Origin: an uncultured Alphaproteobacteria bacterium
GTDB taxonomy: Bacteria; Pseudomonadota; Alphaproteobacteria; Rs-D84
Assembly: GCA_947054455.1 (NCBI GenBank)
Contig: CAMRWN010000004.1
Coordinates: 11,867 to 75,866, forward strand
Direction: 5' to 3'
Length of the DNA stretch: 64,000 bases
How positions within the stretch are numbered: the first letter of the stretch is position 1; every line of letters begins with the position of its first letter. The notes beneath the pieces are model-generated. The model was given only the letters and a program-made list of their open reading frames with translations. It had not been told where the DNA came from and did no database searches. A program made the position numbers and the translations under genes. This document shows, one piece after another, positions 1-64,000 of the stretch.

Positions 1-1
1 G

Positions 2-343
2 ATTACAACGGTTCCGCTGACCAGCACGCCGGCCGGAATTTTAATCAGAAAGAATATCGATTTGCGCGGGGCGGATATAAATGTTGTTGAAACCGCGTCG
101 GACGACCGCACGTTTTCATTAAAAATGAATTTGCGCGGCCAAGAGGGACTGGGCACCATGACGGTTGTGTTTGATGCAAATCCGGTGAAACTGAATTCTT
201 GGTCTGTGGTTGACGCCACCGGCGCCAAGACCGACGTTGTCTTCAGCGGTCTGAAGGCTAAAACGGATTTCGACAAGAATTATTTTCAAATTCAGCGCCA
301 CAAGACGGTTTCCACCGCGGGCGGCGACGATTTCTACGACTAG
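2..343 (+). CDS. C-terminal part of a LolA-like periplasmic lipoprotein-carrier family protein (5' end lies outside the window)
   Basis: The frame is open from nt 2 to the TAG at 341-343. The beta-rich tail (NSWSVVDATGAKTDVVFSGL...DKNYFQIQ) resembles LolA-type proteins. The family call is from memory only. Confidence 0.4.
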   Translation: MTTVPLTSTPAGILIRKNIDLRGADINVVETASDDRTFSLKMNLRGQEGLGTMTVVFDANPVKLNSWSVVDATGAKTDVVFSGLKAKTDFDKNYFQIQRHKTVSTAGGDDFYD

Positions 344-350
344 GGATTAT

Positions 351-629
351 ATGTTCGGAATAAGCTGGGCTGAATTTTTGGTGATTTTGCTGGTCGCGGC
401 GGTTGTCATACCGTCGCGGATGTGGCCTGATGTCGCGCGTTTTCTGGCGCGGGCGGTGAATTTTGTACGTTCGATTATATGGCGGATAACTGACGCGTCA
501 GAAAAAATCAAGGAACAGATTGACCTGGAACAGCCGATTGATGAAATAATACGTACGACGACCGACGACGTGCTGGCCGATTTTTCCAGTGTGCGGCCGC
601 GCAGAAAAAAACGGACGGCCAAGAAATGA
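351..629 (+). CDS. tatB: Sec-independent translocase subunit, TatA/TatB family
   Basis: The N-terminus MFGISWAEFLVILLVAAVVIPSRMWPDVAR has the Tat-type TM helix plus amphipathic helix. There is a 4-nt ATGA overlap with tatC. Confidence 0.75.
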   Translation: MFGISWAEFLVILLVAAVVIPSRMWPDVARFLARAVNFVRSIIWRITDASEKIKEQIDLEQPIDEIIRTTTDDVLADFSSVRPRRKKRTAKK

Positions 630-1342
630 AAAAAATGACGCTGATGCAGCATTTTGCGGAACTGCGACGCCGTATTATATGGTCCGCACTGTTTTTTGCG
701 GCCGCGTTTGGCGCCGGGTGGATTGCGGCGCCCTGGACGCAGGAATTTCTGACGGCGCCGCTGCTGCGCGTGTGGCCGGACGGCGCGCTGCTGTATACCG
801 GGTTGGCGGACGGGCTGATGATTCAGTTATCGCTGGCGACGTTGTTTGCGCTGCTGGTGTCGCTGCCGTTCGTGCTGTGGCAGGTGTGGGCCTTTGTGGC
901 GCCGGGACTGCGTAAGAACGAGCGCGGATTTATATGGCCGATAATCGTAATGTCGCCAGTATTGTTTGTCATGGGGGCAGCGTTTGCGTTTTATGTACTG
1001 TTCCCATTTGCGTTTCGTTTCTTTATAGAATTGAACAGCGCGGCCCCCGTTCCGGCGGTGCTGATGCCGGCGGCCCGGGATTATCTGACGTTTGCGATAG
1101 GATTGCTTAAGGTTTTTGGCGTGGCGTTCCAGCTGCCGCTGGTGCTGGTTTTGTTAAACAGGGTGGGCGTGCTGCCGCGGGCGCGGGTGGTGCGCATGCG
1201 CAGGTATGCGGTGGTTTTCATCGTTGTTGCGGCGGCCGTGCTGACGCCGCCGGATGTCGTTTCCCAGATTATGCTGGCGCTGCCGATGTGGGGCCTGTTT
1301 GAAATCAGCATTCTGTTCATGCGCCGCGGTGATGCGCAATAA
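626..1342 (+). CDS. tatC: Sec-independent translocase subunit TatC
   Basis: 238-aa polytopic protein with a typical TatC start (MQHFAELRRRIIWS) and about six hydrophobic segments. It is coupled to tatB. Confidence 0.9.
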   Translation: MKKMTLMQHFAELRRRIIWSALFFAAAFGAGWIAAPWTQEFLTAPLLRVWPDGALLYTGLADGLMIQLSLATLFALLVSLPFVLWQVWAFVAPGLRKNERGFIWPIIVMSPVLFVMGAAFAFYVLFPFAFRFFIELNSAAPVPAVLMPAARDYLTFAIGLLKVFGVAFQLPLVLVLLNRVGVLPRARVVRMRRYAVVFIVVAAAVLTPPDVVSQIMLALPMWGLFEISILFMRRGDAQ

Positions 1343-1390
1343 ACGCGCGCGGGTGTTTGTTTACGAAGGTTTTTATGATATAATCAATGT

Positions 1391-2782
1391 GTGAAAAATT
1401 TCGGTCTTATTTTTGCGGGCCTGATGGGGCTGTTTGCGGCGGCATGCGATTTGCAGCCGCGAATAATGTCGTTGCCGGATTCGGTGGGTGATTTTATTTC
1501 CGCGCGTTATCCCGCATTGCTGGCCGACCCTGATGCGCAGCCGGAAATATATAATTCCGCCGCGTCGGACTATGGCGTTTATGCGTCGCCTGAATTGTAC
1601 GGTACGGCGCCGGCCGACGATTATGTTTTGTATGCCAGCGTCGATGATTACATAGTTCCGCCCGATGCGGCCCCGAATCAGGCCGCCGCGCAGCCGGTTG
1701 CCAATGAAGACACGGCGGCGGCGGATGCGTCCGGCCAGACATATACTTATCATGCACCGGATGAGGGGGCAACGCCGTCTGCACCGTTCGAGGCGGTCGA
1801 TGATTATCTGCGGGTGCCGATGTATGGGGGCGGGGCGCGCCCGGCCCAGATAACCGTTGCGCGGGGCGACACACTGTATTCCATTGCGCGAAAATATGAT
1901 ATGAAGCCGGCCGATTTGGCGGCTATGAATAACCTGAGCGAGCCGTTCACACTGTCGGTCGGACAGCGGCTGCGCATATCGGCCCCGGCCGAACAGACGG
2001 TTTCGCCGGATAAAAATTTAAAGCCTGCGACGCCACAGAAAAAATTGCCCGCGGTTCAAGCCGCGCCGTCGCGCGCGACAACGACACGCGTTGATTTGAC
2101 GGAGATAACCGTTGCACCGGGCGACACGCTGTATTCGATTTCGCGCAAGTATTCCGTGCCGGTAAACGATTTGGCGGTTATGAATAATCTGACAGCGCCG
2201 TTTAATCTGTCGGTGGGCCAGCGTCTGCGTGTTCCGGATTTGTCAGATGCCCCGGTGCGCGCGGCGGCAAAGCCCGCACCCAAGACAGCGGCCCCGGCCG
2301 TGAAAAATGCCGCGCCGGCCCAGGTTGCGCCCGCGCCGCGCAAACCGGCGCAGAAAATATCGTCGGATCCAAAGAAAAAACTGCCTAAAATCAGTGCGCG
2401 TTCGTCGTCGAAATTTTCGTGGCCGGTGCGCGGCAAGATATTGTCCGCATACGGTGCCAAGTCCAGCGGTCTGTTCAATGATGGTATAAACATCGCGGCC
2501 GCGCGCGGTGCGGCGGTTGGCGCGGCGGAAAACGGTGTCGTGGCGTATGCCGGAAACGAGGTCAAGGGAATGGGCAACCTGATTATAATCCAGCATTCCG
2601 ACGGATGGATGACCGTCTATGCCCATATGGATTCAATGACCGTTCGTCGTGGTGCGCGCGTGTCCGTCGGCCAGAAAATAGGTTCGGTCGGCGCCACCGG
2701 CAAGGTTGACCGCCCGCAGCTGCATTTTGAAATACGCAAGGGAACCAAGGCATATAACCCGGCATCATATTTAAAGAAATAG
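1391..2782 (+). CDS. LysM-domain / M23 metallopeptidase lipoprotein (NlpD-like)
   Basis: GTG start and lipobox (LFAAAC). Two LysM repeats (TVARGDTLYSIARKY, TVAPGDTLYSISRKY). C-terminal M23 pattern (GINIAA...GVVAYAG...GNLIIIQHSDGWMTVYAHM). Confidence 0.85.
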   Translation: MKNFGLIFAGLMGLFAAACDLQPRIMSLPDSVGDFISARYPALLADPDAQPEIYNSAASDYGVYASPELYGTAPADDYVLYASVDDYIVPPDAAPNQAAAQPVANEDTAAADASGQTYTYHAPDEGATPSAPFEAVDDYLRVPMYGGGARPAQITVARGDTLYSIARKYDMKPADLAAMNNLSEPFTLSVGQRLRISAPAEQTVSPDKNLKPATPQKKLPAVQAAPSRATTTRVDLTEITVAPGDTLYSISRKYSVPVNDLAVMNNLTAPFNLSVGQRLRVPDLSDAPVRAAAKPAPKTAAPAVKNAAPAQVAPAPRKPAQKISSDPKKKLPKISARSSSKFSWPVRGKILSAYGAKSSGLFNDGINIAAARGAAVGAAENGVVAYAGNEVKGMGNLIIIQHSDGWMTVYAHMDSMTVRRGARVSVGQKIGSVGATGKVDRPQLHFEIRKGTKAYNPASYLKK

Positions 2783-2814
2783 TATTACGGGTTCTTATCT
2801 GCCTGTTTGGATAA

Positions 2815-2845
2815 AAATAAAAACCGCGCAAGGCGGTTTTAATTT
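2815..2845. terminator. Bidirectional rho-independent terminator between the M23 gene and tRNA-Lys
   Basis: Hairpin AAACCGC-GCAAG-GCGGTTT, with an A-run upstream and a T-run downstream. Confidence 0.6.
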
Positions 2846-2921
2846 TGGTGGACGCGCAGGGACTCGAACCCTGGACCCACTGATTAAGAGTCAGTTGCTC
2901 TACCAACTGAGCTACGCATCC
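2846..2921 (-). tRNA. tRNA-Lys (anticodon CUU), CCA encoded
   Basis: The reverse complement folds as a cloverleaf: GGATGCG acceptor, GCTC-AGTTGGTA-GAGC D arm, ACTGA-CTCTTAA-TCAGT anticodon arm, CAGGG-TTCGAGT-CCCTG T arm, then CCA. Confidence 0.9.
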
Positions 2922-2999
2922 AGAACCATTTTGTCGCTTTGGACTTGGTGATTATAGTCTTTTTTCTGACAAATGCAAGTTTTTATCACATTATTTTTC

Positions 3000-3887
3000 C
3001 TAGGCTGTGTGATTGCCGCCGGTGATGCCGTATACTTCGGCGGTTGTATAGCTCGATTCGTCGGACGCCAGCAACACGAATGTCGCGGCCAGTTCCGCCG
3101 GCTGGCCCGCGCGCCCCAGTGGTGTGTTGCGCCCAAAATCGGGTATATCTTTTTGTGCGCGGCCGCCGGAAATTTGCAGCGCAGTCCATATCGGCCCCGG
3201 CGCCACCGAATTAACGCGCACGCCGCGGTGTGCGATTTGCTTGGCCAGGGCGCGCGTGAATGCGACTATCGCGGCCTTGGTCGCGGCATAGTCGACCAAA
3301 TCCTTGCCCGGCTGGTACGCCTGGATAGAGGAGGTGGTTATAATCGACGCGCCTGGTTTTAGCAAGGGAAGTGCCTGCTGCGCCATCCAGAACATTGAAA
3401 ACAAATTTATGGAAAAGGTGCGCTTTAGTTGCGTGGTGGTCAGTTTTGTTATGTCGGGACAGAACTGCTGGTATCCGGCGTTCATAACGATTATGTCCAG
3501 TCCGCCCAGTTTGCGCGCCGCGTCGCGTACGCATCGCCGGCAGAATTTTTCGTCGCCAATGTCGCCCGGAATCAGGAATGCGCGCACGCCGGCGTCCGTG
3601 ATGTATTGCGCGACTTCGCGGGCGTCGCGTTCCTCGGCCGGCAGGTATGAAATCGCGACATCCGCCCCTTCGCGTGCGAATGCGATTGCCGCCGCGCGGC
3701 CGATGCCCGAATCGCCGCCTGTTATCAGCGCGCGCCGTCCCGCCAGGCGGCCGTGGCCCACATACGACTGTTCGCCGCAGTCTGGAACCGGCTTCATTTT
3801 TGATTCTATTCCCGGATATGCCTGACGCTGGGTCGGGTACTTTTTATTATAGTATTTGGTGGTCGGATTTGTGTTTTGACGTTTCAT
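3000..3887 (-). CDS. yghA: Short-chain dehydrogenase/reductase, YghA-like
   Basis: 295 aa. It is nearly colinear with E. coli YghA as I recall it ([50 protein letters not shown]; SSIQAYQP; YAATKAA). Confidence 0.85.
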
Positions 3888-4088
3888 GATGTTTTCCCCC
3901 CGTGTTTTATTCGATTCGAATTTTATCCGCGCAACGCCCCGGAAACCACAGGATTAAAAGGCCATGGGCGCGATGGATGGTGCCGCGCAATCGGAATCCA
4001 TACCTATGCAAAGATTGAAATTGCTTTGATAGAATTAAAACGTTGACATGAAAACCAGACTACAACGTAAAACCAAAAAGGAGAAGAA

Positions 4089-4697
4089 ATGAAAAAAATA
4101 GTTATATCGACACTGGCCGTGCTGATGGCATGCCCCGCGTTCGCAGGCACAAACCAGCACAGCAGCTGGCAGTTGTTCGGCCTGGATCCGTATATCGGTC
4201 TGCGCGGCGGAATGACATACACAAACCTGAACGTAAAACACGACGGCCACAAAGAATCCATGACAGACTGGGTCTATCAGGGTCGTGCGGCGCTGGGTTT
4301 GGAAGTATGCGACACAGTCCGCAGCGAAATCGAATGGTCCATCTATAGCAAGGCCAAGGACAATGCGGACTTTGGCGAAGCTGGCCGTATCGAAGTCGAA
4401 ACCAAAATGCAGACTTTGTTGTGGAACAACTATTGGGAATTCGGCGACTATCAGATTGTCCGTCCGTTCTTTGGACTGGGCGCCGGTGTCGCGTTCACCG
4501 ATGTTAAGGAAAAGGTTCGCCTGCTTAACGAAGAACACAGCGACAGCAAAACACGTTTCGCGGCGATGGGTACGCTGGGCGTGACGTTTGACTGGGAAAA
4601 AATCGCGGTTGATTTGGCTGCCCGCTACAACTACGTAGACATCCAGTCCGGCATGCACGACTTTGGCGGCGATATCGGCATTAGATTCATGTTCTAA
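4089..4697 (+). CDS. Small outer-membrane beta-barrel protein (OmpA-TM/OmpW-like)
   Basis: Signal peptide MKKIVISTLAVLMACPAFAG, alternating beta-strand pattern and a C-terminal aromatic residue (IRFMF). RBS AAGGAG lies upstream. Confidence 0.6.
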   Translation: MKKIVISTLAVLMACPAFAGTNQHSSWQLFGLDPYIGLRGGMTYTNLNVKHDGHKESMTDWVYQGRAALGLEVCDTVRSEIEWSIYSKAKDNADFGEAGRIEVETKMQTLLWNNYWEFGDYQIVRPFFGLGAGVAFTDVKEKVRLLNEEHSDSKTRFAAMGTLGVTFDWEKIAVDLAARYNYVDIQSGMHDFGGDIGIRFMF

Positions 4698-4715
4698 TGC
4701 ATGGCGCCCCATATA

Positions 4716-4748
4716 CCTGCCCGCGTATGCGGGCAGGGCGCTTTGTTT
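4716..4748 (+). terminator. Rho-independent terminator after the OMP gene
   Basis: Hairpin CCTGCCCGC-GTAT-GCGGGCAGG followed by a T-rich tract. Confidence 0.55.
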
Positions 4749-4856
4749 AAAACTCGTGTTTCAAAATTAAATCGCCGCGTACGGGCGATTTTTTATTTCG
4801 GACAAACCGGATGCCGATTCGTTTTTTAGAAAAAAGAACCGCCTGGGGCGGTTCGT

Positions 4857-5213
4857 TTATGACAACTCGGCCAGCGCCATTTTCACCAGAAAATCGGCTT
4901 CGATATCGCCCAGCAGGGATTTCGCACCCTCGTCCAGGTCGTCGTCTTCGGCCAGGTCTTCCAGCAGCGATATTATTTTCTGGCACATGTTCGGCAGGTT
5001 TTTGTCTATCAGTTTCGGATTCAGTAAATCCGGCTTGAACGCCTTTTTCATGTCGCGGGCCATAAAGTAGCTTTCGGCGATGCTGTCAATCCAGTCGTCG
5101 ACGTGTTCGGTCAGACGGTCGAATTTCAGGTGCGCGGCATAGTTGTCCGTGGACCAGTGGTTTATTTTGCATGCGTATTTGAACGCCAGCAGATTTTGCA
5201 ACAGTTCGTACAT
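4857..5213 (-). CDS. Hypothetical helical protein (possible Dps/ferritin-like four-helix bundle)
   Basis: 118-aa ORF with an RBS (GGAGGAAT) and its own terminator hairpin (GAACCGCC-TGG-GGCGGTTC at 4836-4854). The INHWSTDNYAAHLKFDRL motif is reminiscent of Dps helices. The function is not established. Confidence 0.45.
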   Translation of the reverse strand: MYELLQNLLAFKYACKINHWSTDNYAAHLKFDRLTEHVDDWIDSIAESYFMARDMKKAFKPDLLNPKLIDKNLPNMCQKIISLLEDLAEDDDLDEGAKSLLGDIEADFLVKMALAELS

Positions 5214-5392
5214 TGTTTATTCCTCCCTGTTGGTCATGTTATCACGCAATCGCGCACCACGTTAATAGGAGACAAAGCAAAACGCGCAATGTGCCAGAAA
5301 TCCGGCGATTCCTAGGGATTCAAACCTGACGAAAAATGAAAAAAAATGTTATACAATGTTTGACGTAACCATAAGGAAAAAAGGAGACCTTT

Positions 5393-5932
5393 ATGAAAAA
5401 CTTAATGAAAAAAATGTTTATGTTTGCATCCATGCTGGGTGCGGTTGCGCTGTTGTCCGGATGCGTGGGATGCCCGAACAAAAGACACGCGCGCAAAGTA
5501 GCCAAGGCGCAGCCGGCCGAAACGGTTGTGTTCTATCAGACATATGAAGATGCAGATGTAAACCGCGTATATGCGAAAATGTACACCCGCAGCAGCCACG
5601 GCGGCGAATCGAAAATGGGCTATATCAAATTCCAGGAAACCGATGCCGGTCTGAAAATGGAAGTTGATTTGAAAGACCTGCGTCCGGGTGTTCCGTACAC
5701 AATCAAGCTTTATCAGTGCGGCAGCTGCAGCAACAACAGCACTTGCTGCGACAACTCCAGCATGGCAATCGACCTGCCGCGTCTGAAGGTTGAAAGAGCC
5801 GGCCGTCTGGAAGAATCCTTTATCATCCGCGGTCTGACCGCAGCGCAGCTGAAGAACGCCAAAATCTATCTGGAACGCGATGGCGGATACAAGGCGGCGT
5901 GGGGCAAGTTTGAACAAAGCATGATGTTCTAA
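5393..5932 (+). CDS. Lipoprotein with a Cu,Zn-superoxide-dismutase-like (SodC) fold that lacks the metal-ligand histidines
   Basis: Lipobox LLSGC. The stretch GYIKFQETDAGLKMEVDLKDLRPGVPYTIKLYQCGSC aligns with SodC [36 protein letters not shown], and MAIDLPRLKV aligns with HLGDLPALVV. The His ligands are replaced. Confidence 0.55.
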   Translation: MKNLMKKMFMFASMLGAVALLSGCVGCPNKRHARKVAKAQPAETVVFYQTYEDADVNRVYAKMYTRSSHGGESKMGYIKFQETDAGLKMEVDLKDLRPGVPYTIKLYQCGSCSNNSTCCDNSSMAIDLPRLKVERAGRLEESFIIRGLTAAQLKNAKIYLERDGGYKAAWGKFEQSMMF

Positions 5933-5958
5933 TATTTGTCTGAAATATTATAAACGAC

Positions 5959-5993
5959 ACATCCCCGGAGACGTCCGGGGATGTAATTTTTTT
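5959..5993 (+). terminator. Rho-independent terminator
   Basis: Hairpin ACATCCCCGGA-GACG-TCCGGGGATGT followed by a T-run. Confidence 0.7.
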
Positions 5994-6057
5994 ATATAAA
6001 TATTTTTTACTTTAAGAACATATTCCTATATGCTAGCTTTGTTTTTCGTGGGGGGAG

Positions 6058-7629
6058 ATGAGGCTGGTCATATCATTTTTGGCGGTGATTGTCGCGGTAT
6101 GTGTCAACGGCGCATGTCATGGTGCGGTCAACACAATCGACGAATGTTTCATGGGTGGCACCATGTCGTTGACTGGCGATACCGTCGTGACGCACGGCGG
6201 CATGGTTGCGACCGACAGGATAAATGTTGATTCATCGGTTCTGATTGTAAATCACGGCATTATAAATTCGGATATTTTCATTTGTGATGGCTGCGATGTT
6301 TATTTGCGCAACACCGGAAATTTTTCAGCAAGCGTTAATTTCGGCGAAGGCGCCAAACTGACGCAGGTGATAACGGGTGCGGATGATATAACGCGTCTGG
6401 GGCTGGATTCTGAATTTAATATCCTGGTTCGCGGTTCGGACACAATGTCGCTGGGCGATATAATGTCGGCCGGTGGTTATGCGGCGAAAATAACACTGGA
6501 TAATTCCGAATTTGTCTGGTCGCGTGGTGTCGCTCATCTGCGCCGTGCGGCCCCGTCGCCGGATATAGAACTGCGCGGAACCGTTGTAATAAACGTGGCG
6601 GATGTTGCCGATGTTCTGGACGCGCCCATTTTGCAAAATGTGTCCGGCGATGGTGATGTTTATGTCAATGCCGCAAATCTGGACAGCATGTATGCACTTC
6701 GGGGCTATGTCGATAACGGCAGCTTGCGCGTGCGCATGATGCGTTCCACCGATTACGTCAGAATTCTTGGTGGTGCGGTTGGTGAATTTTTGAATGGTCT
6801 GCGTGTCGTGGCGCCAGATGACAAACTGCTGGCGGGGTTGGATGTCGCGGCAACGCGCGACGAACTTTATTCGATAATGCGTCGTTCGGTTCGTTTGAAT
6901 CCGATAAAACTGATGCGGCCCGTCGGCATTATCAACGACATGGAAATTATGCGCATGGATTTGCCGGCCGCTGGCGTGTCAATGGGACCGGTTGTGGTGG
7001 CGGGTGATGATTTCGGCGCATACGGGTTGCGTGCCGGTGCGGGCGGCAAAATAGGTCGCGCCACGCGTTTTGAAATTTTTGCATACATATCCGTTGCGGA
7101 TTATTCGGACGATTTGAACGTATTTGCTGCAACAACATACGGCGGCGGTGCACGCATAAAACACAGCGGTGAAAAATATGGTTTCGTACGGTTCGCGGGA
7201 CTGGGGTCGATTACCGGGTTTGACATCGGGCCTGTTTTCAACGGTTCTGGTTCAATCGACAATCCGCGCGGCGTATCCGTATATTCCGCGGTTGACGCCG
7301 GGCACGAGTTTCATTTTTATGATTTGTTGCGTCTTGCACCTTTTGCGGGTGTTTCAATGAAATACGAAACAGTGGCAGGCGACATCGCCAAGGATACCGG
7401 TGTTCATGGTGGAATAGACGCGTCATTTGATTATGAAATGGATGGCGTTCGGTATGACTATAATTCCAGAATATACGCTGGTAATCGCGGCATGCTGGGC
7501 GGCGAGTTCGGTCTTGATATCGCATTTGGCGACGACGGTTTCAAATTCAGTGCCGACATGCGCGCATTGCGCGACAAAGACCACGGATTTTCATATAGTC
7601 TGCGCATTGGCGCGGGTGTGGATTTTTAA
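6058..7629 (+). CDS. Putative autotransporter-type outer-membrane protein
   Basis: N-terminal signal (MRLVISFLAVIVAVCVNGACHG). The C-terminal ~250 aa are Gly/aromatic-rich beta strands ending in GAGVDF. Confidence 0.5.
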   Translation: MRLVISFLAVIVAVCVNGACHGAVNTIDECFMGGTMSLTGDTVVTHGGMVATDRINVDSSVLIVNHGIINSDIFICDGCDVYLRNTGNFSASVNFGEGAKLTQVITGADDITRLGLDSEFNILVRGSDTMSLGDIMSAGGYAAKITLDNSEFVWSRGVAHLRRAAPSPDIELRGTVVINVADVADVLDAPILQNVSGDGDVYVNAANLDSMYALRGYVDNGSLRVRMMRSTDYVRILGGAVGEFLNGLRVVAPDDKLLAGLDVAATRDELYSIMRRSVRLNPIKLMRPVGIINDMEIMRMDLPAAGVSMGPVVVAGDDFGAYGLRAGAGGKIGRATRFEIFAYISVADYSDDLNVFAATTYGGGARIKHSGEKYGFVRFAGLGSITGFDIGPVFNGSGSIDNPRGVSVYSAVDAGHEFHFYDLLRLAPFAGVSMKYETVAGDIAKDTGVHGGIDASFDYEMDGVRYDYNSRIYAGNRGMLGGEFGLDIAFGDDGFKFSADMRALRDKDHGFSYSLRIGAGVDF

Positions 7630-8927
7630 TCCGCGAATTCCCCGCGCAGGGACGCCTTGTTCGCCGCGGTTATCTTTATTTCGGCCAATTGGGGGGCGTC
7701 GGCGTTTGTGCGTTCTACAATACACTGCTGCATATAGGGGGTGCGGTAAACCAGATTCTGGCCGGTTTTGTCCGCGCCCTCGCACAGGCATGACATTGTG
7801 CGGCCCACGCATGACGTGTTAAATTCGCGCTGCAATTCGTTCAGGCGCGCGTCCAGTGCGGCCAGACGCGCAGCCTTTATATTGTCTGCAATCTGGTCCG
7901 GCATCAGCGCGGCGGCCGTGTGGGGGCGGGGCGAATATTTGAAAGAATAGGAATTGATATATTTCACGCGTTGTGCGATATCCATTGTTTTTTCAAAATC
8001 CGCATCCGTCTCGCCGGGGAATCCGACAATGAAATCGCTTGATATCTGGATGTCCGGACGGGCGGCCTTTAATTTGTCAACTATATCTATATATAGTTCC
8101 AACGAATAAGGACGGTTCATTCTTGTCAATACATCGGCGCTGCCGCTTTGTATAGGCATGTTTAAAAAAGGCAACAGTTTTGGTTCCGTGCGAAACATGT
8201 CTATTAAATCATCCGTCATTTCTGTTGGATAGCTGGATGTAAAGCGTATGCGTTTTACGGCGCTGATTTTGGCCGCCTGTGCGATTAATTCAGACAACCG
8301 GTGCGTTGCGCCGTCTTGGTCGATGTATTTGTATCCGTTCACGTTCTGGCCCAGAAAGCATATCTCTATCGCGCCGGTTTGCGCCGCGTGGCGAACGTCC
8401 GCCATTATGTCGGCCGGTGCGCGCGACAATTCACGGCCGCGGGTGTAGGGCACTATGCAATATGTGCAGCAATGATTACATCCTTCCTGTATGGGGATAT
8501 ATGCCACGGCAGGCGATGCGTCCATTTGCGGCATTTCATCAAATTTTTCCAATCCGCCCAAATCTATATTTAATAATTTTGTGTCCGGGTTGTTTAATAT
8601 TTCCGGCAGTTTGTGATAACTTTGCGGCCCCAGGACAAAATTAAGCTCTGGTATGCGGCGGAATGCGTCCGCGCCCGCTTCGCGTGCGACGCAGCCCACA
8701 ATTCCCATCAGGGCGTCGGGCTTTTTTGCGCGGCGGATTCGACCCAGGGCTGAAAATACCTTGTCGGTGGCCTTGGCGCGGACGGCGCATGTGTTCAGTA
8801 TGATGACGTCCGCATCGGCCGCATCGTGTGTTTCCTGCATGCCGCGCGCGGTCAACATGGCGGCGATTCGCTGGCCGTCATAGACGTTCATCTGGCAGCC
8901 GAATGTCTGGATAAAGAATTTTTTCAT
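7626..8927 (-). CDS. miaB: tRNA-i6A37 methylthiotransferase MiaB
   Basis: MKKFFIQTFGCQMNVYD start, radical-SAM CNHCCTYC motif and a TRAM-like C-terminus. Confidence 0.9.
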   Translation of the reverse strand: MKKFFIQTFGCQMNVYDGQRIAAMLTARGMQETHDAADADVIILNTCAVRAKATDKVFSALGRIRRAKKPDALMGIVGCVAREAGADAFRRIPELNFVLGPQSYHKLPEILNNPDTKLLNIDLGGLEKFDEMPQMDASPAVAYIPIQEGCNHCCTYCIVPYTRGRELSRAPADIMADVRHAAQTGAIEICFLGQNVNGYKYIDQDGATHRLSELIAQAAKISAVKRIRFTSSYPTEMTDDLIDMFRTEPKLLPFLNMPIQSGSADVLTRMNRPYSLELYIDIVDKLKAARPDIQISSDFIVGFPGETDADFEKTMDIAQRVKYINSYSFKYSPRPHTAAALMPDQIADNIKAARLAALDARLNELQREFNTSCVGRTMSCLCEGADKTGQNLVYRTPYMQQCIVERTNADAPQLAEIKITAANKASLRGEFAD

Positions 8928-8935
8928 GAATTTGT

Positions 8936-10459
8936 CTATGCCAGTTTTTGTTTTAATATTTCGTTAACCGCCGCAGGGTTTGCCTTGCCGCCGGTTGCCT
9001 TCATCACATTGCCGACAAAGAAGCCGAGCAGGCCTGTTTTACCGCTGCGGTACTGTTCGACCTGGGCCGGATTTTTTGCGATGACATCGTCAACGGCCGA
9101 TTCGATTGCGGATGTGTCCGTAATCTGTTCCATGCCGAATTTTTTTGCGATGTCGCGCGGGGTGCCGTTTTCACCGTCCAGCATCTTTATAAATATTTCC
9201 TTGGCCTGTTTGCCGTTGATTGATTTTTCCGAAATCATATCGACCAGTTCCGCCAAATCCGACGGTCTGATAATACGCGGCATGCCAGGCTCAGCTGTAT
9301 CCACAGCGTTTTTTACATCCCAGTTTTCGCCGTGCGCAAACAGTTCGGATATCATCCAGTTTGCGACAGCCTTGGCGCGTTCTTTTTTGCCGCCGACCGC
9401 CGCGTCGAACCATTTGGATATATCTGTGCTTTCCGTCAGGCGCGCGGCGTCATATTCGGCCAGTCCGAATTCGCCGATATAACGTGCGCGCGTTGCGGCG
9501 GGCAGTTCCGGCATCGTGCGGCGTATGCGTTCGATTGTTTCTTCGTCTACGACCAGTTCCAGCAAATCCGGATCCGGGAAATAGCGGTAGTCCAGGGCGT
9601 CCTCTTTGCTGCGCATGACGGATGTAGTGCCGTCGGCCTGGTTATAGCGCATGGTGTCTTGGGAAACGGTGCCGCCGTTTTCATAGATTTCAATCTGACG
9701 GCGCGCCTCGTATTCAATGGCGCTCTTGATAAATTTGAACGAGACCATGTTTTTTGTCTCTGTGCGGGTGCGGAATTTTGTGTCCCCCACCGGACGCACG
9801 GATACGTTTACGTCCGCGCGCATGGAACCTTCTTCCATGTTCGCCTTGGACACGCCCAGGGCGCGCGCAATCTCGCGGATTTCGCGCAGGTATCTTTCCG
9901 CTTCGTCCGGGGACGAGATGTATGAATTGTTTTCCGGGTTTTTAACATCCAGAAACGATACTATTTCCAACAGCGCCACGCCCGTGCGGTTATAGTCCGC
10001 AAACGATTTTGTCGGATGCATGTCGTGTTTCAGTTTTCCCGCGTCCTGTTCCAGGTGGGCGCGTTCAATCAATATCTTTTTAGGCTTGCCGTCGTCGCCC
10101 ATGATTTCAACGAATCCGCGTCCGACAATCGGCGGCTGGTCCGCGGGCTGGGTTATCTGGTATCCCTGGGGCAGGTCGGGATAGAAATACTGTTTACGTG
10201 CAAAACGGCTGCGGCGTGTGATGGCCGCGTTTATCCCCAGACCGAATTTAATTGCCTGTTCGATGCAGTATTCGTTCAGCACCGGCAGCATTCCCGGCAT
10301 GGCGGCGTCCACCATTGACACCTGGGTGTTCGGGGCGACGGTCGGATTGTAATCGGCGGATGCACCGCTGAACAATTTGGAATTGGACAGAACCTCTATA
10401 TGCGTTTCCAATCCAATAACCAATTCCCAATCACATGTTTTGCCTTTTATTGTAAACAT
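8936..10459 (-). CDS. gatB: Asp/Glu-tRNA amidotransferase subunit B
   Basis: WELVIGLETHIEV, DYNRTGVALLEIVS and a C-terminal GatB/YqeY domain. Confidence 0.95.
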   Translation of the reverse strand: MFTIKGKTCDWELVIGLETHIEVLSNSKLFSGASADYNPTVAPNTQVSMVDAAMPGMLPVLNEYCIEQAIKFGLGINAAITRRSRFARKQYFYPDLPQGYQITQPADQPPIVGRGFVEIMGDDGKPKKILIERAHLEQDAGKLKHDMHPTKSFADYNRTGVALLEIVSFLDVKNPENNSYISSPDEAERYLREIREIARALGVSKANMEEGSMRADVNVSVRPVGDTKFRTRTETKNMVSFKFIKSAIEYEARRQIEIYENGGTVSQDTMRYNQADGTTSVMRSKEDALDYRYFPDPDLLELVVDEETIERIRRTMPELPAATRARYIGEFGLAEYDAARLTESTDISKWFDAAVGGKKERAKAVANWMISELFAHGENWDVKNAVDTAEPGMPRIIRPSDLAELVDMISEKSINGKQAKEIFIKMLDGENGTPRDIAKKFGMEQITDTSAIESAVDDVIAKNPAQVEQYRSGKTGLLGFFVGNVMKATGGKANPAAVNEILKQKLA

Positions 10460-10514
10460 TTTTTCTTTTTCCTTGATTTTTTTCTTTTGGTGTCTTATTA
10501 TGCGTCTCGCAGTT

Positions 10515-10590
10515 GGCTAGGTAGCTCAGTTGGTAGAGCAAGGGACTGAAAATCCCTGTGTCAGCGGTTCGATTCCGTTCCTAGCCACCA
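10515..10590 (+). tRNA. tRNA-Phe (anticodon GAA), CCA encoded
   Basis: GGCTAGG acceptor, AGGGA-CTGAAAA-TCCCT anticodon arm, TTCGATT T loop, then CCA. Confidence 0.9.
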
Positions 10591-10622
10591 CTTTTTTTTA
10601 TGTCGGCCGTGTGCCGCATTTT

Positions 10623-12083
10623 TTATTTCCCCATGACTGTGGTCGGACGGTTGTCCAGCGCTGCGAATGTTTCAATATGACGTGCCAGCTGCAGAACCCG
10701 CATGTCGGCAAAGCGCGGTCCGACAACCTGAATCCCCAGCGGCAGGCCGTTTTGTGCCAGTCCGGCCGGAACGCTGCATGCCGGGACGCCAGCCAGGTTC
10801 ATCGCAACCGTGAACATGTCCAGTGCGTAGTATTCCAGCGGCGACAAATCAGAATCCAGCGGCAGCGCGGTTCCGGCGCTGGACGGGCAGACAATCAGGT
10901 CGCATTTTTCAAACGCCGCGGCAAAGCTGTCGGCAATCATGCGGCGAACGCGGGCGGCCTGCATGAAATATACGTCATAGGATTCGCTGCTTAGCACCGC
11001 GGTGCCGATTATCATGCGGCGTTTTACTTCGTCGCCGAAACCGGCGGCGCGTGTCTTCTTGTACGTGTCCAACAAATCCGCGCCATCCACGCGCAGTCCG
11101 TATTTCATTCCGTCATAGCGCGCCAGGTTGGATGATGCCTCGGCCGGGGCGATGATGTAATACGCGGCCAGTGCGTCCAGAATGTTTGGTATAGATACTT
11201 CTACTATTTCAGCGCCGGCGGATTTCAAATCGGCCACGCGTGCGTCGAACAGCGCCTTCATGTCAGGCGAAACCTGGACGTCCGCGAATTCGCGTATGAC
11301 GCCCACGCGCAGTTTTTTGCATTCGATTTCGGGCAGGGCGCCGGACAGCGTGAATTCTGATTTTGCACTGGTAGAATCCTTGGGGTCGTGTCCCGCCATC
11401 GCCGCCAGCAGGGCCGCAGCGTCGTCAACGGTGCGCGCAACCGGCCCCGGCGTGTCGAGCGAAGATGCAAACGCCACGCACCCCCAGCGGGAACACAGGC
11501 CATATGTCGGCTTCATCCCGACCAGCCCCGTTATCGCCGCCGGAAAACGGATTGAACCGCCCGTGTCCGTACCCGTGCCGCCCATGGCCAGACCGGCCGC
11601 AACCGCCGACGTCGCGCCGCCGGACGAACCGCCGGCTGTAAGTCTGCGCTGCAACTGCCACGGATTTACGGGCGCGCCAAAGAAACTTGTCTTGCTGAAC
11701 GTACCCATCGCGAATTCGTCCAGGTTTGTCTTGCCCAGCAGCACCGTGCCGCTGTCGATAAATTTTTGGGATATGGTGGATTCATATTCCGGTATGAAAT
11801 TTTCCAGCATTTTCGACGCTGCCGTCGTGCGTATGCCGCGCGTGGCGAACAAATCCTTCATTCCGATTGGAATACCGTCCAGGGGCAGTGCGCAGGCGTC
11901 AGCATAGCGCGCGTCCGCCGCCGCGGCATCCGCCAATGCGCGTTCGGGCGTGATTGTGATATAGCAGTTCAATTCCGCGCCGTATTTTTCAATGCGTTCC
12001 AGATGCGCACGTGTCAGTTCGGTCGCGCTGATTTCGCGCGATTTCAGTTTTTGCAGTGCTTGCGTAATCGTCAGGTCAATCAT
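10623..12083 (-). CDS. gatA: Glutamyl-tRNA(Gln) amidotransferase subunit A
   Basis: Amidase signature (GGSSGGATSAVAAG). I place the start at MIDLTITQALQKL (12083), 20 nt after the gatC stop. The longer ORF up to 12296 overlaps gatC and is Arg-rich noise. Confidence 0.95.
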   Translation of the reverse strand: MIDLTITQALQKLKSREISATELTRAHLERIEKYGAELNCYITITPERALADAAAADARYADACALPLDGIPIGMKDLFATRGIRTTAASKMLENFIPEYESTISQKFIDSGTVLLGKTNLDEFAMGTFSKTSFFGAPVNPWQLQRRLTAGGSSGGATSAVAAGLAMGGTGTDTGGSIRFPAAITGLVGMKPTYGLCSRWGCVAFASSLDTPGPVARTVDDAAALLAAMAGHDPKDSTSAKSEFTLSGALPEIECKKLRVGVIREFADVQVSPDMKALFDARVADLKSAGAEIVEVSIPNILDALAAYYIIAPAEASSNLARYDGMKYGLRVDGADLLDTYKKTRAAGFGDEVKRRMIIGTAVLSSESYDVYFMQAARVRRMIADSFAAAFEKCDLIVCPSSAGTALPLDSDLSPLEYYALDMFTVAMNLAGVPACSVPAGLAQNGLPLGIQVVGPRFADMRVLQLARHIETFAALDNRPTTVMGK

Positions 12084-12103
12084 GTTTTGTCTGTCCTTCG
12101 TTT

Positions 12104-12397
12104 TTATTCGTCCATGACTTTGGGTACCGCAAAATAGCCACGGCTTACGCCCGCCGTGTCCGGGGCGTTTGCCAAAACGGCGTCGCGAATGCCGCCGTCG
12201 GAAACCACGTCCGCGCGCCGCGGCAATTGATGCTGCGACGGGTTCAGCATTGGTTCTATGCCTGATGTGTCGATTTTCTGCAGTTTGTCGAGCCACCCCA
12301 CAACGGAATCGATGTTCATTTGTTCCAATTTTTCGTCGGGAATTTCAATTCTGATAAGGTCCGCAAATTTTTGCAATTGCTGCTTGCTAAACGCCAT
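12104..12397 (-). CDS. gatC: Asp/Glu-tRNA amidotransferase subunit C
   Basis: 97 aa, with typical GatC features (KFADLIRIEIPDEKLE...VDSVVGWLDKL). It lies directly upstream of gatA. Confidence 0.9.
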   Translation of the reverse strand: MAFSKQQLQKFADLIRIEIPDEKLEQMNIDSVVGWLDKLQKIDTSGIEPMLNPSQHQLPRRADVVSDGGIRDAVLANAPDTAGVSRGYFAVPKVMDE

Positions 12398-12434
12398 TTC
12401 AAATCCTATTATTAAATGCGAAGGAAATTATACA

Positions 12435-12884
12435 ATGATTTTGCCGGATTTCAAGGATTTTCCGCGCGTCGGGCGCATACTGGGGGTTGACTGGGGCGCA
12501 CGTCGCACGGGTATTGCGGTTTCGGATGCGTCGCAGGAATTCGTGTTCACGCGCCCGCCAATTGTCGCGGGGCGGGGCGGGACGCCAATGGCGCGCCTGA
12601 TTGCCGATGCGGCGGCGGCGGAAAATGTCGCCGGGATTATAATCGGCCTGCCGCTGCGGGTGGATGGAACGGAATCGGAAACGACCGATGCTGTGCGTGC
12701 ATGCGCGCGTGATGTGGTGGCGTACACCGGTCTGCCGGTTTGCTTTGTCGATGAAAGCCTGAGCAGTTTTTCCGCGGCGGCCGATGCCAAACTGCACACC
12801 CGTGCGGCGGCGCGCGAAAAACTGGATTCAGAGGCCGCGCGTGTCATTCTGGAAAACGGGCTGGCGATTATGCGCCGCGGCTAA
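12435..12884 (+). CDS. ruvX: Holliday-junction resolvase-like / pre-16S rRNA nuclease YqgF
   Basis: ILGVDWGARRTGIAVSD motif. The ATG at 12435 is chosen instead of the longer ORF. Confidence 0.85.
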   Translation: MILPDFKDFPRVGRILGVDWGARRTGIAVSDASQEFVFTRPPIVAGRGGTPMARLIADAAAAENVAGIIIGLPLRVDGTESETTDAVRACARDVVAYTGLPVCFVDESLSSFSAAADAKLHTRAAAREKLDSEAARVILENGLAIMRRG

Positions 12885-12916
12885 GACAGGCCGGATTTCA
12901 TGCATATAGCGCGTTT

Positions 12917-13960
12917 TTAGTCTTCATTTTTCGCAGGGATTTTTCCGTCCGCGGACAACAGCACCGCAATCCAGCGCGTGGAATCAAACTGGGCCGTGAT
13001 GATGAATGTCGCCACCAGCAGCGGCACGCTGAAGAACATTCCGGCGATGCCCCAAACCATTCCCCAGAAAACCAGGTTTATCAGTATCGCCAGCGTCGAA
13101 AGATTAAGGGTCTTGCCGGTCAGCTTTGGTTCCAGGATGTTGCCGAACAGTATCTGCAGCCCGATAAGCCCCGCCGCCGTCAGCAGTGGCGTCTGAAGTC
13201 CGGACGACGTCGCCAGCGCGTATACTATCGGCAACGAGCATGCGACAATCGCGCCGATGGTTGGTATATAGCTGGTGATGAACACTATGAACGCCCACAC
13301 GCCTGCAAAGGGCAGGTCGATAATCTGCAGCCATGCGTATGAAAACACGCCCGTGATTGCAGAGACCAGCGTCTTCATAAACAGATATTTTTTCATGTTT
13401 TCGTCGATGCTGCCCAGTATGTAGCGCATTTTTTTCGACTGTCGCTTGTTGGGAAACAGCGAGTGGAATTTACGGTTGAACGTACTTTGCTCTATAAACA
13501 TGAACAGCATGTAAACCAGTATCATTCCCGCAGTGGACGCGATGCCGGCCGCGGACGTGCCGACGTTGGTGGCGAACTTGGTTATGTTGGGGACCATCGA
13601 CGCGTCAAACCGCAGGCCGATTGATGCGGACATATAGTCGCCCAGTTCAACCAGTTTATGCTGTATTTCCGGCAGTGCGCCCAGCAGTTCGGAAAACATG
13701 GGCCGGACCTGGGTCGCGAACATGTAAATCAGGGCGCATATTGTCCCCAGCGCCAGCAGGCTGGATAACCAGTCGAATGCGCGCGCGCGTTTTTCGTCGC
13801 GCGGTTCGGCGGGATGGCGGTACGGCATGACCTTGCGGTAATACGACGCGATTGCGTTTATCAGATACCAGAAAAACGTCGCCACCAGCAGCGGTATCAG
13901 TATCGTGCGACCCAGCCACAAAAATGTAATCAGCAGCAGAAAAAATATCATTCCATGCAT
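12917..13960 (-). CDS. AI-2E family (PerM/YhhT-like) membrane transporter
   Basis: 347-aa polytopic protein with the typical C-terminal pattern (GLIGLQILFGNILEPKLTGKTLNLS...GMFFSVPL). Confidence 0.8.
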   Translation of the reverse strand: MHGMIFFLLLITFLWLGRTILIPLLVATFFWYLINAIASYYRKVMPYRHPAEPRDEKRARAFDWLSSLLALGTICALIYMFATQVRPMFSELLGALPEIQHKLVELGDYMSASIGLRFDASMVPNITKFATNVGTSAAGIASTAGMILVYMLFMFIEQSTFNRKFHSLFPNKRQSKKMRYILGSIDENMKKYLFMKTLVSAITGVFSYAWLQIIDLPFAGVWAFIVFITSYIPTIGAIVACSLPIVYALATSSGLQTPLLTAAGLIGLQILFGNILEPKLTGKTLNLSTLAILINLVFWGMVWGIAGMFFSVPLLVATFIITAQFDSTRWIAVLLSADGKIPAKNED

Positions 13961-13978
13961 GGTGGTACGTCCCCTTGG

Positions 13979-14941
13979 TTATTCGTTGGCCCCGTCGTGC
14001 GGCATTGGAATTTCAAACGCTGTTTCGGTAAATTCAAATTGTGCGGTATCGTATGGCGCCGCCGCGGGACGCGCCATGAATATCATAACGGCCGTCGCCG
14101 CCACCAGCGCGATGTTCACCGCGACCGCGGTTGTTGCGAACGCGCCGCCGATGTTTTTGGCCGTATTGCGCGGACCGATGCAAATGTGCCAGCCGGCGAA
14201 TACAAAAAACGGAATCGCAATCAGAATCGCGGGCGCCGCGCCGTGGAATACGGCGGTCAGCAAAATTATCGCGGCCATTGCGGCCCATGCGGCGGATGCG
14301 TTTTGCGTTATGCGTCCCGTCATCGCCGCATACCATGCCGGGCGTATTTCCACGGCCGGATTTTTTGCGTCTTTGTCCGCCAGGATGTATCCCGCCGGCA
14401 GCAGCATCGAAAACGGCATGGACAGCAGGGCCTTCCACTGTGGCACGTTCATTTGACGCGCGCGGGCGTACCCGGCGCACAGCATTGAAATCACGGCGCC
14501 GATTGCCCATGCGGATGCAAACGCCAAAATCAAAAGCGCCACCAGTGCGCCCGCCGCCGCGGACGTGGACAGGACGCCTGTGTTTATCATCTGCAGCACC
14601 GGCATCACAAAAACGCCCAGCATTATTGTTTGCGTCGCCCCCAGCGCCAGGTATACCAGAACCGCGCCGTTTGTTATCGCGACAAAACTGCGTCTGTCCA
14701 TTGGCGTGCGCGGCATCCGCGCAATCATCCGGTATGCGCACCATATTCCGATGCCGGCCATTACAACCGGCCATATTGACAGACTGTCCACGCCGGCGCC
14801 GCGGCCGCCGGAAACCACCGCGTACAGTGCGCCCGCCAGGAACGCCGCCCCCATCAGCGTCAGTGCAAATATTATAGGCCGCCGTGCCAGCCATGTGGAC
14901 AGGCGCGTGCTGGTTTGTTTTTTTATTTCTGTTTTTCTCAT
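13979..14941 (-). CDS. Polytopic membrane protein of unknown function
   Basis: I place the start at MRKTEIKK (14941), after the sufC stop. It has about 8 hydrophobic segments and no motif I recognise. Confidence 0.55.
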   Translation of the reverse strand: MRKTEIKKQTSTRLSTWLARRPIIFALTLMGAAFLAGALYAVVSGGRGAGVDSLSIWPVVMAGIGIWCAYRMIARMPRTPMDRRSFVAITNGAVLVYLALGATQTIMLGVFVMPVLQMINTGVLSTSAAAGALVALLILAFASAWAIGAVISMLCAGYARARQMNVPQWKALLSMPFSMLLPAGYILADKDAKNPAVEIRPAWYAAMTGRITQNASAAWAAMAAIILLTAVFHGAAPAILIAIPFFVFAGWHICIGPRNTAKNIGGAFATTAVAVNIALVAATAVMIFMARPAAAPYDTAQFEFTETAFEIPMPHDGANE

Positions 14942-14966
14942 TGGAAATCCTTGGGTTGTGTTCGGT

Positions 14967-15644
14967 TTATTTTTCCATGATGCGTCCGTGGGACAAAGTG
15001 GTTGTATCCGTTGGTTCGACCATGGATGTGAATTTTTGCTGATGGCTGATGAAAAGGAATGTCGTATCACGCATATCAGCGATTGTGTCCGCAATCAGTT
15101 TTTGCGTTTCTGCGTCCGCGCCGGAATCCGGTTCGTCCAAAATGGCAAGACGCGGCGCCGTCATCCACAGCCGCAGCAGCATCAGACGCTTGCGCTCGCC
15201 CCCGGAAAAGCCGACGTTGACGCCGCGGTTCAACCAGTCCTTTGGTATTGCCAAACGCTGGCGCGCGTCTTCAAGGCGCATCAGAAAATCCCCCATGGAT
15301 AATTCCCGCCCCGTTTGAAAATGCGTGTGCGCGGCCAGTGAATGCTTCAGAAAACTAAGCACCGTCAGCCCCGGGATTTCGGGTACGTTCTGCGCGCCCA
15401 GAAAAATCCCCATCAGCGCGCGCGTGGTTGTGTTTTCATCCGTTATGTCGCGGCCGTCGAATATTATTTTGCCCGCGTCAATGTGGTATTCAGGCGCGCC
15501 AGCAATTGCGGCGGCCAGTGTGGACTTGCCCGATCCGTTGTGTCCCCCCAGCAGGTGGCGCGCCCCGTCGGCAACGTCCATGCTGATGTCTGTTAGCAAT
15601 GTTTTCCCGTCCATTGATACGGACAGATTTTTTATCTGCAACAT
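14967..15644 (-). CDS. sufC: Fe-S cluster assembly ATPase SufC
   Basis: ABC ATPase with Walker A GHNGSGKST, signature FSGGERKR and Walker B LAILDEPDSG. SufC-like length. Confidence 0.9.
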   Translation of the reverse strand: MLQIKNLSVSMDGKTLLTDISMDVADGARHLLGGHNGSGKSTLAAAIAGAPEYHIDAGKIIFDGRDITDENTTTRALMGIFLGAQNVPEIPGLTVLSFLKHSLAAHTHFQTGRELSMGDFLMRLEDARQRLAIPKDWLNRGVNVGFSGGERKRLMLLRLWMTAPRLAILDEPDSGADAETQKLIADTIADMRDTTFLFISHQQKFTSMVEPTDTTTLSHGRIMEK

Positions 15645-15668
15645 GTCAAATTCCGTTTTTTCAACGAC

Positions 15669-15697
15669 ATTATATCATAATTTGCACATCACAACAA
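15669..15697 (-). promoter_or_regulatory. Candidate sigma70 promoter for sufC
   Basis: The minus strand reads TTGTTG-N17-TATAAT with a TG extension (TGATATAAT), about 25 nt upstream of the sufC ATG. Confidence 0.4.
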
Positions 15698-15726
15698 GCC
15701 GAAGGCTTTGATATGCGTAATAAGCG

Positions 15727-15755
15727 TTGACTTGCGCTGGGAAAAAATTTACTAT
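15727..15755 (+). promoter_or_regulatory. Candidate sigma70 promoter upstream of the palindrome cassette and Cys-rich gene
   Basis: TTGACT-N17-TACTAT, about 20 nt upstream of the palindrome at 15775. Confidence 0.45.
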
Positions 15756-15774
15756 TTCACATAGAAATGCATGC

Positions 15775-15800
15775 CTAATCCAAACCACCGTTTGGATTAG
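15775..15800. promoter_or_regulatory. Perfect palindromic site CTAATCCAAAC-CACC-GTTTGGATTAG
   Basis: 11-bp perfect inverted arms around a 4-bp core. It belongs to the recurring motif family (see 15861, 21245, 27741, 27840). Confidence 0.85.
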
Positions 15801-15860
15801 TTTTTATTTGGCGCAAAAAATTCCTGAAAATTCGCATAATTTTTCTGTCCCCACTTGCCG

Positions 15861-15877
15861 AATCCAAACGGTGGTTT
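15861..15877. promoter_or_regulatory. Partly decayed partner site AATCCAAAC-GGTG-GTTT
   Basis: The left arm is intact and the right arm is truncated. The core GGTG is the reverse complement of the CACC core at 15786-15789. It lies 31 nt upstream of the ATG at 15909. Confidence 0.6.
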
Positions 15878-15908
15878 AAAAGCGTGTGTGGATTTTTTTT
15901 GGGGGAAT

Positions 15909-16511
15909 ATGCAAAAATTAATTGCGATGTCGTTCTTTATCTTTTGTGGTGCGATTAGTACAGCTGCCGCAGTGTCTGGGGATTATTGCCTGCTGGACTA
16001 TAACGGCGGCGACGGTCTGTGCTATTGGTGCGCGCCGGGCGGTGATTCCGGTGGATACTGCAGGCCGCCTTATCCCGGTTGTCCGGATAATCCACAGCGT
16101 GTGGTGGCACTTGGGGACGTTATAACTGTAAAGGATGCGTATGGGAATACAACAACACGCAAGTGTCGTTCAGATGGTTTTTGCTTTCCCTCTTGCACTG
16201 GTGAGCGTTGGTTTAATGATGGAAATGGATTTGAAATGCTGCAGCTGGTATCTGGATGTATGTGCGATTATTGGACATCAACATCGAATTATCGATGCGC
16301 AGAAGGGTATTTTGAGAGCATAGACAGTCCTTATCAGAACGGATGCGACAGATGTCCGTCCATGACAAATGTCGCGGGGGATGTTGTATACGGAACCAGT
16401 GTCCCGAGTGAAAATCGTTCGATAACCGATTGCGTAATGAAGGAGGGTGTTGTGTTTTCTGACAACAGCGGCGAGTATACATTTATATCAGGATGCGCGT
16501 ATACGGAATGA
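15909..16511 (+). CDS. Secreted cysteine-rich protein (unknown family)
   Basis: I place the start at MQKLIAMSFFIFCGAISTAAAVSG (signal peptide), with RBS GGGGGA. The mature part has about 20 Cys with CxxGYF and GCDRCP-type spacing. This segment appears lower in GC than the flanks by eye. Confidence 0.7.
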   Translation: MQKLIAMSFFIFCGAISTAAAVSGDYCLLDYNGGDGLCYWCAPGGDSGGYCRPPYPGCPDNPQRVVALGDVITVKDAYGNTTTRKCRSDGFCFPSCTGERWFNDGNGFEMLQLVSGCMCDYWTSTSNYRCAEGYFESIDSPYQNGCDRCPSMTNVAGDVVYGTSVPSENRSITDCVMKEGVVFSDNSGEYTFISGCAYTE

Positions 16512-17837
16512 TTATTTTGCCAGCGCCATTTGAATAAGCTGCTTTGATTCAACCAGAAATTCCATCGGCAGGCGCGATATTATCGGTGCCGCCGCCGCCC
16601 CGATAATCAGGGCCGTCGCTTCGTCTTCGGCGATGCCGGCCCGCATAAGATACAGCAGCTGGCGCGCGTCGATGGCGCCGGTGGTGGCCTCGTGGCTCTG
16701 GCTGTTTTCGGCGTTGGCATGGATTATCGTCGGCAGCGTGTTTGCCGTCGCCATGTCCCCGATTATCCGTGTGTCGCATTTTGATGCGTTTGCGCCGCCG
16801 TGTCCGGCAAAGCTGACCAGACTGCGGAATGTCTGGCGCGACGCGTCCAGTGCAACGCCATAAGAGACGATGTTTGAAACGGTGTCGTTGCCGATGTGAA
16901 TCATTTTTGTTCCGGTGTCCGCCTGCTGGGCGCCGCGCGTTATCGCCAGCGAGTAAAAATCACTGCGCGCGCCGTCGCCCGCTAGAATTGTGGACGGATA
17001 TTTCCATGTCATCGCCGCGCCGATTTCCACCTGGGTCCAGTCTATTTCAGCGCCGGCGTGCGCGCGCCCCCGCTTTGACACGAAATTGATTATTCCGCCG
17101 TGGTTTTGTCCATCGCGATACTCGCCCGCATACCAGTTCTGGACGGTTGCGTATTTCACATGCGCGCGGTCCAGCGCCACGATTTCCACAACGCCGCTGT
17201 GCAGCTGGTGGTTGGGGCGACGCGGGGCGCTGCATCCTTCCATGTATGATAATTCCGCGCCGGCGTCTGCGATAATCAGCGTGCGTTCAAACTGGCCTAT
17301 TTTTGCGGTTTCTATACGAAAATAGCTGGCCAGGTCAATGGGGCATTTGGTGTTTGGTGGCACGTATACGAACGTGCCGTCGGAAAATACGGCGGCGTTT
17401 AGCGCGGCGTAAAAATTATCGGCGGCCGGGACAACCGTGCCCAGGTATTTTTTTACCAGGTCGGGGTGCCGGCGCACCGCATCGGAAAACGGCAGGAATA
17501 TTATCCCCAGCTTTTCCAGTTCGGCGGTGTATGATGTGTGGACGGATTTGCTGTCGATGACGGTGTCTGTCGCCATCCCCAGCAGGGCGCGCTGCTCGCT
17601 CTCGGGCAGGCCCATTTTGTCGTATGTTTCCTTTAGGTCGGAATTGTCTATCTGGGCGGGATGGTTATAGTAGTTCAGCGCGTCATAGTCAATCGGCGCA
17701 TAGTCTATTTCGCCCCAGTGGGGTTCTGACATTTTTTCCCATGCATGCAGCGCGTCCAGACGCCACTGCAGCAGCCATTGCGGTTCGTCGCGCAACGCGG
17801 ATATTTCACGCACAAGATTTTCATTCAGTTGCGTCAT
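16512..17837 (-). CDS. sufB: Fe-S cluster assembly scaffold SufB
   Basis: 441 aa with YMEGCSAP, VQNWY and KMIHIGNDT motifs and a C-terminal SufB/SufD beta-helix pattern. Confidence 0.85.
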   Translation of the reverse strand: MTQLNENLVREISALRDEPQWLLQWRLDALHAWEKMSEPHWGEIDYAPIDYDALNYYNHPAQIDNSDLKETYDKMGLPESEQRALLGMATDTVIDSKSVHTSYTAELEKLGIIFLPFSDAVRRHPDLVKKYLGTVVPAADNFYAALNAAVFSDGTFVYVPPNTKCPIDLASYFRIETAKIGQFERTLIIADAGAELSYMEGCSAPRRPNHQLHSGVVEIVALDRAHVKYATVQNWYAGEYRDGQNHGGIINFVSKRGRAHAGAEIDWTQVEIGAAMTWKYPSTILAGDGARSDFYSLAITRGAQQADTGTKMIHIGNDTVSNIVSYGVALDASRQTFRSLVSFAGHGGANASKCDTRIIGDMATANTLPTIIHANAENSQSHEATTGAIDARQLLYLMRAGIAEDEATALIIGAAAAPIISRLPMEFLVESKQLIQMALAK

Positions 17838-17843
17838 CTGCGG

Positions 17844-18386
17844 TCAGTTTTCCTGGGTGGCCAGCTGGCGGGCCTGGGCAAAGAATGTCAGCGACTGGCC
17901 CAGCAGGCCGTCGGTGAACGTCGCGGCCAAAATGCCGTCAGGTTCGGTTGCGGTCAAATGCCCCAGCAGGCGGTCGGCGCGGTTCATGTAGTTTTCAACG
18001 CTTCGCGATACTTCGGTGTCCAGCTTTATCGCGCGGCGCAGTTTTTCCAACGCGAACGGGTTTTTCGCATATTCGTCCATTATGCCGCCCAGTGCGCGCC
18101 ACAACGGGTGTTCCGACGTTGCGCGCGGCATGATGTCGATGGCGGCCATTATGGGAATCAGGCTCTGCAGCAGGTCCTGGTATATCATTTCTGCGTTTTC
18201 CGCAACCGCGTTCGTGGCCGTTTTGTTTTTCAGAACCGCCTGCATTTTTACAATCAGGCTGTACTGGTGCGCCAGCGTCTTGTTCATGTCGCGGACACGG
18301 GCGGATATGGCGAACATGAACGCCGCCAATGCGGCCGTGCAGACGGCTATTATTAAAATTCCGGCCAAAATCAATGCGTCCTGCAT
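17844..18386 (-). CDS. Hypothetical membrane-anchored protein
   Basis: 180 aa with one N-terminal TM helix (ILAGILIIAVCTAALAAFMFAI), then a helical region. It ends 6 nt upstream of sufB. Confidence 0.5.
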   Translation of the reverse strand: MQDALILAGILIIAVCTAALAAFMFAISARVRDMNKTLAHQYSLIVKMQAVLKNKTATNAVAENAEMIYQDLLQSLIPIMAAIDIMPRATSEHPLWRALGGIMDEYAKNPFALEKLRRAIKLDTEVSRSVENYMNRADRLLGHLTATEPDGILAATFTDGLLGQSLTFFAQARQLATQEN

Positions 18387-18499
18387 TTTTGCGTCCCCCT
18401 TGTGGTTTTTAATTTCGATTGCAGTATAACATCTTTTGTCGATTCGTGCGATTTTATCTTTTCGTCGCGTGGCGCATGCATAAAACGATGTTTTAGGCC

Positions 18500-18528
18500 T
18501 TGCACAGATTCGGTCAAGTTGTTATAAT
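18500..18528 (+). promoter_or_regulatory. Candidate sigma70 promoter of the TcpQ-like/secretin pair
   Basis: TTGCAC-N17-TATAAT, about 40 nt upstream of the ATG at 18566. Confidence 0.5.
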
Positions 18529-18565
18529 AAGCATATTAAGGTAAGGTAAAGAAAGGAAGTCTTTT

Positions 18566-19489
18566 ATGTTCCGCAAGATTTTGATTGTCGCAATGTTCGG
18601 ATGCGCCGCAGGTTATTGCTTTGCTGCGGAAACGATGCCCCAGGTGGTCACGTCAGAGGTTTTTTACACCGAATCCCGCGATGTTGATGAAAACCGGTAC
18701 GAGCAGGTTGACACAATATCCGTAGAGGCGGCGCCGATGTTCGAAGTGCCGGCGTGGCCGATTGCAGGTTCCGACGCCGATGTCGAGGTTTCATGCCAGT
18801 CGGGTGGATGCGCCGGGAAAAAGCAGTCGGACAATATTCGCATCGTTTCAAAAATAGGCGCGGACATGGTTGTTGAAAACAATTTCAATCTGGGTGCGCG
18901 CGGTGAATTCGGCGGATGGTCGGGCGGGGCGAACCTGCTGCATGGAACGCAGATTCCGGTCGGATTCGACGACGAATGCAATAATGGTTCTGAAATGCCC
19001 CTGCTGCACCGCGAGGTGTTGGAAGACGACGGCGGAGATGTTCTGACCCTGTCGCGCAGCGGGCGTAAAAACTGTGCAAAGTATGCGGACGGTTATACGG
19101 CGTATCTGGCCAAGGCGGGGTTGAGCGAGGAGGTTGAAACCACAATCGCCGCCGGCACGGACGCGGCGGATGCCGATGTTGAAATTTCGGTCGATATATC
19201 TGCCGATGCCGAGGCGCCGGTTCAGATGGCCGACCAGGTGCGTTCGTGGGTCGTGGCGAACGGACAGACACTGCGCGGCGTGCTGCAGGCGTGGTGCGAC
19301 AAGGAAGGATGGGATTTGGTTTGGACGACGCCGCGCGAATACCCGATAGAGGCCAGCGCCGTGTTCAAGGGACGCTTTGTTGACGTTGCGTCTGCGCTGG
19401 TGCGCAATTTCGGTCGCGCAACGCCTGTTCCGTATGCGAAATTTTACAAGGGAAACCGCGTGCTGGTCATATCGACATCCGAAGAATAA
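18566..19489 (+). CDS. Secreted protein with a TcpQ/PilL-like C-terminal domain
   Basis: It has a signal peptide. The C-terminus WVVANGQTLRGVLQAWCDKEGWDLVWTTPREYPIEASAVFKGRFVDVASALV matches the TcpQ/PilL pattern (G.tLr..L..W....GW.lvW) as I recall it. Confidence 0.55.
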   Translation: MFRKILIVAMFGCAAGYCFAAETMPQVVTSEVFYTESRDVDENRYEQVDTISVEAAPMFEVPAWPIAGSDADVEVSCQSGGCAGKKQSDNIRIVSKIGADMVVENNFNLGARGEFGGWSGGANLLHGTQIPVGFDDECNNGSEMPLLHREVLEDDGGDVLTLSRSGRKNCAKYADGYTAYLAKAGLSEEVETTIAAGTDAADADVEISVDISADAEAPVQMADQVRSWVVANGQTLRGVLQAWCDKEGWDLVWTTPREYPIEASAVFKGRFVDVASALVRNFGRATPVPYAKFYKGNRVLVISTSEE

Positions 19490-19519
19490 CGCATAAATCT
19501 GGCAGTAGGAGAAATATAG

Positions 19520-21148
19520 ATGAAAAATCCGATGAAGTTTTTCTTTATGTGCGGCGTGCTGGGCGCCATGGTTGCGGGATGCGCAACAAAAGATTCTGCC
19601 AAGGTTGCGGCGTCGGTCGACCAGGATTTTATTAATGCGTACGACGCGTTTGAAATGTCCAAGAATCCGCGCGCCAAGGTTGCCAGCGGCGACACGGTAT
19701 CGATGTCCGAAGGTGTGTGGCTGGGGAACAAGTCGACAGTTTTGGAACACAGAAACAATCTGCCGGCACAGTTCGAAACCGACACCGGTATCACGATTTT
19801 GCTGAACGAGCCGGTTGGTCTGCAGGTGCTGGCAAACGACATAAATTCGATAACAGGCATTCCGGTTAAAATAGATAGCCAGATAAGCGCGGAAAAACTG
19901 AAAAAGGCGATGAATATAGCCTATACCGGAAAGCTGTCGGGACTGTTGTCGCAGGTGGCGACGGATTTGGATTTGCTGTGGTATTATGACAAGAACGCCA
20001 TAGTTTTCTATGAAACGGAAACCAAGACTTTCACATTATATGCACTGGGGACCGAGGTTTCTTATCAGACCGCCGTCAACACGGACGACGGCAACCAGGT
20101 GTCGCTGGAATCCACGCTAAAGGAATGGGACGAGGTTGAAAACGCCATTACGGCCATTATCGGACGTGCGGACAACGCGGATTTCACCGTTTCACGCAGT
20201 TTGGGAACCATCACGGTCAGTGCGCCGCCGTCGATTCTGGCGCGTGTTGGCGAATATATTGCCAAGCAGAACAAACGTTTGTCGCAGCTGGTAACGATTG
20301 ACGTCAAGGTTTTGCAGGTCTCGATTTCCAATGATACGGCATTTGGTCTGAATCTGGCCGCGGCGATTAATTCCGCGTCCGGTCTGAACATTGTGGCCAA
20401 CCCGAAAAACAATCTGGCCACGACCGAGGCCAGTTCGATGAACATAGCCGTGCTGTCGAACACTGTGTCTGCGCTGACGGGGGCGACGCATATTGAAAAC
20501 GGCGAAGTTGTGCCGGGTGCATACACGCCGGATCAGATTGCAAACGGTTCGTTGTCCGGTGTCGCGGGCAGCAATGCGTTGATAGAGGCGCTGGCAAAGC
20601 AGGGCAAGGTATCGTTGGTGACAAATGTCGGTGTTACGACACGAAACAACCGCGTTGCGCCGGTAAACAATACGCGCACGACCGGATATATCAAGCGGTT
20701 TGAATCCAGAAACTTTACGACTGTTGAATCGTCCACCGTGGACCAGGACGATTTGGAAACCGGATTTTCGATGCAGCTGCTGCCGAATGTGTTGGAAAAC
20801 GGCAAGATACTGTTGCTGTTTAGAATGTCGGTTCGTGAACTGCTGAAGATGTCCACCCAGACAATAGGCGAGGTGACATTGCAGCTGCCCGAGGTCGAAG
20901 AACGCAGCTTTATGCAGGAGGTTATAATGGAATCCGGCCAGATGCTGGTCGTGTCGGGATTCGAAAAGCAGAATAATTCCGATATGCGCTATGGTTTGGG
21001 TGATCCGGACTTTATGGCGCTGTCTGGTTCGCGTGAAACATCGGCCCAGCGTGATGTACTGGTCGTTATACTGACGCCGCAGGTTCTGATAAGCCCGATG
21101 GATGCGGAACGCACGATACAACAGCATTGGGGTGCGCCGCTGAACTGA
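19520..21148 (+). CDS. Lipoprotein secretin (PilN/BfpB/TcpC-like outer-membrane channel)
   Basis: Lipobox MVAGC. Secretin C-domain blocks are TGFSMQLLPNVLENGKILL, LPEVEERSFMQEVIMESGQMLVVSGF and RDVLVVILTPQVL. A secretin-N-like region lies upstream. Confidence 0.75.
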   Translation: MKNPMKFFFMCGVLGAMVAGCATKDSAKVAASVDQDFINAYDAFEMSKNPRAKVASGDTVSMSEGVWLGNKSTVLEHRNNLPAQFETDTGITILLNEPVGLQVLANDINSITGIPVKIDSQISAEKLKKAMNIAYTGKLSGLLSQVATDLDLLWYYDKNAIVFYETETKTFTLYALGTEVSYQTAVNTDDGNQVSLESTLKEWDEVENAITAIIGRADNADFTVSRSLGTITVSAPPSILARVGEYIAKQNKRLSQLVTIDVKVLQVSISNDTAFGLNLAAAINSASGLNIVANPKNNLATTEASSMNIAVLSNTVSALTGATHIENGEVVPGAYTPDQIANGSLSGVAGSNALIEALAKQGKVSLVTNVGVTTRNNRVAPVNNTRTTGYIKRFESRNFTTVESSTVDQDDLETGFSMQLLPNVLENGKILLLFRMSVRELLKMSTQTIGEVTLQLPEVEERSFMQEVIMESGQMLVVSGFEKQNNSDMRYGLGDPDFMALSGSRETSAQRDVLVVILTPQVLISPMDAERTIQQHWGAPLN

Positions 21149-21157
21149 TAAAAATAA

Positions 21158-21181
21158 AACGCCGCATTGCGGCGTTTTTTA
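21158..21181 (+). terminator. Rho-independent terminator after the secretin gene
   Basis: AAACGCCGC-ATTG-CGGCGTTT plus a T-run. Confidence 0.75.
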
Positions 21182-21184
21182 TGA

Positions 21185-21213
21185 TTGATAAAATAGGCGC
21201 AATGTCTTATAAT
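21185..21213 (+). promoter_or_regulatory. Strong sigma70-like promoter
   Basis: TTGATA-N17-TATAAT, about 30 nt upstream of the decayed palindrome at 21245. Confidence 0.55.
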
Positions 21214-21244
21214 ATACGGTGTGCGGGGTGGAAATGTCCTGCCG

Positions 21245-21261
21245 AATCCAAACGGTGGATT
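21245..21261. promoter_or_regulatory. Shortened copy of the palindromic site (AATCCAAAC-GGTG-GATT)
   Basis: It has the same left arm and GGTG core as 15861. The right arm carries a deletion of about 5 nt. Confidence 0.55.
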
Positions 21262-21323
21262 GTTTTGGCAATATTTGCATATTGAAAAATCCCCGAATTC
21301 TGCTGCATTTGGTTCCCTCGTTT

Positions 21324-21539
21324 TTGCCTAATCCAAACGACCGCTTTTTTTCTCTTTTATTATTCTGTGGCGCGGTTCCGCAATTGGCGCATGGCGCCGG
21401 ATATTCCTGTCCCGCATACAAGATGTACACCAAGTGTTCGTTCGGACGGTATATGTCTTATGATGGTCAGTATAACGCAACGCCGCGTGCCGGAAACGAA
21501 TGCGTTGTATTCCGCACGCCAGACCACGCCAGCAATTAA
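21324..21539 (+). pseudogene. Probable decayed paralogue of the Cys-rich secreted family
   Basis: FFSLLLFCGAVPQLAHGAG resembles the signal peptide SFFIFCGAISTAAAVSG of the 15909 gene. There is no ATG and no good RBS, only an in-frame TTG at 21324. The C-terminus seems to continue in another frame (21540-21645). Confidence 0.3.
21329..21340. promoter_or_regulatory. Half-site TAATCCAAACGA
   Basis: This 12-mer is identical to the one at 24907-24918. No right arm is present. Confidence 0.45.
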
Positions 21540-21667
21540 TGTTTTGTATAATAATAGCATATGCTATGGCAGTCTGGCCGTTGGCGCGGCGGCCGGCGAA
21601 TTGAACATGAACGTGGGCGGAAAAATATATCACACCACAAAATAGTGCATCATGCAGGCATAAAAAA

Positions 21668-21716
21668 CATCCCTTTTTGTCCGACTGTCAATATATTCGG
21701 ACTACAAAAAGGGATG
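21668..21716 (-). terminator. Long-hairpin terminator of rpsT
   Basis: A 13-bp stem CATCCCTTTTTGT/ACAAAAAGGGATG, with a T-run on the minus strand. Confidence 0.7.
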
Positions 21717-21744
21717 CTTGATTCAAACAGAATTTATTCAGCAA

Positions 21745-22005
21745 TTACGCCATTTGCGCGACTTTCTTGGTCAGGCGCGAAACCTTGCGGGCGGCACGCT
21801 TTTTCGGCATGATTTTGCCGGCGGCCTTCATGATTTTGCTTTCCGCGTTGCGCGCAGCTGTTGTCGCGGCGGCCTTGTCGCCGGATGCGATGGCTGTCAA
21901 CGCCTTTTTGGTTTCTGTCTTAACCGCGCTGCGACGGGCGGTGTTTACGGCATTTTTCTTTGCTGTTACCAAAATTCTTTTTTCAGATGACTTGTGATTT
22001 GCCAC
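21745..22005 (-). CDS. rpsT: 30S ribosomal protein S20
   Basis: MANHKSSEKRILVTAKKNAVNTARRSAVKT is the canonical S20 N-terminus. Confidence 0.95.
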   Translation of the reverse strand: MANHKSSEKRILVTAKKNAVNTARRSAVKTETKKALTAIASGDKAAATTAARNAESKIMKAAGKIMPKKRAARKVSRLTKKVAQMA

Positions 22006-22078
22006 TTTATTTTCCTTTTATTTTAGTCATGTTTTTGATATTTTATAGAAAACAAACATAAAATCAAGGAAAAATAAA

Positions 22079-22666
22079 ATGATATTTGCAATTGCTATTA
22101 TTATATCCTATCTGCTGGGCAGCATTCCGATGGGCCTGTTGATTTCCCGTGCGGCGGGCAAGGGCGACCTGCGCAAGGTCGGCAGTGGCAACATCGGCGC
22201 GACAAACGTCATGCGCGTGGGCGGATTTCGTCTGGCGGCGCTGACCTGGCTGCTGGACATGGCAAAAACGATTGCCGCGGTTTTAATCGGCATGTGGCTG
22301 GGCGGTGCGGCGATGGGCGCATGGTGCGGCTTTGCGGCCGTATTTGGACACTGTTATCCGGTTTGGCTGCGTTTCCGCGGCGGCAAGGGGATATCTTCGC
22401 TCTTTGGGGTTTTGTTGGCAATCAGCCCGGTTTCGTTTGTGTTCTGTGGGCTGGAATGGCTGGTGATTGCACTGACATCGGGGTATTCTTCGCTGGGGGC
22501 GGTTTTTGTGTTCTGCCTGATGCCGGCGTTTGGATTTGCGATATCTGCGGATGTGGGCTTTGCATTTTTGGCAATCGGTCTGCTGTGCATGTGGCGGCAC
22601 CGTGCAAATATTGTACGTCTGTTGCGTGGAACAGAATCGAAAATTGAATGGAAATGGAAAAAATAA
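22079..22666 (+). CDS. plsY: Glycerol-3-phosphate acyltransferase PlsY
   Basis: YLLGSIP, GSGNIGATNVMRVGG and FRGGKG motifs. Confidence 0.9.
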   Translation: MIFAIAIIISYLLGSIPMGLLISRAAGKGDLRKVGSGNIGATNVMRVGGFRLAALTWLLDMAKTIAAVLIGMWLGGAAMGAWCGFAAVFGHCYPVWLRFRGGKGISSLFGVLLAISPVSFVFCGLEWLVIALTSGYSSLGAVFVFCLMPAFGFAISADVGFAFLAIGLLCMWRHRANIVRLLRGTESKIEWKWKK

Positions 22667-22768
22667 TCGGTTGAAATGGGGGGGCGGTGTTTGCGGCCCC
22701 CCCTATCTTTTAGCTTTATTTTTAAGCATTTTTATGATATAATGCCAATATAAAACAGGGTGAGTAGA

Positions 22769-23632
22769 ATGAAAAGTTTCGTATCTTTTTTTGCAATTTG
22801 CATGGTCGCCACATCGGCTGTCGCGCTGACACCCGCCGGGCAGGGCCGGCGCGCAATGTCCGCGCAGATGGGGGCGCCGCGTGCGACCGCATCCACGAAC
22901 CAGCTGGCGGCGATGGCGTCAATGTCTGTTTCCGCATCAAATCCCACAGCGTCGGTAAATATTAACAAGCCCAGCGTCCGTGTCGAAGATACGACTGCAA
23001 CGGTGCCTGCGCCCGTGGATAAACGTGAAAAGGAAAAGGCGGCGTGTCTGGGAAACAACATAGGAATCGGCAATACGTTCGTCTGGGCGTCGCGATATAG
23101 CAATGTTGCAAACTATGCATCTATGGTCGAAGACGTGGACAATCCTGAAAACAACACATGTTTTGTAAAGGTTGGCCTGAAATCCGACGATTCCAGAATC
23201 AATGTTGCGGACATACCGACCCAGTATTATGAAATGGGCCGCGACATCACGTGCGGCGCATGGGCGAACGAAGATATGCTGAGACAGCGTATTCTGGATG
23301 CTAAAAAGAAGGGACGCACGTGGGGTACCGTCGCGGGTGCCGTCGGTGGCGCGGGCCTGGGTGTCGGAATTATGGAACTGTTCGGAAACGCCGCAATCGG
23401 TGGCAAGGTTGAAGGTCAAAAGGCGCTGGATGAAAAAGCGCGGTTGCGTTCACAGTTGCTGGCGTTGAAAAAAGAGGGAAATCAGGAATATAAGTCTTTT
23501 ATGGGGCATCTGAAAACATTCGCCAAAGAATGCGACAGCGAAATATGGAATGAAGCTGGCGCCCAGAAGCCGGAAGAGTGCGGCAAGCTGGATTACAAGG
23601 CGTTGCTGGAGATAGACAAGGCAAGCATATAA
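22769..23632 (+). CDS. Secreted, C-terminally membrane-anchored protein related to the 26419/27880 family
   Basis: Signal peptide MKSFVSFFAICMVATSAVA (an alternative GTG start lies at 22760). The Gly-rich TM segment GRTWGTVAGAVGGAGLGVGI resembles GARLVSDSVAGVVLGTAGGLI in the shared module. An extended -10 TGATATAAT lies at 22735-22743. Confidence 0.6.
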   Translation: MKSFVSFFAICMVATSAVALTPAGQGRRAMSAQMGAPRATASTNQLAAMASMSVSASNPTASVNINKPSVRVEDTTATVPAPVDKREKEKAACLGNNIGIGNTFVWASRYSNVANYASMVEDVDNPENNTCFVKVGLKSDDSRINVADIPTQYYEMGRDITCGAWANEDMLRQRILDAKKKGRTWGTVAGAVGGAGLGVGIMELFGNAAIGGKVEGQKALDEKARLRSQLLALKKEGNQEYKSFMGHLKTFAKECDSEIWNEAGAQKPEECGKLDYKALLEIDKASI

Positions 23633-23640
23633 AAAATGAC

Positions 23641-23670
23641 AACGCCCCCACAAGGGGCGTTTTATAATTT
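23641..23670 (+). terminator. Rho-independent terminator
   Basis: ACGCCCC-CACAA-GGGGCGT followed by a T-rich tract. Confidence 0.6.
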
Positions 23671-23746
23671 GTCGCATATATAATATATGTGTGAAATATA
23701 AATATTCGCCGTTGCGCGGATTGCGGTAAATTTTTATAGTGGTGTC

Positions 23747-24769
23747 ATGTCTGATTTATTTCATAGGTTGTTAATCATACGCACGCCCGGAATAGGGCCG
23801 GCCAGGTATGCGGATCTGGTCGCGCGGTTTGGCGGCGCGGCGGCGGCGGCCGATGCGCTGCGTTGTGATTCGGCGCATGTCGACGCCGTTCGCCGTGAAA
23901 TGGACGCGGCCACCGCCCGCGGCATCAAATATATATGCGATACGGACGAATTATATCCGGCGGCGCTGCGGGGGGTAAAAAATCATCCGCCTGTCATCAG
24001 TGCGCGCGGAAATTTGGAAACGTTGCGCAAAAGGGTGGTCAGCATTGTCGGAACGCGCCACGCAACCGCGGCGGGAATGATGTTTACAGCGGATTTGGCG
24101 GCAGCATTTGCCGCGCACGGTTATGCGGTGGCATCAGGAATGGCGATGGGTACCGACACGGCGGCGCATCGCGGCGCGCTGCGTTCGCCGGGCGATGCCC
24201 AGACAATCGCGGTTGTCGCCGGCGGGGTTGATTATGTGTGGCCGCTGGAAAACGAATCACTTTATCACGATATTGTCGCGCGTGGTGTCGTCATCAGTGA
24301 AATGCCGGTCGGGTTCGTGCCGGTGGCGACAAACTTTATTCAGCGCAACCGCTGGGTGGCGGGAATCGGCGAAAAATTGATACTGGGCGAGGCTGACCTG
24401 AATTCCGGCAGCATGGCGACCGCCCGATTCGCAATCGGGTACGGCCGCGAGATATGGGCCATACCGTCCCACCCGGCAGACGCGCGTTCCGCAGGCCCCA
24501 ATTCCATGATTGCGTCCGGCGATGCGAAACTGTGCCGCGGGGCGGGGGATTTTTTCATGACGGATGAAAAAAAACCGAATAAAAAAAATAATTCTGAAAA
24601 AAGTGAATCGGAAAATATTCTTTTGGATAAATTGGGTGTCGTTGCGATATCCGAATCTGTATTGGCAGGACTTGTCCAAAAAAGTGTTTCGGAAATCAAG
24701 CGTGATTTAGTCGTGCTGGAATTGCAGGGTTTGGTACGAAAAGTTGACGGCGGATATATTCGCATGTGA
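23747..24769 (+). CDS. dprA: DNA processing protein DprA (Smf)
   Basis: Rossmann-like DprA core (IVGTRHATAAG...ASGMAMGTDTAAHRGAL...FIQRNRWVAG). Confidence 0.85.
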   Translation: MSDLFHRLLIIRTPGIGPARYADLVARFGGAAAAADALRCDSAHVDAVRREMDAATARGIKYICDTDELYPAALRGVKNHPPVISARGNLETLRKRVVSIVGTRHATAAGMMFTADLAAAFAAHGYAVASGMAMGTDTAAHRGALRSPGDAQTIAVVAGGVDYVWPLENESLYHDIVARGVVISEMPVGFVPVATNFIQRNRWVAGIGEKLILGEADLNSGSMATARFAIGYGREIWAIPSHPADARSAGPNSMIASGDAKLCRGAGDFFMTDEKKPNKKNNSEKSESENILLDKLGVVAISESVLAGLVQKSVSEIKRDLVVLELQGLVRKVDGGYIRM

Positions 24770-24906
24770 ATCTTTTCTTGTCAATACAATGTATATACAA
24801 GGCGCGGAAATCTGGCAAAAAAACGAATCGTTGTCAAAAAATAAATGTTCAAAAATTGATTAACATTCGGTTGCAAATAGAAATTAATCTTATAACTTAA
24901 CTGACG

Positions 24907-24918
24907 TAATCCAAACGA
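24907..24918. promoter_or_regulatory. Isolated half-site TAATCCAAACGA in the AT-rich dprA-dnaA spacer
   Basis: It matches the left arm of the palindrome family exactly. It is also the closest thing to a DnaA box (TTATCCACA) that I can see in this spacer. Confidence 0.35.
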
Positions 24919-25085
24919 TTGAGAAACATCAATCACCAACGCGAGAGAGATAGAAAAGAGTAGGACGAACATAAACACTAAATTTTTATGAAAGCCCAGG
25001 CGGAAGTAAAATTTAGCGTTTATGCGGGGGTGGTTTTTACACTCTTGCACCGGAAACTCTTTTAGGGAAGGAAAGGAGAAAAAGC

Positions 25086-26366
25086 ATGCAGGCAGCGGCA
25101 ACAAAACAAATGACAAACTTGGACGCAATCAAGGGGGCCATTGCCGCAAAAATGGATTCTGCAAGCTTTACATCATGGATTGCCCCGCTGGCGTTTGATG
25201 TTGCCGACGGTGTGTTGCATCTGACTGCGCAGAATCAGTTTTCTGCAGACTTTATAACCAGTGTTCATTCCAATGCGTTGAATGCGGCGGCGGCCGAATT
25301 TGGTCTGGCGGTGCGCGTGGGTGTGCGCGGCGCGGCGGCGCCCGTCGCCCCGGTTGCGAACGATAACAACGCCCAGGCGTATGCGCCGGCGGCAGAAATC
25401 GTCGCGGCCCCGTCGGCCGGGTTTGATTCGTTTGTCGTCGCCGATGAAAACGCGTTTGTCGTATCTGCATGCAAGAAACTGGCGGCGGGCGCGGTTTCGT
25501 TCAGCCCACTGTTTATATACGGGCCGGCGGGCTGCGGGAAATCTTTGCTGGCGGAATGCATCCGCGGATGCGCCGCAGGCAGCACCGTAATGATGACCGG
25601 CGGCCAGTTTGTGGCGGAATTCACACGCAGCCTGCACAACCACAGCGTATTCGCATTCAAGGATTTCTGCCGCAACTGCGACACGTTCATCTTGGACGAC
25701 GTTCAGGCGTTGGCGGGCAAGCGTGCGACAACCGAAGAGTTTCTGCAGCTGGTCGTGGATTTGCGCGCGGCTGGAAAAAATATTGTACTGACTGCGAACG
25801 CGGCGCCGAACAATTTGTCCGGATTCGACCGCCGGATGCAGTCTCTGCTGGCGTCGGGATTGGTTGCGGACGTTGTTGCGCCGACGGCGAACGTGCGTCG
25901 CGTGATGTTGATGCGCGCCGGGGTTGGCGCGGATGTCGCGGCCGAAATCGCGGGACGCGTGGCGGCGGACGGACATATGATTGCGGGCGTGGCGACTAAA
26001 ATCAAAACGTATGCAGAACTGATGGGCGCGTCCGTTGACATGGATGTGGCGCAGCGTCTGCTGGCCGATACGTTGCAAAAGGCGAAAACACCGCTGGCGA
26101 TGGTTCGCAATATGTGTGAAAAACTGGGTGTCTCGTATGAGGCTGTATGCGGGGCGGGGCGCAGCCGCGGGTTGGTTATGGCGCGCCAGACAATGATGGC
26201 GGTTCTGAAGGGGGCGACAAATCTGTCCCTGGCGGAAATCGGTCGTTTCGTTGGCGACCGCAATCATGCGACGGTTCTGTATGCCATCAACCAGGTTGAG
26301 AAATTGAAAAAGACGGATTTGGTTTTGTCCGCCCAAATCGACCAGCTGATTGCAGAATGCAAATAA
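25086..26366 (+). CDS. dnaA: Chromosomal replication initiator DnaA
   Basis: AAA+ core (LFIYGPAGCGKSLL, FILDDVQ) and domain IV (RQTMMAVLKGATNLSLAEIGRFVGDRNHATVLYAINQV). Confidence 0.9.
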   Translation: MQAAATKQMTNLDAIKGAIAAKMDSASFTSWIAPLAFDVADGVLHLTAQNQFSADFITSVHSNALNAAAAEFGLAVRVGVRGAAAPVAPVANDNNAQAYAPAAEIVAAPSAGFDSFVVADENAFVVSACKKLAAGAVSFSPLFIYGPAGCGKSLLAECIRGCAAGSTVMMTGGQFVAEFTRSLHNHSVFAFKDFCRNCDTFILDDVQALAGKRATTEEFLQLVVDLRAAGKNIVLTANAAPNNLSGFDRRMQSLLASGLVADVVAPTANVRRVMLMRAGVGADVAAEIAGRVAADGHMIAGVATKIKTYAELMGASVDMDVAQRLLADTLQKAKTPLAMVRNMCEKLGVSYEAVCGAGRSRGLVMARQTMMAVLKGATNLSLAEIGRFVGDRNHATVLYAINQVEKLKKTDLVLSAQIDQLIAECK

Positions 26367-26384
26367 TGTTTTGTCTGAACGGAT

Positions 26385-26416
26385 AAAAAATCCCCCGTGT
26401 CTGGGGGATGTTTTTT
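26385..26416. terminator. Bidirectional terminator shared by dnaA and the Cys-rich gene
   Basis: ATCCCCC-GTGTCT-GGGGGAT, flanked by an A-run and a T-run. Confidence 0.65.
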
Positions 26417-26733
26417 CTTTACTGCACCCCTACATTGAACTGGTCTTTCCAGCCTGCGACCACCTGGCCGCCTACGACGCAATTAATATCCTCAAAACCG
26501 TCTTCGACCTGGTTCTTTTTTATCACGCTGCTGGTTATCAGACCACCCGCTGTTCCCAGAACAACACCGGCAACACTGTCCGATACCAGACGCGCACCGT
26601 TGAACTTGCCGTCTTCGTTCTTCCATTTAGATACCTTGAAGCCGTTTGACAGCTTCTCCAGCTCGGAATACGAATTCGATATACGACTCGCTATTTGACG
26701 ACGAGCGCCAGCGGATACTTTACTGCCAGAAGC
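26406..26733. repeat. Left copy of a perfect 328-bp inverted repeat
   Basis: Hand comparison shows it is the exact reverse complement of 28363-28690. It covers the last 105 codons plus 13 nt of 3' UTR. Confidence 0.95.
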
Positions 26734-27723
26734 ATCATCTGATGACGAAGGCGGCGGCGTAGGAGTTGTGCCTTCCTGCTGAAAATTATTGATTGTCAAA
26801 TTAATAAGTATCAATATCTGATTTACCTCGCTCTGGCTGACGTTTCCGTCTTTGCACAATTGCAATAGGCGCTGAATATGCACACGTGCATCCGCAGGCG
26901 TTTTTTCATTCGCCAACAGTCCGTTCAGCATAGCAATCATTTCCGGCGTACAGGTAAACGGTGCATTGCCTCCCTGGTCATCCGACGGCACCGCTATGCA
27001 AACACCACGGCCACCTTGGATTTCAAATTTCAGTCCGCCCGCGCAAACGCACGAATCGGATTTTGCGTCATATGTTGCAACCTCGCTGCTCAGATCACAA
27101 CAGGCCTTGCCGTTTGTTGTGGTGCGCAATTCCTTGCAAGTTTTTTTGACAGGTGCCGGTTCATCCTTCTTTTCGTCTTCTTTTTCTTTCACGGCGATGC
27201 TATGACAGCGCATTTGCAGTGTTTGGTTCACATATTCGCATTTTGCATTGAAAGCGGTTCCGTTTCTGTCGGTGTTTATATCAAACTGCAGACATTCGCT
27301 GGCGGTTAAAGCAGCCGGTTTGCCGTCTGCCCCCATATACCACTGATTTTCCTGGATATATGTTCCGCGGTACTGGCATGCGATAGACTGCTTTATCCAT
27401 CTGTCCGGCCCAACTGTAGAGCAGCGATATTGCACGGCGTATGGTATTACTTTTTCCTCAAAAACATGGTTTGGGCCCATTGTAATGACGTGATTGTTTT
27501 TGCAATGTTTGTTATCGCATTCAAAAACATTCCCGTTGACCGTACCGCCGTCTTTGCGGTTTTTTATTGAATTATAAGCTGTCAGCGTATCGTACAGGAA
27601 TTCATCATCTGACGCAGCCTGGTTGCCGTCAAAACTGACATGTGATTCTCCGCACATGGTTTCTGCCCCCCATGCGCCAGCCAGTGTCAGGAATAACGCG
27701 GGAACAATTAACAATTTATTCAT
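26419..27723 (-). CDS. Secreted cysteine-rich protein with the shared C-terminal anchor module (gene A)
   Basis: I place the start at MNKLLIVPALFLTLAGAWG (RBS GGAGAGG); an alternative ATG lies at 27735. The ~330-aa Cys-rich ectodomain is followed by a Pro/Ser linker and then a C-terminal 105 aa identical to those of gene B. Confidence 0.75.
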   Translation of the reverse strand: MNKLLIVPALFLTLAGAWGAETMCGESHVSFDGNQAASDDEFLYDTLTAYNSIKNRKDGGTVNGNVFECDNKHCKNNHVITMGPNHVFEEKVIPYAVQYRCSTVGPDRWIKQSIACQYRGTYIQENQWYMGADGKPAALTASECLQFDINTDRNGTAFNAKCEYVNQTLQMRCHSIAVKEKEDEKKDEPAPVKKTCKELRTTTNGKACCDLSSEVATYDAKSDSCVCAGGLKFEIQGGRGVCIAVPSDDQGGNAPFTCTPEMIAMLNGLLANEKTPADARVHIQRLLQLCKDGNVSQSEVNQILILINLTINNFQQEGTTPTPPPSSSDDASGSKVSAGARRQIASRISNSYSELEKLSNGFKVSKWKNEDGKFNGARLVSDSVAGVVLGTAGGLITSSVIKKNQVEDGFEDINCVVGGQVVAGWKDQFNVGVQ

Positions 27724-27740
27724 GGGCCTCTCCATATATA

Positions 27741-27764
27741 TAATCCAAACGTTGGTTTGGATTA
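27741..27764. promoter_or_regulatory. Perfect palindromic site TAATCCAAAC-GTTG-GTTTGGATTA
   Basis: 10-bp perfect arms and a 4-bp core. It lies 17 nt upstream of the gene A start codon on the minus strand. Confidence 0.85.
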
Positions 27765-27782
27765 GGCAATTAATGCCATTTA

Positions 27783-27811
27783 ATTATATGTGATTTTATC
27801 ATATTTTTCAG
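27783..27811 (-). promoter_or_regulatory. Candidate sigma70 promoter facing gene A
   Basis: The minus strand reads CTGAAA-N17-TATAAT. The -35 lies inside the conserved AATTCCTGAAAA box. The best match facing gene B is much weaker (TTTAAT-N17-TATTTT). Confidence 0.4.
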
Positions 27812-27839
27812 GAATTTAAAACACCAAAATCATGTCTGT

Positions 27840-27860
27840 TCCAAACCAACGTTTGGATTA
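27840..27860. promoter_or_regulatory. Partner palindromic site TCCAAAC-CAAC-GTTTGGATTA
   Basis: It is a 21-nt exact reverse complement of 27744-27764. The core CAAC is the reverse complement of GTTG. It lies 19 nt upstream of the gene B ATG. Confidence 0.75.
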
Positions 27861-27879
27861 GGCAAATACGGGAGGCAAA

Positions 27880-28677
27880 ATGAAAAAATTAATACACGCT
27901 ATAACCGCAATCGTTTTTGCTGCGTCCGCAGCCCATGCGGATACAAGCTGCTTTAAAAAAAGTCAATCCAACAGCCGTGATTTTGATTATCACGTCTTGT
28001 TCCTGCATGACAAAGATGAAATAGAAGACTGGCAGTGCCTGACTTCATTAAAAGCCGAATTGAACAGAATCGAGGTCGGAAACTGTCAGCTTATCCTGCT
28101 TATCGGCAGTGCGGATACCAAAGGCAGTCAAAGTTATAACACGGACTTGGCCAAACGCCGCGTTCAATATGTTGCCGGCTTATTCAATGAACCCCTGCAA
28201 CCAAAACTGCTGTTGTATACCGGCGGCGATTCGAATGCATATAACTATACCCCCGACGAGACATCATATCCAGACGAACGTGCCGTCCGTATAATGGTTA
28301 AAACATCCAATGTATGCAATATTGAACCAGAACAAGAAGACAACCAGGAGCCTGAAAATAAAGCTTCTGGCAGTAAAGTATCCGCTGGCGCTCGTCGTCA
28401 AATAGCGAGTCGTATATCGAATTCGTATTCCGAGCTGGAGAAGCTGTCAAACGGCTTCAAGGTATCTAAATGGAAGAACGAAGACGGCAAGTTCAACGGT
28501 GCGCGTCTGGTATCGGACAGTGTTGCCGGTGTTGTTCTGGGAACAGCGGGTGGTCTGATAACCAGCAGCGTGATAAAAAAGAACCAGGTCGAAGACGGTT
28601 TTGAGGATATTAATTGCGTCGTAGGCGGCCAGGTGGTCGCAGGCTGGAAAGACCAGTTCAATGTAGGGGTGCAGTAA
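27880..28677 (+). CDS. Secreted OmpA_C-like (peptidoglycan-binding) protein with the shared C-terminal anchor module (gene B)
   Basis: Signal peptide MKKLIHAITAIVFAASAAHA. OmpA-C-like block LIGSADTKGSQSYNTDLAKRRVQYVAGLF...ERAVRIMV. The C-terminal 105 aa are identical to those of gene A. Confidence 0.75.
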   Translation: MKKLIHAITAIVFAASAAHADTSCFKKSQSNSRDFDYHVLFLHDKDEIEDWQCLTSLKAELNRIEVGNCQLILLIGSADTKGSQSYNTDLAKRRVQYVAGLFNEPLQPKLLLYTGGDSNAYNYTPDETSYPDERAVRIMVKTSNVCNIEPEQEDNQEPENKASGSKVSAGARRQIASRISNSYSELEKLSNGFKVSKWKNEDGKFNGARLVSDSVAGVVLGTAGGLITSSVIKKNQVEDGFEDINCVVGGQVVAGWKDQFNVGVQ

Positions 28678-28690
28678 AGAAAAAACATCC
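28363..28690. repeat. Right copy of the perfect 328-bp inverted repeat
   Basis: It is the exact reverse complement of 26406-26733. The repeat ends where the two different terminator hairpins begin. Confidence 0.95.
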
Positions 28691-28712
28691 GCATTTGCGG
28701 ATGTTTTTATTT
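28680..28712. terminator. Bidirectional terminator
   Basis: CATCCGC-ATTT-GCGGATG, with an A-run before and a T-run after. Confidence 0.65.
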
Positions 28713-28722
28713 GGATTGTGTA

Positions 28723-29214
28723 TTATTTTTGCTTGCTGGCTTCAAGATACTTTTCAATCAGTGCCTTGCGCATATTAATCTGACGCTCCAAATCGCGGCG
28801 TGATGCGTGGTTCAGATGCTTTTCATAATCATCATTGATATGGGGCATGACATATGCCTCTGTCGGGAACAGCATTAAAACTGGCTTGTCGTTTTCCTTG
28901 TCTTTGTATATTACAACGGTGCGGGCCAGTTTTTCAGTCATGTACGGTGCCAGTGCGCTGTATTGCACAACCATGTTATAAGCACATGGGTTCGGGAATT
29001 CATGGCAGCTCATCCAGCCTGAATTTTTGTTTTCGTCCGATTCTTTTTTATTCTTGGCGATAACCGGCATTGGCATCATCTTGCATCCACCAAACAGGGA
29101 CAAATCGCACAGCAGATTATCCAGTTTTAAAATATATGTGTCTTTCTTTTTATGTGTCGGCCCCATTACGCGCTGGGCGGCCTTTTTAAATTGCATATTT
29201 TCTTTCTTGGACAT
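28723..29214 (-). CDS. Hypothetical protein
   Basis: I place the start at MSKKENMQF, which has a good RBS (AAGGAGCGAATAATG). It looks AT-rich by eye and has no motif I recognise. Confidence 0.55.
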   Translation of the reverse strand: MSKKENMQFKKAAQRVMGPTHKKKDTYILKLDNLLCDLSLFGGCKMMPMPVIAKNKKESDENKNSGWMSCHEFPNPCAYNMVVQYSALAPYMTEKLARTVVIYKDKENDKPVLMLFPTEAYVMPHINDDYEKHLNHASRRDLERQINMRKALIEKYLEASKQK

Positions 29215-29265
29215 TATTCGCTCCTTAAAATTCTTAATCATATTATGGTACAAAATATAAATAAG

Positions 29266-29517
29266 TCAAGCCTTATTAAGAGTGTGCGCGGTTATTACAG
29301 TATTGGATGAGGCATTAATCGTGATAATGCAGTGTTTTGTTTTTACGTAAAAATTTTTACCACGTCTGGAAATTTCCGAATTTTGCAGTTGTTTTCGGCA
29401 AAATTCTATCACATCGGTTGCGTCGGTTAAATTCAAATTCCGCCGAAGCCGCATTTCACCCATGGGTGTTGTATGCAGTTTTTCGGACGGAACAGTATTT
29501 TCAGCCGTATCGCACAT
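29266..29517 (-). CDS. Small protein, DUF3781-like
   Basis: GKNFYVKTKHCIITINASSNTVITAH resembles the DUF3781 signature as I recall it. Its ATG overlaps the parE TAA (TAATG). Confidence 0.5.
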   Translation of the reverse strand: MCDTAENTVPSEKLHTTPMGEMRLRRNLNLTDATDVIEFCRKQLQNSEISRRGKNFYVKTKHCIITINASSNTVITAHTLNKA

Positions 29518-31496
29518 TATACAAACAAATCTTTCACAAACTGGGCATGTTCGGTGATAAAGCGGAATCGAAACTCTGGCTTTTTTCCCATCAGTTCGGA
29601 AACGATTGTGCGTGTTTTTTCCGTATCTTCGGCGCCTTCGTCGGTGCGCGGGGGCAGTTCGACGCGTATCAGCCGCCGTGTCTTTGGGGACATGGTTGTT
29701 TCCTTTAGCTGGTTCGGCATCATTTCACCCAATCCCTTGAATCGAGATATTTCGACCTTTTTATTTTTGTATTTGCCGGCCTTCAGGGATTCCAGTTCTT
29801 CGTCGGTGTCGACATAAATCGATTCGGTTCCGCATGTCAGCTTGTAGAGTGGGGGACATGACAAATACAGATGGCCGCCGTAAATCAGCTGTGGCATGTG
29901 ATGATAAAAGAATGCCATCAGCAGCGATGCAATATGGCTGCCGTCGACGTCGGCATCGGTCATGACGATGATTTTTTCATAGCGCAGCTTGTCCTCGTTC
30001 CAGTCCCGGGCGGTTCCGGCGCCGATGATGTCTATCAGTTCGTTAAGCTCCTTGTTGGCGCCAAATCTTTCGTCGGAATTAGATATCACGTTCAAAACCT
30101 TGCCGCGCAGGGGCATTATTGCCTGGGTCGCGCGGTCGCGCGCCTGTTTGGCGGTACCGCCGGCCGATTCACCCTCGACTATGAACAATTCGGTGCCTTC
30201 TATTCCGTGCTTTGAGCAATCGGCCAGTTTCGCCGGCATGCGAATTCGTTTGGTCGGGGTTTTGCGTGCGACGTCTTTTACCTGTTTTGTTTTGATGCGC
30301 GCGTTCGCCAGGTTTATTACAAATTCCAGCAATGCGTTCGCCGTCTTTGGGTCGGATGCCAGAAATATCTCCCACGGGTCGCGCAGCGCGTTTTCGGTAT
30401 AGCGGGCAACCTCTGGATTGGATAATTTTTCCTTGGTCTGGCCCAGAAACTGCGGCGTTTTATAGAACACCGAGACAATCGATGCGACCGAATCAAACAC
30501 GTCGTCGCCGATGATTGACGCAGCGGCCTTGTTTCCAACCTTGTCGCCGTATGCCTTGATGCCCTTGGTTATTGCAGACTTGAACCCGGTTTCATGTGTT
30601 CCGCCGTCCGTTGTTGCGATGGTGTTGCAGTATGAAGAAAAGAATCCGTCGTCCGATGCGGCGCCGTTTTCGTCCGTCAGGAACGTCAGCGCCCATTCAA
30701 CGCGGCCGCTGTCGTCTGGGAAATCGACCGACCCGCTGAAGATGCGGGGCAGGATTCGCGGCTTGTCATTGGTTTTTTCCGCCAGAAAGTCCGCCACGCC
30801 GTTGGGATAGAAAAATGTTGTTTCCGCCGGTATTTTCATATCTTCGGTCAGCAGGGCCGGATTGCAGTGCCATTCGATTTTTACGCCGCGCGACAAAAAC
30901 GCCTTGGCACGGGCCATGCGATAGATTTTTACCGGTTTGAACAGCGCGGCCTCGCCGAATATCTGGTCGTCGATTGTGAATCTGATTTTTGTCCCGTGAT
31001 TGCGTGTTGCGTCGCCGCGGGTCATGGCGCTGGTCGGTTTGCCGCGTGAAAAGGTTTGGCGCCATTCGTATCCGTCGCGGGATATGATGACAATCATTTC
31101 CGCACTCAGCGCGTTTACAACCGCACTGCCTACGCCGTGCAGGCCGCCGCTGGTCTTGTATACGTTATTGTTGAACTTGCCGCCCGAATGCAGGGTGGTC
31201 AATATCACCTCCAGCGCGGATTTGCCGGGGTATTTTGGATGCTCGTCCACGGGGATGCCGCGGCCGTCGTCCGTTATCTCTATTGTTTTTCCGTCAATCA
31301 GGTTAACCGTTATTTTCTTGGCGAAACCGGCCACCGCCTCGTCTATGGAATTGTCCATGATTTCCACCGGCAGGTGGTGCCACGCCTTTTCATCGGTGCC
31401 GCCGATGTACATTCCCGGCCGCAGGCGGACGGGTTCCAATCCTTCTAGTACCTGGATGTCGGAAGCGTCATAAGTATGTGTATTTTTTTCTGTCAT
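29517..31496 (-). CDS. parE: DNA topoisomerase IV subunit B
   Basis: GHKL ATPase plus TOPRIM (IQVLEGLEPVRLRPGMYIGGT, ELFIVEGESAGG, IMTDADVDGSHI). The ~660-aa length without the GyrB insertion favours ParE. I place the start at MTEKNTH. Confidence 0.85.
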   Translation of the reverse strand: MTEKNTHTYDASDIQVLEGLEPVRLRPGMYIGGTDEKAWHHLPVEIMDNSIDEAVAGFAKKITVNLIDGKTIEITDDGRGIPVDEHPKYPGKSALEVILTTLHSGGKFNNNVYKTSGGLHGVGSAVVNALSAEMIVIISRDGYEWRQTFSRGKPTSAMTRGDATRNHGTKIRFTIDDQIFGEAALFKPVKIYRMARAKAFLSRGVKIEWHCNPALLTEDMKIPAETTFFYPNGVADFLAEKTNDKPRILPRIFSGSVDFPDDSGRVEWALTFLTDENGAASDDGFFSSYCNTIATTDGGTHETGFKSAITKGIKAYGDKVGNKAAASIIGDDVFDSVASIVSVFYKTPQFLGQTKEKLSNPEVARYTENALRDPWEIFLASDPKTANALLEFVINLANARIKTKQVKDVARKTPTKRIRMPAKLADCSKHGIEGTELFIVEGESAGGTAKQARDRATQAIMPLRGKVLNVISNSDERFGANKELNELIDIIGAGTARDWNEDKLRYEKIIVMTDADVDGSHIASLLMAFFYHHMPQLIYGGHLYLSCPPLYKLTCGTESIYVDTDEELESLKAGKYKNKKVEISRFKGLGEMMPNQLKETTMSPKTRRLIRVELPPRTDEGAEDTEKTRTIVSELMGKKPEFRFRFITEHAQFVKDLFV

Positions 31497-31687
31497 AGCG
31501 GTACTATTAATATAATAAAATTTGATTTTTCGCAAGTGAAAGAATTCATGGAAACGACGCCGGGCGCCAACTTTGACGGTTTGTTTTCCCAGAAACGTGT
31601 TTTATGCTTTTGAAGGGTGTTATTGCACTTGATTTTTTGTATAATGTGCCTATATATTCGACATAGATAAATTACGGACGTAAAAAA

Positions 31688-32824
31688 ATGAATAAAAATC
31701 CTTATGAAGTTTTGGGCGTCGCGCGCGATGCGTCGGACGCGGATATTAAAAAGGCATATCACAAGCTGGTCATGAAATACCACCCGGACAAGAATCCGGG
31801 GGACAAGTCTGCCGAAGACAAGTTCAAAGAGGTCAACAATGCGTTTGATATTCTAAAGGATCCTCAAAAACGTGCGGCGTACGATCGTTTCGGCGATGCT
31901 GCCTTTGCGGGCGGAAACGGCGCGTCGGCGGGTGCCGGATTTGGCGGCGCCAATCCGTTCGGCGGCGGTTTTCGTTTTGATATGGGCGGCGGCGCGGGTA
32001 TGGACGACATCCTGCGCGAGGCGATGCGCGGTTTCGGTTTCGGCGGATTTGGCGGTGCGGGCGCGACGCAGGGCGGGGCGCAAAACGCTGCCGGGCGCGA
32101 CCTGCTCGACGAGGTTGTGATAGACCTGAAGGATGCATATTTCGGCAAAACTCACACAGTAAAATTTTCCAGCAATGTCGCCTGTGAAAAGTGCAACGGA
32201 TTCGGCACGGCCGATGGAAAGCCGGCGCCTGCATGCACGCGTTGCGGTGGCAGCGGGTACGTCCATGCGCGCCAGGGATTTTTCGCCATGGAAACGCCGT
32301 GTCCGGAATGCGGCGGACTGGGGCGCAAGATTGATAAAAAATGCACCACTTGCGAGGGGACCGGTACAACAAACAAGGCGCGCACCATAGAGGTGAAAAT
32401 ACCCGCCGGGGTCGATGACGGAACGCGCCTGCGTCTGGCGGGCCAGGGCGAGGCGGGTGCGAACGGCGCGCCGGCGGGCGATTTTTATCTGGATGTGCGT
32501 GTGCGTCCGGACAAGCGTTTTGAACGGCGCGGCGCCGATTTGATATCCAGGGTCAATGTCCCGTTTGCGACGCTGGCGCTGGGCGGCGAGATAGACGTGC
32601 AGACAATCGACGACAAGACGTTGTCGGTAAAGGTGCCGGCCGGAACCCAGGTTGGTGAAAAACTGCGCGTGCGCGGACACGGAATGCCGGCCAGACGTGC
32701 GGGCAGTTTTGGTGATTTGTATATAGAGGTCGGAATCGAAATCCCGACAAAATTGTCCGAGAAGCAAAAGAAGATTCTGACCGAATTCGCCCAGTCCAAG
32801 CCGGAGAAAAAAGGCTGGTTCTAA
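31688..32824 (+). CDS. dnaJ: Molecular chaperone DnaJ
   Basis: J domain ([16 protein letters not shown]), G/F region and four CxxCxG zinc motifs. Confidence 0.95.
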
Positions 32825-32846
32825 GACCGCTTGGCGAATGATGTAA

Positions 32847-32892
32847 AAAACGCGCTATGTGCAGGAAACGGTGCATATAGCGCGTTTTTTTT
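32847..32892 (+). terminator. Terminator after dnaJ
   Basis: Long hairpin ACGCGCTATGTGCA...TGCATATAGCGCGT (one mismatch) plus a T8 run. Confidence 0.6.
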
Positions 32893-32900
32893 GTTATAAT

Positions 32901-32927
32901 AAAAATCCGCCCGTGGGCGGATTTTGT
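32901..32927. terminator. Second, bidirectional hairpin (serves pgsA)
   Basis: ATCCGCCC-GT-GGGCGGAT, flanked by A-runs and T-runs. Confidence 0.6.
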
Positions 32928-32940
32928 TTCATCGGTTTTA

Positions 32941-33540
32941 TTATTTTAATTTCTTTATTTTTTGCGCGAATGTAAAGGTGTACTGGGTCGCGCTCCACAG
33001 TGATGCGGCCAGCGACAGCCACAATCCGAAGATGCCGATTTGGGACAGCAGGTTCATCGCCATCAGATACGTGCGGGAAATGGTGTCGGGGGTGATTCTA
33101 AAGCTCATTGCGAACAGTGCCAGAAACGCGCTTATCGCAATCATTTGAAACGTGGTTTTAATCTTGCCCATTGAAAAGCGCGCCTTGGGTACGGGCATTT
33201 CAATTTTCTGGGTCCCCAGGAATTCGCGCAGGCCGCTGATGTAGAGTTCGCGCGCAACCATGATTATAACCGGAACGACAACAAACCAAACCGGCATCAT
33301 GATTGTCAGCATAATCAGCGTGTTCACCACCAGCAGCTTGTCCCCGGTGTGGTCCAGCACGCCGCCGATTTTTGATGTCGCGTTGTATTTGCGCGCCAGA
33401 AATCCGTCGAACCAGTCCGATACCGCGCCCAGCACAAACAGCACGAACGCCGCGATGTACCATTGAAACATCAGGGCCGGAATTATCGCGAACGCCGCCG
33501 CGATGCGGAACGCCGACAGGAAATTAACAAAAAATTTCAT
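32941..33540 (-). CDS. pgsA: CDP-diacylglycerol--glycerol-3-phosphate 3-phosphatidyltransferase
   Basis: CDP-alcohol phosphatidyltransferase motif (DWFDGFLARKYNATSKIGGVLDHTGDKL). Confidence 0.85.
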   Translation of the reverse strand: MKFFVNFLSAFRIAAAFAIIPALMFQWYIAAFVLFVLGAVSDWFDGFLARKYNATSKIGGVLDHTGDKLLVVNTLIMLTIMMPVWFVVVPVIIMVARELYISGLREFLGTQKIEMPVPKARFSMGKIKTTFQMIAISAFLALFAMSFRITPDTISRTYLMAMNLLSQIGIFGLWLSLAASLWSATQYTFTFAQKIKKLK

Positions 33541-33578
33541 ATTTTTCTCCTTTGTATAATTATATATGAATGATTTTA

Positions 33579-35003
33579 TTATACCACTTTCGAATGGAAA
33601 TATGCATATATTTTTTCGGCCGCGCTTTTCCCCAGACCCGGCACGCGCAGCAGGCTTTTCAAATCCGCGTCCATGATTGCGCGCGCAGAACCGTAATGCT
33701 GCAACAGGGCGCGTTTACGTGCGGGGCCGATGCCGTCGATTTCATCCAGGACTGATGCGGTCATCTGCTTTGCGCGAACGGCCCTGTGGTACGTTATGAC
33801 GAAACGGTGCGCTTCGTCCCTGACGGCGCGCAGCATCAGAAACAGCGGCGAATCCTTTGGCAGGTCGCGACACACCGTGCCGTCGGGCAGGATAAAGTGT
33901 TCGTCGCCGTCGCGAACCTCGCCCTTGACCACGCCCAGCACCGGTATGTCCGGCGCCACACTGTGCGCGATGTTCCATTGCGCGGGGCCGCCGTCGACAA
34001 TCAACAGATCCAGTCGCGGCCCGCGGGCCGTGGCGCGGGAAACAAACTCCGCCATCATGGCGATATCGTTTCCGGCGCGCGCCGCGTCGCGCAGTTTGAA
34101 GTGCCGGTATCCGGACTTGTCAAATCCGTTCCGGCCGAATGTAATCATCGCGCCGACAGGGTTTTTACCGAACAGATGCGAATTGTCGAACACGCCCGCC
34201 AGATTTATTTCCATCCCCAGCCATTTTTCCAAATCAGACACATTTTTCGGCCAGTCTAAAATCGCGCTATGTGCATCTGGGCGCCGTATACCGCGATTTG
34301 ACGTGTGTGTCAGCGCGGCGATTTTATCGCGCATCGCGGCCGCGTTTTCAAAGTCCAGCGCGTCCGAATATTTCTGCATCTGGGCCGACAGGTCGGCGAT
34401 AATCGGTTCGCTGTCGCCGGTCAGTATTCGACGCGCCAGCGACACCCGTGCGCCATAGTCCGATTGTGGCATTGTGCACGGCGCGCTGCACCGGCCGATT
34501 TGGTGCAGCAGGCATGGCCGCGCACGGTTGCGCATGAATGTGTCTGTGCATGTGCGCAGCTGGCATACCTTTTGTATTGTCTTTATCGTTTCGTTCAGTG
34601 CGGCAACGGACGGATACGGGCCGAATACGTCGCGCCGCTGGGATATACGGCCGCGGAATTTCAACAGTCGCGGAAATTCAGACGATGTCAGCGCCAGCAT
34701 CGGATACATCTTGCCGTCGGTCAGCATGATGTTGTATTTAGGTTTTAGCGTCTTGATAAGTTCCTGTTCGCGCAGCAGGGCGTCCTCTTCTGTGGGGACG
34801 GTTTCCCATTCCACGCGTGCGACCATTGTGCGCATCACCTGCTTGTGCGGTTCCAGTTTCGATATGTCCAGATACTGTTTTAGCCGGTTTGAAAGGTTCT
34901 TGGCCTTGCCAACGTACAGCAGCGCACCGTCCGCGTCGTACATTTTATAGACGCCGGGCGCACGGGGACAGTTTTCAATCAAATCAGAAAATTGAATATT
35001 CAT
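33579..35003 (-). CDS. uvrC: Excinuclease ABC subunit C (compact form, ~474 aa)
   Basis: GIY-YIG (GVYKMYDADGALLYVGKAKNL), a Cys cluster, a UVR domain (FENAAAMRDKIAAL) and C-terminal (HhH)2. I place the start at MNIQFSD. Confidence 0.85.
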   Translation of the reverse strand: MNIQFSDLIENCPRAPGVYKMYDADGALLYVGKAKNLSNRLKQYLDISKLEPHKQVMRTMVARVEWETVPTEEDALLREQELIKTLKPKYNIMLTDGKMYPMLALTSSEFPRLLKFRGRISQRRDVFGPYPSVAALNETIKTIQKVCQLRTCTDTFMRNRARPCLLHQIGRCSAPCTMPQSDYGARVSLARRILTGDSEPIIADLSAQMQKYSDALDFENAAAMRDKIAALTHTSNRGIRRPDAHSAILDWPKNVSDLEKWLGMEINLAGVFDNSHLFGKNPVGAMITFGRNGFDKSGYRHFKLRDAARAGNDIAMMAEFVSRATARGPRLDLLIVDGGPAQWNIAHSVAPDIPVLGVVKGEVRDGDEHFILPDGTVCRDLPKDSPLFLMLRAVRDEAHRFVITYHRAVRAKQMTASVLDEIDGIGPARKRALLQHYGSARAIMDADLKSLLRVPGLGKSAAEKIYAYFHSKVV

Positions 35004-35053
35004 GCCGAATATGATAGAATAAGAAAAAACAAATAGCAAATAGGGGAAATACT

Positions 35054-35518
35054 ATGAGACAGGAATCCGGACGCTCGATGATAGAGATGCTGGGGGTGCT
35101 GGCGATAATGGGTGTAATCACCGCGGTCGCCGCCACGGCGATTGTGCGCGGGCTGGGCACGCAGAAGCATATGCAGGTAAATGAAGACGTTATGTACATG
35201 GTGTCAAAGGTGCGCGAGCTGCACCGCGAATACGACAGCTTTGCGGGGATAAACAACGCGACCATTTTCGGCGCGATTGGCATGACGGCCAAGAACCCGT
35301 ACGGTGGTGCGTATGAATTGTCGGTCGACCCGTCCAATTCGCGTCAGTTTGTTGTATCTATTTCGGGCCTGCCGCAGTCGGATTGCGAATATTTCATGAC
35401 CAAGGCGTGGTCGGATTCCGCCGGGTTCCAGGCGTCCGGTGGGAAATTGGGCGGTGCGTCCGGCACATGCAACAGCGCGGGCAGCGCCAACGTTGTGCGA
35501 ATCACTTACGGCGAATAA
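35054..35518 (+). CDS. Type IV pilin / pseudopilin-like protein
   Basis: Class III signal (G|RSMIEMLGVLAIMGVITAV with Glu at +5) and two C-terminal Cys (SDCEYF...GTCNS). Confidence 0.7.
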   Translation: MRQESGRSMIEMLGVLAIMGVITAVAATAIVRGLGTQKHMQVNEDVMYMVSKVRELHREYDSFAGINNATIFGAIGMTAKNPYGGAYELSVDPSNSRQFVVSISGLPQSDCEYFMTKAWSDSAGFQASGGKLGGASGTCNSAGSANVVRITYGE

Positions 35519-35531
35519 CGGCGGGCGCGTC

Positions 35532-36503
35532 ATGGCAGATATGATTTCCGTTTCCAAAACCGAGGACGGCACCCGGCTGTTGCGCTGGTTCCTGCGCAAG
35601 TTTCCGTCTATGCCCCAGCGTGAGTTCTATAAACTGTGCCGCGGGGGACAGATTCGCGTCAATTCCGGGCGTGTTCGCGGGAACGAGATTTTGCGCGCCG
35701 GCGACATGGTGCGCGTTCCGCCGACATTGGGCGGATATACGGGCGCGGGTCCAAAAAAGACCGAATCGGGCGACAAGTTTTCACTGGCCGATTTGGAAAG
35801 CCTGCGCAACTGCATAATACACAACGACGAAGATATTGTGGTCTTTGACAAGCCGGCGGGTCTGGCGGTGCAGGGCGGAACAGGCATACGCAAGTCCATA
35901 GACAAGATGGCGCAGGCGATGTTCCCGTATGACAAAATCGCACTGGTTCATCGTCTGGACCGCGAGACCAGCGGCATCCTGGTCGTTGCCAAGAATCAGC
36001 GCGCGGCCCAGAAATTGGCCGCAGCGTTTCAGGCCAAGACCGCGCACAAGGAATATCTGGCGCTGCTGGCGGGGGTGGTGCGACCGGACCAGGGTGTCAT
36101 CGACAATTATATGGTAAAGGGGCGCGTGCTGGACACGGGGGCGCGTCTGAACAACGGCGCGGGCCAGCGGCCACAGCGCGCGATTACAGAGTACGAGGTT
36201 CTAAGCACGGCAGCCGGATGCGTGTCGTGGGTGCTGTTCTCGCCAAAGACGGGACGCACGCACCAGCTGCGAATGCACAGCGCGTTTTCGCTGGGGGCGC
36301 CGATTGTGGGCGACGACCTGTACGGGCGCGAGGCCAAGATGGACGCAACGCTGCGTTCTATGCTGGCGACGGACAAGTTGTTTTTGTGGGCCTATAAGCT
36401 GACTTTTCAGCATCCCGGCACCGGCAAGCTGATGACGCTGCGCGCGGGCATGCCCGAATTTATGCGGCCTGTTATTCGTTTTCTGGAACTGCCGCTGCCG
36501 TAA
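35532..36503 (+). CDS. rluC: 23S rRNA pseudouridine synthase, RluA family (RluC/D type)
   Basis: S4-like N-terminus and catalytic HRLDRETSGILVVAK. I place the start at MADMISVSK. Confidence 0.8.
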   Translation: MADMISVSKTEDGTRLLRWFLRKFPSMPQREFYKLCRGGQIRVNSGRVRGNEILRAGDMVRVPPTLGGYTGAGPKKTESGDKFSLADLESLRNCIIHNDEDIVVFDKPAGLAVQGGTGIRKSIDKMAQAMFPYDKIALVHRLDRETSGILVVAKNQRAAQKLAAAFQAKTAHKEYLALLAGVVRPDQGVIDNYMVKGRVLDTGARLNNGAGQRPQRAITEYEVLSTAAGCVSWVLFSPKTGRTHQLRMHSAFSLGAPIVGDDLYGREAKMDATLRSMLATDKLFLWAYKLTFQHPGTGKLMTLRAGMPEFMRPVIRFLELPLP

Positions 36504-36516
36504 ATGGGATAATCGG

Positions 36517-38604
36517 ATGAAGCCTAAAAAACGAAGCACATTTTTTACGATATTCAGAATTCTGGGCCTGTTCCTGATGGGGCTGGCGGTGGCGTTGGTG
36601 GTGGCACTGTCGCAGGTTAATCTGGAAACACTGCGCGGAAACATACTTGCGATATTGCGGAATGCGACCGGTCTGCCGGTGGAAATTGACGGCGCCGTTT
36701 CGTGGAAGCTGTCGCTGCGGCCGCGGATAGAACTTAACCAGGTGCGGGTTCCAAACGCCGAATGGGCCAGGCACAAGTATGCGTTCAGTGCCGAAAAAAT
36801 TGACGTTACGATAAACCTGCTGTCGCTGCTGCGGGACAGGCCGACGATTCAAAATGTAAAGATTTACGACGCCACCGCGTGTCTGGAGAAAAATGCCGCA
36901 GGCGAGTTTTCTGTAAAGCCGTTCGCCGATGTAAAAGATGCGGATGAAAACGCTGTGGATGCATCTGGGCGCGGCGTACAGCCGAAATATCCCTTCGTCG
37001 ACCCGGGGCTTGGCGGGGTCGAGGTTCGCAATGCCGTGCTGCATATTCTGGACGATACTTATTCCGTTGCCGGATTCAGCATCAGATACGTGCCGCGACG
37101 CGAATCGCGCGAATACGCGGGGTGGATACGTTCCAAATCCCAGGTTTTTCCGTTTATCGTTTCTTATTCGCAGTATAACGCAGAGCGCAAGGTTTATCCG
37201 GTACGCGTTGCATTCTCGACCGGCGGGGACGCATTGATTGCGGACGTCGCGCTGGAGGGAACCAGTCGTCTGCCGATAGATTTTCTGGTGCGCGGGGACA
37301 TCCCCGACATCGCCGCGTTCGGCGAGGCGGTCGGCCTGGATTGGATGGAACTGCCGCGGATAAGTGTGAACGCGGCCGGCGGATTCGACGGGCGCAAAAT
37401 CACGCTGCGCAAATCTTCGTTTGCAATGCGCGGAAACGAAATAAACCTGACGGGCGAATGGGAGTTGGGACGCAGGACGTCGCCGATTAACCTGAATGTT
37501 GATTCGCGCCGTATAAGCCTGCAGGAGCTGATGCCGTGGATGTACGGTCGCAAATGGGTGCGTCCTGACCGCGAATTGAACGTGTTTCACGACATACCGC
37601 TGTTTGGCGCGCAAATCCGCGACTGGAACTTAAACCTGCGCGTCGACATAGGCGAATTTATAGTATATCGTGATTTGACAATACGTGATTTGGATTTGAA
37701 ACTGCGGCTGCGGGATGCGCAGGCGCGCATCGATGCACGTGCGGGCATCGGGGGTGGCGGCATTCGTGCGGCCGCCGACGTTGACATAGAAACTGATGGA
37801 ACCATGGATGCACGTGCGGCCGCCGTCGGCGAGAATATCGTTGTCGGCCGGATACTGGATGAAATCCGTGTGCGTGATATTATCTCTGAGCTGCCAGTCA
37901 ATTTCCAGGCGTTTGTCGTCGGACGTGGAAGCAATTTGTCAGAGATGATGCAGACGATAACCGGCCCCGTTCAGATTTATTCGGTGGGGTCAGGGTATGC
38001 GCATTCGGCACTGGTTTCAAATATGTACGGTACGGATTTTCTGACGTCCTTGCGCCATAGTATACAGGATTTGTTCCGCAGCGAAAAAAAGCATAACCAG
38101 ATAAAGATATCGTGCGCGGCGCTGAATACAAAACTGCGGGCCGGACTGGCCGAGACGCAGCACGGCGTTGCGGTGGAAACCAATGCAATAAACCTGCGGC
38201 TGGCGGGAAGTCTGGATTTGGGCGGCGAGACGATGAAACTGTCGCTGACGACGGTGCCGGTTCGCGGTTTGAAACTGTCGCTGACGGGGAATGTGATGAA
38301 TTCGGTTGAAATAACGGGCAACCTGGCCGAACCGGACATCAAGATAAACGGCGCGGCCGTCGTTGGCAAGGTTGCGTCGGCGACGGGACTGGGGCTGCTG
38401 CTGGCACCGCTGACGGGCGGGATAAGCATTGTCGCGGGGGCGGGCGTCGGACTGATTGCGGGCGATTTGCTGGAAAACTGGCTGGCGGACGACACGCCAT
38501 GCAAGACCGCGATGAACCGTGGTGCGCCGTCAATGCGCGAAGACCCCCAGTGGATGGATGCGCCGATAGGCGAACTGGTTGGCGAACTGTTTGAAAACAA
38601 CTGA
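36517..38604 (+). CDS. AsmA family outer-membrane assembly protein
   Basis: 695 aa with an N-terminal TM anchor and long beta-rich repeats. AsmA-like N-terminal (LRGNILAILRNATGLPVEIDGAVSWKLSLRPRIEL) and C-terminal regions. Confidence 0.75.
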   Translation: MKPKKRSTFFTIFRILGLFLMGLAVALVVALSQVNLETLRGNILAILRNATGLPVEIDGAVSWKLSLRPRIELNQVRVPNAEWARHKYAFSAEKIDVTINLLSLLRDRPTIQNVKIYDATACLEKNAAGEFSVKPFADVKDADENAVDASGRGVQPKYPFVDPGLGGVEVRNAVLHILDDTYSVAGFSIRYVPRRESREYAGWIRSKSQVFPFIVSYSQYNAERKVYPVRVAFSTGGDALIADVALEGTSRLPIDFLVRGDIPDIAAFGEAVGLDWMELPRISVNAAGGFDGRKITLRKSSFAMRGNEINLTGEWELGRRTSPINLNVDSRRISLQELMPWMYGRKWVRPDRELNVFHDIPLFGAQIRDWNLNLRVDIGEFIVYRDLTIRDLDLKLRLRDAQARIDARAGIGGGGIRAAADVDIETDGTMDARAAAVGENIVVGRILDEIRVRDIISELPVNFQAFVVGRGSNLSEMMQTITGPVQIYSVGSGYAHSALVSNMYGTDFLTSLRHSIQDLFRSEKKHNQIKISCAALNTKLRAGLAETQHGVAVETNAINLRLAGSLDLGGETMKLSLTTVPVRGLKLSLTGNVMNSVEITGNLAEPDIKINGAAVVGKVASATGLGLLLAPLTGGISIVAGAGVGLIAGDLLENWLADDTPCKTAMNRGAPSMREDPQWMDAPIGELVGELFENN

Positions 38605-38726
38605 TTTTTCCGTATGAGTTTTTGCATGTATGCGGTTGACGTTTTGCCCTTGCACCGAATCGGCATTTTTTGATAAAGTGCAGAAAAAGGATGTGGGGAG
38701 CTACATTAATAAACAGGAGCAATTAA

Positions 38727-39845
38727 ATGGAATTTTCTGTATTTCGTCAGGTTTTGATACGTGCGCTGGGACATATGCAATCCATTGTGGAAAAACGTGC
38801 GACACTGCCGATATTGATGAATGTAAAGTTGGAAGTTGCGGATGACTTGATTTTGTCCGCCACGAATGTTGATTTGGAACTGGTCGAGCATGTGGCCGCC
38901 GACATCACGCTGGGGGGCAAGACGACCGTTCCGGTTCAAATGCTGTACGATATCGTGCGCAAACTGCCCGACGATGCGGAAATTTCGTTCAAGCAGTCCG
39001 GGGACCAGCTGGTCGTATCCAGCGGCAGCGCGGTTTTCCGTCTGCCGACGCTGCCGGCGGAAAATTTCCCCGCGATGGCAGGCAGCAATCTGACCACTAA
39101 ATTCCAGATGACGACAGGTGATTTGGCGCATCTGATTAATCAGACAAAATTTGCAATCCCGACCGATGACGTTCGTTATCACCTGGGGGGGATTTATTTC
39201 CATATTGCGGACGAAGGCGTGGAAAAGAAACTGACCGCGGTTGCAACCGATGCGCAGCGCATGGCGCTGTGCGCGATGCCGGCACCGGCAGGCAGCGAAG
39301 AAATGCCCGCCGTCATTCTGCCGCGCCGCGTTATCGGCGAATTGTCCAAACTGTTGGAGGATGCGAACGTTGACGATGTTGTCGTCGAATTGTCCGATAC
39401 CAAGGCGCGCTTTACCGTTGGTGCCGCGACGTTGACCAGCAAGCTGGTTGATGCCCAGTACCCGAACTATCGCGTTGTAATCCCCAAGGGCAACGACAAG
39501 ATTGCCGTCTTGGACAGAAAGCAGTTCGTTGGCGCGGTTGATTTGGTGTCTGTTGCCAGTGTCGACAAGACCAAGTCCGTGCAGTTGACTTATTCAATGA
39601 ACAAACTGGTTGTAAACGCGTCCAGCCCCGATGGCGGAACCGCGACCCAGGAACTGGATATCGAATATAACGGCGACAGTGCGTTTACAGTTGTGTTTAA
39701 TGTAAAGTTCCTGTTGGATGTTGCAGGCCAGGTCGAAGGGGACAAGTTCCAGATGGAAATGCAGGACCCGTTGTCGCCGACAATCATAAAATCTACGAAC
39801 AAGGACACCGATGCGTTGTTCGTTCTGATGCCGATGCGCATGTAG
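38727..39845 (+). CDS. dnaN: DNA polymerase III beta sliding clamp
   Basis: 372 aa with the typical DnaN pattern (ILMNVKLEV...RYHLGGIYFH...VLMPMRM). Confidence 0.95.
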   Translation: MEFSVFRQVLIRALGHMQSIVEKRATLPILMNVKLEVADDLILSATNVDLELVEHVAADITLGGKTTVPVQMLYDIVRKLPDDAEISFKQSGDQLVVSSGSAVFRLPTLPAENFPAMAGSNLTTKFQMTTGDLAHLINQTKFAIPTDDVRYHLGGIYFHIADEGVEKKLTAVATDAQRMALCAMPAPAGSEEMPAVILPRRVIGELSKLLEDANVDDVVVELSDTKARFTVGAATLTSKLVDAQYPNYRVVIPKGNDKIAVLDRKQFVGAVDLVSVASVDKTKSVQLTYSMNKLVVNASSPDGGTATQELDIEYNGDSAFTVVFNVKFLLDVAGQVEGDKFQMEMQDPLSPTIIKSTNKDTDALFVLMPMRM

Positions 39846-39870
39846 GATGCATTGCATTTTTGGAAACAAG

Positions 39871-39892
39871 AAACCGCGCATGCGGTTTTTTG
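39871..39892 (+). terminator. Terminator after dnaN
   Basis: AAACCGC-GCAT-GCGGTTT plus a T-run. Confidence 0.65.
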
Positions 39893-39965
39893 TTTCCCCG
39901 AGATTTATGATTGCAAAACATGTTTTTTATGATATTATTGCCCGCGCAAAAAGAGGTTATAAATT

Positions 39966-40505
39966 ATGTCATTTGAAGATATCGCGGCCGGAAAAATGCC
40001 GCCGAAAAAGATGAATGCTATTATCGAAGTTCCGGAAAACGGATATGTGAAATATGAAATCGACAAGTCGACGGGCCTGTTGCGTGTGGACCGTATTTTG
40101 CACACGCCGCTGGCGTATCCGGCGAACTATGGTTATTTCCCGGGAACGCTGGGCGACGACGGCGATCCGCTGGATTGCGTGGTTGTCTGCAATGCGCCGC
40201 TGCGTCCGGGTGTTTTGATTGAAGTGCATCCGATTGGCGCGCTGCTGATGAAAGACCAGGCAGGCGGCGACGAAAAAATCATATGCGTGCCGCGCGACAG
40301 AATCGACCCGTATTATGAAAATGTATCGTACATAGACGAACTGCCGAAGATTCTGCGTTCGAAAATCAAATATTTTTTCCAGCATTACAAGGATTTGGAA
40401 CCCAATTCCTGGTCCGAAGTTGGTGAATGGGTTGACCGTGAAAGCGCCGACAAGATTATTATGGAAGCGATTGAGCGCTATAATCGTACGCATGGGGCGA
40501 AATAA
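39966..40505 (+). CDS. ppa: Inorganic pyrophosphatase (family I)
   Basis: IIEVPENGYVKYEID and YGYFPGTLGDDGDPLDCVV motifs. Confidence 0.95.
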   Translation: MSFEDIAAGKMPPKKMNAIIEVPENGYVKYEIDKSTGLLRVDRILHTPLAYPANYGYFPGTLGDDGDPLDCVVVCNAPLRPGVLIEVHPIGALLMKDQAGGDEKIICVPRDRIDPYYENVSYIDELPKILRSKIKYFFQHYKDLEPNSWSEVGEWVDRESADKIIMEAIERYNRTHGAK

Positions 40506-40567
40506 TATTTGCATGCGGTCTGTGTCGCGCGTATAATAAAAATCGAAAAAACAAAGAGGTAAGACAA

Positions 40568-41137
40568 ATGGCATCATACATTGCAAACGATATGCGTGTC
40601 GGTTGGGTTATTTCCCATAACGGCAAGCGCTATTCCGTTACATCCATTACCAAGGTGAAGCCGGGCAAGGGCGGTGCTTTTGTTCAGGCTGATTTGCGTG
40701 ATATTGATACGGGCAACAAGGGCGGCGATCGCTGGCGTGCGGAAGACAAGGTTGAAAAACTGATGGTCGAGGATTTGGATTGCCAGTATCTGTATTCTGA
40801 CGGCGAAGACGCGTTCTTTATGAATCTGTCCGATTATGAACAGTTCACAATGCCGGTTGAATCCCTGGGTGAACAGATGAAGTTCCTGGCGCCGGAAATG
40901 CAGGTCAAGGCGAATTTCGTCGAAGGACATCCGGTGTCCATTTCGTTGCCAAAGACAGTCGTTGCAACCGTAGAGGAGACAGAACCCGCATTGAAGGGTC
41001 AGACTGCGTCCAGCAGCGGTGGCAAACCGGCCGTTCTGGATAACGGTGTACGCGTACAGGTGCCGTTGTTTGTAAATGTCGGTGAAAAAATCGTCGTGAA
41101 TACCGAAACGTTGGAATACGTGGAACGCGCGAAATAA
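40568..41137 (+). CDS. efp: Translation elongation factor P
   Basis: 189 aa with KPGKGGAFVQADLRDI and a C-terminal OB-domain pattern. Confidence 0.95.
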   Translation: MASYIANDMRVGWVISHNGKRYSVTSITKVKPGKGGAFVQADLRDIDTGNKGGDRWRAEDKVEKLMVEDLDCQYLYSDGEDAFFMNLSDYEQFTMPVESLGEQMKFLAPEMQVKANFVEGHPVSISLPKTVVATVEETEPALKGQTASSSGGKPAVLDNGVRVQVPLFVNVGEKIVVNTETLEYVERAK

Positions 41138-41143
41138 TATCTG

Positions 41144-41173
41144 AAAAAAATCGCCCCGACGGGCGATTTTTTT
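41144..41173. terminator. Bidirectional terminator between efp and fba
   Basis: ATCGCCC-CGAC-GGGCGAT, flanked by A7 and T9 runs. Confidence 0.7.
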
Positions 41174-42118
41174 TTACAACTTTCCTTCGCTGCCCATTAT
41201 GCTTCTTATCTCGTCCAGGCATGTGTCGGTTATGCGGCGCATGGCGGCCCCCAGATATTCGCGCGGGTTGAAATTCGCAGGTTTGTTCGACAACGATTCG
41301 CGAACGCCCGCGGTAAAGGCCAGACGCAAATCGCTGTCGACGTTTATCTTGCATATGTTCATTTCCGTGGCGCGGCGCAGCTGCTGCGGGGCGATGCCGC
41401 GGGCGTCGGACATTTTGCCGCCGAATTCGTCGATTGTGCGCACCAAGTGCGGCGGTATCGAAGATGCACCGTGCAGAACCAGCGGGAATTCCGGCAGGCG
41501 CGTCGCAATTTCGGCCAGTATGTCAAATCGCAGTGTTTCATCGTCGGATTTACGCTTGTATGCGCCGTGGCTGGTGCCGATCGCGACGGCCAGTGAATCT
41601 ATTCCGGTCGCGCCGACAAATTTTACAACGTCGTCGGGGTTGGTATAGCTGGATGTGGTGCCGAATGTGTTTTCGTCTTCGATGCCGGACAGTGTTCCCA
41701 ATTCCGCTTCTACTGAAACGTTGTGCTGGTGCGCCATTTCCGCAACGCGGCGCGACAGTTCAATGTTTTGTTCGAACGGCATTTTGCTGGCGTCTATCAT
41801 GACGGATGAAAAACCGATTTCGATTGCGTGGGCGCATGCCTCGAAACTGCCGCCGTGGTCCAGGTGCAGAGCGACGCCGTCGCGCGGGGCAAATCCGGCG
41901 CCGCGAATCATTCCAATCAGCATGTCGTCGCCCATGTATTTCATTGCGGATTCCGACACGGCCAATATCACGGGACTGCGTGCCGTGCGAACAGCCGACA
42001 AAATCGCTGACAATGTTTCCATGTTGTAAAAATTAAACGCCGGCACCGCGTATCGGCGTGCAATCGCGTCCGCAAACATGTCGCGCGTGTTTACCAGACC
42101 TAAATCAGTATATTTCAT
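41174..42118 (-). CDS. fba: Class II fructose-bisphosphate aldolase
   Basis: YAVPAFNFYNMETL, LHLDHG, AIGTSHGAYK and LVLHGASS motifs. Confidence 0.9.
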   Translation of the reverse strand: MKYTDLGLVNTRDMFADAIARRYAVPAFNFYNMETLSAILSAVRTARSPVILAVSESAMKYMGDDMLIGMIRGAGFAPRDGVALHLDHGGSFEACAHAIEIGFSSVMIDASKMPFEQNIELSRRVAEMAHQHNVSVEAELGTLSGIEDENTFGTTSSYTNPDDVVKFVGATGIDSLAVAIGTSHGAYKRKSDDETLRFDILAEIATRLPEFPLVLHGASSIPPHLVRTIDEFGGKMSDARGIAPQQLRRATEMNICKINVDSDLRLAFTAGVRESLSNKPANFNPREYLGAAMRRITDTCLDEIRSIMGSEGKL

Positions 42119-42270
42119 AAACTTTCCCCTTTGGCCCGATTATATCATATTTTGATTTTTGTGTCGGTGATTTTTTAGAGGTGGCTTGACAATGGGCGAC
42201 TTTGTGCAACAATATATGCGAATCGGGGGCCGCCAGAGAGAGGCGTTATACCTTAAAAAGGACAAGGGTT

Positions 42271-42624
42271 ATGAAGAAAGTTTTGGTTTCTGTGTTTGCG
42301 TTGGCCGCGCTGGCTGGGTGCGCATCTTATTATGATTATTACAATGGTGGCGTAAAATACACCCAAGACGGCGAAGACTGTATTTATTATGCCGCCGAAG
42401 CCGGCAACCGCTATTCCGATGTCGCCCGCAGTGTAGAGGGCAGCAAAAAGGTTGTATACCGCAACACGCGCTGCGAAGATTTGTTTATGCATGACAATGG
42501 TGGATTCCTGCCGCATCCGTCGCGTCAGGTTGTTGCGCCCGCGGCGAAATGCCCGGCATGCGGATGCAATTCATGCGCGCGTCCGACGGTTCGCCGCAAG
42601 TATGTGATTGTGCCGGCGATGTAA
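42271..42624 (+). CDS. Small cysteine-containing lipoprotein
   Basis: Lipobox ALAGC at MKKVLVSVFALAALAGC and a C-terminal CPACGCNSC cluster. Its own terminator hairpin follows. Confidence 0.55.
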   Translation: MKKVLVSVFALAALAGCASYYDYYNGGVKYTQDGEDCIYYAAEAGNRYSDVARSVEGSKKVVYRNTRCEDLFMHDNGGFLPHPSRQVVAPAAKCPACGCNSCARPTVRRKYVIVPAM

Positions 42625-42645
42625 AATGGCCGACAGATTTTTTTG

Positions 42646-42676
42646 TGCGCCGCGGAAACGCGGCGCATTTATATTT
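42646..42676 (+). terminator. Rho-independent terminator
   Basis: TGCGCCGCG-GAAA-CGCGGCGCA plus a T-rich tract. Confidence 0.65.
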
Positions 42677-42728
42677 GAATAGTGCGAAAATTTATGATAA
42701 AATCAATGTAAAGACAAAGGGGATTTTT

Positions 42729-43076
42729 ATGAAAAAAATAGCAAGAAAAATAAATATGGCGATAATCGGCGTTATGGCGGCCGGCCCGGCAATGGCGGCG
42801 GTTAATGAAAGCGGTCTGTGCACGTTGCTGACCGATTTGCGCGGCGTGTTTAATATGCTGCGTACAATGGCCTTTATCGGCGCTGCGTTTATTATCGCGA
42901 ACTGGGCATGGGGATATATTTCCAAGGGCAAAGTCGAAATGGAGGATTTGAAGAACAAGGGTGCCGGCATGCTGGTCGGGTTCATCCTGTTGTTCGGTGT
43001 CGGTATGGTTTTGTCATTCCTGATGACGACCAGTGGCGCAAAGACCATCGGTTGTCCCGAACTGTTGGAATGGTAA
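42729..43076 (+). CDS. VirB2/TrbC-like type IV secretion pilin candidate
   Basis: 115 aa with a long signal peptide ending AMAA, then GLCTLLTDLRG and two hydrophobic helices (AFIGAAFIIANWAWGYI; GAGMLVGFILLFGVGMVLSFL). This is the layout of VirB2. Confidence 0.45.
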   Translation: MKKIARKINMAIIGVMAAGPAMAAVNESGLCTLLTDLRGVFNMLRTMAFIGAAFIIANWAWGYISKGKVEMEDLKNKGAGMLVGFILLFGVGMVLSFLMTTSGAKTIGCPELLEW

Positions 43077-43230
43077 TATCTTTTATTGATGTGATGCGGG
43101 TGCGGTTTTATAAACTGCGCCCGTTTTTTATTTTATTCTTTTGTTCTAAATATCACCGGTGCGGATTGTGCAGCCGGAATTTTGCATAAATTGAATTTGT
43201 CGTATGCGTGGGCGCGGCGCGCGGGCAGGG

Positions 43231-43461
43231 CTATTTTTTATCTTCTATGTTGGCCAGTGAAAACAGCACGGATGAAATCAACGACTGGTACGGGACGTGT
43301 TGAGCCTCGGCCAGTTCTTTTATCTTGTCCAATATCGGGCGCGGGATTCGCATGTTTATAACGCAATCCGATTTGTTGAATGTGCGATAGGCCGCGTATT
43401 CCTTAAGCAGGGCCTCTATATTCATTATGAATAACTGCTGCATCACATTGGGCATAGACAT
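43231..43461 (-). CDS. Ribbon-helix-helix (CopG/BrnA-like) antitoxin-type protein with no adjacent toxin
   Basis: INMRIPRPILDKIKELAEAQHVPYQSLISSVL matches the BrnA/CopG RHH pattern (I.iR.p...L..lK..A...G.pYQ.Li). Confidence 0.5.
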   Translation of the reverse strand: MSMPNVMQQLFIMNIEALLKEYAAYRTFNKSDCVINMRIPRPILDKIKELAEAQHVPYQSLISSVLFSLANIEDKK

Positions 43462-43690
43462 TCTCCTATACGGGTTGCAATACTGTCGTACTTACAACTG
43501 ACTATAACATTGTGTTGACGTTTGTCAATACATTTGTAAATGCGGCCGTAAACACGGCTGTGTGTGCGGGTGTGTTGTCGGTTGTATTGTGGTTTGTGTA
43601 TGTGTGCAAAAGCGGCGGGGTTCTTGATTTTTGTTTTCGATGCATATAAAATCACAGTTGATATATTCATAAAATTGGAAAGGAATTGAT

Positions 43691-45010
43691 ATGTTGAAAA
43701 GAATTGTTGTGCTGGTTGCGTTCTGCTGTCTGTTTGTGGTGCCGGTCCGTGCCGAGCTGAAGGTGGATATCGTTGCCGGCGGCGCTGCGCCGACATCGGT
43801 TGCGGTGCAGAAGTTTGAAACGGTGGGCGATGTTTCTGCGGCGGATGCAAAAATGATACGCCAGGTTGTAGAGGATGATTTAAAACGCACCGGCCTGTTT
43901 CGCATCGTCGGACATGACGCCTTTCCGGAATATGTGAAAATGGGTTCAATGCCAAACTTTAAGTCATGGATGGCGATAAAGGCACAGGTGCTGGTTCAGG
44001 CAAAGCTGACACAGCAGGCGGGCGAACGTTATAATCTGGAGTTTTATGTATGGGATGTAAACGGGGCCGAGCAGATAGAGGCCCAGTCATTGGTTGCGTC
44101 CCGTAAATCCGCGCGCCGAATGGCGCATATAATGGCGGATGCGATTTACGAGCGGCTGACCGGCGAAGTCGGATATTTCGACACGCAAATTGTATTTATC
44201 GCGGAAACCGGCCCGGTACATAACCGAACCAAGCGCATGGCCATAATGGACCAGGACGGATACGGTATGCGTTATTTGTCCGATGAAAACACGTTTGTGA
44301 TGTCGCCGCACTTTTCGCCCAACATGCAGACGGTGGTCTTTCTGTCATATCGCGACGACGACCCGATGGTTTGGACGTTGGACTTGGATACGGGCGACCA
44401 GCGGCGTTTGGGACAGTTCGGCGGTATGAATTTTGCGCCGCGGTTTTCGCCGGATGGCACCAGAATCGCGCTGTCGCTGGTCAAGGATGGAATAACGCAT
44501 ATATATGAATATGACATGGAATCGAAAAAGCTGCGGCAGTTGACTTTTGGCAACTCGCTCAACACCAGTCCGTCATATTCGCCCGACGGTAAAAAGCTGG
44601 CCTTTAATTCCGACCGTTCGGGGCGCCAACAGATTCATGTCATGGATTTGGACACGCTGGCCGAGCAGCGCATAACATACGGCGCGGGCCGGTACGCAAC
44701 GCCGGCATGGTCGCCCGACGGCCAGTTCATCGCGTTTACCAAAATGGCGGACGACACGTTTTACATAGGCGTTATGAATCCGCGCGGGCGAAATGAAAAA
44801 ATTCTGGCCGGCGGCTGGTTTATGGAGGCGCCTTCCTGGGCGCCGGGGTCGCGCCGCGTGGTTTATTATGAAACGGAAAAGGCGCTGGACGGGATAGAGC
44901 GTATCAGCCATATCCGCAGTGTGGATATTACCGGCCAGAACATATATGATATCGAACTGCCGGAAAATGTGAATGGTCTGGAACCAACATGGTCGCCGAA
45001 ACTGCCGTAG
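43691..45010 (+). CDS. tolB: Tol-Pal system periplasmic protein TolB
   Basis: Signal peptide, TolB N-domain and six-blade beta-propeller repeats (SPDGTRIALS, SPDGKKLAFNSDRSG, SPDGQFIAFT). Confidence 0.9.
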   Translation: MLKRIVVLVAFCCLFVVPVRAELKVDIVAGGAAPTSVAVQKFETVGDVSAADAKMIRQVVEDDLKRTGLFRIVGHDAFPEYVKMGSMPNFKSWMAIKAQVLVQAKLTQQAGERYNLEFYVWDVNGAEQIEAQSLVASRKSARRMAHIMADAIYERLTGEVGYFDTQIVFIAETGPVHNRTKRMAIMDQDGYGMRYLSDENTFVMSPHFSPNMQTVVFLSYRDDDPMVWTLDLDTGDQRRLGQFGGMNFAPRFSPDGTRIALSLVKDGITHIYEYDMESKKLRQLTFGNSLNTSPSYSPDGKKLAFNSDRSGRQQIHVMDLDTLAEQRITYGAGRYATPAWSPDGQFIAFTKMADDTFYIGVMNPRGRNEKILAGGWFMEAPSWAPGSRRVVYYETEKALDGIERISHIRSVDITGQNIYDIELPENVNGLEPTWSPKLP

Positions 45011-45011
45011 C

Positions 45012-45038
45012 AAAAAAATCCCGCGATGCGGGATTTTT
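45012..45038 (+). terminator. Terminator after tolB
   Basis: AAAAAAATCCCGC-GAT-GCGGGATTTTT. Confidence 0.7.
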
Positions 45039-45074
45039 GTTTGTTTTATTTTCATATCATTATAAAATGCGAAC

Positions 45075-45500
45075 ATGAATAAAATCATTTCTGCGGTGTT
45101 TGCAATCTGTTTTGTGCCGCGCTGCGCGTCGGCGGTTCCCGCCGTGGTTGATTATATTTTCGATGGCGACACATTTGCGGCGTATGTAAATCTGGCGCCG
45201 GACATATCCGTGTCTGTACGCGTCAGGCTGATTAACGTCGATACACCCGAAATCCACGGACAATGTGCGTCTGAAATCACGCGGGCGCTGCAGGCGCGCG
45301 ACAGACTGGCGGAATTGATTCCCGTCGGGACGGTTGTCGAATTGGAAAACATCAAGGATGACAAATATCTTGGGCGAATTGATGCAAACGTTTTCGCATC
45401 CGATGGCCGCGATGTGGGAATTGTGTTAATCCGCGAGAAGCTGGGGCGTCCGTATTCCGGCGGTCGTCGCATGTCGTGGTGCGACGGCACCGCGCAGTAA
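45075..45500 (+). CDS. Secreted thermonuclease (SNase-like) protein
   Basis: Signal peptide, plus DGDTFAAYV...VRLINVDTPE...LGRID and RPY motifs of staphylococcal-nuclease homologues. Confidence 0.8.
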   Translation: MNKIISAVFAICFVPRCASAVPAVVDYIFDGDTFAAYVNLAPDISVSVRVRLINVDTPEIHGQCASEITRALQARDRLAELIPVGTVVELENIKDDKYLGRIDANVFASDGRDVGIVLIREKLGRPYSGGRRMSWCDGTAQ

Positions 45501-45525
45501 AAAATCCCGCATCGCGGGATTTTTA
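45499..45525. terminator. Bidirectional terminator (nuclease / plsC)
   Basis: AAAAAATCCCGC-ATC-GCGGGATTTTT, the inverted copy of the hairpin at 45012-45038. Confidence 0.7.
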
Positions 45526-45526
45526 T

Positions 45527-46234
45527 TTATGCACTGTGGCGGTTTATCGCCTCGCTTATTTCATCCAGTGATGCGTTGCATGGCAGCAGGGGCTCGAAAT
45601 AAACATTGGCGGTGCCGCTGTGAACACGGCCGTGTTTGGGCCAGAACTTGCCGGCATCGGTTCCCACCGGCAGAATAGGCAGTTTCAGCTGATGCGCGAT
45701 ATAGAGCAGGCCACGGCGCAGTGGTATGCGCTGTCCCGGTTTTGCGCGCGTGCCTTCGGGGAATATAATCAGAATCTGGCCGTCCATTATTTTTTTCGCC
45801 ACCTTGGCCGCCAGCTTGTTCATGTTTGTTTTGCCGCGTGTTCTGTTTACCGGAACCAAGCCCATCCGCCAAAACGCCCATCCGTAAACCGGTATCCACA
45901 TTATTTCACGCTTTACAATAAAAAAGGAGTTCGGTACCACCTTGGACAATATTGCGATTTCCAAAATCGACATGTGTTTGGCGGCGATTATCGCCTTGCC
46001 ATCCAGGCGATAGTTGCCGTTTGGCATTGCGGGAACGCCGTTTTCTTCGCGCGGGGGATAATGTACGGCGTATTTTATGCCGCATACCAGACGCGCCACC
46101 CACAGTACGCCCGCCGCGCACGTTTTTACCAGGAAATCATTCAGGCGTTTTGACACCAGCCCCACCAGCAGCAGCGGCGACCATGCCAGGAAATAAAGTC
46201 CCAGTATTAATTTAAATAAGATTGTTTTTATCAT
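45527..46234 (-). CDS. plsC: 1-acyl-sn-glycerol-3-phosphate acyltransferase
   Basis: An N-terminal TM helix, an acyltransferase block I variant (AAKHMSILE) and block III (IFPEGTR). I place the start at MIKTILFKL. Confidence 0.8.
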   Translation of the reverse strand: MIKTILFKLILGLYFLAWSPLLLVGLVSKRLNDFLVKTCAAGVLWVARLVCGIKYAVHYPPREENGVPAMPNGNYRLDGKAIIAAKHMSILEIAILSKVVPNSFFIVKREIMWIPVYGWAFWRMGLVPVNRTRGKTNMNKLAAKVAKKIMDGQILIIFPEGTRAKPGQRIPLRRGLLYIAHQLKLPILPVGTDAGKFWPKHGRVHSGTANVYFEPLLPCNASLDEISEAINRHSA

Positions 46235-46245
46235 GATGTTTTCCT

Positions 46246-46758
46246 TTACCAACTTTCCTTGATTCCGATCATCGTCGCGATATATTTTATATATTCCGTG
46301 GTCCAACGTTCAAGTCTTTTTGCAGGCGGCATCCCGGCCAGTGCAGCAGGACAGGCGACGATTTCCATTCCCGGCAATTGTCCGCGCACCAGGTACAGTG
46401 CGCGGTTCATATGGTCTTCGGTTGTGATGATAACCAGACGGTCCAGACCGGTTTGACGGGCAATTTTTCTTATCGCAACGGCGTTTTGATATGTAGATTT
46501 CGAATCGGATTCCACCGATGCGCGGCGCGTTATGGCCGGTGATGCGTTCGCGCCGGCACCGATTATGTATAAATCTGCGTCAGGGTATTTCGACAGTTGC
46601 CGCATCGCAAAAGGAATACGTCGCGCATCGCCCGTCAGGACGAATATGCTGTCGTCCGGTCGCAATTGCGGACAGCGTGTCGGTGCGGCCGATTTGAAAA
46701 CCATTCCGCCGATAACAAATAATGCGACAACTAAAAAAGACGGTGTAAAGAATTTCAT
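46246..46758 (-). CDS. DUF218 (YdcF/ElyC-like) protein
   Basis: IFVLTGDARR, STYQNAVAIRKI and LVIITTEDHMNRA motifs. Its ATG overlaps the ftsX TGA (TGATG). Confidence 0.65.
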   Translation of the reverse strand: MKFFTPSFLVVALFVIGGMVFKSAAPTRCPQLRPDDSIFVLTGDARRIPFAMRQLSKYPDADLYIIGAGANASPAITRRASVESDSKSTYQNAVAIRKIARQTGLDRLVIITTEDHMNRALYLVRGQLPGMEIVACPAALAGMPPAKRLERWTTEYIKYIATMIGIKESW

Positions 46759-47594
46759 CAGTTGTTTTTCAAAATGTTCAGCGTTGTGCGCCGCGTTATA
46801 TAAATTGCGAATACTATGATTGCAACCGGCATCATAATCAGCGCCATCCATCCGGCCCCCGACAGGCCCATCATCGCCATCAGGCCCACGCGCGCCGATT
46901 TCGCCGCCGACAGCACCAGCATCAGTACCACCGCCGCCGCCGCAAATCCGGCCGCGCCCGCGACGGCGCATATTTTGGCCGTGATAATTTGCATCTGGCG
47001 GGCGACAAAAGCGTCGGTGGCGCCGATTTGGTTCAGTATTTCCAGTTCGCGCCGGTGCAGCATGGCCGTGTTGCGCGCTATGTATGACACGCATACGCCA
47101 ATTGTCCCCAGTGCGCATCCCAGCACAATTGCCGCGATTAAAATCATTTTCCAACCCGCCGCGGTCGATGTCCGCAGCGCCTGGGCGTGCGTCAGAAACC
47201 GTGCGTGCGGCGCGATTTGCTTGCCGACTGATTCCAGGTCGGATTTTGTGTTGAATTTCACCTCCCACATTTTGGGCAGATAGTTTTGCAGCGCGCCGCC
47301 GCCCGATAGCCACGGACGCAGCAAATCCGCCATTTCATCCGCGGTTATTTCCCGCGACAGGGCGATTTTGTCTGACTGGGTTCCCAGAATTTTTCGAACC
47401 GCACCCTCGTTATCGGAATTCATTACCTGAACTGTTGCGAACAAATCCCATTGCGCGTTCCAGCGCATCACGCCTGTTCCAATCGCCAGCGCAATCCCCA
47501 GCGCCATGACCGACAGAAAGGTCAGCAGCGACATTATTGCCGTCATGAATACGGATTGTTCGCGAACCAGTGAAAATACAATCGGCTTTTTCAT
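46758..47594 (-). CDS. ftsX: Cell-division permease-like protein FtsX
   Basis: Four TM segments with a periplasmic loop. It lies directly after ftsE with a 0-nt gap. Confidence 0.8.
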   Translation of the reverse strand: MKKPIVFSLVREQSVFMTAIMSLLTFLSVMALGIALAIGTGVMRWNAQWDLFATVQVMNSDNEGAVRKILGTQSDKIALSREITADEMADLLRPWLSGGGALQNYLPKMWEVKFNTKSDLESVGKQIAPHARFLTHAQALRTSTAAGWKMILIAAIVLGCALGTIGVCVSYIARNTAMLHRRELEILNQIGATDAFVARQMQIITAKICAVAGAAGFAAAAVVLMLVLSAAKSARVGLMAMMGLSGAGWMALIMMPVAIIVFAIYITRRTTLNILKNN

Positions 47595-48386
47595 TTATGC
47601 GTTTCCAATATCGTCAAACTGTTTTGACAGTTCCGTGAAATAATTCTGTGGCTTGGGGCCTTTCCATGTTTTCTTGGCGGCCGCATCCGCGGTGGTACGC
47701 GCGGCGGCGGTGCCTTGGAATCCGACCTTGTGGTTTTCCACGTGAATTACCGGGAATTTGTACGTGTCCATCAGCTTTTTGCTGTGTGTCGCCAGAATTA
47801 TGGTCGTGCCGAACATTTTGTTCATTTGTATAAACAGTTCCATCAGGCGGGACGCGTTTTCATCGTCCAGATTGCCCGTCGGTTCGTCGGCCAGCAGTAT
47901 TGAAGGCTGGACTATGATTGCGCGGGCGACCGACACACGCTGCTGCTGGCCGCCGGACAGTGATTTGGGGTTGGCGTCGGCGTATTTGCCCAAACCGACC
48001 CATTCCAAAACCTTGGCCACCAGTTTTTGTATCTTTGATTCTGATATGCCGCGAACGCGCAGGGGCAGGGCCACGTTGTCGAACACGGTCAGGTGCGACA
48101 ACAGCGAGTATTCCTGAAACACAATCGCCATTTTGTGGCGCAGGCGCGCTATGTCGTCGCGCGTCATGTCGCCTGTGTTTTTTCCAAACAGCTTTATCTG
48201 GCCGCGTGCGGGTTTGTGCAGCTGGTATATCAGGCGCAGCAGTGTTGTTTTTCCGGCGCCTGATGCCCCGGATAGAAAATAGAACGAACCCGCGCTGATG
48301 TTAAATGACACATCGCTGAGCACTTCGTCCGCATTGTCGTACGCCGCGGCGACGTTTGCAAAGGAAATAGCAGTCTTTTCTTCCAT
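47595..48386 (-). CDS. ftsE: Cell-division ATP-binding protein FtsE
   Basis: Walker [10 protein letters not shown], signature [14 protein letters not shown] and Walker [11 protein letters not shown] place the start at MEEKTAISF. It has a C-terminal extension of about 40 aa. Confidence 0.9.
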
Positions 48387-48451
48387 GATTCGGATGGTAG
48401 TAAAAAAAGGTTTGCCGGTCAAGAAAATGAAAAACGCCCGAAGGCGTTTGA

Positions 48452-48847
48452 TTATTTAACGGTTGTCGTGGTGTTTCTGTTTTTTGCCCAGATTTTTTCA
48501 CCGGTTCCCGGATACTGCGGATTTTCCTTGCCATAGGAAACGGTTTTGATGCGGGCCGGTTCAATGCCTTCCTTTATTATGACGTGCGCGGCGTTTCCTG
48601 CGCGCAGCGCCCCCAGCGCCAGATTGTATTCGGTGGAACCGCGTTCGTCGCAGTGGCCGCCCATCACAATGTTTATGTCGGGATTTTTCTTCATATATAA
48701 CGCCTGTTTTTCCAGGTCGCGGCGCGCCGCATCGGATATTTCGGCAGAGTCAAATGCAAAGAAAACCTTGTCATCGTTGATTTTGTTCGGAACGCCGCCG
48801 CATGCCGCCAAAGAGGCCAGGGCCGCAATCAATAAAAATTTTTTCAT
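48452..48847 (-). CDS. pal: Peptidoglycan-associated lipoprotein (OmpA family)
   Basis: Lipobox LAACGG and an OmpA-C domain (GHCDERGSTEYNLALGALRA). Confidence 0.85.
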   Translation of the reverse strand: MKKFLLIAALASLAACGGVPNKINDDKVFFAFDSAEISDAARRDLEKQALYMKKNPDINIVMGGHCDERGSTEYNLALGALRAGNAAHVIIKEGIEPARIKTVSYGKENPQYPGTGEKIWAKNRNTTTTVK

Positions 48848-48978
48848 TTGTTTTTCCCTTTGTTTTATAAGGAAAATTTACCATGTTTTGCAAAAAGTTG
48901 TCAATATGTGTTTTTATGTTTTGGAAAATATTCGTTTTTGTGATATCTTATTATGAAAAAGTAGGGGGATATTTCAAG

Positions 48979-49710
48979 ATGAAAAAAATTGTTTCTTTGG
49001 CTGTTTTGTGTGCAATGACTATGCCGGTGTTTGCGGCGCCCGCCCGTCCCAGCTATATAAAGCGCGACGCGGACGGCGGATACAACATAACTTATAGTTA
49101 TAATGACAAGGCCAAGACCGGATGGTACGTGGGCGGTCGCGCGGAACTGAGCTTTTTGAACTGGAAAAACAAATATTCGTCTGATGACCCCAAACTTGGC
49201 GGTGCCAGCGACAAGTATTCGTTTGAACCGGTCTTTGGCGGTGGTGTGTTCGCGGGCCGCACGTTTGGGTATTTTTGGCGCGCTGAATTAGAGGCGGGAT
49301 ATCTGGGCTATTTTGATGACAAGGGCGACGGCGCGGAATTTTCGCTGTCGGTTCCGTATGTTATGGCAAACGGATATTATGACTTTGACAACGGTTTTTA
49401 TGCCGGGGCCGGGGTGGGTGTCGCGATACCGACAACAGAAATGGACGCATATGTTATTCAGGATAACGGAATGCTGATAAAGATGGAGGGCGACAACACC
49501 AAAAAGACGGCGGTGTCCCCGATGGGCGGCGTGTATTTGGGTTGGTCGCGCAAATTGGACGACAATCTGGTTTTTGATTTGCGTTATCGTCTGGCGGGCC
49601 TGACAGGTACAAAACACACGCGTCGTCTGAACAACGGTTATGATTATGAAAACAAAATCGGCCTGATTCTGGACAATTCGCTGTCCATGGGGCTGAGATA
49701 TGAATTTTAG
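48979..49710 (+). CDS. Outer-membrane beta-barrel protein (paralogue type of 4089)
   Basis: Signal MKKIVSLAVLCAMTMPVFA, alternating strands and a C-terminal LRYEF. Confidence 0.6.
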   Translation: MKKIVSLAVLCAMTMPVFAAPARPSYIKRDADGGYNITYSYNDKAKTGWYVGGRAELSFLNWKNKYSSDDPKLGGASDKYSFEPVFGGGVFAGRTFGYFWRAELEAGYLGYFDDKGDGAEFSLSVPYVMANGYYDFDNGFYAGAGVGVAIPTTEMDAYVIQDNGMLIKMEGDNTKKTAVSPMGGVYLGWSRKLDDNLVFDLRYRLAGLTGTKHTRRLNNGYDYENKIGLILDNSLSMGLRYEF

Positions 49711-49772
49711 CGCAATAATGGGTTGTATTGAATACGTCAAATATGGCATCATTGACTAGGTAGAGAGAATAA

Positions 49773-51407
49773 ATGAAACATAGTGTGTGGATTTCAACAA
49801 TAGCGGTTGTTTGTGTTATTTGCGCATCGGTGTCCGATGCGAATGCGGCGGCGTCCGTGCGTTCGCTGGGGGGGGCTGGCACATACAGCAGCGCGTCCGC
49901 CGCGTCTTCGGCCGCGTCGGCAAAGCCCAGTGCCGCAATCAATGCGGTGCGCGGTGGTTCCATGCGTGTTTCGCCGTCGGCTTCGGCGCGGCCCGGTACA
50001 CCGGTAAAGACGACGGGAACCCCGATAACAACGCAGCGTTTGTCCATAGGTAAACATTTGGGTGGTGCGACATCGGTCAGCGGCGGTTCGTCGACGCGTC
50101 CCGGCACGAGTGGTGGTGGAACCAGTGGCGGCGGCACGCTGGATCCGGGGGCTACGGCCGATTTGGAACGCCAGATTGACGATTTGTACAGCCAGGTGGA
50201 TAAACTGGGCAAGGCCGACGAAGACCTGGCCGCGGCGCTGGATGGAAAGCAGGCGGCGCTGAATTCCACCGACGGACTGATTGTTATTGAAGACGACGGC
50301 AACATGTCGCTGGACGTCGAAGGATTAAAGGCGGCGATGGATGTCGCAGTCGGCCAGGATGGCCGCGAGGTTGTAATCGGCACCAATGCCGTCGGTGATA
50401 TTGTGTGGCAGTACGAAGGCGACGGCCCCGATGAATGGCAGTTGCTGATTGCAAAACAAGATTTGGTTGGTCCCCAGGGCCCCCAGGGTGAAAAGGGTGA
50501 GCCGGGAATCGCGGCGGATATGGACTTGTATTCCACAACCGCGGAAATGAATGACGCCATTGCGTCGGCGATAACCGCGGCATCAGCCGGATGGGCCACT
50601 AAGGAGGATTTGGAAGCCAAGGCCGAGAAAACCGAACTGGCGGGGTTGGCAACCAAGGAAGAGGTCAAGACTTCGTTTGATGCCATTTCACAGGATATAA
50701 ACACCGCGCTGGACGATGTATACACCAAGGCCGAAGTGGACGAGAAGGTTGCGGATGTTGTCGCCGGCGACATGAGCGAGGCGTTGAAAGCCTATGCCAC
50801 GACAGAACAGTTGAATGCCGGTCTGGCCGGCAAGGCTTCAACGTCTGATTTGACGAAATTGGAAGCTACGGTCATATCGGTCGGTAATGCGGCCGACGGC
50901 GCCAAGGCCGCGGCCGATGCGGCGGCCAAGTCCGCAGAGGAGGCAAAGACCGCGCTGACTGGCAAGGCGGACAAATCTGAGATACCGACCGTTCCGACCA
51001 AGGTCAGCGAGTTTCAAAATGATGCCGGATATCTGACGGCGCACCAGTCGCTGGCGGGATTGGCGACCAAGGAAGAACTGGCCGCGTACGCGACGACCGA
51101 CGCGGTTAACAAGACGGTCAATGATGTAAAAACCGAACTGCAGGAAGAAATTCAGAACGTTGTTGCCGGCGACGTCAGCCAGGAAATCAACAACGCTGTG
51201 GCGCAACAGGTTCAGAATATCAAAATTACCAATACCCAGATTGCGGCGGATGCGGAAATCGCGCGTTCGAAGCTGGCGGCTGATGTCCGTGCATCTTTGG
51301 ATGCCGCGGATTCCATGATAACGGCACCGCAAACCGGCGACTTTGTTCTGTTTGTCAGCGATGGTGAAAAGAGCTGGGCCAAGGTCGTTGATGCAAACGG
51401 ACAATAG
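49773..51407 (+). CDS. Secreted fibre protein 1 (collagen-like triplets plus coiled-coil, tail-fibre-like)
   Basis: Signal peptide, a Ser/Ala/Gly-rich region, GPQGPQGEKGEPG (50469-50507), repeated LAGLATKEE units and the tail GDFVLFVSDGEKSWAKVV. Confidence 0.7.
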   Translation: MKHSVWISTIAVVCVICASVSDANAAASVRSLGGAGTYSSASAASSAASAKPSAAINAVRGGSMRVSPSASARPGTPVKTTGTPITTQRLSIGKHLGGATSVSGGSSTRPGTSGGGTSGGGTLDPGATADLERQIDDLYSQVDKLGKADEDLAAALDGKQAALNSTDGLIVIEDDGNMSLDVEGLKAAMDVAVGQDGREVVIGTNAVGDIVWQYEGDGPDEWQLLIAKQDLVGPQGPQGEKGEPGIAADMDLYSTTAEMNDAIASAITAASAGWATKEDLEAKAEKTELAGLATKEEVKTSFDAISQDINTALDDVYTKAEVDEKVADVVAGDMSEALKAYATTEQLNAGLAGKASTSDLTKLEATVISVGNAADGAKAAADAAAKSAEEAKTALTGKADKSEIPTVPTKVSEFQNDAGYLTAHQSLAGLATKEELAAYATTDAVNKTVNDVKTELQEEIQNVVAGDVSQEINNAVAQQVQNIKITNTQIAADAEIARSKLAADVRASLDAADSMITAPQTGDFVLFVSDGEKSWAKVVDANGQ

Positions 51408-51473
51408 GAATGAAACAATTTCGCTGGCTTTCTTATAAAAAGCGGTGATAAAGGCAAGAAAAGGAAGTATGAA

Positions 51474-52364
51474 ATGAAAATAAAAAATATTGCTTTTTCC
51501 GGGGTGGCGGCGGCCATATTCGGCATGAGTGCGGCACATGCGGCGCCTGTGGAAATCGCAAGCCGGGCATATGTGGACAATGTCAGGGACGCGACATTGC
51601 AAACAGTGTCCAATACATATATCACCAGCGAGGATGCCGCGAACACATACGTTAACAACACGCAGCTGGGCGACCAGATTACAAACAATATAACCAACGC
51701 GCTGCAGGATGCAGATTCCGCAATTGCCAAGGAATTGGCGACCAAGGCGGACGCGTCGGATGTAAATACGCTGCGCACGGATGTAAACGGATTGAAAACG
51801 GCGGTCGGCGACGAGACGTCGGGTCTGACCAAGGCAACGGCGGACGCGGCGGCAACGGCGGCGGCGGCCGACAAAAAGGCGTCCGATGCAGCGGCCCAGG
51901 CCACAAAAAATGCCACTGATTTGACGGCGCTGGACGTTCGGGTTACGAAAAATACAAATGATATCGCTGCTATAAACAGCGGCATCGACAAAACTGTTGC
52001 CGATGCGATTGCGGGCGCCTTGACCGGCGAGGGTGAAATCAAGGAATCCATTGATGCCGCAATTGATAGCGCGATTGGGGATTTGCCGATTGGTACACTG
52101 ACAACGGATGTTGCAAACTTAAAGACAACCGTTGGCGATGACACGACCGGTCTGGTAAAGGATGTTGCCGACAATTCGGCTGCAATTGAAACATTAAACG
52201 GTGATGAAAATACAGCAGGCAGTGTTGCAAACACTGTCAAATCCTTGGCGGTGCCACAGCCGACAGGTGATTGCGCAGCACAATCAGGACGTTGCGTATT
52301 GTCTTATGACACGACCGCAAAGGGCGTTGTCTGGATGGATGTGACGTCGCCGCTTGGTGAATAA
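51474..52364 (+). CDS. Secreted fibre protein 2 (tail-fibre-like)
   Basis: Signal ...SAAHA|APVEIASRAYVD, repeated KADxSDV/LNGxxxTAGSV units and the C-terminal CAAQSGRCVLSYDTTAKGVVWMDV. Confidence 0.7.
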   Translation: MKIKNIAFSGVAAAIFGMSAAHAAPVEIASRAYVDNVRDATLQTVSNTYITSEDAANTYVNNTQLGDQITNNITNALQDADSAIAKELATKADASDVNTLRTDVNGLKTAVGDETSGLTKATADAAATAAAADKKASDAAAQATKNATDLTALDVRVTKNTNDIAAINSGIDKTVADAIAGALTGEGEIKESIDAAIDSAIGDLPIGTLTTDVANLKTTVGDDTTGLVKDVADNSAAIETLNGDENTAGSVANTVKSLAVPQPTGDCAAQSGRCVLSYDTTAKGVVWMDVTSPLGE

Positions 52365-52392
52365 AACAAATAAAAAGTAAAGGAAGAAAATT

Positions 52393-53307
52393 ATGAAAAA
52401 ATTAACTGCTGGTATTTTCACTGTCATGCTGGGCATTGTCGGCATGGGCGCGGCGAACGCGGAAATTGCGTCCAAGGCGTATGTTGACCAAACAACAGGC
52501 TCCGTTGAGACAAAGGTAGAAAGCCTGACGCAAATTGTGAATGCAAATGCCGGTACCGCCGCAGACAACAAAGAAGCGATAGAAACATTGACCAGCCAAC
52601 TGGAGGGCAAGGCCGATACATCCGCGTTGGATACGCTGGCGGGGCGCGTAGATGCAAACACCGCTTCGATTACAACGCTGAACGGTTCCGGCGAGGGCAG
52701 TGTTGCAAAGAAAATTACGGATGCGTTGACACCCTATGCCAAGACCGCCGATGTTGCGACCCAGATTCAGGGTGCGACCGCCGGATTGTTGAGTGCGACA
52801 GACGCCGATGCGGCATATGCACCGATTGCGACCAAGGACACTGCGGATGCCAACAAGGCCGCTATTGAAAAATTGAACGGCACGGCTGAAACAGCGGGCA
52901 GTATCTTGAACACTTTGGCGCCTTATGCCAAAACGGCTGATGTAAACGCATCTTTGGCCGACGTAAATACCGAAGTGGGCAAGAAAGTTTCCACGGATAC
53001 ATATAATACACAAATCGGTGTGGTTAACCCAACGAATATGGGTGCGTCCGCCAGTGCGACAACGGTTGTTGCCGGTATCAAGGAAGCAAACGAGAATGTT
53101 AAAAGGAACGAACAGAATATTACTGCCAACCGCGAGGCGATTGATAAAAGCTTAGCCGAATTGGGTACGGATGTTGAAAGCAGACTGCCGCGTCCGACCG
53201 ACGCATGTGCGGATCCAAAGAACAAGTGTGTTCTGGTGTCTGCGGGCAAAGGTAATTATACATGGGAAGTTATAGAACGCGGTACCAGCGAAACTTCTGG
53301 AAACTAG
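52393..53307 (+). CDS. Secreted fibre protein 3 (tail-fibre-like)
   Basis: Signal ...GAANA|EIASKAYVDQ, with the same repeat grammar and the C-terminal CADPKNKCVLVSAGKGNYTWEVI. Confidence 0.7.
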   Translation: MKKLTAGIFTVMLGIVGMGAANAEIASKAYVDQTTGSVETKVESLTQIVNANAGTAADNKEAIETLTSQLEGKADTSALDTLAGRVDANTASITTLNGSGEGSVAKKITDALTPYAKTADVATQIQGATAGLLSATDADAAYAPIATKDTADANKAAIEKLNGTAETAGSILNTLAPYAKTADVNASLADVNTEVGKKVSTDTYNTQIGVVNPTNMGASASATTVVAGIKEANENVKRNEQNITANREAIDKSLAELGTDVESRLPRPTDACADPKNKCVLVSAGKGNYTWEVIERGTSETSGN

Positions 53308-53318
53308 GCACGGGTTGT

Positions 53319-53348
53319 GCATGGATTGGCGTCAATGCCAATCCATGC
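53319..53348. other. Perfect 12-bp stem hairpin between fibre genes 3 and 4
   Basis: GCATGGATTGGC-GTCAAT-GCCAATCCATGC. No T-run follows. Confidence 0.6.
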
Positions 53349-53419
53349 GCCCGACGCGTGGACATACACAGACATTGCGTAAATATTTATAAGACATATA
53401 CGAAAGAGCAGAACTGATT

Positions 53420-54730
53420 ATGAAAAAAGCGACGAGTATTTTTGTAATTTCTATGATTGCCGCGGTTGTTTCTGGGCCGGCGCGGGCCGATGTGGCCAGT
53501 GCGGGTTTCGTGCGTGAAATGCTGGACGGGGCCGAGGTTTCCGCCAACAAGGAAACCAGCATCAGCGATTATGATGTTCAGGATGCGAACAAGTATCCTA
53601 ACATGCCGGTCGCCCAGCAGATGATTTTGGATTCCCAGTCGTCCATCCAGGGCCAGCTGAAGACGGAATCAAACGCACGCAAGGCAGAAGACGAAAAATT
53701 ACAGACGGCGTTGAACGCGGTTAAATCGACGGCCGACACTGCGGTTCAGCCCGGCGATTTGGCGGCGGTTGCGACAAGCGGGTCTTATAATGATTTGACG
53801 AACAAGCCGGCAATTCCCGCCGCCCAGGTTCAGTCGGATTGGAATGCGACAACCGGTGTTGCGGCGATAAAGAACAAGCCGACCATTCCGACCAAGGTCA
53901 GCCAGCTGACCAATGACAGCGGATTTGCAACAACAACTGCGGTTAACGCAAAGGTTTCCACCGCACAGGGCGACACTAACAAGAACAAGGCCGTCATCAC
54001 CGATGCGTCGGGAAACATCACGACCGGCACCGTTTCGTCCGCCATGATTACCGATGGCACGATTGTAAACGCCGATATTGCGTCAAATGCGGCAATCGCT
54101 GCGTCCAAGATTGCGGGCCTGGCGGCGGTTGCGACAACTGGGTCTTATAATGATTTGGCGAACAAGCCGACGATTCCCCCCGCAATAACCGTTGATTCCG
54201 CATTAAGTGCGACCAGCACAAATCCGGTTCAAAACAAGGTTGTAAACACCGCGCTGTCGGGCAAGCAGGCTACATTGTCGGCCGCGCAGTTAAATGCCGC
54301 GAATTCGGGTATCACCAGTGCAAAGGTCGCCACATACGACGGATATGCGCAGCAGATTGCAGGCAAACAGGCGGCCCTGGGGTATACAGCGGAAAATTCG
54401 GCAAACAAAACCACGACTATCGCCGCCGCGGCCAGTGCCAGCGATACAAAATATCCGTCCGAGAAAGCCGTTGCAACCGCATTGTCGGGCAAACTGGCGA
54501 CAACAGGCACGGCGGCGCGTGCGACCGCAGACGCGTCGGGCAACAATATCGCCAGCACCTATGCCACCAAGGCACAGTTGAACAATCTGGACGCCACGGC
54601 GACGGGTACGGGGGCTGTTATCGTAAATGTCTCGCAGACAGACGGGAAAATTACCGCAACCAAGGGAAATGTTCAAATCCCAGTCGGCAGTGCAACCGGC
54701 ACGACATATGCAACCATATGGGTTCAATAA
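53420..54730 (+). CDS. Secreted fibre protein 4 (phage tail-fibre repeat protein)
   Basis: Signal ...GPARA|DVASAGFV. There are two copies of LAAVAT(S/T)GSYNDL(T/A)NKP(A/T)IP, a motif I associate with phage tail fibres, and the protein is Thr/Ala/Asn-rich. Confidence 0.7.
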   Translation: MKKATSIFVISMIAAVVSGPARADVASAGFVREMLDGAEVSANKETSISDYDVQDANKYPNMPVAQQMILDSQSSIQGQLKTESNARKAEDEKLQTALNAVKSTADTAVQPGDLAAVATSGSYNDLTNKPAIPAAQVQSDWNATTGVAAIKNKPTIPTKVSQLTNDSGFATTTAVNAKVSTAQGDTNKNKAVITDASGNITTGTVSSAMITDGTIVNADIASNAAIAASKIAGLAAVATTGSYNDLANKPTIPPAITVDSALSATSTNPVQNKVVNTALSGKQATLSAAQLNAANSGITSAKVATYDGYAQQIAGKQAALGYTAENSANKTTTIAAAASASDTKYPSEKAVATALSGKLATTGTAARATADASGNNIASTYATKAQLNNLDATATGTGAVIVNVSQTDGKITATKGNVQIPVGSATGTTYATIWVQ

Positions 54731-54732
54731 GA

Positions 54733-54766
54733 AATCCCGCCGCAGGGCGGGAATCTTTTTTATTTT
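54733..54766. terminator. Terminator after the fibre array
   Basis: TCCCGCC-GCAG-GGCGGGA plus a T-run. Confidence 0.65.
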
Positions 54767-54794
54767 CGTCCAAGAATTTTATCGGATGTCGTTT

Positions 54795-55367
54795 TTACAG
54801 CGCCAGCATTAATATAATGCCCAGTCCCGCCGCGATAATTGCGGCCAGTGTCAACGGCCAGAAATATTTTTTTACAATCGTGTTTGCAGCATCCTGGAAC
54901 CGCCACAGCAAAAATCCGACAACTGCAAACCGGCCCGTGCGGAATATCGCCGACACGCCCAGAAACAGCAGCGCCGGAAATCCCAGGAATCCCGCGCACA
55001 TCGCCATCAGCTTGTACGGAATGGGGGTTATCGCGGTCAGTACGATTATAAACACACCATGGCGCAGGAACATTGCCTGGGCCATTTCAAATTTTTCCAT
55101 CGTGGCAAAATTCTGGACCAGCCATATGCCGACCGAATCGAACAGCCACAATCCGATTATGTATGCAATCGCACCCCCCACCAGCGATCCCAATGCCGCC
55201 GCCGCCGTGATTGGAACCGCGCGTCGGCGGTTGGCGACAATGGGCGGGGTCATGAATACTTCGGGTGGGATGAACAGGAATATCGATTCGCATACCGTCA
55301 GCAGGAATACAATCCACGTATATGCCGGATGTTCGGCTTTCTTTAAGATACTATCAACCAGTTTCAT
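54795..55367 (-). CDS. DedA/YqaA family membrane protein
   Basis: 190 aa with ESIFLFIPPEVFMTPP and multiple TM segments. Confidence 0.7.
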   Translation of the reverse strand: MKLVDSILKKAEHPAYTWIVFLLTVCESIFLFIPPEVFMTPPIVANRRRAVPITAAAALGSLVGGAIAYIIGLWLFDSVGIWLVQNFATMEKFEMAQAMFLRHGVFIIVLTAITPIPYKLMAMCAGFLGFPALLFLGVSAIFRTGRFAVVGFLLWRFQDAANTIVKKYFWPLTLAAIIAAGLGIILMLAL

Positions 55368-55449
55368 TTTTCCCCCGAATTAAAATTTTTCTTGATTGTA
55401 ATTGAATTTCTAATAATTTACAATTGAATATATATTTTCGGGGATAAAA

Positions 55450-55806
55450 ATGGCAAGAAAACAGATTAATTCAAATCGCGGCGACCGCATTGCGGCCAAG
55501 GTTCAGACACTGGTTGCGGAAATATTGCGCGACAATTACGGCGAAGATGAAATTGTATCCGGCGTATCGCTGGTAGGGGCGGTGGCGCATGGCGGACTGC
55601 AGTTTGTACGTTTGTTCTATTATTCGCGCAACACCGATACGGCGGCCGTTCAAAAGCGGCTGGATGCGATAACAAAATCAGTGCGTTTTGAACTGGCCGC
55701 GCACATGAATCAGAAATATGTTCCCGACATTCGTTTCGAATACGACGACACGCTGGAACGGGCGCAGCGCATCGACCAGATTTTGGACGGGCTGGGCGAC
55801 CGGTAA
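55450..55806 (+). CDS. rbfA: Ribosome-binding factor A
   Basis: [16 protein letters not shown]...[23 protein letters not shown]. Confidence 0.85.
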
Positions 55807-55907
55807 AATTCGCCGCCACGGGCAGAATTTGTCAGTTTTTTGAAAAGAAATACCTTGCGGATAAACTAATACTGGTTTATCATTGCCGCATGGCACAAGG
55901 TATTTTT

Positions 55908-57698
55908 ATGAAACAGGACCACATCAGAAATTTTTCAATTGTTGCGCATATTGATCACGGCAAGTCGACGTTGTCTGACCGGCTGATTGAATTTACAGGC
56001 GGTTTGGAATCGCGCGAAATGAAGTCGCAGGTTCTGGATTCAATGGATATTGAGCGCGAACGCGGAATCACAATCAAGGCCCAGACAGTGCGTCTGAACT
56101 ATACCGCCAAAAACGGCGAGGTTTATCAGCTCAATCTCATGGATACGCCGGGGCATGTTGATTTTTCATACGAGGTGTCGCGCAGTCTGGCCGCATGCGA
56201 AGGGGCGTTGGTTCTGGTTGATGCGACCCAGGGCGTCCAGGCGCAGACGCTGGCGAATGCGTATTTGGCGCTGGATAATGATTTGGAAATGCTGCCCGTG
56301 CTGAACAAGATTGATTTGCCGTCCAGCGACGTTGACGGCGCGCGTGCGCAGATTGCGGATGTAATCGGTCTGGATGCGGCCGATGCGCTGGCCGTGTCGG
56401 GCAAGACCGGGGCGGGGGTTCCCGAATTGTTGGAGGAGATTGTTCACAAACTGCCGGCGCCGCGTGGGGATGAAAATGGGGCGACGCGCGCGCTGCTGGT
56501 TGATTCATGGTATGATTCCTATCTGGGGGTGGTCATATTGGTGCGTGTGGTAGACGGCGTTCTGTCGCGCGGCCAGAAAATCAAATTCCTGGCGACGGGG
56601 GCGGAATACACGGTTGATAAAATCGGATATTTCACGCCCAAAATGGTAAATACCGATTCGTTGGGGACTGGGGAAATAGGGTTTATTATAACCGGGATGA
56701 AGACAATTCACGATTGCAAGGTTGGTGATACAATCACCGACGCGCGCGCTGGCGGCGTTGCATTGCCCGGTTTCAAACCGTCTATTCCGGTGGTGTTTTC
56801 ATCTTTCTTTCCGGTAGAGGCGGACGATTATCCGGCATTTCGTGAAAGTGCGGAAAAACTGGCCCTGAACGATGCGTCGTTTATGTTTACCACGGAAAAG
56901 TCGTCTGCGCTGGGCTTTGGATTGCGGTGCGGATTCCTGGGGCTGCTGCATATGGAAATCATCAGTGAAAGACTGACCCGGGAATTCAACCTGAATCTGA
57001 TAAATACAGTGCCCAGCGTGCTGTACAAGCTGCACCTGCGCGGCGGGGAAACAATTGATTTGGAAAATCCGGCCGACATGCCCGACCCGACTAAAATCGA
57101 ATCCATAGAAGAACCGTGGGTGCGCGCCACAATCATGATGCCCGACAAATACATGGGCGGAATCATGGCGCTGTGTTCGGAACGGCGCGGCATTCAGGAA
57201 AACATTTCATACATCGGCAACAGGGCGGTGTTGGTTTACCAGCTGCCGCTGGCGGAAATCGTGTTTGATTTCTATGACCGGGTGAAATCCATATCGTCGG
57301 GATATGCATCATTCGACTATGTAGTTCAGGGATACCAGCCGTCTGATTTGGTAAAGGTTTCCATATTGGTTAACGAAGAAAATGTAGAACCGCTGTCATT
57401 CATATGCCACCGCAGTTTCGCGGAAAAGCGCGGCCGTCAGATTGTTGAAAAGCTGAAGGATTTGATTCCGCGTCATCAGTTCAAGATTCCGTTGCAGGCG
57501 GCCATAGGCGGAAAAATAATAGCCAGAGAGACGATTGCGGCGTATCGCAAGGACGTTACCGCAAAATGTTATGGCGGGGATATAACGCGCAAGCGCAAGC
57601 TGCTGGAAAAACAAAAGGAAGGCAAAAAGCGCATGCGTACATTCGGCAGTGTAGAGATACCGCAAAGCGCGTTTATCAATGCACTAAAGGTTTCATGA
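55908..57698 (+). CDS. lepA: Translation elongation factor 4 (LepA)
   Basis: [25 protein letters not shown] and NKID motifs plus the LepA C-terminal domain. An alternative ATG lies at 55890. Confidence 0.95.
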
Positions 57699-57719
57699 TA
57701 AGTTAAGGATAAAATTAAA

Positions 57720-58130
57720 ATGTCTGTATTTAAATATTTTCTGCGAACAAAATTCAGGGATATACACGCCGATTGGTCGGAATATAAAAAACTGTGTGCG
57801 GCATATGGCAAGCTTAAGAAAGAAAGCAATGCGAAAGCGCTGGAAATACGCACTTTGTATATGAACAAGGCAATGATGGATAGTCTGCCGGTATCGTGCG
57901 TCAGGGATGTGCGTATGGACATCAGTGATTTCGATTTGCCAAATTTTCAATCAATTTATTTCGAGCCTTTGTGTTGTGAAAATTTTAGCCTGTCAAACCC
58001 GTGTACTGATGCGCGGTGCAAATACAGACGGCGCAATAATGATTTCTGCGATACGTACCAAAAGTTAGTAGAGGTTGAGAAGGCAAAAAAAGCATTCTGG
58101 GCCGGCAGAATCTCCGAAAGGACAAAATAA
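57720..58130 (+). CDS. Hypothetical Cys-containing protein
   Basis: 136-aa ORF that looks AT-rich by eye. It has a C-terminal Cys cluster (CCENFSLSNPCTDARCKYRRRNNDFC). It lies directly upstream of the integrase-like gene. Confidence 0.5.
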   Translation: MSVFKYFLRTKFRDIHADWSEYKKLCAAYGKLKKESNAKALEIRTLYMNKAMMDSLPVSCVRDVRMDISDFDLPNFQSIYFEPLCCENFSLSNPCTDARCKYRRRNNDFCDTYQKLVEVEKAKKAFWAGRISERTK

Positions 58131-58157
58131 AAAAATAAAGAACAATCGGGGCAGGTC

Positions 58158-59177
58158 GTGGCGCATCAATTTTATTTTAACCCGTATATCTTGGACAATC
58201 TGCCCGCGCCGGCATCTGGTTTTGATGTGGTCCAGGACCTGTCGGATCCGCGTCTGCGCATGTATATAACCAGTCGGGGGGTCAAAACGTTCTTTGTCCG
58301 CAAACGTGTAGGCGGACGCGACCGGCGCATAATAATAGGAAATTATCCCGACATGGATATAGAGGACGCGCGCAGCGCGGTTCCCGTCATTTTGGAAAGT
58401 GCGTCGCAGAAAAAGCCCGCGCGCCGCAACAAGATAACATTTAAAAAATTTCTGGACTTGTATCTTGACAGGCGCGTGCGCCGGGGCGAGGATTCACGCA
58501 CAAAGCTGGTGCGTGCCATAGATCGTCATTTGTCGGCGCTGTTTGAAAAGAATATTTCCGAAATAACCGCTCAAGATATTGCGGCGGTTATCGCCACGAT
58601 ACGCGGCGCGGCAATCGCAGGCCGCATGCAGGAATTGGTGCAGAGCATTTTCAACTATGCCGTCGATGCCGGATATGTAAAAGAAAATCCGGCAGCGTCC
58701 CTGGCCAAGGTTCCCCAGAACAGGCGTGTTCGCCCGCTGACCCGGGGCGGGTTGGTGCGACTGGTGGATGCGATACGTGCGGAACCAGACACGGTTGTGC
58801 GCGCGGCGTTTCTGATGCTGATATATGGGTTTGCGCCAAAGTCCAAAATTTTTTCAATGCAGTGGGAACAGCTGGACTTTAATCATTATATGTGGGGCGA
58901 TATGCCGTTGTCGGATGCGGCGGTGGTGTTGCTGCGTGATTTGCCCCAGGACAGTTTCTGGGTTTTTCCCGGTCGCGGCGGCAGTCATTTGACCGACCCG
59001 CGTTGCGCATGGCGGCGCGTTGCAACCGCGGCGGGGATTCCTGATTTGACAATGGATGACGTGAATAAATTCCTGATGCGCAGGCTGGTTTGGACGTCAG
59101 ACAAAGAAGAATTTCGCATGAATATGAATTCTTTACTGGAAGAAATTTCGGACACGGAAATCGACAGTAATTTTTAG
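58158..59177 (+). CDS. Tyrosine-recombinase (P4-type integrase) homologue with apparently degenerate catalytic residues
   Basis: GTG start. The DUF4102-like N-terminus (LRMYITSRGVKTFFVRKRVGGRDRRIIIGNYPDMDIEDAR) and the SAM-like core are recognisable. The box I Arg, the box II His and the C-terminal Tyr cannot be found. Confidence 0.6.
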   Translation: MAHQFYFNPYILDNLPAPASGFDVVQDLSDPRLRMYITSRGVKTFFVRKRVGGRDRRIIIGNYPDMDIEDARSAVPVILESASQKKPARRNKITFKKFLDLYLDRRVRRGEDSRTKLVRAIDRHLSALFEKNISEITAQDIAAVIATIRGAAIAGRMQELVQSIFNYAVDAGYVKENPAASLAKVPQNRRVRPLTRGGLVRLVDAIRAEPDTVVRAAFLMLIYGFAPKSKIFSMQWEQLDFNHYMWGDMPLSDAAVVLLRDLPQDSFWVFPGRGGSHLTDPRCAWRRVATAAGIPDLTMDDVNKFLMRRLVWTSDKEEFRMNMNSLLEEISDTEIDSNF

Positions 59178-59288
59178 TTTTTGTTATGGTTTGTTATAAT
59201 TTCTTGACACCATGTGCAGAAAATGATAGTTTTAGATATGACGTTCCCCAACGGGGACCACAAATTTAACTGAAACAAAGGATAAAAA

Positions 59289-59525
59289 ATGACAACTTTT
59301 GAAAGAGTAAAAAAAATCGTAGCGGAAAAGCTGGGTGTTCCGGAAGCGAAGGTTACGGAATCAGCGACATTCGTCAATGATTTGGGTGCCGATTCTTTGG
59401 ACGTCGTTGAATTCGTTATGGAAGTTGAAAAAGAATTCGATATCACGATTCCGGACGAAGAAGCTGCTAAATTGACAAAAGTTGGTGATGCGGTCAGCTA
59501 CATCGACGCTCACAAGAAAGCCTAA
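59289..59525 (+). CDS. acpP: Acyl carrier protein
   Basis: 78 aa with [16 protein letters not shown] (phosphopantetheine Ser). Confidence 0.95.
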
Positions 59526-59570
59526 GTGTAAAACGTTTTCAGGCAGAGTGTCTCTGTAATGAACTGTTAA

Positions 59571-59611
59571 ATCCGTCGCAATAAACATATTGTTCGCGAC
59601 GGATTTTTTTC
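59571..59611 (+). terminator. Hairpin/attenuator between acpP and fabF
   Basis: ATCCGTCGC-N16-GCGACGGAT plus a T7 run. Confidence 0.55.
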
Positions 59612-59670
59612 TGTACCTGGGGCGTGAAACAGGTTATTATATGCTCGTACTACTCAAAAGGAATATAGGT

Positions 59671-60921
59671 ATGAAAAGAGTTGTTATCACAGGCATGGGA
59701 ATTGTTTCCCCGGTCGGCACTGGAATTGACCACGCCTGGAAGAATATTGTCGCGGGCACATCCGGTGTGCGCAAGATTGACAGATTTGACGTATCTGATT
59801 TGGCGTCCCAGATTGCGGGACTGCCGGTGGTCGGAACCGAACCGGGCCAGTTTAATCCGGATTCCGTTCTGGATGCGCGCGAACAGCGCAAGTTGGATAT
59901 TTCCATGGTTTACGGAATGGTCGCCGCGGACGAGGCGATAAAGGACGCAGGCCTGGACGCATTCGAAGGGGACCGCGAACGCATGGGCGTATCCATCGGA
60001 TGCGGCATTGGCGGATTGAACACGATTTATGATAATTGTGTTGAACTGTATACCGGCGGCCCGCGTCGTATCAGCCCGTTTTTTATCCCGAAATCCATCA
60101 TTAACATGACGGCGGGACATGTTTCCATTAAATATGGACTGAAGGGACCGAACCTGTCGGTGGTGACCGCATGTGCATCGGCCGCCCATTCAATAGGCGA
60201 GGCCGCACGTCTGATTCAGCACGGCGATGCGGACGTCATGATTGCGGGCGGCGCCGAAGGCGCGGTCGGTAAAATCGGTGTTGCCGGGTTTACAGCGATG
60301 AAGGCGTTGTCCACGCGCAATGACGACCCTGCGGCGGCATCCCGTCCGTGGGACAAAAACCGCGATGGTTTTGTCATGGCCGAAGGCGCGGGCATACTTG
60401 TTCTGGAAGAATATGAACACGCCGTGGCGCGCGGCGCAAAAATTTACGCCGAGGTTGCCGGATACGGATTGTCGGGCGACGCATATCATATAACCGCACC
60501 GGCCCCCGGGGGCGAGGGCGGACTGCGCGCGATGAAGGCCGCGCTGAAGGATGCCGGACTGACACCGGCGGATGTCGACTATATCAATGCGCACGGCACG
60601 TCCACGGGACTGGGCGATTTGGGCGAATTGGCGGCGGTCCGTGAACTGTTCGGTGATTTGCCGGTGTCGATGTCGTCCACAAAATCCATGACGGGCCACC
60701 TGTTGGGTGCGGCGGGCGCAGTGGAATCGATATTCTGCGTGCTGGCGATACGCGACGGCATTGTTCCGCCGACAATCAATCTGGACGACCCTGTGGACGA
60801 AGCGGCCGGTTTCGACCTGGTTCCGCACAAGGCAAAGCAGCGCAAGGTTGATGTCGCGGTCAGCAATTCTTTTGGATTTGGTGGCACAAACGCCAGCCTG
60901 GTTCTGAAAAAGGTTGCATAA
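59671..60921 (+). CDS. fabF: 3-oxoacyl-ACP synthase II
   Basis: MKRVVITGMGIVSPVG, active-site TACAS, HGTST and SNSFGFGGTNASL. Confidence 0.95.
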   Translation: MKRVVITGMGIVSPVGTGIDHAWKNIVAGTSGVRKIDRFDVSDLASQIAGLPVVGTEPGQFNPDSVLDAREQRKLDISMVYGMVAADEAIKDAGLDAFEGDRERMGVSIGCGIGGLNTIYDNCVELYTGGPRRISPFFIPKSIINMTAGHVSIKYGLKGPNLSVVTACASAAHSIGEAARLIQHGDADVMIAGGAEGAVGKIGVAGFTAMKALSTRNDDPAAASRPWDKNRDGFVMAEGAGILVLEEYEHAVARGAKIYAEVAGYGLSGDAYHITAPAPGGEGGLRAMKAALKDAGLTPADVDYINAHGTSTGLGDLGELAAVRELFGDLPVSMSSTKSMTGHLLGAAGAVESIFCVLAIRDGIVPPTINLDDPVDEAAGFDLVPHKAKQRKVDVAVSNSFGFGGTNASLVLKKVA

Positions 60922-60950
60922 ATCAAATCCCGCATAGGGATGAACCAAAT

Positions 60951-60979
60951 AAAAAAACGGGGCAAGGCCCCGTTTTTTA
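60951..60979. terminator. Bidirectional terminator
   Basis: ACGGGG-CAAGG-CCCCGT, flanked by A-runs and T-runs. Confidence 0.65.
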
Positions 60980-62656
60980 TTTTTCTTCCTTTAGTCCCAG
61001 CGTATCCTTGACAGGTTCAATGATTGATGTTTTTGCGCTGTCGAGTGTGCGTATCAGTGCGCGGCGAATTTTGCCGCTGATTGTCATTGGCAGGCTGTCG
61101 ACAAATTCGATAATACGCGGGCATTTGTACGGCGCGGTGCGCGATTTTACGTGGTCCTGCAGCTGGCGGGAAAGAACGTCGGTCGGCTGAAAGTATTTGT
61201 TAAGTACAATCGTTGCCTTTACCGCCATGCCGCGCGCAGTGTCGGGTACGCCTGTTACTGCGACTTCACGCACGGCCGGATGTTCGGTCAGGACGCTTTC
61301 GACCTCGAACGGGCTGACGCGGTATCCGGATGTTTTTATCAGGTCGTCGTTTCGGCCGACAAACCAGAAATATCCGTCGTTGTCGCGGTATGCGACGTCG
61401 CCCGTGTGATACAGGCCGTCGCGGTATGCCGCGGCCGTCTGTTTTTCGTTTTTATGGTATCCTTGGAACAGGCCGACGGGTCTGCGGCGTTTCAGTGAAA
61501 TGCATATTTCGCCGACGGTTCCGTCCGGCACCGGGCGGCCGCGTTCGTCCAACAGTTGCACATCCCATCCAGCCGCCGGCATGCCCATGCTGCCGGGTTT
61601 GGGTTCAATCCATTCGTTGTTAAACAGCATCACGCATGTTTCGGTCTGGCCGAAACCTTCGCGCAGTTTGATGCCGGTTGCCTGCAGAAAGCGTTCATAT
61701 ACCTCGGGGTTTAATGCCTCGCCGGCGATTTCGGCCTTTTTCAATGCGGACAGGTCGTATTTGGACATGTCGGCGTGAATCAGCATCTTGTAGGCCGTGG
61801 GCGGCGCGCAAAATGACGTGATGTGATTTTCTGAAATGGCGGTCAGCAGGTCGTGCGCGGTAAAGCGGTCGCTGAAATCAAACACGAACACCGTTGCCCC
61901 GGCCAGCCATTGTCCGTACATTTTTCCCCAGCTGCATTTCGCCCAACCGGATTCCGACAGGGTGAAATGAATGTCGCCGTCGCGCAGCTGCTGCCAGAAT
62001 ATGGCGGTGTTTATATGCCCCAGCGGGTATGTATAATTATGTGCCACCATTTTCGGCAGGTCGGTCGTGCCGCTGGTGAAATATACGACCATTGTGTCGG
62101 TATTTTCATTCGGCACGCGCGCAAATTCGTCAGGATATGATTCCAGCGCCGCGTCGATTTCGTCCGTGTCTATCAGCTGAATTTTGTCGTCCGTTCCGAT
62201 TGCATTTCGGATTTCATTTATTATATGTCCATCGTCAAATGCGATTATTGTGCGCGCGTCGGCCGCATCGATGCGGTATTTGATATCTTCGGCGCGCAGC
62301 TGGTTTGTAGACGGAATCGGAATCGCCCCCAGTTTGTGTATCGCCATCATCAGAACCCAGTATTCCCAGCGCCGCCGCATGAACAGCAGCACGGTGTCGC
62401 CGCGACGAATGCCGCGTGCCGCCAAAAAATTTGCCGCCGCGTTTGACATTTTTGACAGTGCGCGGAACGAGATTGATTTTTTCTCGCCCTTGTCGTTTGT
62501 CCACAACAGTGCCGTTTTTTCAGGCGTTTCATCGGCGATAACGTCAATTACATCATATGCAAAGTTAAAATTTTCCGGAATATCCGGGGCGGCGTTTTCT
62601 ATATAATCATTATAATTGTCGAATTTATTTTTTCTTAAAAATCGCAGTGCAAACAT
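60977..62656 (-). CDS. AMP-forming acyl-CoA synthetase (medium-chain/ACSM-like)
   Basis: AMP-binding motifs YFTSGTTDLPKMV, GYHKNEKQT, YHTGDVA and GRNDDLIKTSGYRVSPFEVE, plus the C-terminal SGKIRR. Confidence 0.85.
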   Translation of the reverse strand: MFALRFLRKNKFDNYNDYIENAAPDIPENFNFAYDVIDVIADETPEKTALLWTNDKGEKKSISFRALSKMSNAAANFLAARGIRRGDTVLLFMRRRWEYWVLMMAIHKLGAIPIPSTNQLRAEDIKYRIDAADARTIIAFDDGHIINEIRNAIGTDDKIQLIDTDEIDAALESYPDEFARVPNENTDTMVVYFTSGTTDLPKMVAHNYTYPLGHINTAIFWQQLRDGDIHFTLSESGWAKCSWGKMYGQWLAGATVFVFDFSDRFTAHDLLTAISENHITSFCAPPTAYKMLIHADMSKYDLSALKKAEIAGEALNPEVYERFLQATGIKLREGFGQTETCVMLFNNEWIEPKPGSMGMPAAGWDVQLLDERGRPVPDGTVGEICISLKRRRPVGLFQGYHKNEKQTAAAYRDGLYHTGDVAYRDNDGYFWFVGRNDDLIKTSGYRVSPFEVESVLTEHPAVREVAVTGVPDTARGMAVKATIVLNKYFQPTDVLSRQLQDHVKSRTAPYKCPRIIEFVDSLPMTISGKIRRALIRTLDSAKTSIIEPVKDTLGLKEEK

Positions 62657-62787
62657 CTTTTTTCCTTTCTTTTGCCCACTTTCATAGAATATGGCAAATA
62701 AAATTTCATTTACAAGTGCAAATAGATAATAAAAATTGTTGCATTTTTCCTAAAAAGGGTTCATAATCGCCCCGTTGGTTGAGTTTT

Positions 62788-62864
62788 CGGAGTGTAGCTC
62801 AGTCTGGTAGAGCGCTGCGTTCGGGTCGCAGAGGTCGTAGGTTCGAATCCTGTCACTCCGACCA
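62788..62864 (+). tRNA. tRNA-Pro (anticodon CGG), CCA encoded
   Basis: CGGAGTG acceptor, CTGCG-TTCGGGT-CGCAG anticodon arm, TTCGAAT T loop, then CCA. Confidence 0.9.
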
Positions 62865-62871
62865 GAAATGT

Positions 62872-62902
62872 AAAGCTGTGTGCAAACACAGCTTTTGTTT
62901 TT
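62872..62902 (+). terminator. Terminator after tRNA-Pro
   Basis: AAAGCTGTGT-GCAA-ACACAGCTTT plus a T-rich tract. Confidence 0.7.
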
Positions 62903-62963
62903 GACGGCCGGGTTTTGATAATTGGATTTGCAATTGTCTTTTTATCTGCAATAATCTTTGGTT

Positions 62964-63977
62964 ATGAGAGCCAGAAATTTCAAACAGCGAAAATTCAGAA
63001 TATTTTTCACCGTTGCATTCGCTGCCGCGGTGCTTGTAGTTTTGTATGCGGTGGCCTGGCGGTCGCCGATGCGCGGCCCCGCCACGATTGAAATTCCCCG
63101 TGGGGCCAGTGTGTCTGGCGTTGCAAACCGCATGGCGGCGGCCGGCGTCATTGATTCGGCGAAATTGTTTAAATTGGTCGTGCGCGGCATGGGCGGTCGC
63201 ATACAGATTGGCGAATACGAAATTCCTGCACGCGCCAGCGTGTGGCGTGTGGCGCGAATGCTGTCGCGCGGGGATGTGGCAACGACAACTGTTGTCATAC
63301 CCGAAGGCATGACCGTCCAGCAGATTAAGCAGTTGCTGCTGCGCAGCAGCGCGCTGACCGGGCCTGTTGAATGCGACCCCGGATACACGGCGGCCGTGTG
63401 TGATTTGCGCGATGGGGACCTGTTTCCCGATACGTATCGTGTGGCCAAGGGTACGTCCCGACTTGCCTTTTTGGAACTGATGCGCAAAAAAATGACACGA
63501 ATTGAATCCTCGTGGCGCGGGGCGGGGCGCGCGGCGCCGGCGCCGTTGCGCGCATGGGACGAGGTGTTGACCCTGGCGTCCATCGTGCAAAAGGAAACGC
63601 CGCGCGAATCGGAAATGCCGCTGGTTGCTAGTGTGTATTTGAACCGGCTGCGCGCAAATATGCGTCTGCAGGCGGATCCGACGGTTGTATACGCATTGAC
63701 GAACGGATACGGCGATATGCGTGGGGCGCCGCTGCTGCGTGGACATTTGAAGATAGAAAGCCCCTACAATACCTATACAAATCGCGGTTTGCCGCCGGGG
63801 CCGATTGCAAATGTTGGACGCGCGGCGATTCGCGCGGTGCTTAATCCCGCCGATACAAATTACTTGTTTTTTGTCGCGGACGGGCGTGGCGGGCACAAGT
63901 TTGCAAATTCTTATCAAGAGCATATGCGAAACCATGCTGACTGGCGCGAGATAAAAAAAATTCGAAACGGGAAATAA
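62964..63977 (+). CDS. mltG: Endolytic murein transglycosylase MltG (YceG)
   Basis: N-terminal TM anchor, then EGMTVQQI, LASIVQKET, VYLNRL, LQADPTV, YNTY and GLPPGPI motifs. Confidence 0.9.
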   Translation: MRARNFKQRKFRIFFTVAFAAAVLVVLYAVAWRSPMRGPATIEIPRGASVSGVANRMAAAGVIDSAKLFKLVVRGMGGRIQIGEYEIPARASVWRVARMLSRGDVATTTVVIPEGMTVQQIKQLLLRSSALTGPVECDPGYTAAVCDLRDGDLFPDTYRVAKGTSRLAFLELMRKKMTRIESSWRGAGRAAPAPLRAWDEVLTLASIVQKETPRESEMPLVASVYLNRLRANMRLQADPTVVYALTNGYGDMRGAPLLRGHLKIESPYNTYTNRGLPPGPIANVGRAAIRAVLNPADTNYLFFVADGRGGHKFANSYQEHMRNHADWREIKKIRNGK

Positions 63978-64000
63978 AAAACCGTCAACATTAAAAAAAT

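Follow-up and report, generated by a model that had tools for sequence, protein, structure and literature searches.

The dnaA–parE interval of the window (the whole 64-kb stretch of DNA analyzed here) contains two genes, A and B, that are arranged head to head and transcribed away from a common intergenic region. The 3′ portions of both genes fall within an inverted repeat, and a terminator stands at each outer end. The locus and its neighbors comprise the following features:

25086–26366, plus strand: dnaA, an open reading frame that forms the conserved left flank of the locus
26390–26409: left bidirectional intrinsic terminator, common to dnaA (plus strand) and gene A (minus strand)
26406–26733, minus strand: left arm of the repeat, made up of 104 sense codons from the 3′ end of gene A plus its stop codon and 13 nt
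26419–27723, minus strand: gene A, an open reading frame of 434 aa (438 aa from 27735); the database gene call P0052 has 434 aa
27724–27879: divergent promoter region between genes A and B, 156 nt, 34% GC
27741–27768 and 27833–27860: two palindromes, just 5′ of the two ribosome-binding sites
27880–28677, plus strand: gene B, an open reading frame of 265 aa
28363–28690, plus strand: right arm of the repeat, made up of 104 sense codons from the 3′ end of gene B plus its stop codon and 13 nt
28681–28708: right bidirectional intrinsic terminator, common to gene B (plus strand) and the 176-aa open reading frame (minus strand)
28723–29253, minus strand: 176-aa open reading frame without a Pfam or NCBIfam hit, a conserved neighbor convergent with the module gene
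29266–29517, minus strand: DUF3781 protein of 83 aa (Pfam E = 7.7e-23), a variable passenger between the module gene and parE
29517–31535, minus strand: open reading frame for a parE/gyrB-type topoisomerase subunit, the conserved right flank, with ~90% amino acid identity across related loci

Positions 26406–26733 and 28363–28690 are exact reverse complements over 328 nt, and our recheck found 0 mismatches, just as the first-pass annotation of this DNA had claimed. The arms code for identical peptides, grow to 333 nt at 99% identity in a repeat search, and are the only repeat in all 64 kb of the window to exceed 80 nt. That annotation had assigned 105 codons, the stop codon, and 13 nt to each copy; the stop codon and the 13 nt are correct, but the number of sense codons is 104. 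It had also described an abrupt loss of identity where the N-terminal domains begin, and 60-nt bins along the arms bear this out: identity reads 100, 100, 100, 100, and 100%, then 60, 45, and 53%, dropping to background past the edges on both sides. At its outer edge, each arm overlaps a bidirectional terminator, entering the stem by 4–5 nt. These terminators were predicted by a two-strand scan and then evaluated by fold z-scores, which are −3.6 and −3.8 on the left and −5.2 and −8.1 on the right. Hairpins do stand at the repeat ends, as the earlier reading held, although calling them different is only roughly right because both stems have the same outer CATCC...GGATG pairs. An Rfam search over 26200–29000 returned sub-threshold hits only, all on the terminator hairpins.

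Gene A encodes a signal peptide, a β-rich Cys-containing domain, a small Cys-rich domain, a helical domain, a coiled helix, and the C-terminal module that falls within the repeat. Its translation more probably starts at 27723 than at 27735, judging from a GGAGAGG ribosome-binding site and from the start used by P0052. The presence of 16–17 Cys residues together with a signal peptide agrees with its initial description as a Cys-rich ectodomain protein. The AF2 model reaches pLDDT values of 81–98 over residues 23–178, and its fold finds no match in the PDB, the best hit (fibronectin type I modules, E = 0.05) being not significant. Homologs of the gene A ectodomain are present in many related loci.

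Gene B encodes a signal peptide, an OmpA/Pal-like peptidoglycan-binding domain (approximately residues 25–145), a linker, and the C-terminal module. AF2 models residues 25–145 with pLDDT values of 80–96, and the best Foldseek match in the PDB is Pal (4g4w, E = 6e-6, TM 0.68). Fifty-one PDB matches have E ≤ 1e-3, and the 50 of 51 listed are all OmpA/Pal/MotB-type peptidoglycan-binding domains. The domain scores below the family cut-offs, unlike Pal/OmpA_C members proper: it obtains 16.3 bits against Pfam OmpA (cut-off 27.2) and E = 5e-5 or weaker against the NCBIfam OmpA-type models (best 23.3 bits, cut-offs 125 or more). Three gene B homologs carry a precomputed PF00691 hit, and Asn87, Leu90, Arg94, and Arg134 are invariant across 41 homologs; the fold and the N-x2-L-x3-R and R motifs are common to this domain and Pal/OmpA_C domains. 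The OmpA_C-like domain proposed from the first inspection is thus upheld by AF2 and Foldseek, though its sequence scores lie under the curated cut-offs. Domain order sets the protein apart, since the peptidoglycan-binding domain of gene B is N-terminal and followed by the module, whereas in OmpA, Pal, and MotB it is the membrane part that is N-terminal. A comparison of the N-terminal regions of A and B detected no similarity between them, matching the view that these domains are unrelated.

In the shared C-terminal module of ~75–105 aa, a coiled helix precedes a Gly-rich hydrophobic helix (SVAGVVLGTAGGLITSSVI), after which come KK and a conserved tail of 30 aa. It forms the extreme C-terminus in all of the 150 best hits (of 953), and its family, which belongs to Candidatus Enterousia (order Rs-D84), amounts to ~950 clusters at 50% identity, with one to a few copies per genome. 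These organisms are widespread uncultured gut Alphaproteobacteria with genomes of <1 Mb that are probably dependent on other cells (PMC12306168). In each family member, the constant module is preceded by a signal peptide and an ectodomain that can be freely exchanged. L088 has a natural 126-aa form made of just the signal peptide and the module. Searches of the module against Pfam, NCBIfam, and PDB sequences returned nothing significant, as did a comparison of its profile with that of a neighboring Gly-rich 290-aa open reading frame; the protein family is undescribed. We considered and rejected a glycine-zipper helix and a C-terminal sorting signal of the PEP-CTERM or LPXTG type, as no profile matched and ~30 conserved residues follow the helix and KK. 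A fold search on the module is not meaningful because the AF2 monomer models of A and B have low confidence there. Its role is most likely membrane anchoring or oligomerization; the sole basis for an anchor is hydropathy, for which the 19-aa Kyte–Doolittle mean of 1.66 is borderline.

The region between the two genes contains promoter-like −10 boxes on both strands, and its two palindromes fold as hairpins. An AAAC-N4-GTTT motif shows ~19-fold enrichment 5′ of module genes, and pairs of this motif are spaced 96–97 nt apart in the window and in loci L001, L057, and L058. Palindromes are found 5′ of single module genes too.

The gene order plsY-ORF290-dprA-dnaA-[module gene(s)]-ORF176-parE-dnaJ is fixed in 60 loci. 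The dnaA–parE interval holds a single module gene co-oriented with dnaA in 52 of these, a head-to-head pair in seven, and a tandem pair in one. Homologs of the 176-aa open reading frame (40–49% identity) lie 3′ of a module gene in most of the 48 fetched loci that have one, the window and contig L082 included, and the DUF3781 gene is seen in just four loci. A search of a plasmid collection gave no match. A repeat flanking a replication origin, an idea raised by the adjacent dnaA, was rejected because the GC skew is positive throughout the window without a switch.

Comparison of repeat length and identity in related loci, which the first-pass annotation had proposed as a check, reveals that 11 genomes carry head-to-head pairs (the window, L001, L008 as a remnant, L015, L043, L054, L063, L088, L010+L022, L057, and L047+L058). 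Each has its own C-terminal inverted repeat, 211–769 nt long and 89–100% identical. The 219-nt module core is 92–100% identical within eight head-to-head pairs but averages 71.5% identity between loci (95th percentile 79%), and tandem or dispersed module copies in one genome are 73–91% identical. At conserved residues, the fraction of identical codons is 0.78–1.00 within pairs versus 0.48 between loci. Blocks of ~100% identity span the last 240–420 nt, reach past the core conserved between species into the variable coiled-helix part, and fade upstream; L001 and L015 display a second, separate high-identity block. The pair-bearing genomes are scattered over the DnaA/ParE/DprA/DnaJ tree. Zero divergence had originally been ascribed to either very recent duplication or ongoing gene conversion, and that choice stands in view of near-identical arms in 11 genomes, ~71% identity between species, and homogenized synonymous codons.

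Between these two, we regard as probable a concerted evolution of the module by homologous recombination (gene conversion) between the inverted copies of head-to-head paralogs, accompanied by crossover inversion and cassette exchange. The arms are the 3′ ends of two paralogs from a secreted-protein family specific to Candidatus Enterousia/Rs-D84. Because the module copies are inverted and only 1.6 kb apart, homologous recombination could copy one onto the other repeatedly, and gene conversion would hold the two identical in DNA sequence while the module drifts to ~71% identity between species. We infer that conversion is ongoing rather than one-off in the window's genome and that it depends on RecA. 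A recA gene was not found in the 64-kb window or in the fetched loci, which are parts of genomes; RuvX and DprA are encoded in the window, and RecO in a related contig. Exact look-up of gene B identified one extra short contig only, look-up of gene A in its 438-aa and 434-aa forms identified nothing, and a scan of JGI metagenomes with the gene B N-terminal domain yielded no relative; a second strain of the window's species was not found.

Identity could instead reflect youth, with one very recent inverted duplication or gene fusion and no conversion since. We consider this unlikely, even though 0 differences over 328 nt would suit a very young duplicate, the scatter of pair-bearing genomes would also suit repeated independent gains, and the sister species represented by L059 is without the second gene of L054. 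Such an origin would need a very recent event in each of the 11 genomes, and the tandem or dispersed copies in these same genomes have decayed to the lower identities given above. Moreover, L015, L054, and L001 show gradients and separated blocks in which a 100% core sits within older similarity of 67–98%, as left by conversion tracts superimposed on an older duplicate. The pair on the dprA side, which is older than the split between L057 and L047+L058, still has arms that are 97% identical. Across that split, 33 informative sites in the upstream part group the genes by orthology and four in the core group them by genome, with the four cores 93–98% alike; by-genome grouping of the modules being confined to these four sites, conversion after the split is weakly documented.

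This second locus of the module family, upstream of dprA, also bears on inversion. The middle segment lies in opposite orientations in L057 and in the MAG of L047+L058, between flanks that are 94–96% identical, and genes that are orthologous by the 33 sites versus four face opposite flanks. The longest exact stretches shared by the arms are 113 and 83 nt, so that single reads can bridge them. In the window, an exchange resolved as a crossover would invert the 1,629 bp that separate the arms. This segment contains the two promoters as well as the ectodomain-coding parts of both genes, so inversion would alter neither protein nor promoter and would change only the flank and the replication direction that each gene faces. 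The initial proposal that both proteins would be left unchanged is correct, as the variable 5′ parts, the ribosome-binding sites, and the promoter-like sites are all within the segment and the arm peptides are identical.

It is very improbable that the repeat is an assembly artifact, whether through duplication of a single module, collapse of diverged copies, or an arbitrary orientation of the middle segment. An exact repeat of 328 nt does exceed a typical short read, in which case the orientation of the middle rests on paired-end information; many family members are on short, broken metagenome contigs, and two MAGs are broken between the paired genes. However, both genes are complete and in frame, with different N-terminal domains, promoters, and terminators. 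The separate 1,143-nt ENA contig L082, which is 100% identical to window positions 27800–28942, spans the right arm with the configuration seen in the window: B-specific sequence is joined to the repeat, and the repeat to the parE-side flank. The same architecture also recurs in independent assemblies that keep arm differences of 1–11% and exact shared stretches down to 65–134 nt. Together, the contig across the right arm, the intact frames, and the recurrence speak against the assembly collapse that had been suspected. The 100% arm identity could really be ~99%, because assembly from short reads can remove a few real differences between copies. More generally, the inverted repeat breaks or can misorient metagenome assemblies at the dnaA–parE locus.

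A programmed recombinase switch of the inverton or shufflon type, flipping either the whole segment or just the 64 nt of promoter core that the palindromes enclose, would be compatible with a conserved palindrome pair at a fixed spacing of 96–97 nt around a promoter core in distant species, but we hold it to be most improbable and rejected it because no recombinase lies within 30 kb (the sole integrase-like open reading frame, 58158–59177, is 30 kb off and without a catalytic-domain hit), promoter-like boxes point in both directions, inversion between the 328-nt arms alters no coding sequence and no promoter–gene link, palindromes also occur 5′ of single genes, the 64-nt core is very short for site-specific inversion, and the 328-nt arms are coding sequence rather than short recombination sites.

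Concerted evolution through homologous recombination, the reading we prefer, has counterparts in several known systems. In the S-layer (sap) locus of Campylobacter fetus, RecA-dependent inversion takes place between conserved segments of oppositely oriented sapA homologs; the conserved part is 5′, a single promoter resides in the invertible segment, and inversion switches the protein that is made. The likeness lies in homologous, not site-specific, recombination that inverts DNA between the conserved parts of opposed surface-protein genes. At the window locus, by contrast, the conserved part is 3′, each promoter travels with its own gene, and inversion would have no effect on the products: it would not alter which gene is expressed. 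The tufA and tufB genes of Salmonella and E. coli are inverse duplicates whose co-evolution is driven by RecA-dependent gene conversion and which are able to bring about chromosomal inversions. Unlike A and B, they are whole housekeeping genes that lie hundreds of kilobases apart and have no variable domain.

Among envelope proteins, there is a parallel with babA/babB and homA/homB of Helicobacter pylori, in which intragenomic gene conversion makes the 3′ segments group by strain and not by gene, according to PMC2795765, which cites Pride & Blaser 2002 and Santoyo & Romero 2005. As with A and B, the proteins are envelope paralogs that combine a variable part facing the host with a constant 3′ segment. 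The H. pylori paralogs are dispersed, however, and their constant part is a β-barrel, whereas A and B are adjacent and divergent, so that both promoters lie between inverted copies of the constant part. In A and B this part is a short unannotated module, probably a helical anchor, and has no sequence homology with the H. pylori system. In the 'flip/flop' region of Saccharomyces chromosome XIV, 4-kb inverted-repeat genes are continually homogenized around a 24-kb segment (PMC9731477). There too a paralogous inverted repeat is near-identical within species, the region has been re-inverted repeatedly, and the family evolves fast between species, but the organism is a eukaryote and whole genes are repeated, as opposed to the C-terminal module only. 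The recombination mechanism itself is textbook and no surprise to a specialist; what is new here is an undescribed hypervariable protein family.

Hypervariability shows in whole ectodomains that differ between close relatives. In the locus pairs L026/L036 and L023/L028, the flanks are 97–98% identical, yet from the signal-peptide codons to the module the ectodomains cannot be aligned. The reverse is seen in L054/L059, where the ectodomain is 94% identical and the dnaA-side flank 79% identical. The constant module and the constant promoter/signal-peptide end probably serve as the homology handles through which whole ectodomain cassettes have been swapped between strains and species. Antigenic variation of the pilE/pilS, vlsE, or msp2 type, which relies on one expression site and several silent, promoterless cassettes, was rejected: module genes are few, and each of them is full-length and has its own signal peptide. 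The window has two module copies and the fetched loci up to three each, and those examined have their own upstream region.

A speculative model, to which we assign a low probability, would give these features a common function. The module would be an oligomerizing membrane stalk, and A and B, co-expressed from one palindrome-controlled divergent promoter, would co-assemble via their identical modules into a complex that ties the peptidoglycan-binding B to a hypervariable, partner-binding A. The 5′ and 3′ handles would admit foreign cassettes, perhaps via the neighboring DprA and pilus-secretin genes. If this hetero-oligomer platform exists, selection for compatible stalks would favor homogenization of the module, and genome-reduced, partner-dependent bacteria could change what they attach to. 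The wholesale ectodomain swap at otherwise near-identical flanks is itself the pattern expected for cell-surface molecules under diversifying selection, which makes the module genes good first candidates for attachment or recognition in the Rs-D84 lineage.

Base-by-base comparison within the window shows that positions 26406-26733 and 28363-28690 are exact reverse complements over 328 nt with zero mismatches, and automated repeat detection yields slightly longer arms of 333 nt at 99% identity. Beyond the 328-nt limits the match drops directly to background, and a search of the 64-kb window for further repeats longer than ~80 nt returned none besides these arms. The repeat is real and not an artefact. 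The first-pass annotation had therefore described the exact 328-nt inverted repeat correctly but counted one codon too many: each arm comprises the 3' end of one of two divergently transcribed genes, with its 104 final sense codons, its stop codon, and a further 13 nt. The outer arm edges enter the stems of bidirectional terminators by a few bases.

Features of the repeat locus (window coordinates)
Left flank: dnaA
26390-26409, both strands: left bidirectional terminator, its stem entered by the outer edge of the left arm
26419-27735, minus strand: gene A, open reading frame
27880-28677, plus strand: gene B, open reading frame, 265 aa
28681-28708, both strands: right bidirectional terminator, its stem entered by the outer edge of the right arm
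Right flank: 176-aa open reading frame, DUF3781 gene, and parE

The start of gene A is more probably at 27723 than at 27735; this yields 434 aa, has a GGAGAGG ribosome-binding site, and matches the database gene call P0052. The gene A model comprises a signal peptide and three domains, one β-rich and confidently predicted (residues 23-178), one small and Cys-rich, and one helical; none of these resembles a solved structure. Gene B encodes a signal peptide followed by an N-terminal domain that scores under the curated OmpA thresholds. The predicted fold of this domain (pLDDT 80-96) matches the periplasmic domains of Pal, OmpA_C, and MotB in the PDB, with Pal 4g4w as the top hit (E 6e-6, TM 0.68), and four residues characteristic of such domains (N87, L90, R94, and R134) are invariant in 41 homologues.

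The module, the constant C-terminal part encoded by the arms, has no relative in Pfam, NCBIfam, or the PDB. It begins with a coiled helix that differs among species. A highly conserved second part (W-K-x3-G-K-F-N-x-A-R-L-x-S-D-S-x-A-G-V-V-L-G-T-A-G-G-L-I-T-S) includes a Gly-rich hydrophobic section followed by KKNQ, and a conserved 30-aa end (G-F-E-D-I-x-C-x-V-G-G-Q-x-V-A-x-W-x-D-x-F-x-V-G-I-Q) completes it. The hydrophobic stretch is borderline as a membrane helix (Kyte-Doolittle mean 1.66), and the module may act in membrane anchoring or as a stalk for oligomerisation. A profile search recovered 953 cluster representatives (50% identity), 935 of them with E < 1e-10; in all of the 150 best of these 953 matches the module forms the extreme C-terminus, in proteins of 113-941 aa. 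Scanning one genome per species detected at least 301 module-coding stretches.

We retrieved 80 loci, the majority from MAGs that carry the label Alphaproteobacteria or Candidatus Enterousia. The latter corresponds to GTDB order Rs-D84, a group living in animal guts whose genomes fall below 1 Mb and whose members probably rely on other cells (PMC12306168); that study of the lineage does not describe the module family. Gene order is conserved as plsY-ORF290-dprA-dnaA-[module gene]-ORF176-parE-dnaJ. Among the 60 loci containing both dnaA and parE, 52 carry a lone module gene in the dnaA direction, seven a head-to-head pair whose reversed member is the one on the dnaA side, and one a tandem pair. 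None of these loci comes from a close relative of the window's species; the nearest reaches 83% amino acid identity over four flanking proteins.

Head-to-head pairs of module genes with a C-terminal inverted repeat (L numbers, fetched loci of related genomes)
Window: 328 nt, 100%
L001: 286 nt, 98.6%; further block of 188 nt, 91.5%
L008: 211 nt, 100%; dnaA-side gene (8549-8755) a 68-aa remnant without start codon
L015: 769 nt, 89%
L043: 260 nt, 93%
L054: ~570 nt, 95%
L063: 328 nt, 94.5%
L088: 337 nt, 99%; dnaA-side gene (6001-6381) signal peptide and module only, 126 aa, on 7 contigs
L010+L022: pair with repeat, one MAG, split between both genes
L057: 430 nt, 92.8%; second locus, 5' of dprA
L047+L058: pair with repeat, same second locus as L057, 5' of dprA

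Over a 219-nt module core, the two members of a pair are 92-100% identical, as compared to a mean of 71.5% (95th percentile 79%) between loci and 73-91% for tandem or dispersed copies inside one genome. Where both proteins have the same residue, the two members of a pair also use the same codon in 78-100% of cases, as against 48% between loci, so the likeness of the pairs arises at the DNA level and not through selection on the protein. Identity profiles display a block of ~100% over the last 240-420 nt that extends past the part conserved between species and fades upstream, with an additional separate high-identity block in L001 and L015, and the pair-bearing genomes are scattered across the tree of the flanking proteins. 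Taken together, these identities, codons, block shapes, and scattered genomes are the signature of repeated gene conversion between inverted copies, accompanied by acquisition and loss of the second gene. One recent duplication in each of the eleven genomes is possible, but it is less economical. Recombinational homogenisation of a constant C-terminal module in two head-to-head paralogues is, in our judgement, quite probably the best explanation of the repeat. From the reduced dnaA-side genes in L088 and L008 it follows that the module alone may function and that the second copy decays by deletion.

The homogenisation mechanism is of an already known kind. Other relatives in mechanism are tufA/tufB and the Campylobacter fetus sap locus; in the sap switch the conserved part lies at the 5' end and inversion changes expression, a mirror image of the A/B locus, where the conserved part is 3' and inversion leaves the products unaffected. 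The closest bacterial parallel is provided by the Helicobacter pylori outer-membrane protein genes babA/babB and homA/homB, for which PMC2795765 reports concerted evolution of a 3' segment. For a homogenised inverted repeat that repeatedly re-inverts the DNA between its arms, the closest parallel is the yeast flip/flop region (PMC9731477). The A/B locus differs from these systems in that its two genes are divergent neighbours, their 3' ends carry the repeat, inversion leaves the products unchanged, and a new protein family is involved. What is new is this module family and a cassette-like hypervariable locus beside dnaA in a poorly understood gut lineage.

Inversion is documented at the second locus. 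Two Hadza-gut MAGs, represented by L057 (7048-10321) and by L047 (1-1744) plus L058 (1-1718), have flanks that are 94-96% identical, and each carries a head-to-head pair 5' of dprA; the ends of the latter two contigs overlap in the intergenic region. Thirty-three informative sites group the 514-aa gene of L057 with the 557-aa gene of L047 and the 532-aa gene of L057 with the 494-aa gene of L058, as compared to four sites that cluster by genome and zero for the third grouping. Each orthologue faces a different flank in the two MAGs: the 'MRLF...' gene adjoins dprA in L057 and is distal to dprA in the other MAG. Because the longest exact stretches common to the arms are only 113 nt in L057 and 83 nt in L047+L058, ordinary reads can bridge them, and at least one inversion of the middle segment has thus occurred since the two genomes split. 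The gene A ectodomain type (C-x-x-x-V-S-F-D-G-N-Q...D-D-E-F) points the same way, running in the dnaA direction in single-gene species and reversed in the window. The only extra contig for the window's species (L082) has the isomer seen in the window; a second strain was sought in the collections and none was found.

The variable coding part and the ribosome-binding site of each gene lie within the 1,629-bp middle segment, together with promoter-like boxes in both directions. Since the segment carries these elements and the arms encode one peptide, inversion alters neither product nor promoter, in agreement with the earlier proposal that both proteins stay unchanged; its only effect would be to swap the flanks and the orientation of each gene with respect to replication. 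GC skew is positive across window positions 1-64000, so the plus strand is probably leading; dnaA does not lie at a skew switch. No recombinase genes were found near the locus, making a site-specific system unlikely.

Ectodomains, the variable parts between signal peptide and module, behave as cassettes. In L026/L036 and L023/L028 the flanks are 97-98% identical, and identity ends 40-80 nt into the gene, where the signal peptide ends. It restarts inside the ectodomain-coding part (~480 nt into the gene) in L026/L036 and at the module in L023/L028; the ectodomains between these edges are unalignable.

Replaced cassettes
L026 9216-9653 versus L036 9087-9657
L023 8946-9998 versus L028 8850-10007

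Conversely, one ectodomain with its upstream region is 94% identical between L054 (8566-9237) and L059 (8827-9498), with a dnaA-side flank of just 79%, which suggests transfer between species. These patterns show that strains and species exchange ectodomains via the constant ends. OmpA-like ectodomains of the gene B type are also present elsewhere: another species (L086/L087) has one in its single dnaA-parE slot, and a third has them at a DsbA-rpsF locus. In L083 (7064-8828), from another species, such a gene lies immediately 3' of a DsbA-like thioredoxin gene, a neighbour that fits an oxidising compartment for the often Cys-rich module proteins.

Two palindromes lie immediately 5' of both ribosome-binding sites in the window.

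Palindrome pair
Positions: 27741-27768 and 27833-27860
Sequences: TAATCCAAAC-GTTG-GTTTGGATTA and TCCAAAC-CAAC-GTTTGGA

The core AAAC-N4-GTTT is ~19-fold enriched 5' of module genes (24 observed versus 0.9 expected), frequently with a TTMGGCA extension. Pairs also occur at L001 8972-9095, L057 8655-8763, L058 65-173, and L088 5857-5986; in head-to-head loci of distant species their spacing is 96-97 nt (100 nt in L088), and the stem sequences differ. An Rfam search of the locus gave no matching family. As the loops do not keep a fixed orientation with respect to the gene, putative operator sites for a dimeric DNA-binding protein, which would co-regulate both genes, are favoured over an RNA element. 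The variable locus has a GC content of 34-47% versus 53-58% in its flanks.

The 176-aa basic protein (28723-29253, minus strand) is convergent with the module gene and lacks a known domain; its homologues, present in 48 fetched loci, lie 3' of the module gene where inspected, and it might be linked to that gene. Between plsY and dprA, a 290-aa secreted protein (22760-23632, plus strand) has a Gly-rich hydrophobic stretch with a weak Pfam glycine-zipper match (E 0.34). Homologues occur in 67 of the fetched loci, those listed being 52-63% identical; profile comparison revealed no relation to the module. Three records, L080, L081 (OZ246409.1, 716,531 bp), and the protein call P0166, are labelled 'Muribaculaceae', probably wrongly: L081 has the gene arrangement dprA-dnaA-module gene-parE-dnaJ that characterises Rs-D84 Alphaproteobacteria, and the module is present in both L080 and P0166. 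A 339-aa integrase-like open reading frame (58158-59177, plus strand) lies 30 kb away from the repeat; arm-DNA-binding and central domains were recognised in it but no catalytic domain, and it may represent the degraded integrase of a phage or island. Five consecutive plus-strand open reading frames at 48883-55383, none with a significant Pfam match, show a positive local AT skew unlike the remaining window, and the block contains direct repeats at 53760/54120 (91%) and 50985/53879 (78%).

Follow-up and report, generated by a model that had tools for sequence, protein, structure and literature searches.

Paired palindromic sites at gene starts in gut Alphaproteobacteria of the order Rs-D84: candidate miniature invertible switches

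Two palindromes between divergent genes

Within the 64-kb stretch of DNA analysed here (the window), two divergent genes, A and B, are separated by a short region that carries two palindromic sites and a middle segment with several promoter-like matches. The features of this locus are the following.

26419-27723, minus strand: gene A, 434 aa, signal peptide, Cys-rich product
27880-28677, plus strand: gene B, 265 aa, signal peptide
26406-26738, no strand: left arm of a 333-nt, 99% inverted repeat made by the common 3' ends of genes A and B
28358-28690, no strand: right arm of the 333-nt inverted repeat, partner of 26406-26738
27740-27765, no strand: left site (IRL), ATAATCCAAACG-TT-GGTTTGGATTAG, with dyad arms of 11-12 bp and the central dinucleotide TT at 27752-27753
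27766-27835, no strand: middle segment between IRL and IRR, candidate invertible DNA
27836-27861, no strand: right site (IRR), CTGTTCCAAACC-AA-CGTTTGGATTAG, with the central dinucleotide AA at 27848-27849
27793-27820, minus strand: TTTAAA-N16-TAAAAT with TG upstream (TGATAAAAT), promoter-like consensus match that faces gene A
27783-27811, minus strand: second promoter-like site facing gene A, overlapping the first, CTGAAA-N17-TATAAT, consensus match
27773-27802, plus strand: weaker promoter-like site facing gene B, ATGCCA-N18-TATCAT, consensus match
27805-27816, minus strand: AATTCCTGAAAA box, the local version of a near-palindromic family box, TCCCGGAAATCCGGGA

No Pfam domain was found in the product of either gene. 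The last ~104 aa of the gene A product are identical to those of gene B, this common C-terminal module including a hydrophobic stretch, and the 333-nt inverted repeat brackets the entire block formed by gene A, the candidate switch and gene B.

IRL and IRR are near-identical palindromes that flank ~70 bp in inverted orientation. A sequence-only reading had located them as TAATCCAAAC-GTTG-GTTTGGATTA at 27741-27764 and TCCAAAC-CAAC-GTTTGGATTA at 27840-27860 and had called them a true inverted pair; the positions are correct, and 27741-27761 matches the reverse complement of 27840-27860 at all 21 nt. A repeat search extends the inverted pair to 28 nt with 89% complementarity, so that terminal inverted repeats are present, and a direct-repeat extension, GGATTAGGCAA, is common to both sites. 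Also borne out is the placement relative to the genes: the ATG of gene A (27723) is 17 nt from its site and that of gene B (27880) 19 nt. The gap of 144 bp given for this region holds only when it is measured from the longest ORF start, 27735; should gene A begin at the ATG that follows its RBS, 27723, the gap would be 156 bp. Allowing up to three mismatches, TCCAAAC-N4-GTTTGGA matches nine times in the window against 3.25 ± 1.64 expected, a number reached by 0 of 100 shuffles; the three exact matches in the window are IRL, IRR and a site at 15779.

Inside the middle segment, the box was found on the minus strand where it had been described, and a near-palindromic box of this kind sits mid-segment in every unit of the family presented below. 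The statement that the segment holds only one good sigma70 match did not stand, as the TTTAAA-N16-TAAAAT site with its upstream TG and the plus-strand site facing gene B have to be counted as well. The extended -10 element TGATAAAAT also precedes family genes in relatives (loci L196, L205, L192 and L242).

The same double-site arrangement was said to recur twice in the window, and it does:

15771-15877, plus strand: unit r1, consisting of a distal site (core CACC, 15786-15789), the box and a proximal site (core GGTG, 15870-15873), with cores 84 bp apart
21239-21346, plus strand: unit r2, with cores GGTG (21254-21257) and GACC (21339-21342), 85 bp apart

Both have an external promoter-like site, TTGACT-N17-TACTAT at 15727-15755 for r1 and TTGATA-N17-TATAAT at 21185-21213 for r2. 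The gene downstream of r1 (15909-16511) encodes a Cys-rich secreted protein. Terminator prediction flagged the distal hairpin of r1 (15775-15800) as terminator-like and, because this hairpin is followed by TTTTTATTT, r1 is predicted to be in an OFF state. No intact ORF follows r2, and the claim that every unit lies upstream of a signal-peptide gene therefore fails for this one. In six related samples r2 carries a precise 85-bp deletion, which has removed one site together with the middle and left a single hybrid site.

A family of double-site units

Besides the three units of the window (the one between genes A and B is r3), double-site units were found at 15 or more further loci of related uncultured gut Alphaproteobacteria. 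The host lineage belongs to reduced-genome gut Alphaproteobacteria, relatives of Candidatus Enterousia (order Rs-D84), and a genome of the Rs-D84-type gut lineage is under 1 Mb (PMC12306168). The pairing and spacing counts given here rest on 18 units. Sites of the family have the arms (A)TGCCTAATCCAAAC around a 2-bp centre, and their short pattern, AATCCAAAC-N4-GTTT, occurs as pairs. Among the metagenome matches listed for the double-site pattern, L175 is a unit and the others are dominated by an unrelated repeat, GAGTCCAAACTTTAGTTTGGCAG.

The cores of the sites are matched between partners. Within the 4-nt core, the two middle base pairs are reverse-complementary in all 18 units, and this dinucleotide differs among loci, where it falls into five classes (AC, GA, AA, GC and TA). 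Five core mismatches occur across the 18 units, all of them at outer core positions; cores are inverted in 18 of 18 units and direct in none. Double-sided changes are restricted to the four core columns (7, 9, 8 and 6 sequences), with arms almost invariant, and no wobble pair was seen at the core columns of the 18 units. Conservation is uneven in the arms, since the gene-proximal outer arm matches at a mean of 8.8 of 15 positions versus 12-14 for the other three. In one unit family the core is symmetric, GGCC. Site centres are 85 bp apart in ten units, 84 bp in three, 83 bp in three and 86 bp in one; the locus at 27740-27861, with 96 bp from core to core against 83-86 bp in the 17 others, is longer by about one helical turn.

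All units examined (~18) adjoin a gene start, with 9-60 nt between site and start codon in most. The genes behind them encode surface or secreted proteins (with signal peptides, Cys-rich), a glycosyltransferase and ABC exporters, which are usual targets of phase variation. In ten units a sigma-70-like promoter, identified as a consensus match, lies ~20 nt upstream of the distal site. Internal promoter-like sites are present in r3, L062, L011 and L175, and they face the gene in L062 and away from it in L011 and L175. One strand is A-rich at both ends of the middle segment in all units. Where the promoter is external, the "inverted" state sets a T-tract behind the distal hairpin, and the combination of hairpin and T-tract exists in one orientation only.

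Relative to the adjacent gene, the middle segment was found in both orientations, roughly 8:8 across loci, and the same split was obtained from A/T strand composition. L013 and L018, which are orthologous glycosyltransferase loci, are colinear in their flanks and differ by an inverted middle, so that both orientations are seen between species as well as between loci. For r3, the assignment of an orientation within the family is only weakly supported. Comparison with second samples gave no flipped form: r1 was identical in L233, r3 had the same orientation in L191 (a 1.1-kb contig that covers only from 27800), and the L013 locus had the same orientation in three assemblies. Within a set of sample assemblies (2-3 samples per locus), both orientations of one locus were not seen. 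In the same comparison, the exact DnaA protein led to no more than a short contig and the exact SufC protein had no match. No unit accompanies the glycosyltransferase orthologues P0126 and P0202, which lie inside operons, nor the P0007, P0040 and P0052 loci.

Likeness to known systems and search for a recombinase

In the Din family (Hin/hix, Gin/gix, Cin/cix, Pin/pix, Min/mix), imperfect dyad half-sites of 12 bp surround a crossover of 2 bp that has to agree between partners, and the sites of the window are built alike. Classic Din invertases require a distant Fis-bound enhancer. Din segments measure 1-4 kb, contain the invertase gene or lie next to it, depend on this enhancer and have flagellin or phage tail-fibre targets, none of which was seen here. 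Din-family sites follow AAAC-N-NN-N-GTTT, as in pixR (TTCTCCCAAACC AA CGTTTATGAAAA) and gixL (TTCCTGTAAACC GA GGTTTTGGATAA) (PMC3241671 Table 3). The stretch CCAAACC-AA-CGTTT of IRR also forms, unchanged, the central part of pixR and mix sites; the window arm TAATCCAAACC corresponds to the gix half-site TTATCCAAAACC minus one A and with one substitution. Compared with Din, half-sites here lack 1 nt and the outer TTC/GAA falls out of register.

Other short elements offer partial parallels. The cwpV switch of Clostridioides difficile (RecV) has its promoter upstream of the invertible region, and in one orientation an inverted repeat together with neighbouring sequence makes a terminator within the 5' UTR of the surface-protein gene, the same logic that we infer for the external-promoter units; cwpV differs by its tyrosine recombinase, by repeats unrelated to these and by an invertible region of ~195 bp. 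Mycoplasma penetrans mpl (the P35 family), in which each surface-lipoprotein gene has its own promoter switch of about 135 bp, is also a case of very short switches in a reduced genome, and differs by tyrosine recombinases, 12-bp repeats and phylum. Invertible promoter segments of Bacteroides, B. fragilis included, measure roughly 170-230 bp, whereas those described here measure ~85 bp centre to centre. We know of no inverton as short as ~50-60 bp between 15-bp arms, the shortest known to us being about 135 bp.

Neither a serine nor a catalytic tyrosine recombinase is encoded in the 64 kb, in agreement with the sequence-only reading, and the other loci fetched, L003 apart, contained none either. 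One integrase-like ORF of the window (58158-59177) was rejected as a recombinase: it has arm- and core-binding domains and no catalytic-domain match, the expected R/H-x-x-R region appears replaced when the translation is read by eye, and it is degenerate; it has no relatives among the other loci. No transposase was seen with the units, and no HTH regulator adjoins them in the window.

A 212-aa serine recombinase (MDR1337700.1) is encoded 3.9 kb from a site on contig L003, which comes from the MAG that also contains unit L025. It matches Pfam Resolvase (9e-32) and the NCBIfam model NF009949, "master DNA invertase Mpi family", with 302.7 bits for a cut-off of 272, and its closest solved structure is Gin. 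Inversion of the capsular polysaccharide promoters of Bacteroides fragilis is controlled by Mpi (Coyne et al. 2003, as cited in PMC4747536 and PMC10403206). The likeness consists of many short promoter-bearing segments at dispersed loci, bracketing inverted repeats with a common motif and a position before surface-structure genes of a gut bacterium; there, one distant serine "master" invertase serves all loci, and here an Mpi-family gene is next to a unit in a related MAG. The units differ from those of B. fragilis in belonging to Alphaproteobacteria with reduced genomes, in repeat sequence and in having most promoters outside the segment.

A proposed miniature invertible switch and its alternatives

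From comparison of these sequences, we consider it moderately probable that the palindromes are crossover sites and that the ~70 bp between them form a very short switch of the serine-invertase (Hin/Gin/Mpi) kind, one of a family. Direct observations are the anatomy of the sites, the match between partner cores, the distance between sites, a middle segment that lies either way among loci, and an invertase gene in a related genome. The proposal of an invertible switch made in the earlier reading thus gained comparative support (Din-like sites, the central match in 18 of 18 units, both orientations and a related Mpi invertase), while at this locus two samples have the same orientation. Its premise of a single promoter in the segment was not upheld: the segment has further promoter-like sites. 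In most family members the promoter is outside it. We infer catalysed and frequent inversion, the presence of the enzyme in the host genome and the effect on expression.

Each site would consist of two conserved dyad arms around a 2-bp crossover and would bind a recombinase dimer, with a crossover dinucleotide that varies among loci and would have to match within each pair. The middle segment is asymmetric, with a promoter in some units and A-rich strand ends in all, and therefore one orientation would be the read-through or promoter-on state. The other would put a U-tract behind the upstream hairpin, creating a terminator, or would point the promoter away from the gene. In external-promoter units, a flip would accordingly toggle a hairpin and U-tract terminator rather than a promoter. 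At 27740-27861, one switch may be common to two divergent genes whose products would expose different N-terminal portions and share the same C-terminal anchor. As assembled, the strong TGATAAAAT promoter would face gene A and the weaker one gene B, and a flip would swap them.

Several observations count against a switch. The segment is very short, with about 50-60 bp between 15-bp arms, and the weakly conserved gene-proximal outer arm is odd for a four-arm synapse. To these are added the symmetric GGCC core of one unit family, the existence of single-site versions (L205-L214, and r2 in six samples), the agreement in orientation among samples at each locus compared, the weak orientation call for r3, the outside promoter of most units and the lack of a recombinase in the sampled DNA of the host.

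Could the units work as RNA? In such a case, 5'-UTR structure would act without any DNA inversion, either as local stem-loops (10-15 bp with a 4-nt loop) by the RBS or as one helix of 23-30 bp between the sites, and would influence mRNA stability, RNase III processing, termination or translation. The ten units with a sigma-70-like promoter before the distal site would be transcribed and, since most units would thus be read from an outside promoter, an RNA role is conceivable. Folding is far better than that of shuffles (for r3, z = -9.4 on one strand and -8.1 on the other; for r1, -2.4), partner-matched cores would keep a long helix continuous, single-site versions are located between promoter and RBS, and both divergent genes A and B meet the same sense-strand hairpin. 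However, the arms are invariant instead of covarying, the core lacks wobble pairs and pairing mismatches have no G-U bias (18 G/T versus 15 A/C). A helix does not predict mismatches that spare exactly the two central positions, and constant spacing, of 83-86 bp or one turn more, and a middle segment found in both orientations, including one orthologous pair, speak against it too. The units match no Rfam family: at gathering score the window gives three tRNAs only, and the units give sub-threshold matches to generic long hairpins (miRNA precursors). We regard RNA structure as an unlikely explanation.

Somewhat harder to sustain is a small repeat akin to MITEs or Correia elements, bounded by terminal inverted repeats of ~30 bp, that would have spread or been passed on along with these genes and whose occasional inversions and deletions would arise by recombination or replication slippage, with neither a dedicated enzyme nor programmed switching. 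Correia elements of Neisseria are MITEs of about 100-155 bp with ~26-bp terminal inverted repeats, hundreds of scattered copies and a TA target duplication, and they also form a long hairpin, have promoter-like ends and are co-transcribed with downstream genes. The units do possess terminal inverted repeats, exist in several copies per genome and in both orientations, and identical copies break the assembly of one MAG. The syntenic relative L196 is without all three window units, and the 85-bp deletion of r2 fits slippage rather than core exchange because its junction falls inside a 10-nt direct repeat, AATCCAAACG. Against this, every unit examined is fixed at a gene start, unit and gene are gained or lost jointly (in L196 the unit is absent together with its gene) and a bare ~115-bp insertion with target duplication was never encountered: no flanking target-site duplication was seen at the units, and no empty site differs by the element alone. 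Nor was a transposase seen, and the arms are kept across species while the middles have diverged, with cores that differ among copies and yet match at their two central positions. This origin seems to us quite improbable.

The least probable alternative, for which we see little chance, is a pair of operators for one dimeric regulator, where looping of ~85 bp (8 helical turns) would repress or activate the flanking genes: sequence-conserved palindromic arms, spacing near whole turns with an outlier off by one turn, and a third palindromic box between the sites would suit it, but operators have no need for a partner-matched spacer whose central 2 bp agree in 18 of 18 units while differing among loci, looping leaves the flipped middle segments unexplained, and no HTH regulator is adjacent in the window. 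The operator pair and the RNA hairpin had been held to fit the sequence as well as a switch does; this parity is lost, as the former does not explain the partner-matched cores and the latter does not explain the invariant arms. Other identities were discarded. DnaA boxes, from whose sequence TTATCCACA the motif differs by 2 mismatches, were set aside since the motif stands in three promoter regions and its cores match between partners; no neisserial uptake sequence was found; integron attC sites do not apply to genes outside a cassette array; and the arm has the wrong spacing for sigma-54 and ECF promoters.

Returning to the invertible switch, we put forward tentatively, as a possibility that falls just short of probable, a regulon of the shortest known invertible switches in Rs-D84, with units of ~85 bp that span whole helical turns, a single Mpi-like invertase, insulating crossover dinucleotides, toggling of promoters or hairpin terminators, and alternation of genes A and B at 27740-27861. 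A serine-invertase substrate of ~85 bp would probe the lower size limit for synapsis, and whole-turn spacing together with A-tracts suggest how that limit might be met. Crossover dinucleotides that are locus-specific and matched between partners would amount to natural orthogonal recombination sites and possibly to compact genetic switches. Inverton finders based on inverted repeats may miss or under-call units this short. Should the switches prove real, an uncultured gut lineage with a reduced genome would be devoting several loci to phase-variable surface proteins and glycans, which would hint at immune or phage pressure on a little-known member of the animal gut community.

Inverted palindromes and promoter-like sites between genes A and B

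The intergenic region at 27740-27861 (r3) lies between two divergent genes and carries an inverted pair of palindromic sites around a middle segment.

26419-27723, minus strand: gene A, signal-peptide protein, no Pfam domain
27741-27764: left site, TAATCCAAAC-GTTG-GTTTGGATTA, from the intergenic sequence read
27773-27802, plus strand: promoter-like site toward gene B, ATGCCA-N18-TATCAT, by consensus match
27793-27820, minus strand: promoter-like site toward gene A, TTTAAA-N16-TAAAAT with TG ahead, by consensus match
27805-27816, minus strand: AATTCCTGAAAA box, by motif match
27840-27860: right site, TCCAAAC-CAAC-GTTTGGATTA, from the intergenic sequence read
27880-28677, plus strand: gene B, signal-peptide protein, no Pfam domain
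15819-15830, plus strand: second AATTCCTGAAAA box, by motif match

As the sequence-only reading had proposed, the sites form a true inverted pair, 27840-27860 being the exact reverse complement of 27741-27761 (21 nt), and the box lies within the segment in minus-strand reading; a repeat finder returned the pair as 28 nt with 89% complementarity. Two details changed: the gap between the genes, put at 144 bp, measures 156 bp if gene A begins at its RBS-backed start, and three promoter-like matches were counted in a segment credited with a single good promoter. The window has 9 matches to TCCAAAC-N4-GTTTGGA at up to 3 mismatches, more than any shuffle gave, the expectation being 3.25 ± 1.64; the three exact matches are both r3 sites and 15779. 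The arrangement does recur, as claimed, at 15771-15877 (r1) and 21239-21346 (r2), although no intact gene lies behind the r2 unit. An extended -10 motif, TGATAAAAT, found in the window at 27793-27803 (minus strand), also stands ahead of surface-protein-family genes in several species, with or without palindromic sites (contigs L196, 9930-9945; L205, 9910-9925; L192, 2455-2470; L242, 2125-2140).

The last ~104 residues of A and B are identical, and their shared 3′ ends (~104 codons plus 13 nt) constitute a 333-nt, 99% inverted repeat (26406-26738 and 28358-28690). This repeat points to recent gene conversion and is also a possible substrate for homologous inversion, which would flip the entire 1.6-kb A-switch-B unit. 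Neighbouring genes include sufC, sufB, tcpQ and secretin genes, rpsT, plsY, dprA, dnaA, dnaJ, uvrC and a parE/gyrB-like gene. A lone half-site, GTAATCCAAACGA (24906-24918), whose partner arm is absent, lies upstream of the dnaA-like gene (25086-26366); cumulative GC skew climbs steadily over the window, with no evident replication origin beside dnaA. Successive genes at 49773-54730 (plus strand) encode signal-peptide proteins for which Pfam gave no confident domain; no switch unit lies upstream of them, and two of the proteins share the N-terminal motif EIAS[KR]AYVD right behind the signal peptide.

A family of units with partner-matched cores

When 185,579 species genomes were scanned for AATCCAAAC-N4-GTTTGGATT, repeated matches were confined to seven uncultured gut alphaproteobacterial MAGs, one of them Candidatus Enterousia (16 loci together), the remaining matches being one apiece in unrelated genomes. 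Enterousia belongs to the order Rs-D84, where genomes are mostly smaller than 1 Mb (PMC12306168). Among the metagenome-scan matches listed (L071-L190), an unrelated, very abundant short repeat, GAGTCCAAACTTTAGTTTGGCAG, often tandem or clustered, prevailed.

The 18 units compared, from the window and related loci, are built alike: first a distal site (A)TGCCTAATCCAAAC-core-GTTTGGATTAGGCA(T), next some 50 nt that include the near-palindromic box TCCCGGAAATCCGGGA, and then a proximal site TGCCKAATCCAAAC-core′-GTTT..., followed by a start codon mostly 9-60 nt away. Core-to-core distance is 85 bp in ten units, 84 in three, 83 in three, 86 in one and 96 in one; the last is r3, whose 11 extra bases make about one helical turn. 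The adjoining genes mostly encode Cys-rich signal-peptide proteins, with a glycosyltransferase behind L013 and L018 and an ABC-exporter-like protein behind L025 and L051. In MAG JAEXCU01, an identical promoter and unit with core GGCC precedes different surface-protein genes at four or more loci (L001, L014, L053, L063), and contigs stop at the edges of the units, suggesting that the repeats broke the assembly.

The arms are near-constant and the cores variable (CACC/GGTG, GGAG/CTCC, GTTG/CAAC, GGCC/GGCC, GTAG/CTAG, GACC/GGTG, GGAC/GTCG). In a pairwise count, both central core positions complement those of the partner in 18 of 18 units, and all five mismatches between partners fall at outer positions. 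In the alignment, double-sided changes are confined to the four core columns (7, 9, 8 and 6 sequences), where no one-sided wobble change was found; the covariation score was 0.182 against 0.108 in shuffles, with 0 of 500 shuffles reaching it. Why should cores match their partners? Strand exchange by Hin/Gin-family serine recombinases requires identical 2-bp overhangs, so a partner-matched central dinucleotide is the expected pattern. An identity requirement for "two core residues" of partner sites is described in PMC3241671.

Crossover sites of Din invertases (Table 3 of PMC3241671) and the r3 sites, as left half / centre / right half
pixR: TTCTCCCAAACC / AA / CGTTTATGAAAA
mix: TTCCCCCAAACC / AA / CGTTTT...
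gixL: TTCCTGTAAACC / GA / GGTTTTGGATAA
r3 right site: CTGTTCCAAACC / AA / CGTTTGGATTAG
r3 left site: ATAATCCAAACG / TT / GGTTTGGATTAG

The central 14 nt of pixR and mix are identical to those of the right site, and the Din crossover dinucleotides AA and GA also occur in the unit family. Compared with the gix half-site TTATCCAAAACC, the family arm TAATCCAAACC has one A fewer and one substitution; unit half-sites are one base shorter than Din half-sites, and the outer TTC/GAA is not in register. The unit sites resemble Din crossover sites, a likeness short of proof.

With a Hin sequence as query, tblastn matched a single locus, L003; this 7.6-kb contig belongs to the MAG in which unit L025 also occurs.

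L003 2923-3561, minus strand: serine recombinase ORF, 212 aa, Resolvase domain (9e-32)

Its product matches NCBIfam NF009949, "master DNA invertase Mpi family serine-type recombinase", over the full length (302.7 bits, curated cut-off 272); the NCBI name agrees, the best solved relative is Gin, and a perfect palindrome ahead of a 474-aa gene lies 3.9 kb away. In Bacteroides fragilis, Mpi flips 13 dispersed promoter regions (PMC4747536). Neither the 64-kb window nor the other loci contain an Mpi-like serine invertase gene. That the window holds no intact recombinase gene was borne out: its one integrase-like ORF (58158-59177, plus strand) has arm-binding and core-binding domains, no catalytic-domain match and, in translation, a catalytic-motif region that looks replaced, and may derive from a tyrosine recombinase that has decayed or taken on another role.

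Middle segments in two orientations

With units oriented by the adjacent gene, global alignments divide the middles into two groups of about 8 each, and strand composition independently gives the same split. Right behind the distal site and right ahead of the proximal site, the sense strand has 4-9 A of 12 in one group and 5-10 T of 12 in the other. The loci L013 and L018 are orthologues: their glycosyltransferases are homologous over the full length (P0122, the nearest database relative of the L013 locus, is 63% identical to the L018 glycosyltransferase), and their flanks are colinear. Only with one of the two inverted do their middles align (score 12.0, z = 5.3; otherwise -10.5, z = 0.4). 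A flip between cores would leave the sites unaltered, the arms being palindromic and the cores complementary, in agreement with observation. Two units in tandem, each with its own upstream promoter, precede one glycosyltransferase gene in L013 (5695-5780 and 5451-5536) and L231 (170-520), in opposite states by strand composition.

By promoter-like matches, L062, L011, L175 and r3 have an internal promoter and none outside, r3 having one on both strands.

L062: TTGACA-N18-TAAACT, toward its gene
L011: TTGACA-N18-TATGAT, away from the gene
L175: TTGACA-N18-TATTTT with TG upstream, away from the gene

Ten units, r1 and r2 included, instead have a sigma-70-like promoter that precedes the distal site by ~20 nt, and no internal one; here the T-rich state places a T-tract directly behind the distal hairpin, which the A-rich state lacks. 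A terminator scanner classed 15775-15800 with TTTTTATTT as terminator-like.

Loci with two or three assemblies agree in orientation. Six samples whose secretin protein is identical (L234-L239) show, compared with the window at 21254-21339, a precise 85-bp deletion in r2 of one site and the middle, leaving a hybrid of the site 1 left arm with the site 2 core and right side. The junction falls within a shared 10-nt direct repeat, AATCCAAACG, which makes slippage between these arms the simplest explanation, and the deletion shows a possible origin of single-site versions such as L205-L214. Syntenic contig L196 lacks all three window units and their genes: sufC and sufB are adjacent, 17 bp apart (compared over L196 1-1911), and a single plus-strand family gene comes after dnaA. 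In the window (15645-16511) and in MAG locus L028, a promoter, a unit and a Cys-rich secreted-protein gene sit between sufC and sufB on the opposite strand, the gene ending flush with the sufB stop codon.

Alternative readings and the predicted effect of inversion

The strongest rival to DNA inversion is an RNA leader, consistent with the good folding and with promoter-like matches that would have many units transcribed. Nevertheless, the arms are invariant without wobble bias, the middle occurs in both orientations, spacing follows whole turns, no Rfam match was found, and a continuous helix would not spare precisely the two central core positions. A MITE-like relic would account for repeats and indels but leaves the fixed start-codon position and the matched, variable cores unexplained. 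An operator pair would fit arms and spacing but not the cores, since a partner-matched core is useless to a DNA-binding regulator.

Serine-invertase switches are the reading of the unit family that the comparisons favour, by a little over even chances; active flipping at r3 itself is somewhat less probable. For a serine invertase, ~85 bp would be an unusually short substrate, and conservation of the proximal outer arm is weak among units. Under inversion, the A-rich or promoter-forward state would be "on" for the downstream gene, both mechanisms acting in the same direction. At r3, a flip would swap the promoters of genes A and B, and either mRNA would keep an identical site-derived hairpin ahead of its RBS.

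Follow-up and report, generated by a model that had tools for sequence, protein, structure and literature searches.

We read, with modest confidence, a block of genes in Candidatus Enterousia, a gut alphaproteobacterium of the order Rs-D84 whose genome measures ∼0.75-1.0 Mb, as encoding a set of Sec-exported, probably trimeric surface fibres; we infer their surface display, trimer state and anchoring. The array is a good candidate for attachment of these bacteria to a partner. Rs-D84 genomes are without respiration, the TCA cycle, flagella and standard sugar, amino-acid and peptide transporters, and these bacteria are proposed to take up metabolites of other cells (PMC12306168). This supports the small-genome host supposed in an earlier reading of this DNA (the sequence-only reading), and dependence on a partner is suspected.

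The block lies in a 64-kb stretch of DNA (the window). Its five ORFs were verified, all on one strand (+): a gene encoding an outer-membrane beta-barrel protein (48979-49710; 243 a.a., with a Sec leader and the end ...LRYEF) stands at the array head, followed by G1 (49773-51407; 544 a.a.), G2 (51474-52364; 296 a.a.), G3 (52393-53307; 304 a.a.) and G4 (53420-54730; 436 a.a.). The gaps are 62 nt (barrel-G1), 66 nt (G1-G2), 28 nt (G2-G3) and 112 nt (G3-G4), so that the four-gene array behind a barrel gene stands as first described in both coordinates and spacing. AGGA-type ribosome-binding sites are seen ahead of G2 and ahead of G3, and just one strong terminator-like hairpin occurs within the block (54735-54752; two-way, no strand assigned): it is 3' of G4, between G4 and the convergent dedA, at the block end. 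The upstream flank holds tolB, a nuclease gene, plsC, a DUF218 gene, ftsX, ftsE and pal; the downstream flank holds a VTT/DedA gene, rbfA, lepA, acpP and fabF. Virion genes (capsid, terminase, tube, sheath, baseplate) are absent near the block in the precomputed Pfam matches of a 98%-identical strain, in agreement with the sequence-only reading.

Each of the four array products starts with a putative Sec-type leader, as had been proposed: by heuristic residue rules, each N-terminus has 1-2 positive charges and 18-21 successive uncharged residues, and positions -3/-1 are small, with putative cleavage sites ANA↓A, AHA↓A, ANA↓E and ARA↓D. Across the array proteins, 192 have leader-like N-termini. 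All fibre motifs noted earlier were recovered, and a six-frame translation of the 64-kb window confines them to this block: for example, IAS(K/R)AYV at 51555 and 52465, C-x6/7-C-VL...W at 52272-52334 and 53206-53265, FQNDAGY in G1 and LTNDSGF in G4. KADxSxL and LNGx(3-6)GS had been called repeated, but each occurs once or twice per gene. Likeness among the four proteins is limited to short modules: BLASTP aligns G2 with G3 (19/32 and 17/35 identities) and G1 with G4 (15/29), and G1 has no significant match to G2. No Pfam domain was found in the array proteins, nor a YadA-type barrel, a lipobox or any known outer-membrane anchor or export signal.

The barrel protein weakly matches the Rickettsia Adr barrel adhesin of NCBIfam (6e-4), and its 98%-identical copy gives a faint match to PF13505 (OMP_b-brl); the gene is present in all 33 related loci reaching that side, at 46-60% identity. 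G1, defined by its ORF, profile matches and motifs, has a leader, ∼100 residues rich in Ser/Ala/Gly/Thr/Pro with SVRSLGGAGTY, and then helical segments; these are followed by a short run of collagen type and by ATKE(D/E)L repeats, and the protein closes with a hairpin that has no Cys. The collagen-like run (GPQGPQGEKGEPGIA, five G-x-y triplets; 50469-50513, +) gives no Pfam Collagen match in this G1, and PF01391 is carried by one G1 orthologue. The orthologue family comprises 676 proteins from Ca. Enterousia, every one unnamed or 'hypothetical', mostly 740-930 a.a. among the matches listed. G1 also shows a weak PHROG match to a minor tail protein (2e-4) and a weak resemblance to a beta-layer coiled coil (5apz).

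For G2 and G3 the predicted stalk is a segmented helix of the coiled-coil type, resembling phage T4 fibritin and not a beta-rich tail fibre. G2 (ORF, PHROG, BLASTP, periodicity and class evidence) runs from an MKIKNIAFSG... leader through IASRAYVD and a coiled-coil-like stalk to a hairpin with a putative disulfide at the C-terminus, and has a weak PHROG match to 'fibritin neck whisker' (3.6e-6). G3 (ORF, family profile and AlphaFold2 model) has the same plan: an MKKLTAGIF... leader precedes EIASKAYVD, the stalk is helical and segmented, and the C-terminus is again a hairpin with a putative disulfide. In its AlphaFold2 monomer model (mean pLDDT 72.8), ten helices with short loops between them span residues 20-264; after them comes a beta-hairpin modelled with confidence (strands 278-283 and 289-294, pLDDT 88-89). 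Hydrophobic periodicity is mostly 3.3-3.7 residues, and the family profile (408 proteins, conserved at both ends and variable between them) finds only trimeric fibres in PDB, all weakly: reovirus sigma-1 (0.005), fibritin (0.49) and SadA (0.68). Fold searches of the G3 model against PDB, and of the G3 and G4 models against BFVD, gave no match at E <= 0.001.

Phage tail-fibre likeness, which the sequence-only reading had extended to all four genes, is solid for the G4 middle only. G4 (ORF, PHROG, tblastn and model evidence) starts with a leader and DVASAGFV; one long helix predicted with confidence (residues 62-108) and modules of phage type come next, and the protein ends in ...IPVGSATGTTYATIWVQ; the monomer model is otherwise poor (pLDDT 60.9). 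Its middle matches phrog_9729 (E = 3.4e-15; the tail-fibre match covers residues 118-173) and, by tblastn, cyanophage tail fibres, with 35 viral contigs matched. The LAAVATSGSYNDLTNKPAIP module, identified by PHROG, tblastn and repeat comparison, is found at 53760-53823 and again at 54120-54183 (both +); this 64-nt duplicate, 91% identical, contains the two copies of GSYNDLxNKP.

Most array proteins share a C-terminal block, a short Trp-containing beta-hairpin. On the + strand its motif is at 51336-51389 in G1 (GDFVLFVSDGEKSWAKVV, Cys-less), 52272-52334 in G2 (CAAQSGRCVLSYDTTAKGVVW, Cys-Cys) and 53206-53265 in G3 (CADPKNKCVLVSAGKGNYTW, Cys-Cys; also seen in the AlphaFold2 model); in G4 the predicted strands (residues 400-407 and 410-416) and the conserved end Y-A-x-I-W-V-(E/Q) lie at 54617-54727. 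The G1 hairpin can be aligned to 31 further array-protein C-termini, giving the consensus G-x-Y-x-L-T...G...W-x-x-I. Among 192 array proteins, 86 have the Cys form, 42 the Cys-less form and 33 the IWV(E/Q) end. The block had been taken for a receptor tip, but on our analysis it reads better as a trimerisation unit, although homology to the T4 foldon went undetected in both sequence tests.

We compared 46 related loci, from Enterousia or alphaproteobacterial MAGs plus one contig filed under Bacteroides fragilis. The gene order tolB...pal-barrel-[array]-dedA-rbfA-lepA is kept wherever these loci reach far enough, and chance is excluded because the same block recurs at the same place. By this gene order, the block sits at a fixed core-genome site across Ca. 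Enterousia/Rs-D84 and is at the same time a highly variable locus: identity is 60-92% for the flanking proteins and, over partial lengths, 25-47% for those of the array. The 20 complete arrays extend over 4.2-15.2 kb with 4-10 genes, and class order is maintained. Sequence comparison sorts the genes into four positional classes, and leader, N-terminal motif and C-terminal end are conserved within each class; they are not recent duplicates, against the tandem paralogues first supposed; G1 is invariably gene one, the G4 class is the final fibre gene, and IAS-x-x-YVD is found in G2, G3 and many G4-type proteins. The middles form a mosaic of interchangeable modules, with strong species differences and a cassette replacement between strains. 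This cassette, in the G3 stalk (52926-52962, +; 37 nt, or ∼45 nt with a few shared bases), is replaced by ∼250 nt in a strain otherwise 98% identical. As this is the sole strain-level difference seen, and as N- and C-terminal blocks are conserved, the recombinational tip swapping suggested earlier does not fit. Against the same strain dN/dS of array genes is 0.11-0.13, similar to the flanks and with no sign of positive selection on point mutations; the array genes are functional and under purifying selection. PHROG searches with 74 array proteins matched the tail fibre phrog_892 (eight proteins, best 3e-23), phrog_28766 (five) and the fibritin neck whisker (three, best 5.9e-9). None of 50,697 phage genomes has a match to G1, G2 or G3, and no viral contig of IMG/VR carries the G1 or G2/G3 family. 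With the fixed core site and the absence of virion genes, this upholds the earlier view of chromosomal, exported, fibre-like genes outside any prophage. The contig filed under Bacteroides fragilis has a gene order identical to that of the Enterousia loci.

Phage-like fibre parts in chromosomal genes are known from the mosaic adhesive trimer (MAT) fibres of Bdellovibrio bacteriovorus (Caulton et al. 2024, PMC10769870), which likewise have signal peptides, a mosaic build and a multi-gene repertoire in a bacterium dependent on contact with other cells. MATs have a common beta-rich N-terminal domain of ∼130 a.a., intertwined beta-prism stalks, variable C-terminal tips and, in 13 out of 21, an S74 protease domain, and are not described as one conserved array (PMC10769870). 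In the Enterousia array, by contrast, the mature N-terminus is a 7-9-residue motif leading directly into a helix; G2 and G3 have helical stalks, conservation includes the C-termini, and the S74 domain is absent. Membership of the MAT family was rejected, as its defining N-terminal domain is missing.

T4 fibritin (gp wac), a virion protein without a leader and with a C-terminal foldon, shares the segmented helical stalk, short loops of the xIxxLNGxxxxxGS type and a terminal short Trp-containing beta-hairpin, besides the PHROG matches; however, foldon homology is undetectable, the profile reaches fibritin in PDB only at E = 0.49, and in many array hairpins two Cys are paired. Trimeric autotransporter adhesins (type Vc: YadA, UspA1, SadA, BadA), which serve adhesion and in UspA1 bind ligands by the stalk itself, resemble the array in Sec export and in long, interrupted coiled-coil stalks that are modular and variable, but their defining C-terminal 12-stranded barrel anchor is replaced by a hairpin of ∼20 residues. 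T4-like cyanophages and other phages share in their tail fibres (phrog_9729, phrog_892) only the G4 modules GSYNDLxNKPxIP and IPTKVSQLTNDSGF, at <=65% identity over ∼50 residues, whereas the G4 leader, N-terminal motif and C-terminal IWVQ end are not found in these phage proteins and the genomic context is cellular.

In the surface-fibre reading, the proteins would cross the inner membrane by the Sec route, and the C-terminal Cys pair, where present, would be oxidised in the periplasm. The Trp-containing hairpin may then set three chains in register, like the foldon of T4 fibritin, and the stalk would zip from there. Candidates for outer-membrane crossing or attachment are the co-conserved barrel protein directly upstream and a TcpQ-like/secretin pair encoded in the window 28 kb upstream of the array. 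On the cell surface the conserved N-terminal end would hold the fibres, with the variable stalk modules outward, where they may attach to a partner cell or to the surface of a host, or escape recognition by varying. Should the C-terminus serve for assembly alone and the N-terminus for anchoring, it is the stalk that would have to bind, which is less usual than tip binding.

Variation may itself be the main role of the surface fibres, as a coat that changes and so escapes host antibodies or bars phage access, and not specific adhesion; we hold this to be unlikely, though it survives best among the alternatives. The diversity of the G3 family (148 clusters at 50% identity, E <= 1e-30), the conserved ends around variable middles, the cassette difference between strains and the animal gut habitat suit it, but nothing able to drive programmed switching (silent cassettes, invertible promoters, long identical repeats) is seen in the window, a nearby integrase-like gene is without its catalytic tyrosine, and dN/dS is low. 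Slightly less likely are periplasmic or envelope structural proteins, coiled coils that remain between the membranes as Lpp-like spacers or tethers, beside pal and the barrel. A Sec leader guarantees arrival in the periplasm only, no outer-membrane export or anchor signal was found, the block adjoins pal and tolB, and some relatives score on the alanine-zipper/Lpp family PF11839. Envelope scaffolds, however, are normally conserved, while the array middles vary extremely between species, with a cassette differing between strains, and include phage receptor-binding-type modules. By our estimate G3 would also be ∼36 nm long (∼245 helical residues x ∼0.15 nm), several-fold more in relatives of 600-1000 a.a., and would exceed the typical periplasm width.

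The odds are lower again for fibres released into the medium or on vesicles as phage decoys, bacteriocin-like binders or matrix. The phage-like binding modules, the lack of a recognisable anchor and the TcpQ-like/secretin pair, able to pass folded proteins, would suit release; but no toxin, lysis or immunity gene was found inside the block, and the strongly conserved N-terminal motif and always-adjacent barrel gene suit attachment better. A remnant of a prophage, tailocin or gene-transfer agent with surviving fibre genes, to which the PHROG tail-fibre and fibritin matches and the integrase-like gene might point, is highly improbable: every gene has a leader, which virion fibres are without, the block keeps one core site throughout the lineage, with intact genes under purifying selection, other virion genes are absent, and G1-G3 are missing from phage genomes, as are the G1 and G2/G3 families from IMG/VR. 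The integrase-like gene (58158-59177, 3.4 kb downstream of the block) was rejected as prophage evidence, being degenerate and itself a conserved core gene, present in all 28 related loci reaching that far at 65-71% identity.

The array consists of four genes on the + strand, G1-G4, which lie between an outer-membrane barrel gene and dedA. All five ORFs were confirmed: the barrel gene at 48979-49710 (+, 243 aa), G1 at 49773-51407 (+, 544 aa), G2 at 51474-52364 (+, 296 aa), G3 at 52393-53307 (+, 304 aa) and G4 at 53420-54730 (+, 436 aa), separated in this order by 62, 66, 28 and 112 nt. The only strong terminator-like hairpin of the block (54735-54752) is 3' of G4 and common to the block and the convergent dedA gene. 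By a heuristic test, all five products begin with a leader of Sec type, in which 1-2 positive charges precede 18-21 uncharged residues and small residues occupy -3/-1. The motifs reported by the sequence-only reading were also all found, and scanning the 64-kb window in six frames located them in the block alone. The mature array proteins have high proportions of Ala, Thr, Asp, Asn and Gly; the C-terminal Cys pair provides the sole cysteines of mature G2 and G3, mature G1 and G4 have none, and the region of G1 following the leader is a low-complexity stretch. The composition of the barrel protein (14% Gly, 9% Tyr and a terminal Phe) fits a barrel. It had no match at E <= 0.1 in our Pfam search; there is a faint precomputed PF13505 match on a 98%-identical copy, and its similarity to the NCBIfam Rickettsia Adr family (6e-4) is far under the family cut-off.

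Scanning one genome for each species, we found 46 related loci, of which all but one come from Candidatus Enterousia or from animal-gut MAGs of unnamed alphaproteobacteria. The exception, a contig (CAVGNU010000018.1) filed under a Bacteroides fragilis bin, has the full Enterousia order from tolB to pal, barrel gene and array, encodes flanking proteins with 66-88% identity to those of the window, and is probably mis-binned. As far as the contigs extend, the genes follow in the order tolB, a nuclease gene, plsC, ftsX, ftsE, pal, the barrel gene, the array, dedA, rbfA, lepA, an integrase-like gene and fabF; a closely related strain also shows a DUF218 gene and acpP. The flanking proteins share 60-92% identity with those of the window, the array proteins 25-47%, often in partial matches. 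Twenty arrays are complete from the barrel gene to dedA; they span 4.2-15.2 kb and contain 4-10 ORFs, and the array of the window (5.1 kb) is among the shortest. The barrel gene is always at the head, and nearly all array products have a leader-like N-terminus. We rejected a recent horizontal arrival of the array, as its GC content is ordinary and both site and class order are conserved. In the two longest barrel-dedA blocks (15.2 and 13.4 kb), extra genes are found beyond the G4-type gene (13944-18773 of locus L029 and 12706-19248 of locus L037); some of these have no leader and are not fibre-like, including one for a second barrel-like protein ending in GIDF.

The four genes had been read as tandem paralogues; recent paralogy is contradicted by the comparisons. 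As judged by BLASTP, G1-G4 are not full-length paralogues and share short blocks only: G2 and G3 have in common the leader with (E)IAS(K/R)AYVD and an AAIExLNGxxxTAGS unit, G1 and G4 a PT(V/I)PTKVSxxxNDxG(Y/F) block, and G3 and G4 the leader region, while G1 and G2 show no significant similarity. The order of the corresponding positional classes is kept in related arrays: a G1-type gene comes first, followed by one or two G2-type genes, a G3-type gene, sometimes extra genes, and then a G4-type gene. This conserved order indicates that G1-G4 represent old positional classes, not recent duplicates.

Within the G3 family (408 members in a 90%-clustered database, for which the best name is "hypothetical protein") both ends are nearly invariant. 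The leader reads MKKLTAGIF...A-x-A and is followed by IASKGYVD, and the proteins end in IP-x-P-x-x-C-x-x-P-x-N-K-C-V-L-...-Y-x-W-E-V-I-E-R; the middle is unalignable. Searching a 50%-clustered library with G3 retrieved 148 clusters at E <= 1e-30 and 638 at 1e-10, mostly of 200-600 aa and aligned from residue 1. G1 belongs to a family of 676 proteins; with 740-930 aa for most of the relatives listed, the copy in the window is short. More than 3,000 relatives share modules with G4. The suggestion that such arrays swap their tips does not hold, since in the family alignments the C-termini are the conserved part and the middles vary.

The same array is carried by each of two contigs of a strain about 98% identical to the window, with G1, G2 and G4 of equal lengths. 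Between the two strains, dN/dS is 0.11-0.13 for G1, G2 and G4 and 0-0.18 for the flanks, indicating that the array genes are under purifying selection like their neighbors; for G2 and G4, dS is roughly double the flank value. We saw no positive selection on point mutations in this comparison. The visible change between the strains is by cassette, not by point mutation: in place of window positions 52926-52962, within G3, the other strain has a sharply bordered stretch of about 250 nt, which alters the stalk by 69 residues. Programmed switching was considered and rejected for the window, as its longest DNA repeats are a 64-nt duplicate within G4 (91% identical) and 46 nt common to G1 and G4 (78%), and its integrase-like protein, which matches integrases in N-terminal domains only, has no catalytic tyrosine.

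The resemblance of the array to phage tail fibres, proposed for all four genes, was retained for one part of one gene. Residues 118-173 of G4 match a tail fibre family in PHROGs (phrog_9729, 3.4e-15); tblastn against 50,697 phage genomes aligned about 50 residues in the middle of G4 with tail fibres of cyanophages at up to 65%, and G4 modules are found in 35 viral contigs of IMG/VR. G1, G2 and G3 have no tblastn matches among the same 50,697 phage genomes, and neither the G1 family nor the G2/G3 family is seen among IMG/VR viral contigs. In PHROGs, G2 matches phrog_1056 ("fibritin neck whisker", 3.6e-6), as do three of 74 relatives (best 5.9e-9), and G1 matches a minor tail protein (2e-4). On these results the tail-fibre label is firm only for part of G4. 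The collagen-like run of G1, likewise, is not an extended repeat: it has only five G-x-y triplets and no Pfam match, although one longer orthologue carries PF01391. G1-G4 gave nothing at E <= 0.1 except noise in Pfam (including no Peptidase_S74 domain) and nothing meaningful in NCBIfam, and PADLOC defence-system models gave no matches in the block. Sequence searches of the PDB with G1, G2 and G4 returned nothing significant and the array proteins had no sequence match to the solved tips of MAT fibres; G1 bears a weak resemblance to a beta-layer coiled coil, and the G3 family profile found, weakly, trimeric fibres only (a coronavirus HR1 mimic, reovirus sigma-1, fibritin with E = 0.49, and a SadA fragment).

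An AlphaFold2 monomer model of G3, built from a 91-sequence alignment (mean pLDDT 72.8), has ten helices with short loops in residues 20-264, then a short helix and a beta-hairpin with strands 278-283 and 289-294 (pLDDT 88-89); the cysteines are residues 272 and 279. Along G3, as in several segments of G2 and G1, hydrophobic residues recur with a period of mostly 3.3-3.7 residues. The monomer model of G4 is poor (pLDDT 60.9), with a confident helix at 62-108 and a C-terminal hairpin at 400-416. Foldseek searches (G3 model against PDB and BFVD, G4 model against BFVD) gave no match at E <= 0.001; monomer models of fibres are not comparable in this way, and confidence in the model of G4 is low.

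The C-terminal block, a short Trp-containing hairpin, was surveyed in 192 leader-bearing array proteins. The Cys-Cys form is present in 86 of them, a Cys-less form (G-x-Y-V-L-T...G...W-x-x-I) in 42, including G1, and a G4-like (I/F)-W-(V/I)-(E/Q) end in 33; many of the remaining 31 carry VLGTDGxGxxVWYEIAM. In the foldon of T4 fibritin, three hairpins set the trimer register. Because the Trp hairpin is at the end of a predicted helical fibre, is conserved beside a varying stalk and sits where T4 fibritin has its foldon, we propose by analogy that the block may be an assembly unit, not a receptor tip. The analogy is one of shape and position: homology to the foldon was rejected at the sequence level, as no foldon-tagged chain of the PDB was retrieved at E <= 10 by a profile built from 32 C-termini, and hhalign with the foldon gave a probability of 0.85%.

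Trimeric autotransporters (type Vc) need a C-terminal YadA-like barrel as translocator and anchor, which the array proteins do not have; the C-terminus of G3 is predicted to be a single hairpin (residues 278-294), with no YadA-like barrel and no Pfam match. Type Vc proteins also have a trimeric coiled-coil stalk; the monomer model of G3 is helical and segmented, with a period of mostly 3.3-3.7 residues. The MAT fibres of Bdellovibrio share with the array a leader (here with n-h-c regions and AxA-type sites, assigned heuristically and kept across the family), phage-like mosaic fibres and a contact-dependent lifestyle, here a presumed one. The MAT superfamily, however, is defined by a beta-rich N-terminal domain of ~130 aa straight after the signal peptide, and its fibres have beta-prism stalks and variable C-terminal tips on a conserved stalk and base, often with an S74 protease/chaperone domain (PMC10769870). 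The array proteins have no such N-terminal domain (in the monomer models a helix begins at residue 20 of G3 and residue 23 of G4, and the region is low-complexity in G1), their C-termini are conserved rather than variable, and a beta-prism stalk is not seen. Fibritin is nearest in predicted build, with marginal homology, but is a virion protein. Literature searches on exported proteins that resemble fibritin and on tail-fibre-like adhesins of epibionts gave no earlier account of the array proteins. Fibrous surface proteins that borrow phage parts are a known kind; the architecture of this array is distinctive and its genomic setting notable.

Enterousia belongs to the order Rs-D84, with genomes of 0.75-1.0 Mb that have no TCA cycle, respiration, flagella or standard sugar, amino-acid and peptide transporters; a published analysis proposes that these bacteria get metabolites from other cells, and no contact machinery has been named (PMC12306168). 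Type IV pilus genes were reported in a published survey for UBA9783 only, not for Rs-D84. In the window, a TcpQ-like gene (PF10671, 8.5e-18) is directly followed by a secretin gene (PF00263, 1.2e-13) at 18566-21148 (+); this pair could serve DNA uptake (dprA is at 23747-24769) or protein export.

The comparisons show the array to be a variable locus of the core genome: its genes are intact and encode leaders, the products have conserved ends around mosaic middles, and part of the array contains phage-type modules. In the mechanism that we consider most likely, the proteins would be exported by the Sec route, the C-terminal Cys pair would be oxidised, and trimerisation would begin at the C-terminal hairpin; the fibres would then be displayed on the surface, their conserved N-terminal end next to the cell, and the variable stalk would contact a partner or host surface. 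We tentatively suggest further, as a reading that is possible but that we would not call probable, that the array is an attachment apparatus of Ca. Enterousia: lineage-wide surface fibres made from fibritin-like and tail-fibre-like parts, which reach the surface by a route without known anchors, perhaps through the barrel protein or the TcpQ/secretin pair, and recognise and hold the cells fed on. This would make the array, after MAT, the second case in which phage fibre parts were independently recruited for cell-cell recognition. The barrel gene and the TcpQ-like/secretin pair are putative candidates for the outer-membrane route. Rival readings are that the proteins have a periplasmic role, are released from the cell, or form a variable coat. 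A fourth rival, a phage remnant, is the only one close to excluded, the block being flanked by housekeeping genes on both sides, at a position kept in related loci, with no virion structural module. The earlier observation is confirmed and its interpretation supported in part: it holds good for exported, non-virion fibres of a small-genome bacterium, with leaders assigned by heuristic; surface display and the anchor are putative.

The bacteria of Rs-D84, Ca. Enterousia included, are common in the gut and uncultured; their genomes are below about 1 Mb, and the array occupies 0.5-1.7% of such a genome. It is present in every related locus covering the site and varies more than any other stretch of its conserved neighbourhood; all the proteins it encodes are unnamed or "hypothetical" and have no Pfam family. 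It offers testable candidates for partner or host recognition and a marker locus for strain typing, and the conserved ends could serve to retrieve and compare variable stalks from metagenomes. If the fibres reach the surface, they would be a case of display without any known anchor.

Several other features of the neighbourhood were observed. An integrase-like gene (58158-59177, +) between lepA and fabF is found at the same position in the 28 related loci that reach that far (65-71% identity). Its matches to integrases are confined to the N-terminal arm-binding and core-binding domains; the catalytic tyrosine and a canonical H-x-x-R box are both missing from the C-terminal part, and the position of the first catalytic Arg is K or R. 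From its sequence it looks like a domesticated recombinase relative, probably inactive. Between lepA and this gene, a 424-nt segment (57701-58125) is missing from the 98%-identical strain (locus L047) and is a small strain-specific insertion; its ORF (57720-58130, +) encodes a Cys-rich protein of 136 aa with no Pfam or PADLOC matches. The genes tolB and pal are split and on opposite strands (43691-48847), with the nuclease gene, plsC, the DUF218 gene and ftsEX in between, an unusual arrangement kept across related loci. About 25 kb upstream of the array are dnaA and gyrB (25086-26366, + and 29517-31535, -), and the window may therefore be near the origin of replication; the cumulative GC skew nonetheless climbs across the entire window with no turning point. 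An AsmA-family protein (PF05170, 5e-21), a possible lipid-transport bridge between membranes, is encoded at 36517-38604 (+), a gene retained in the very small genome.
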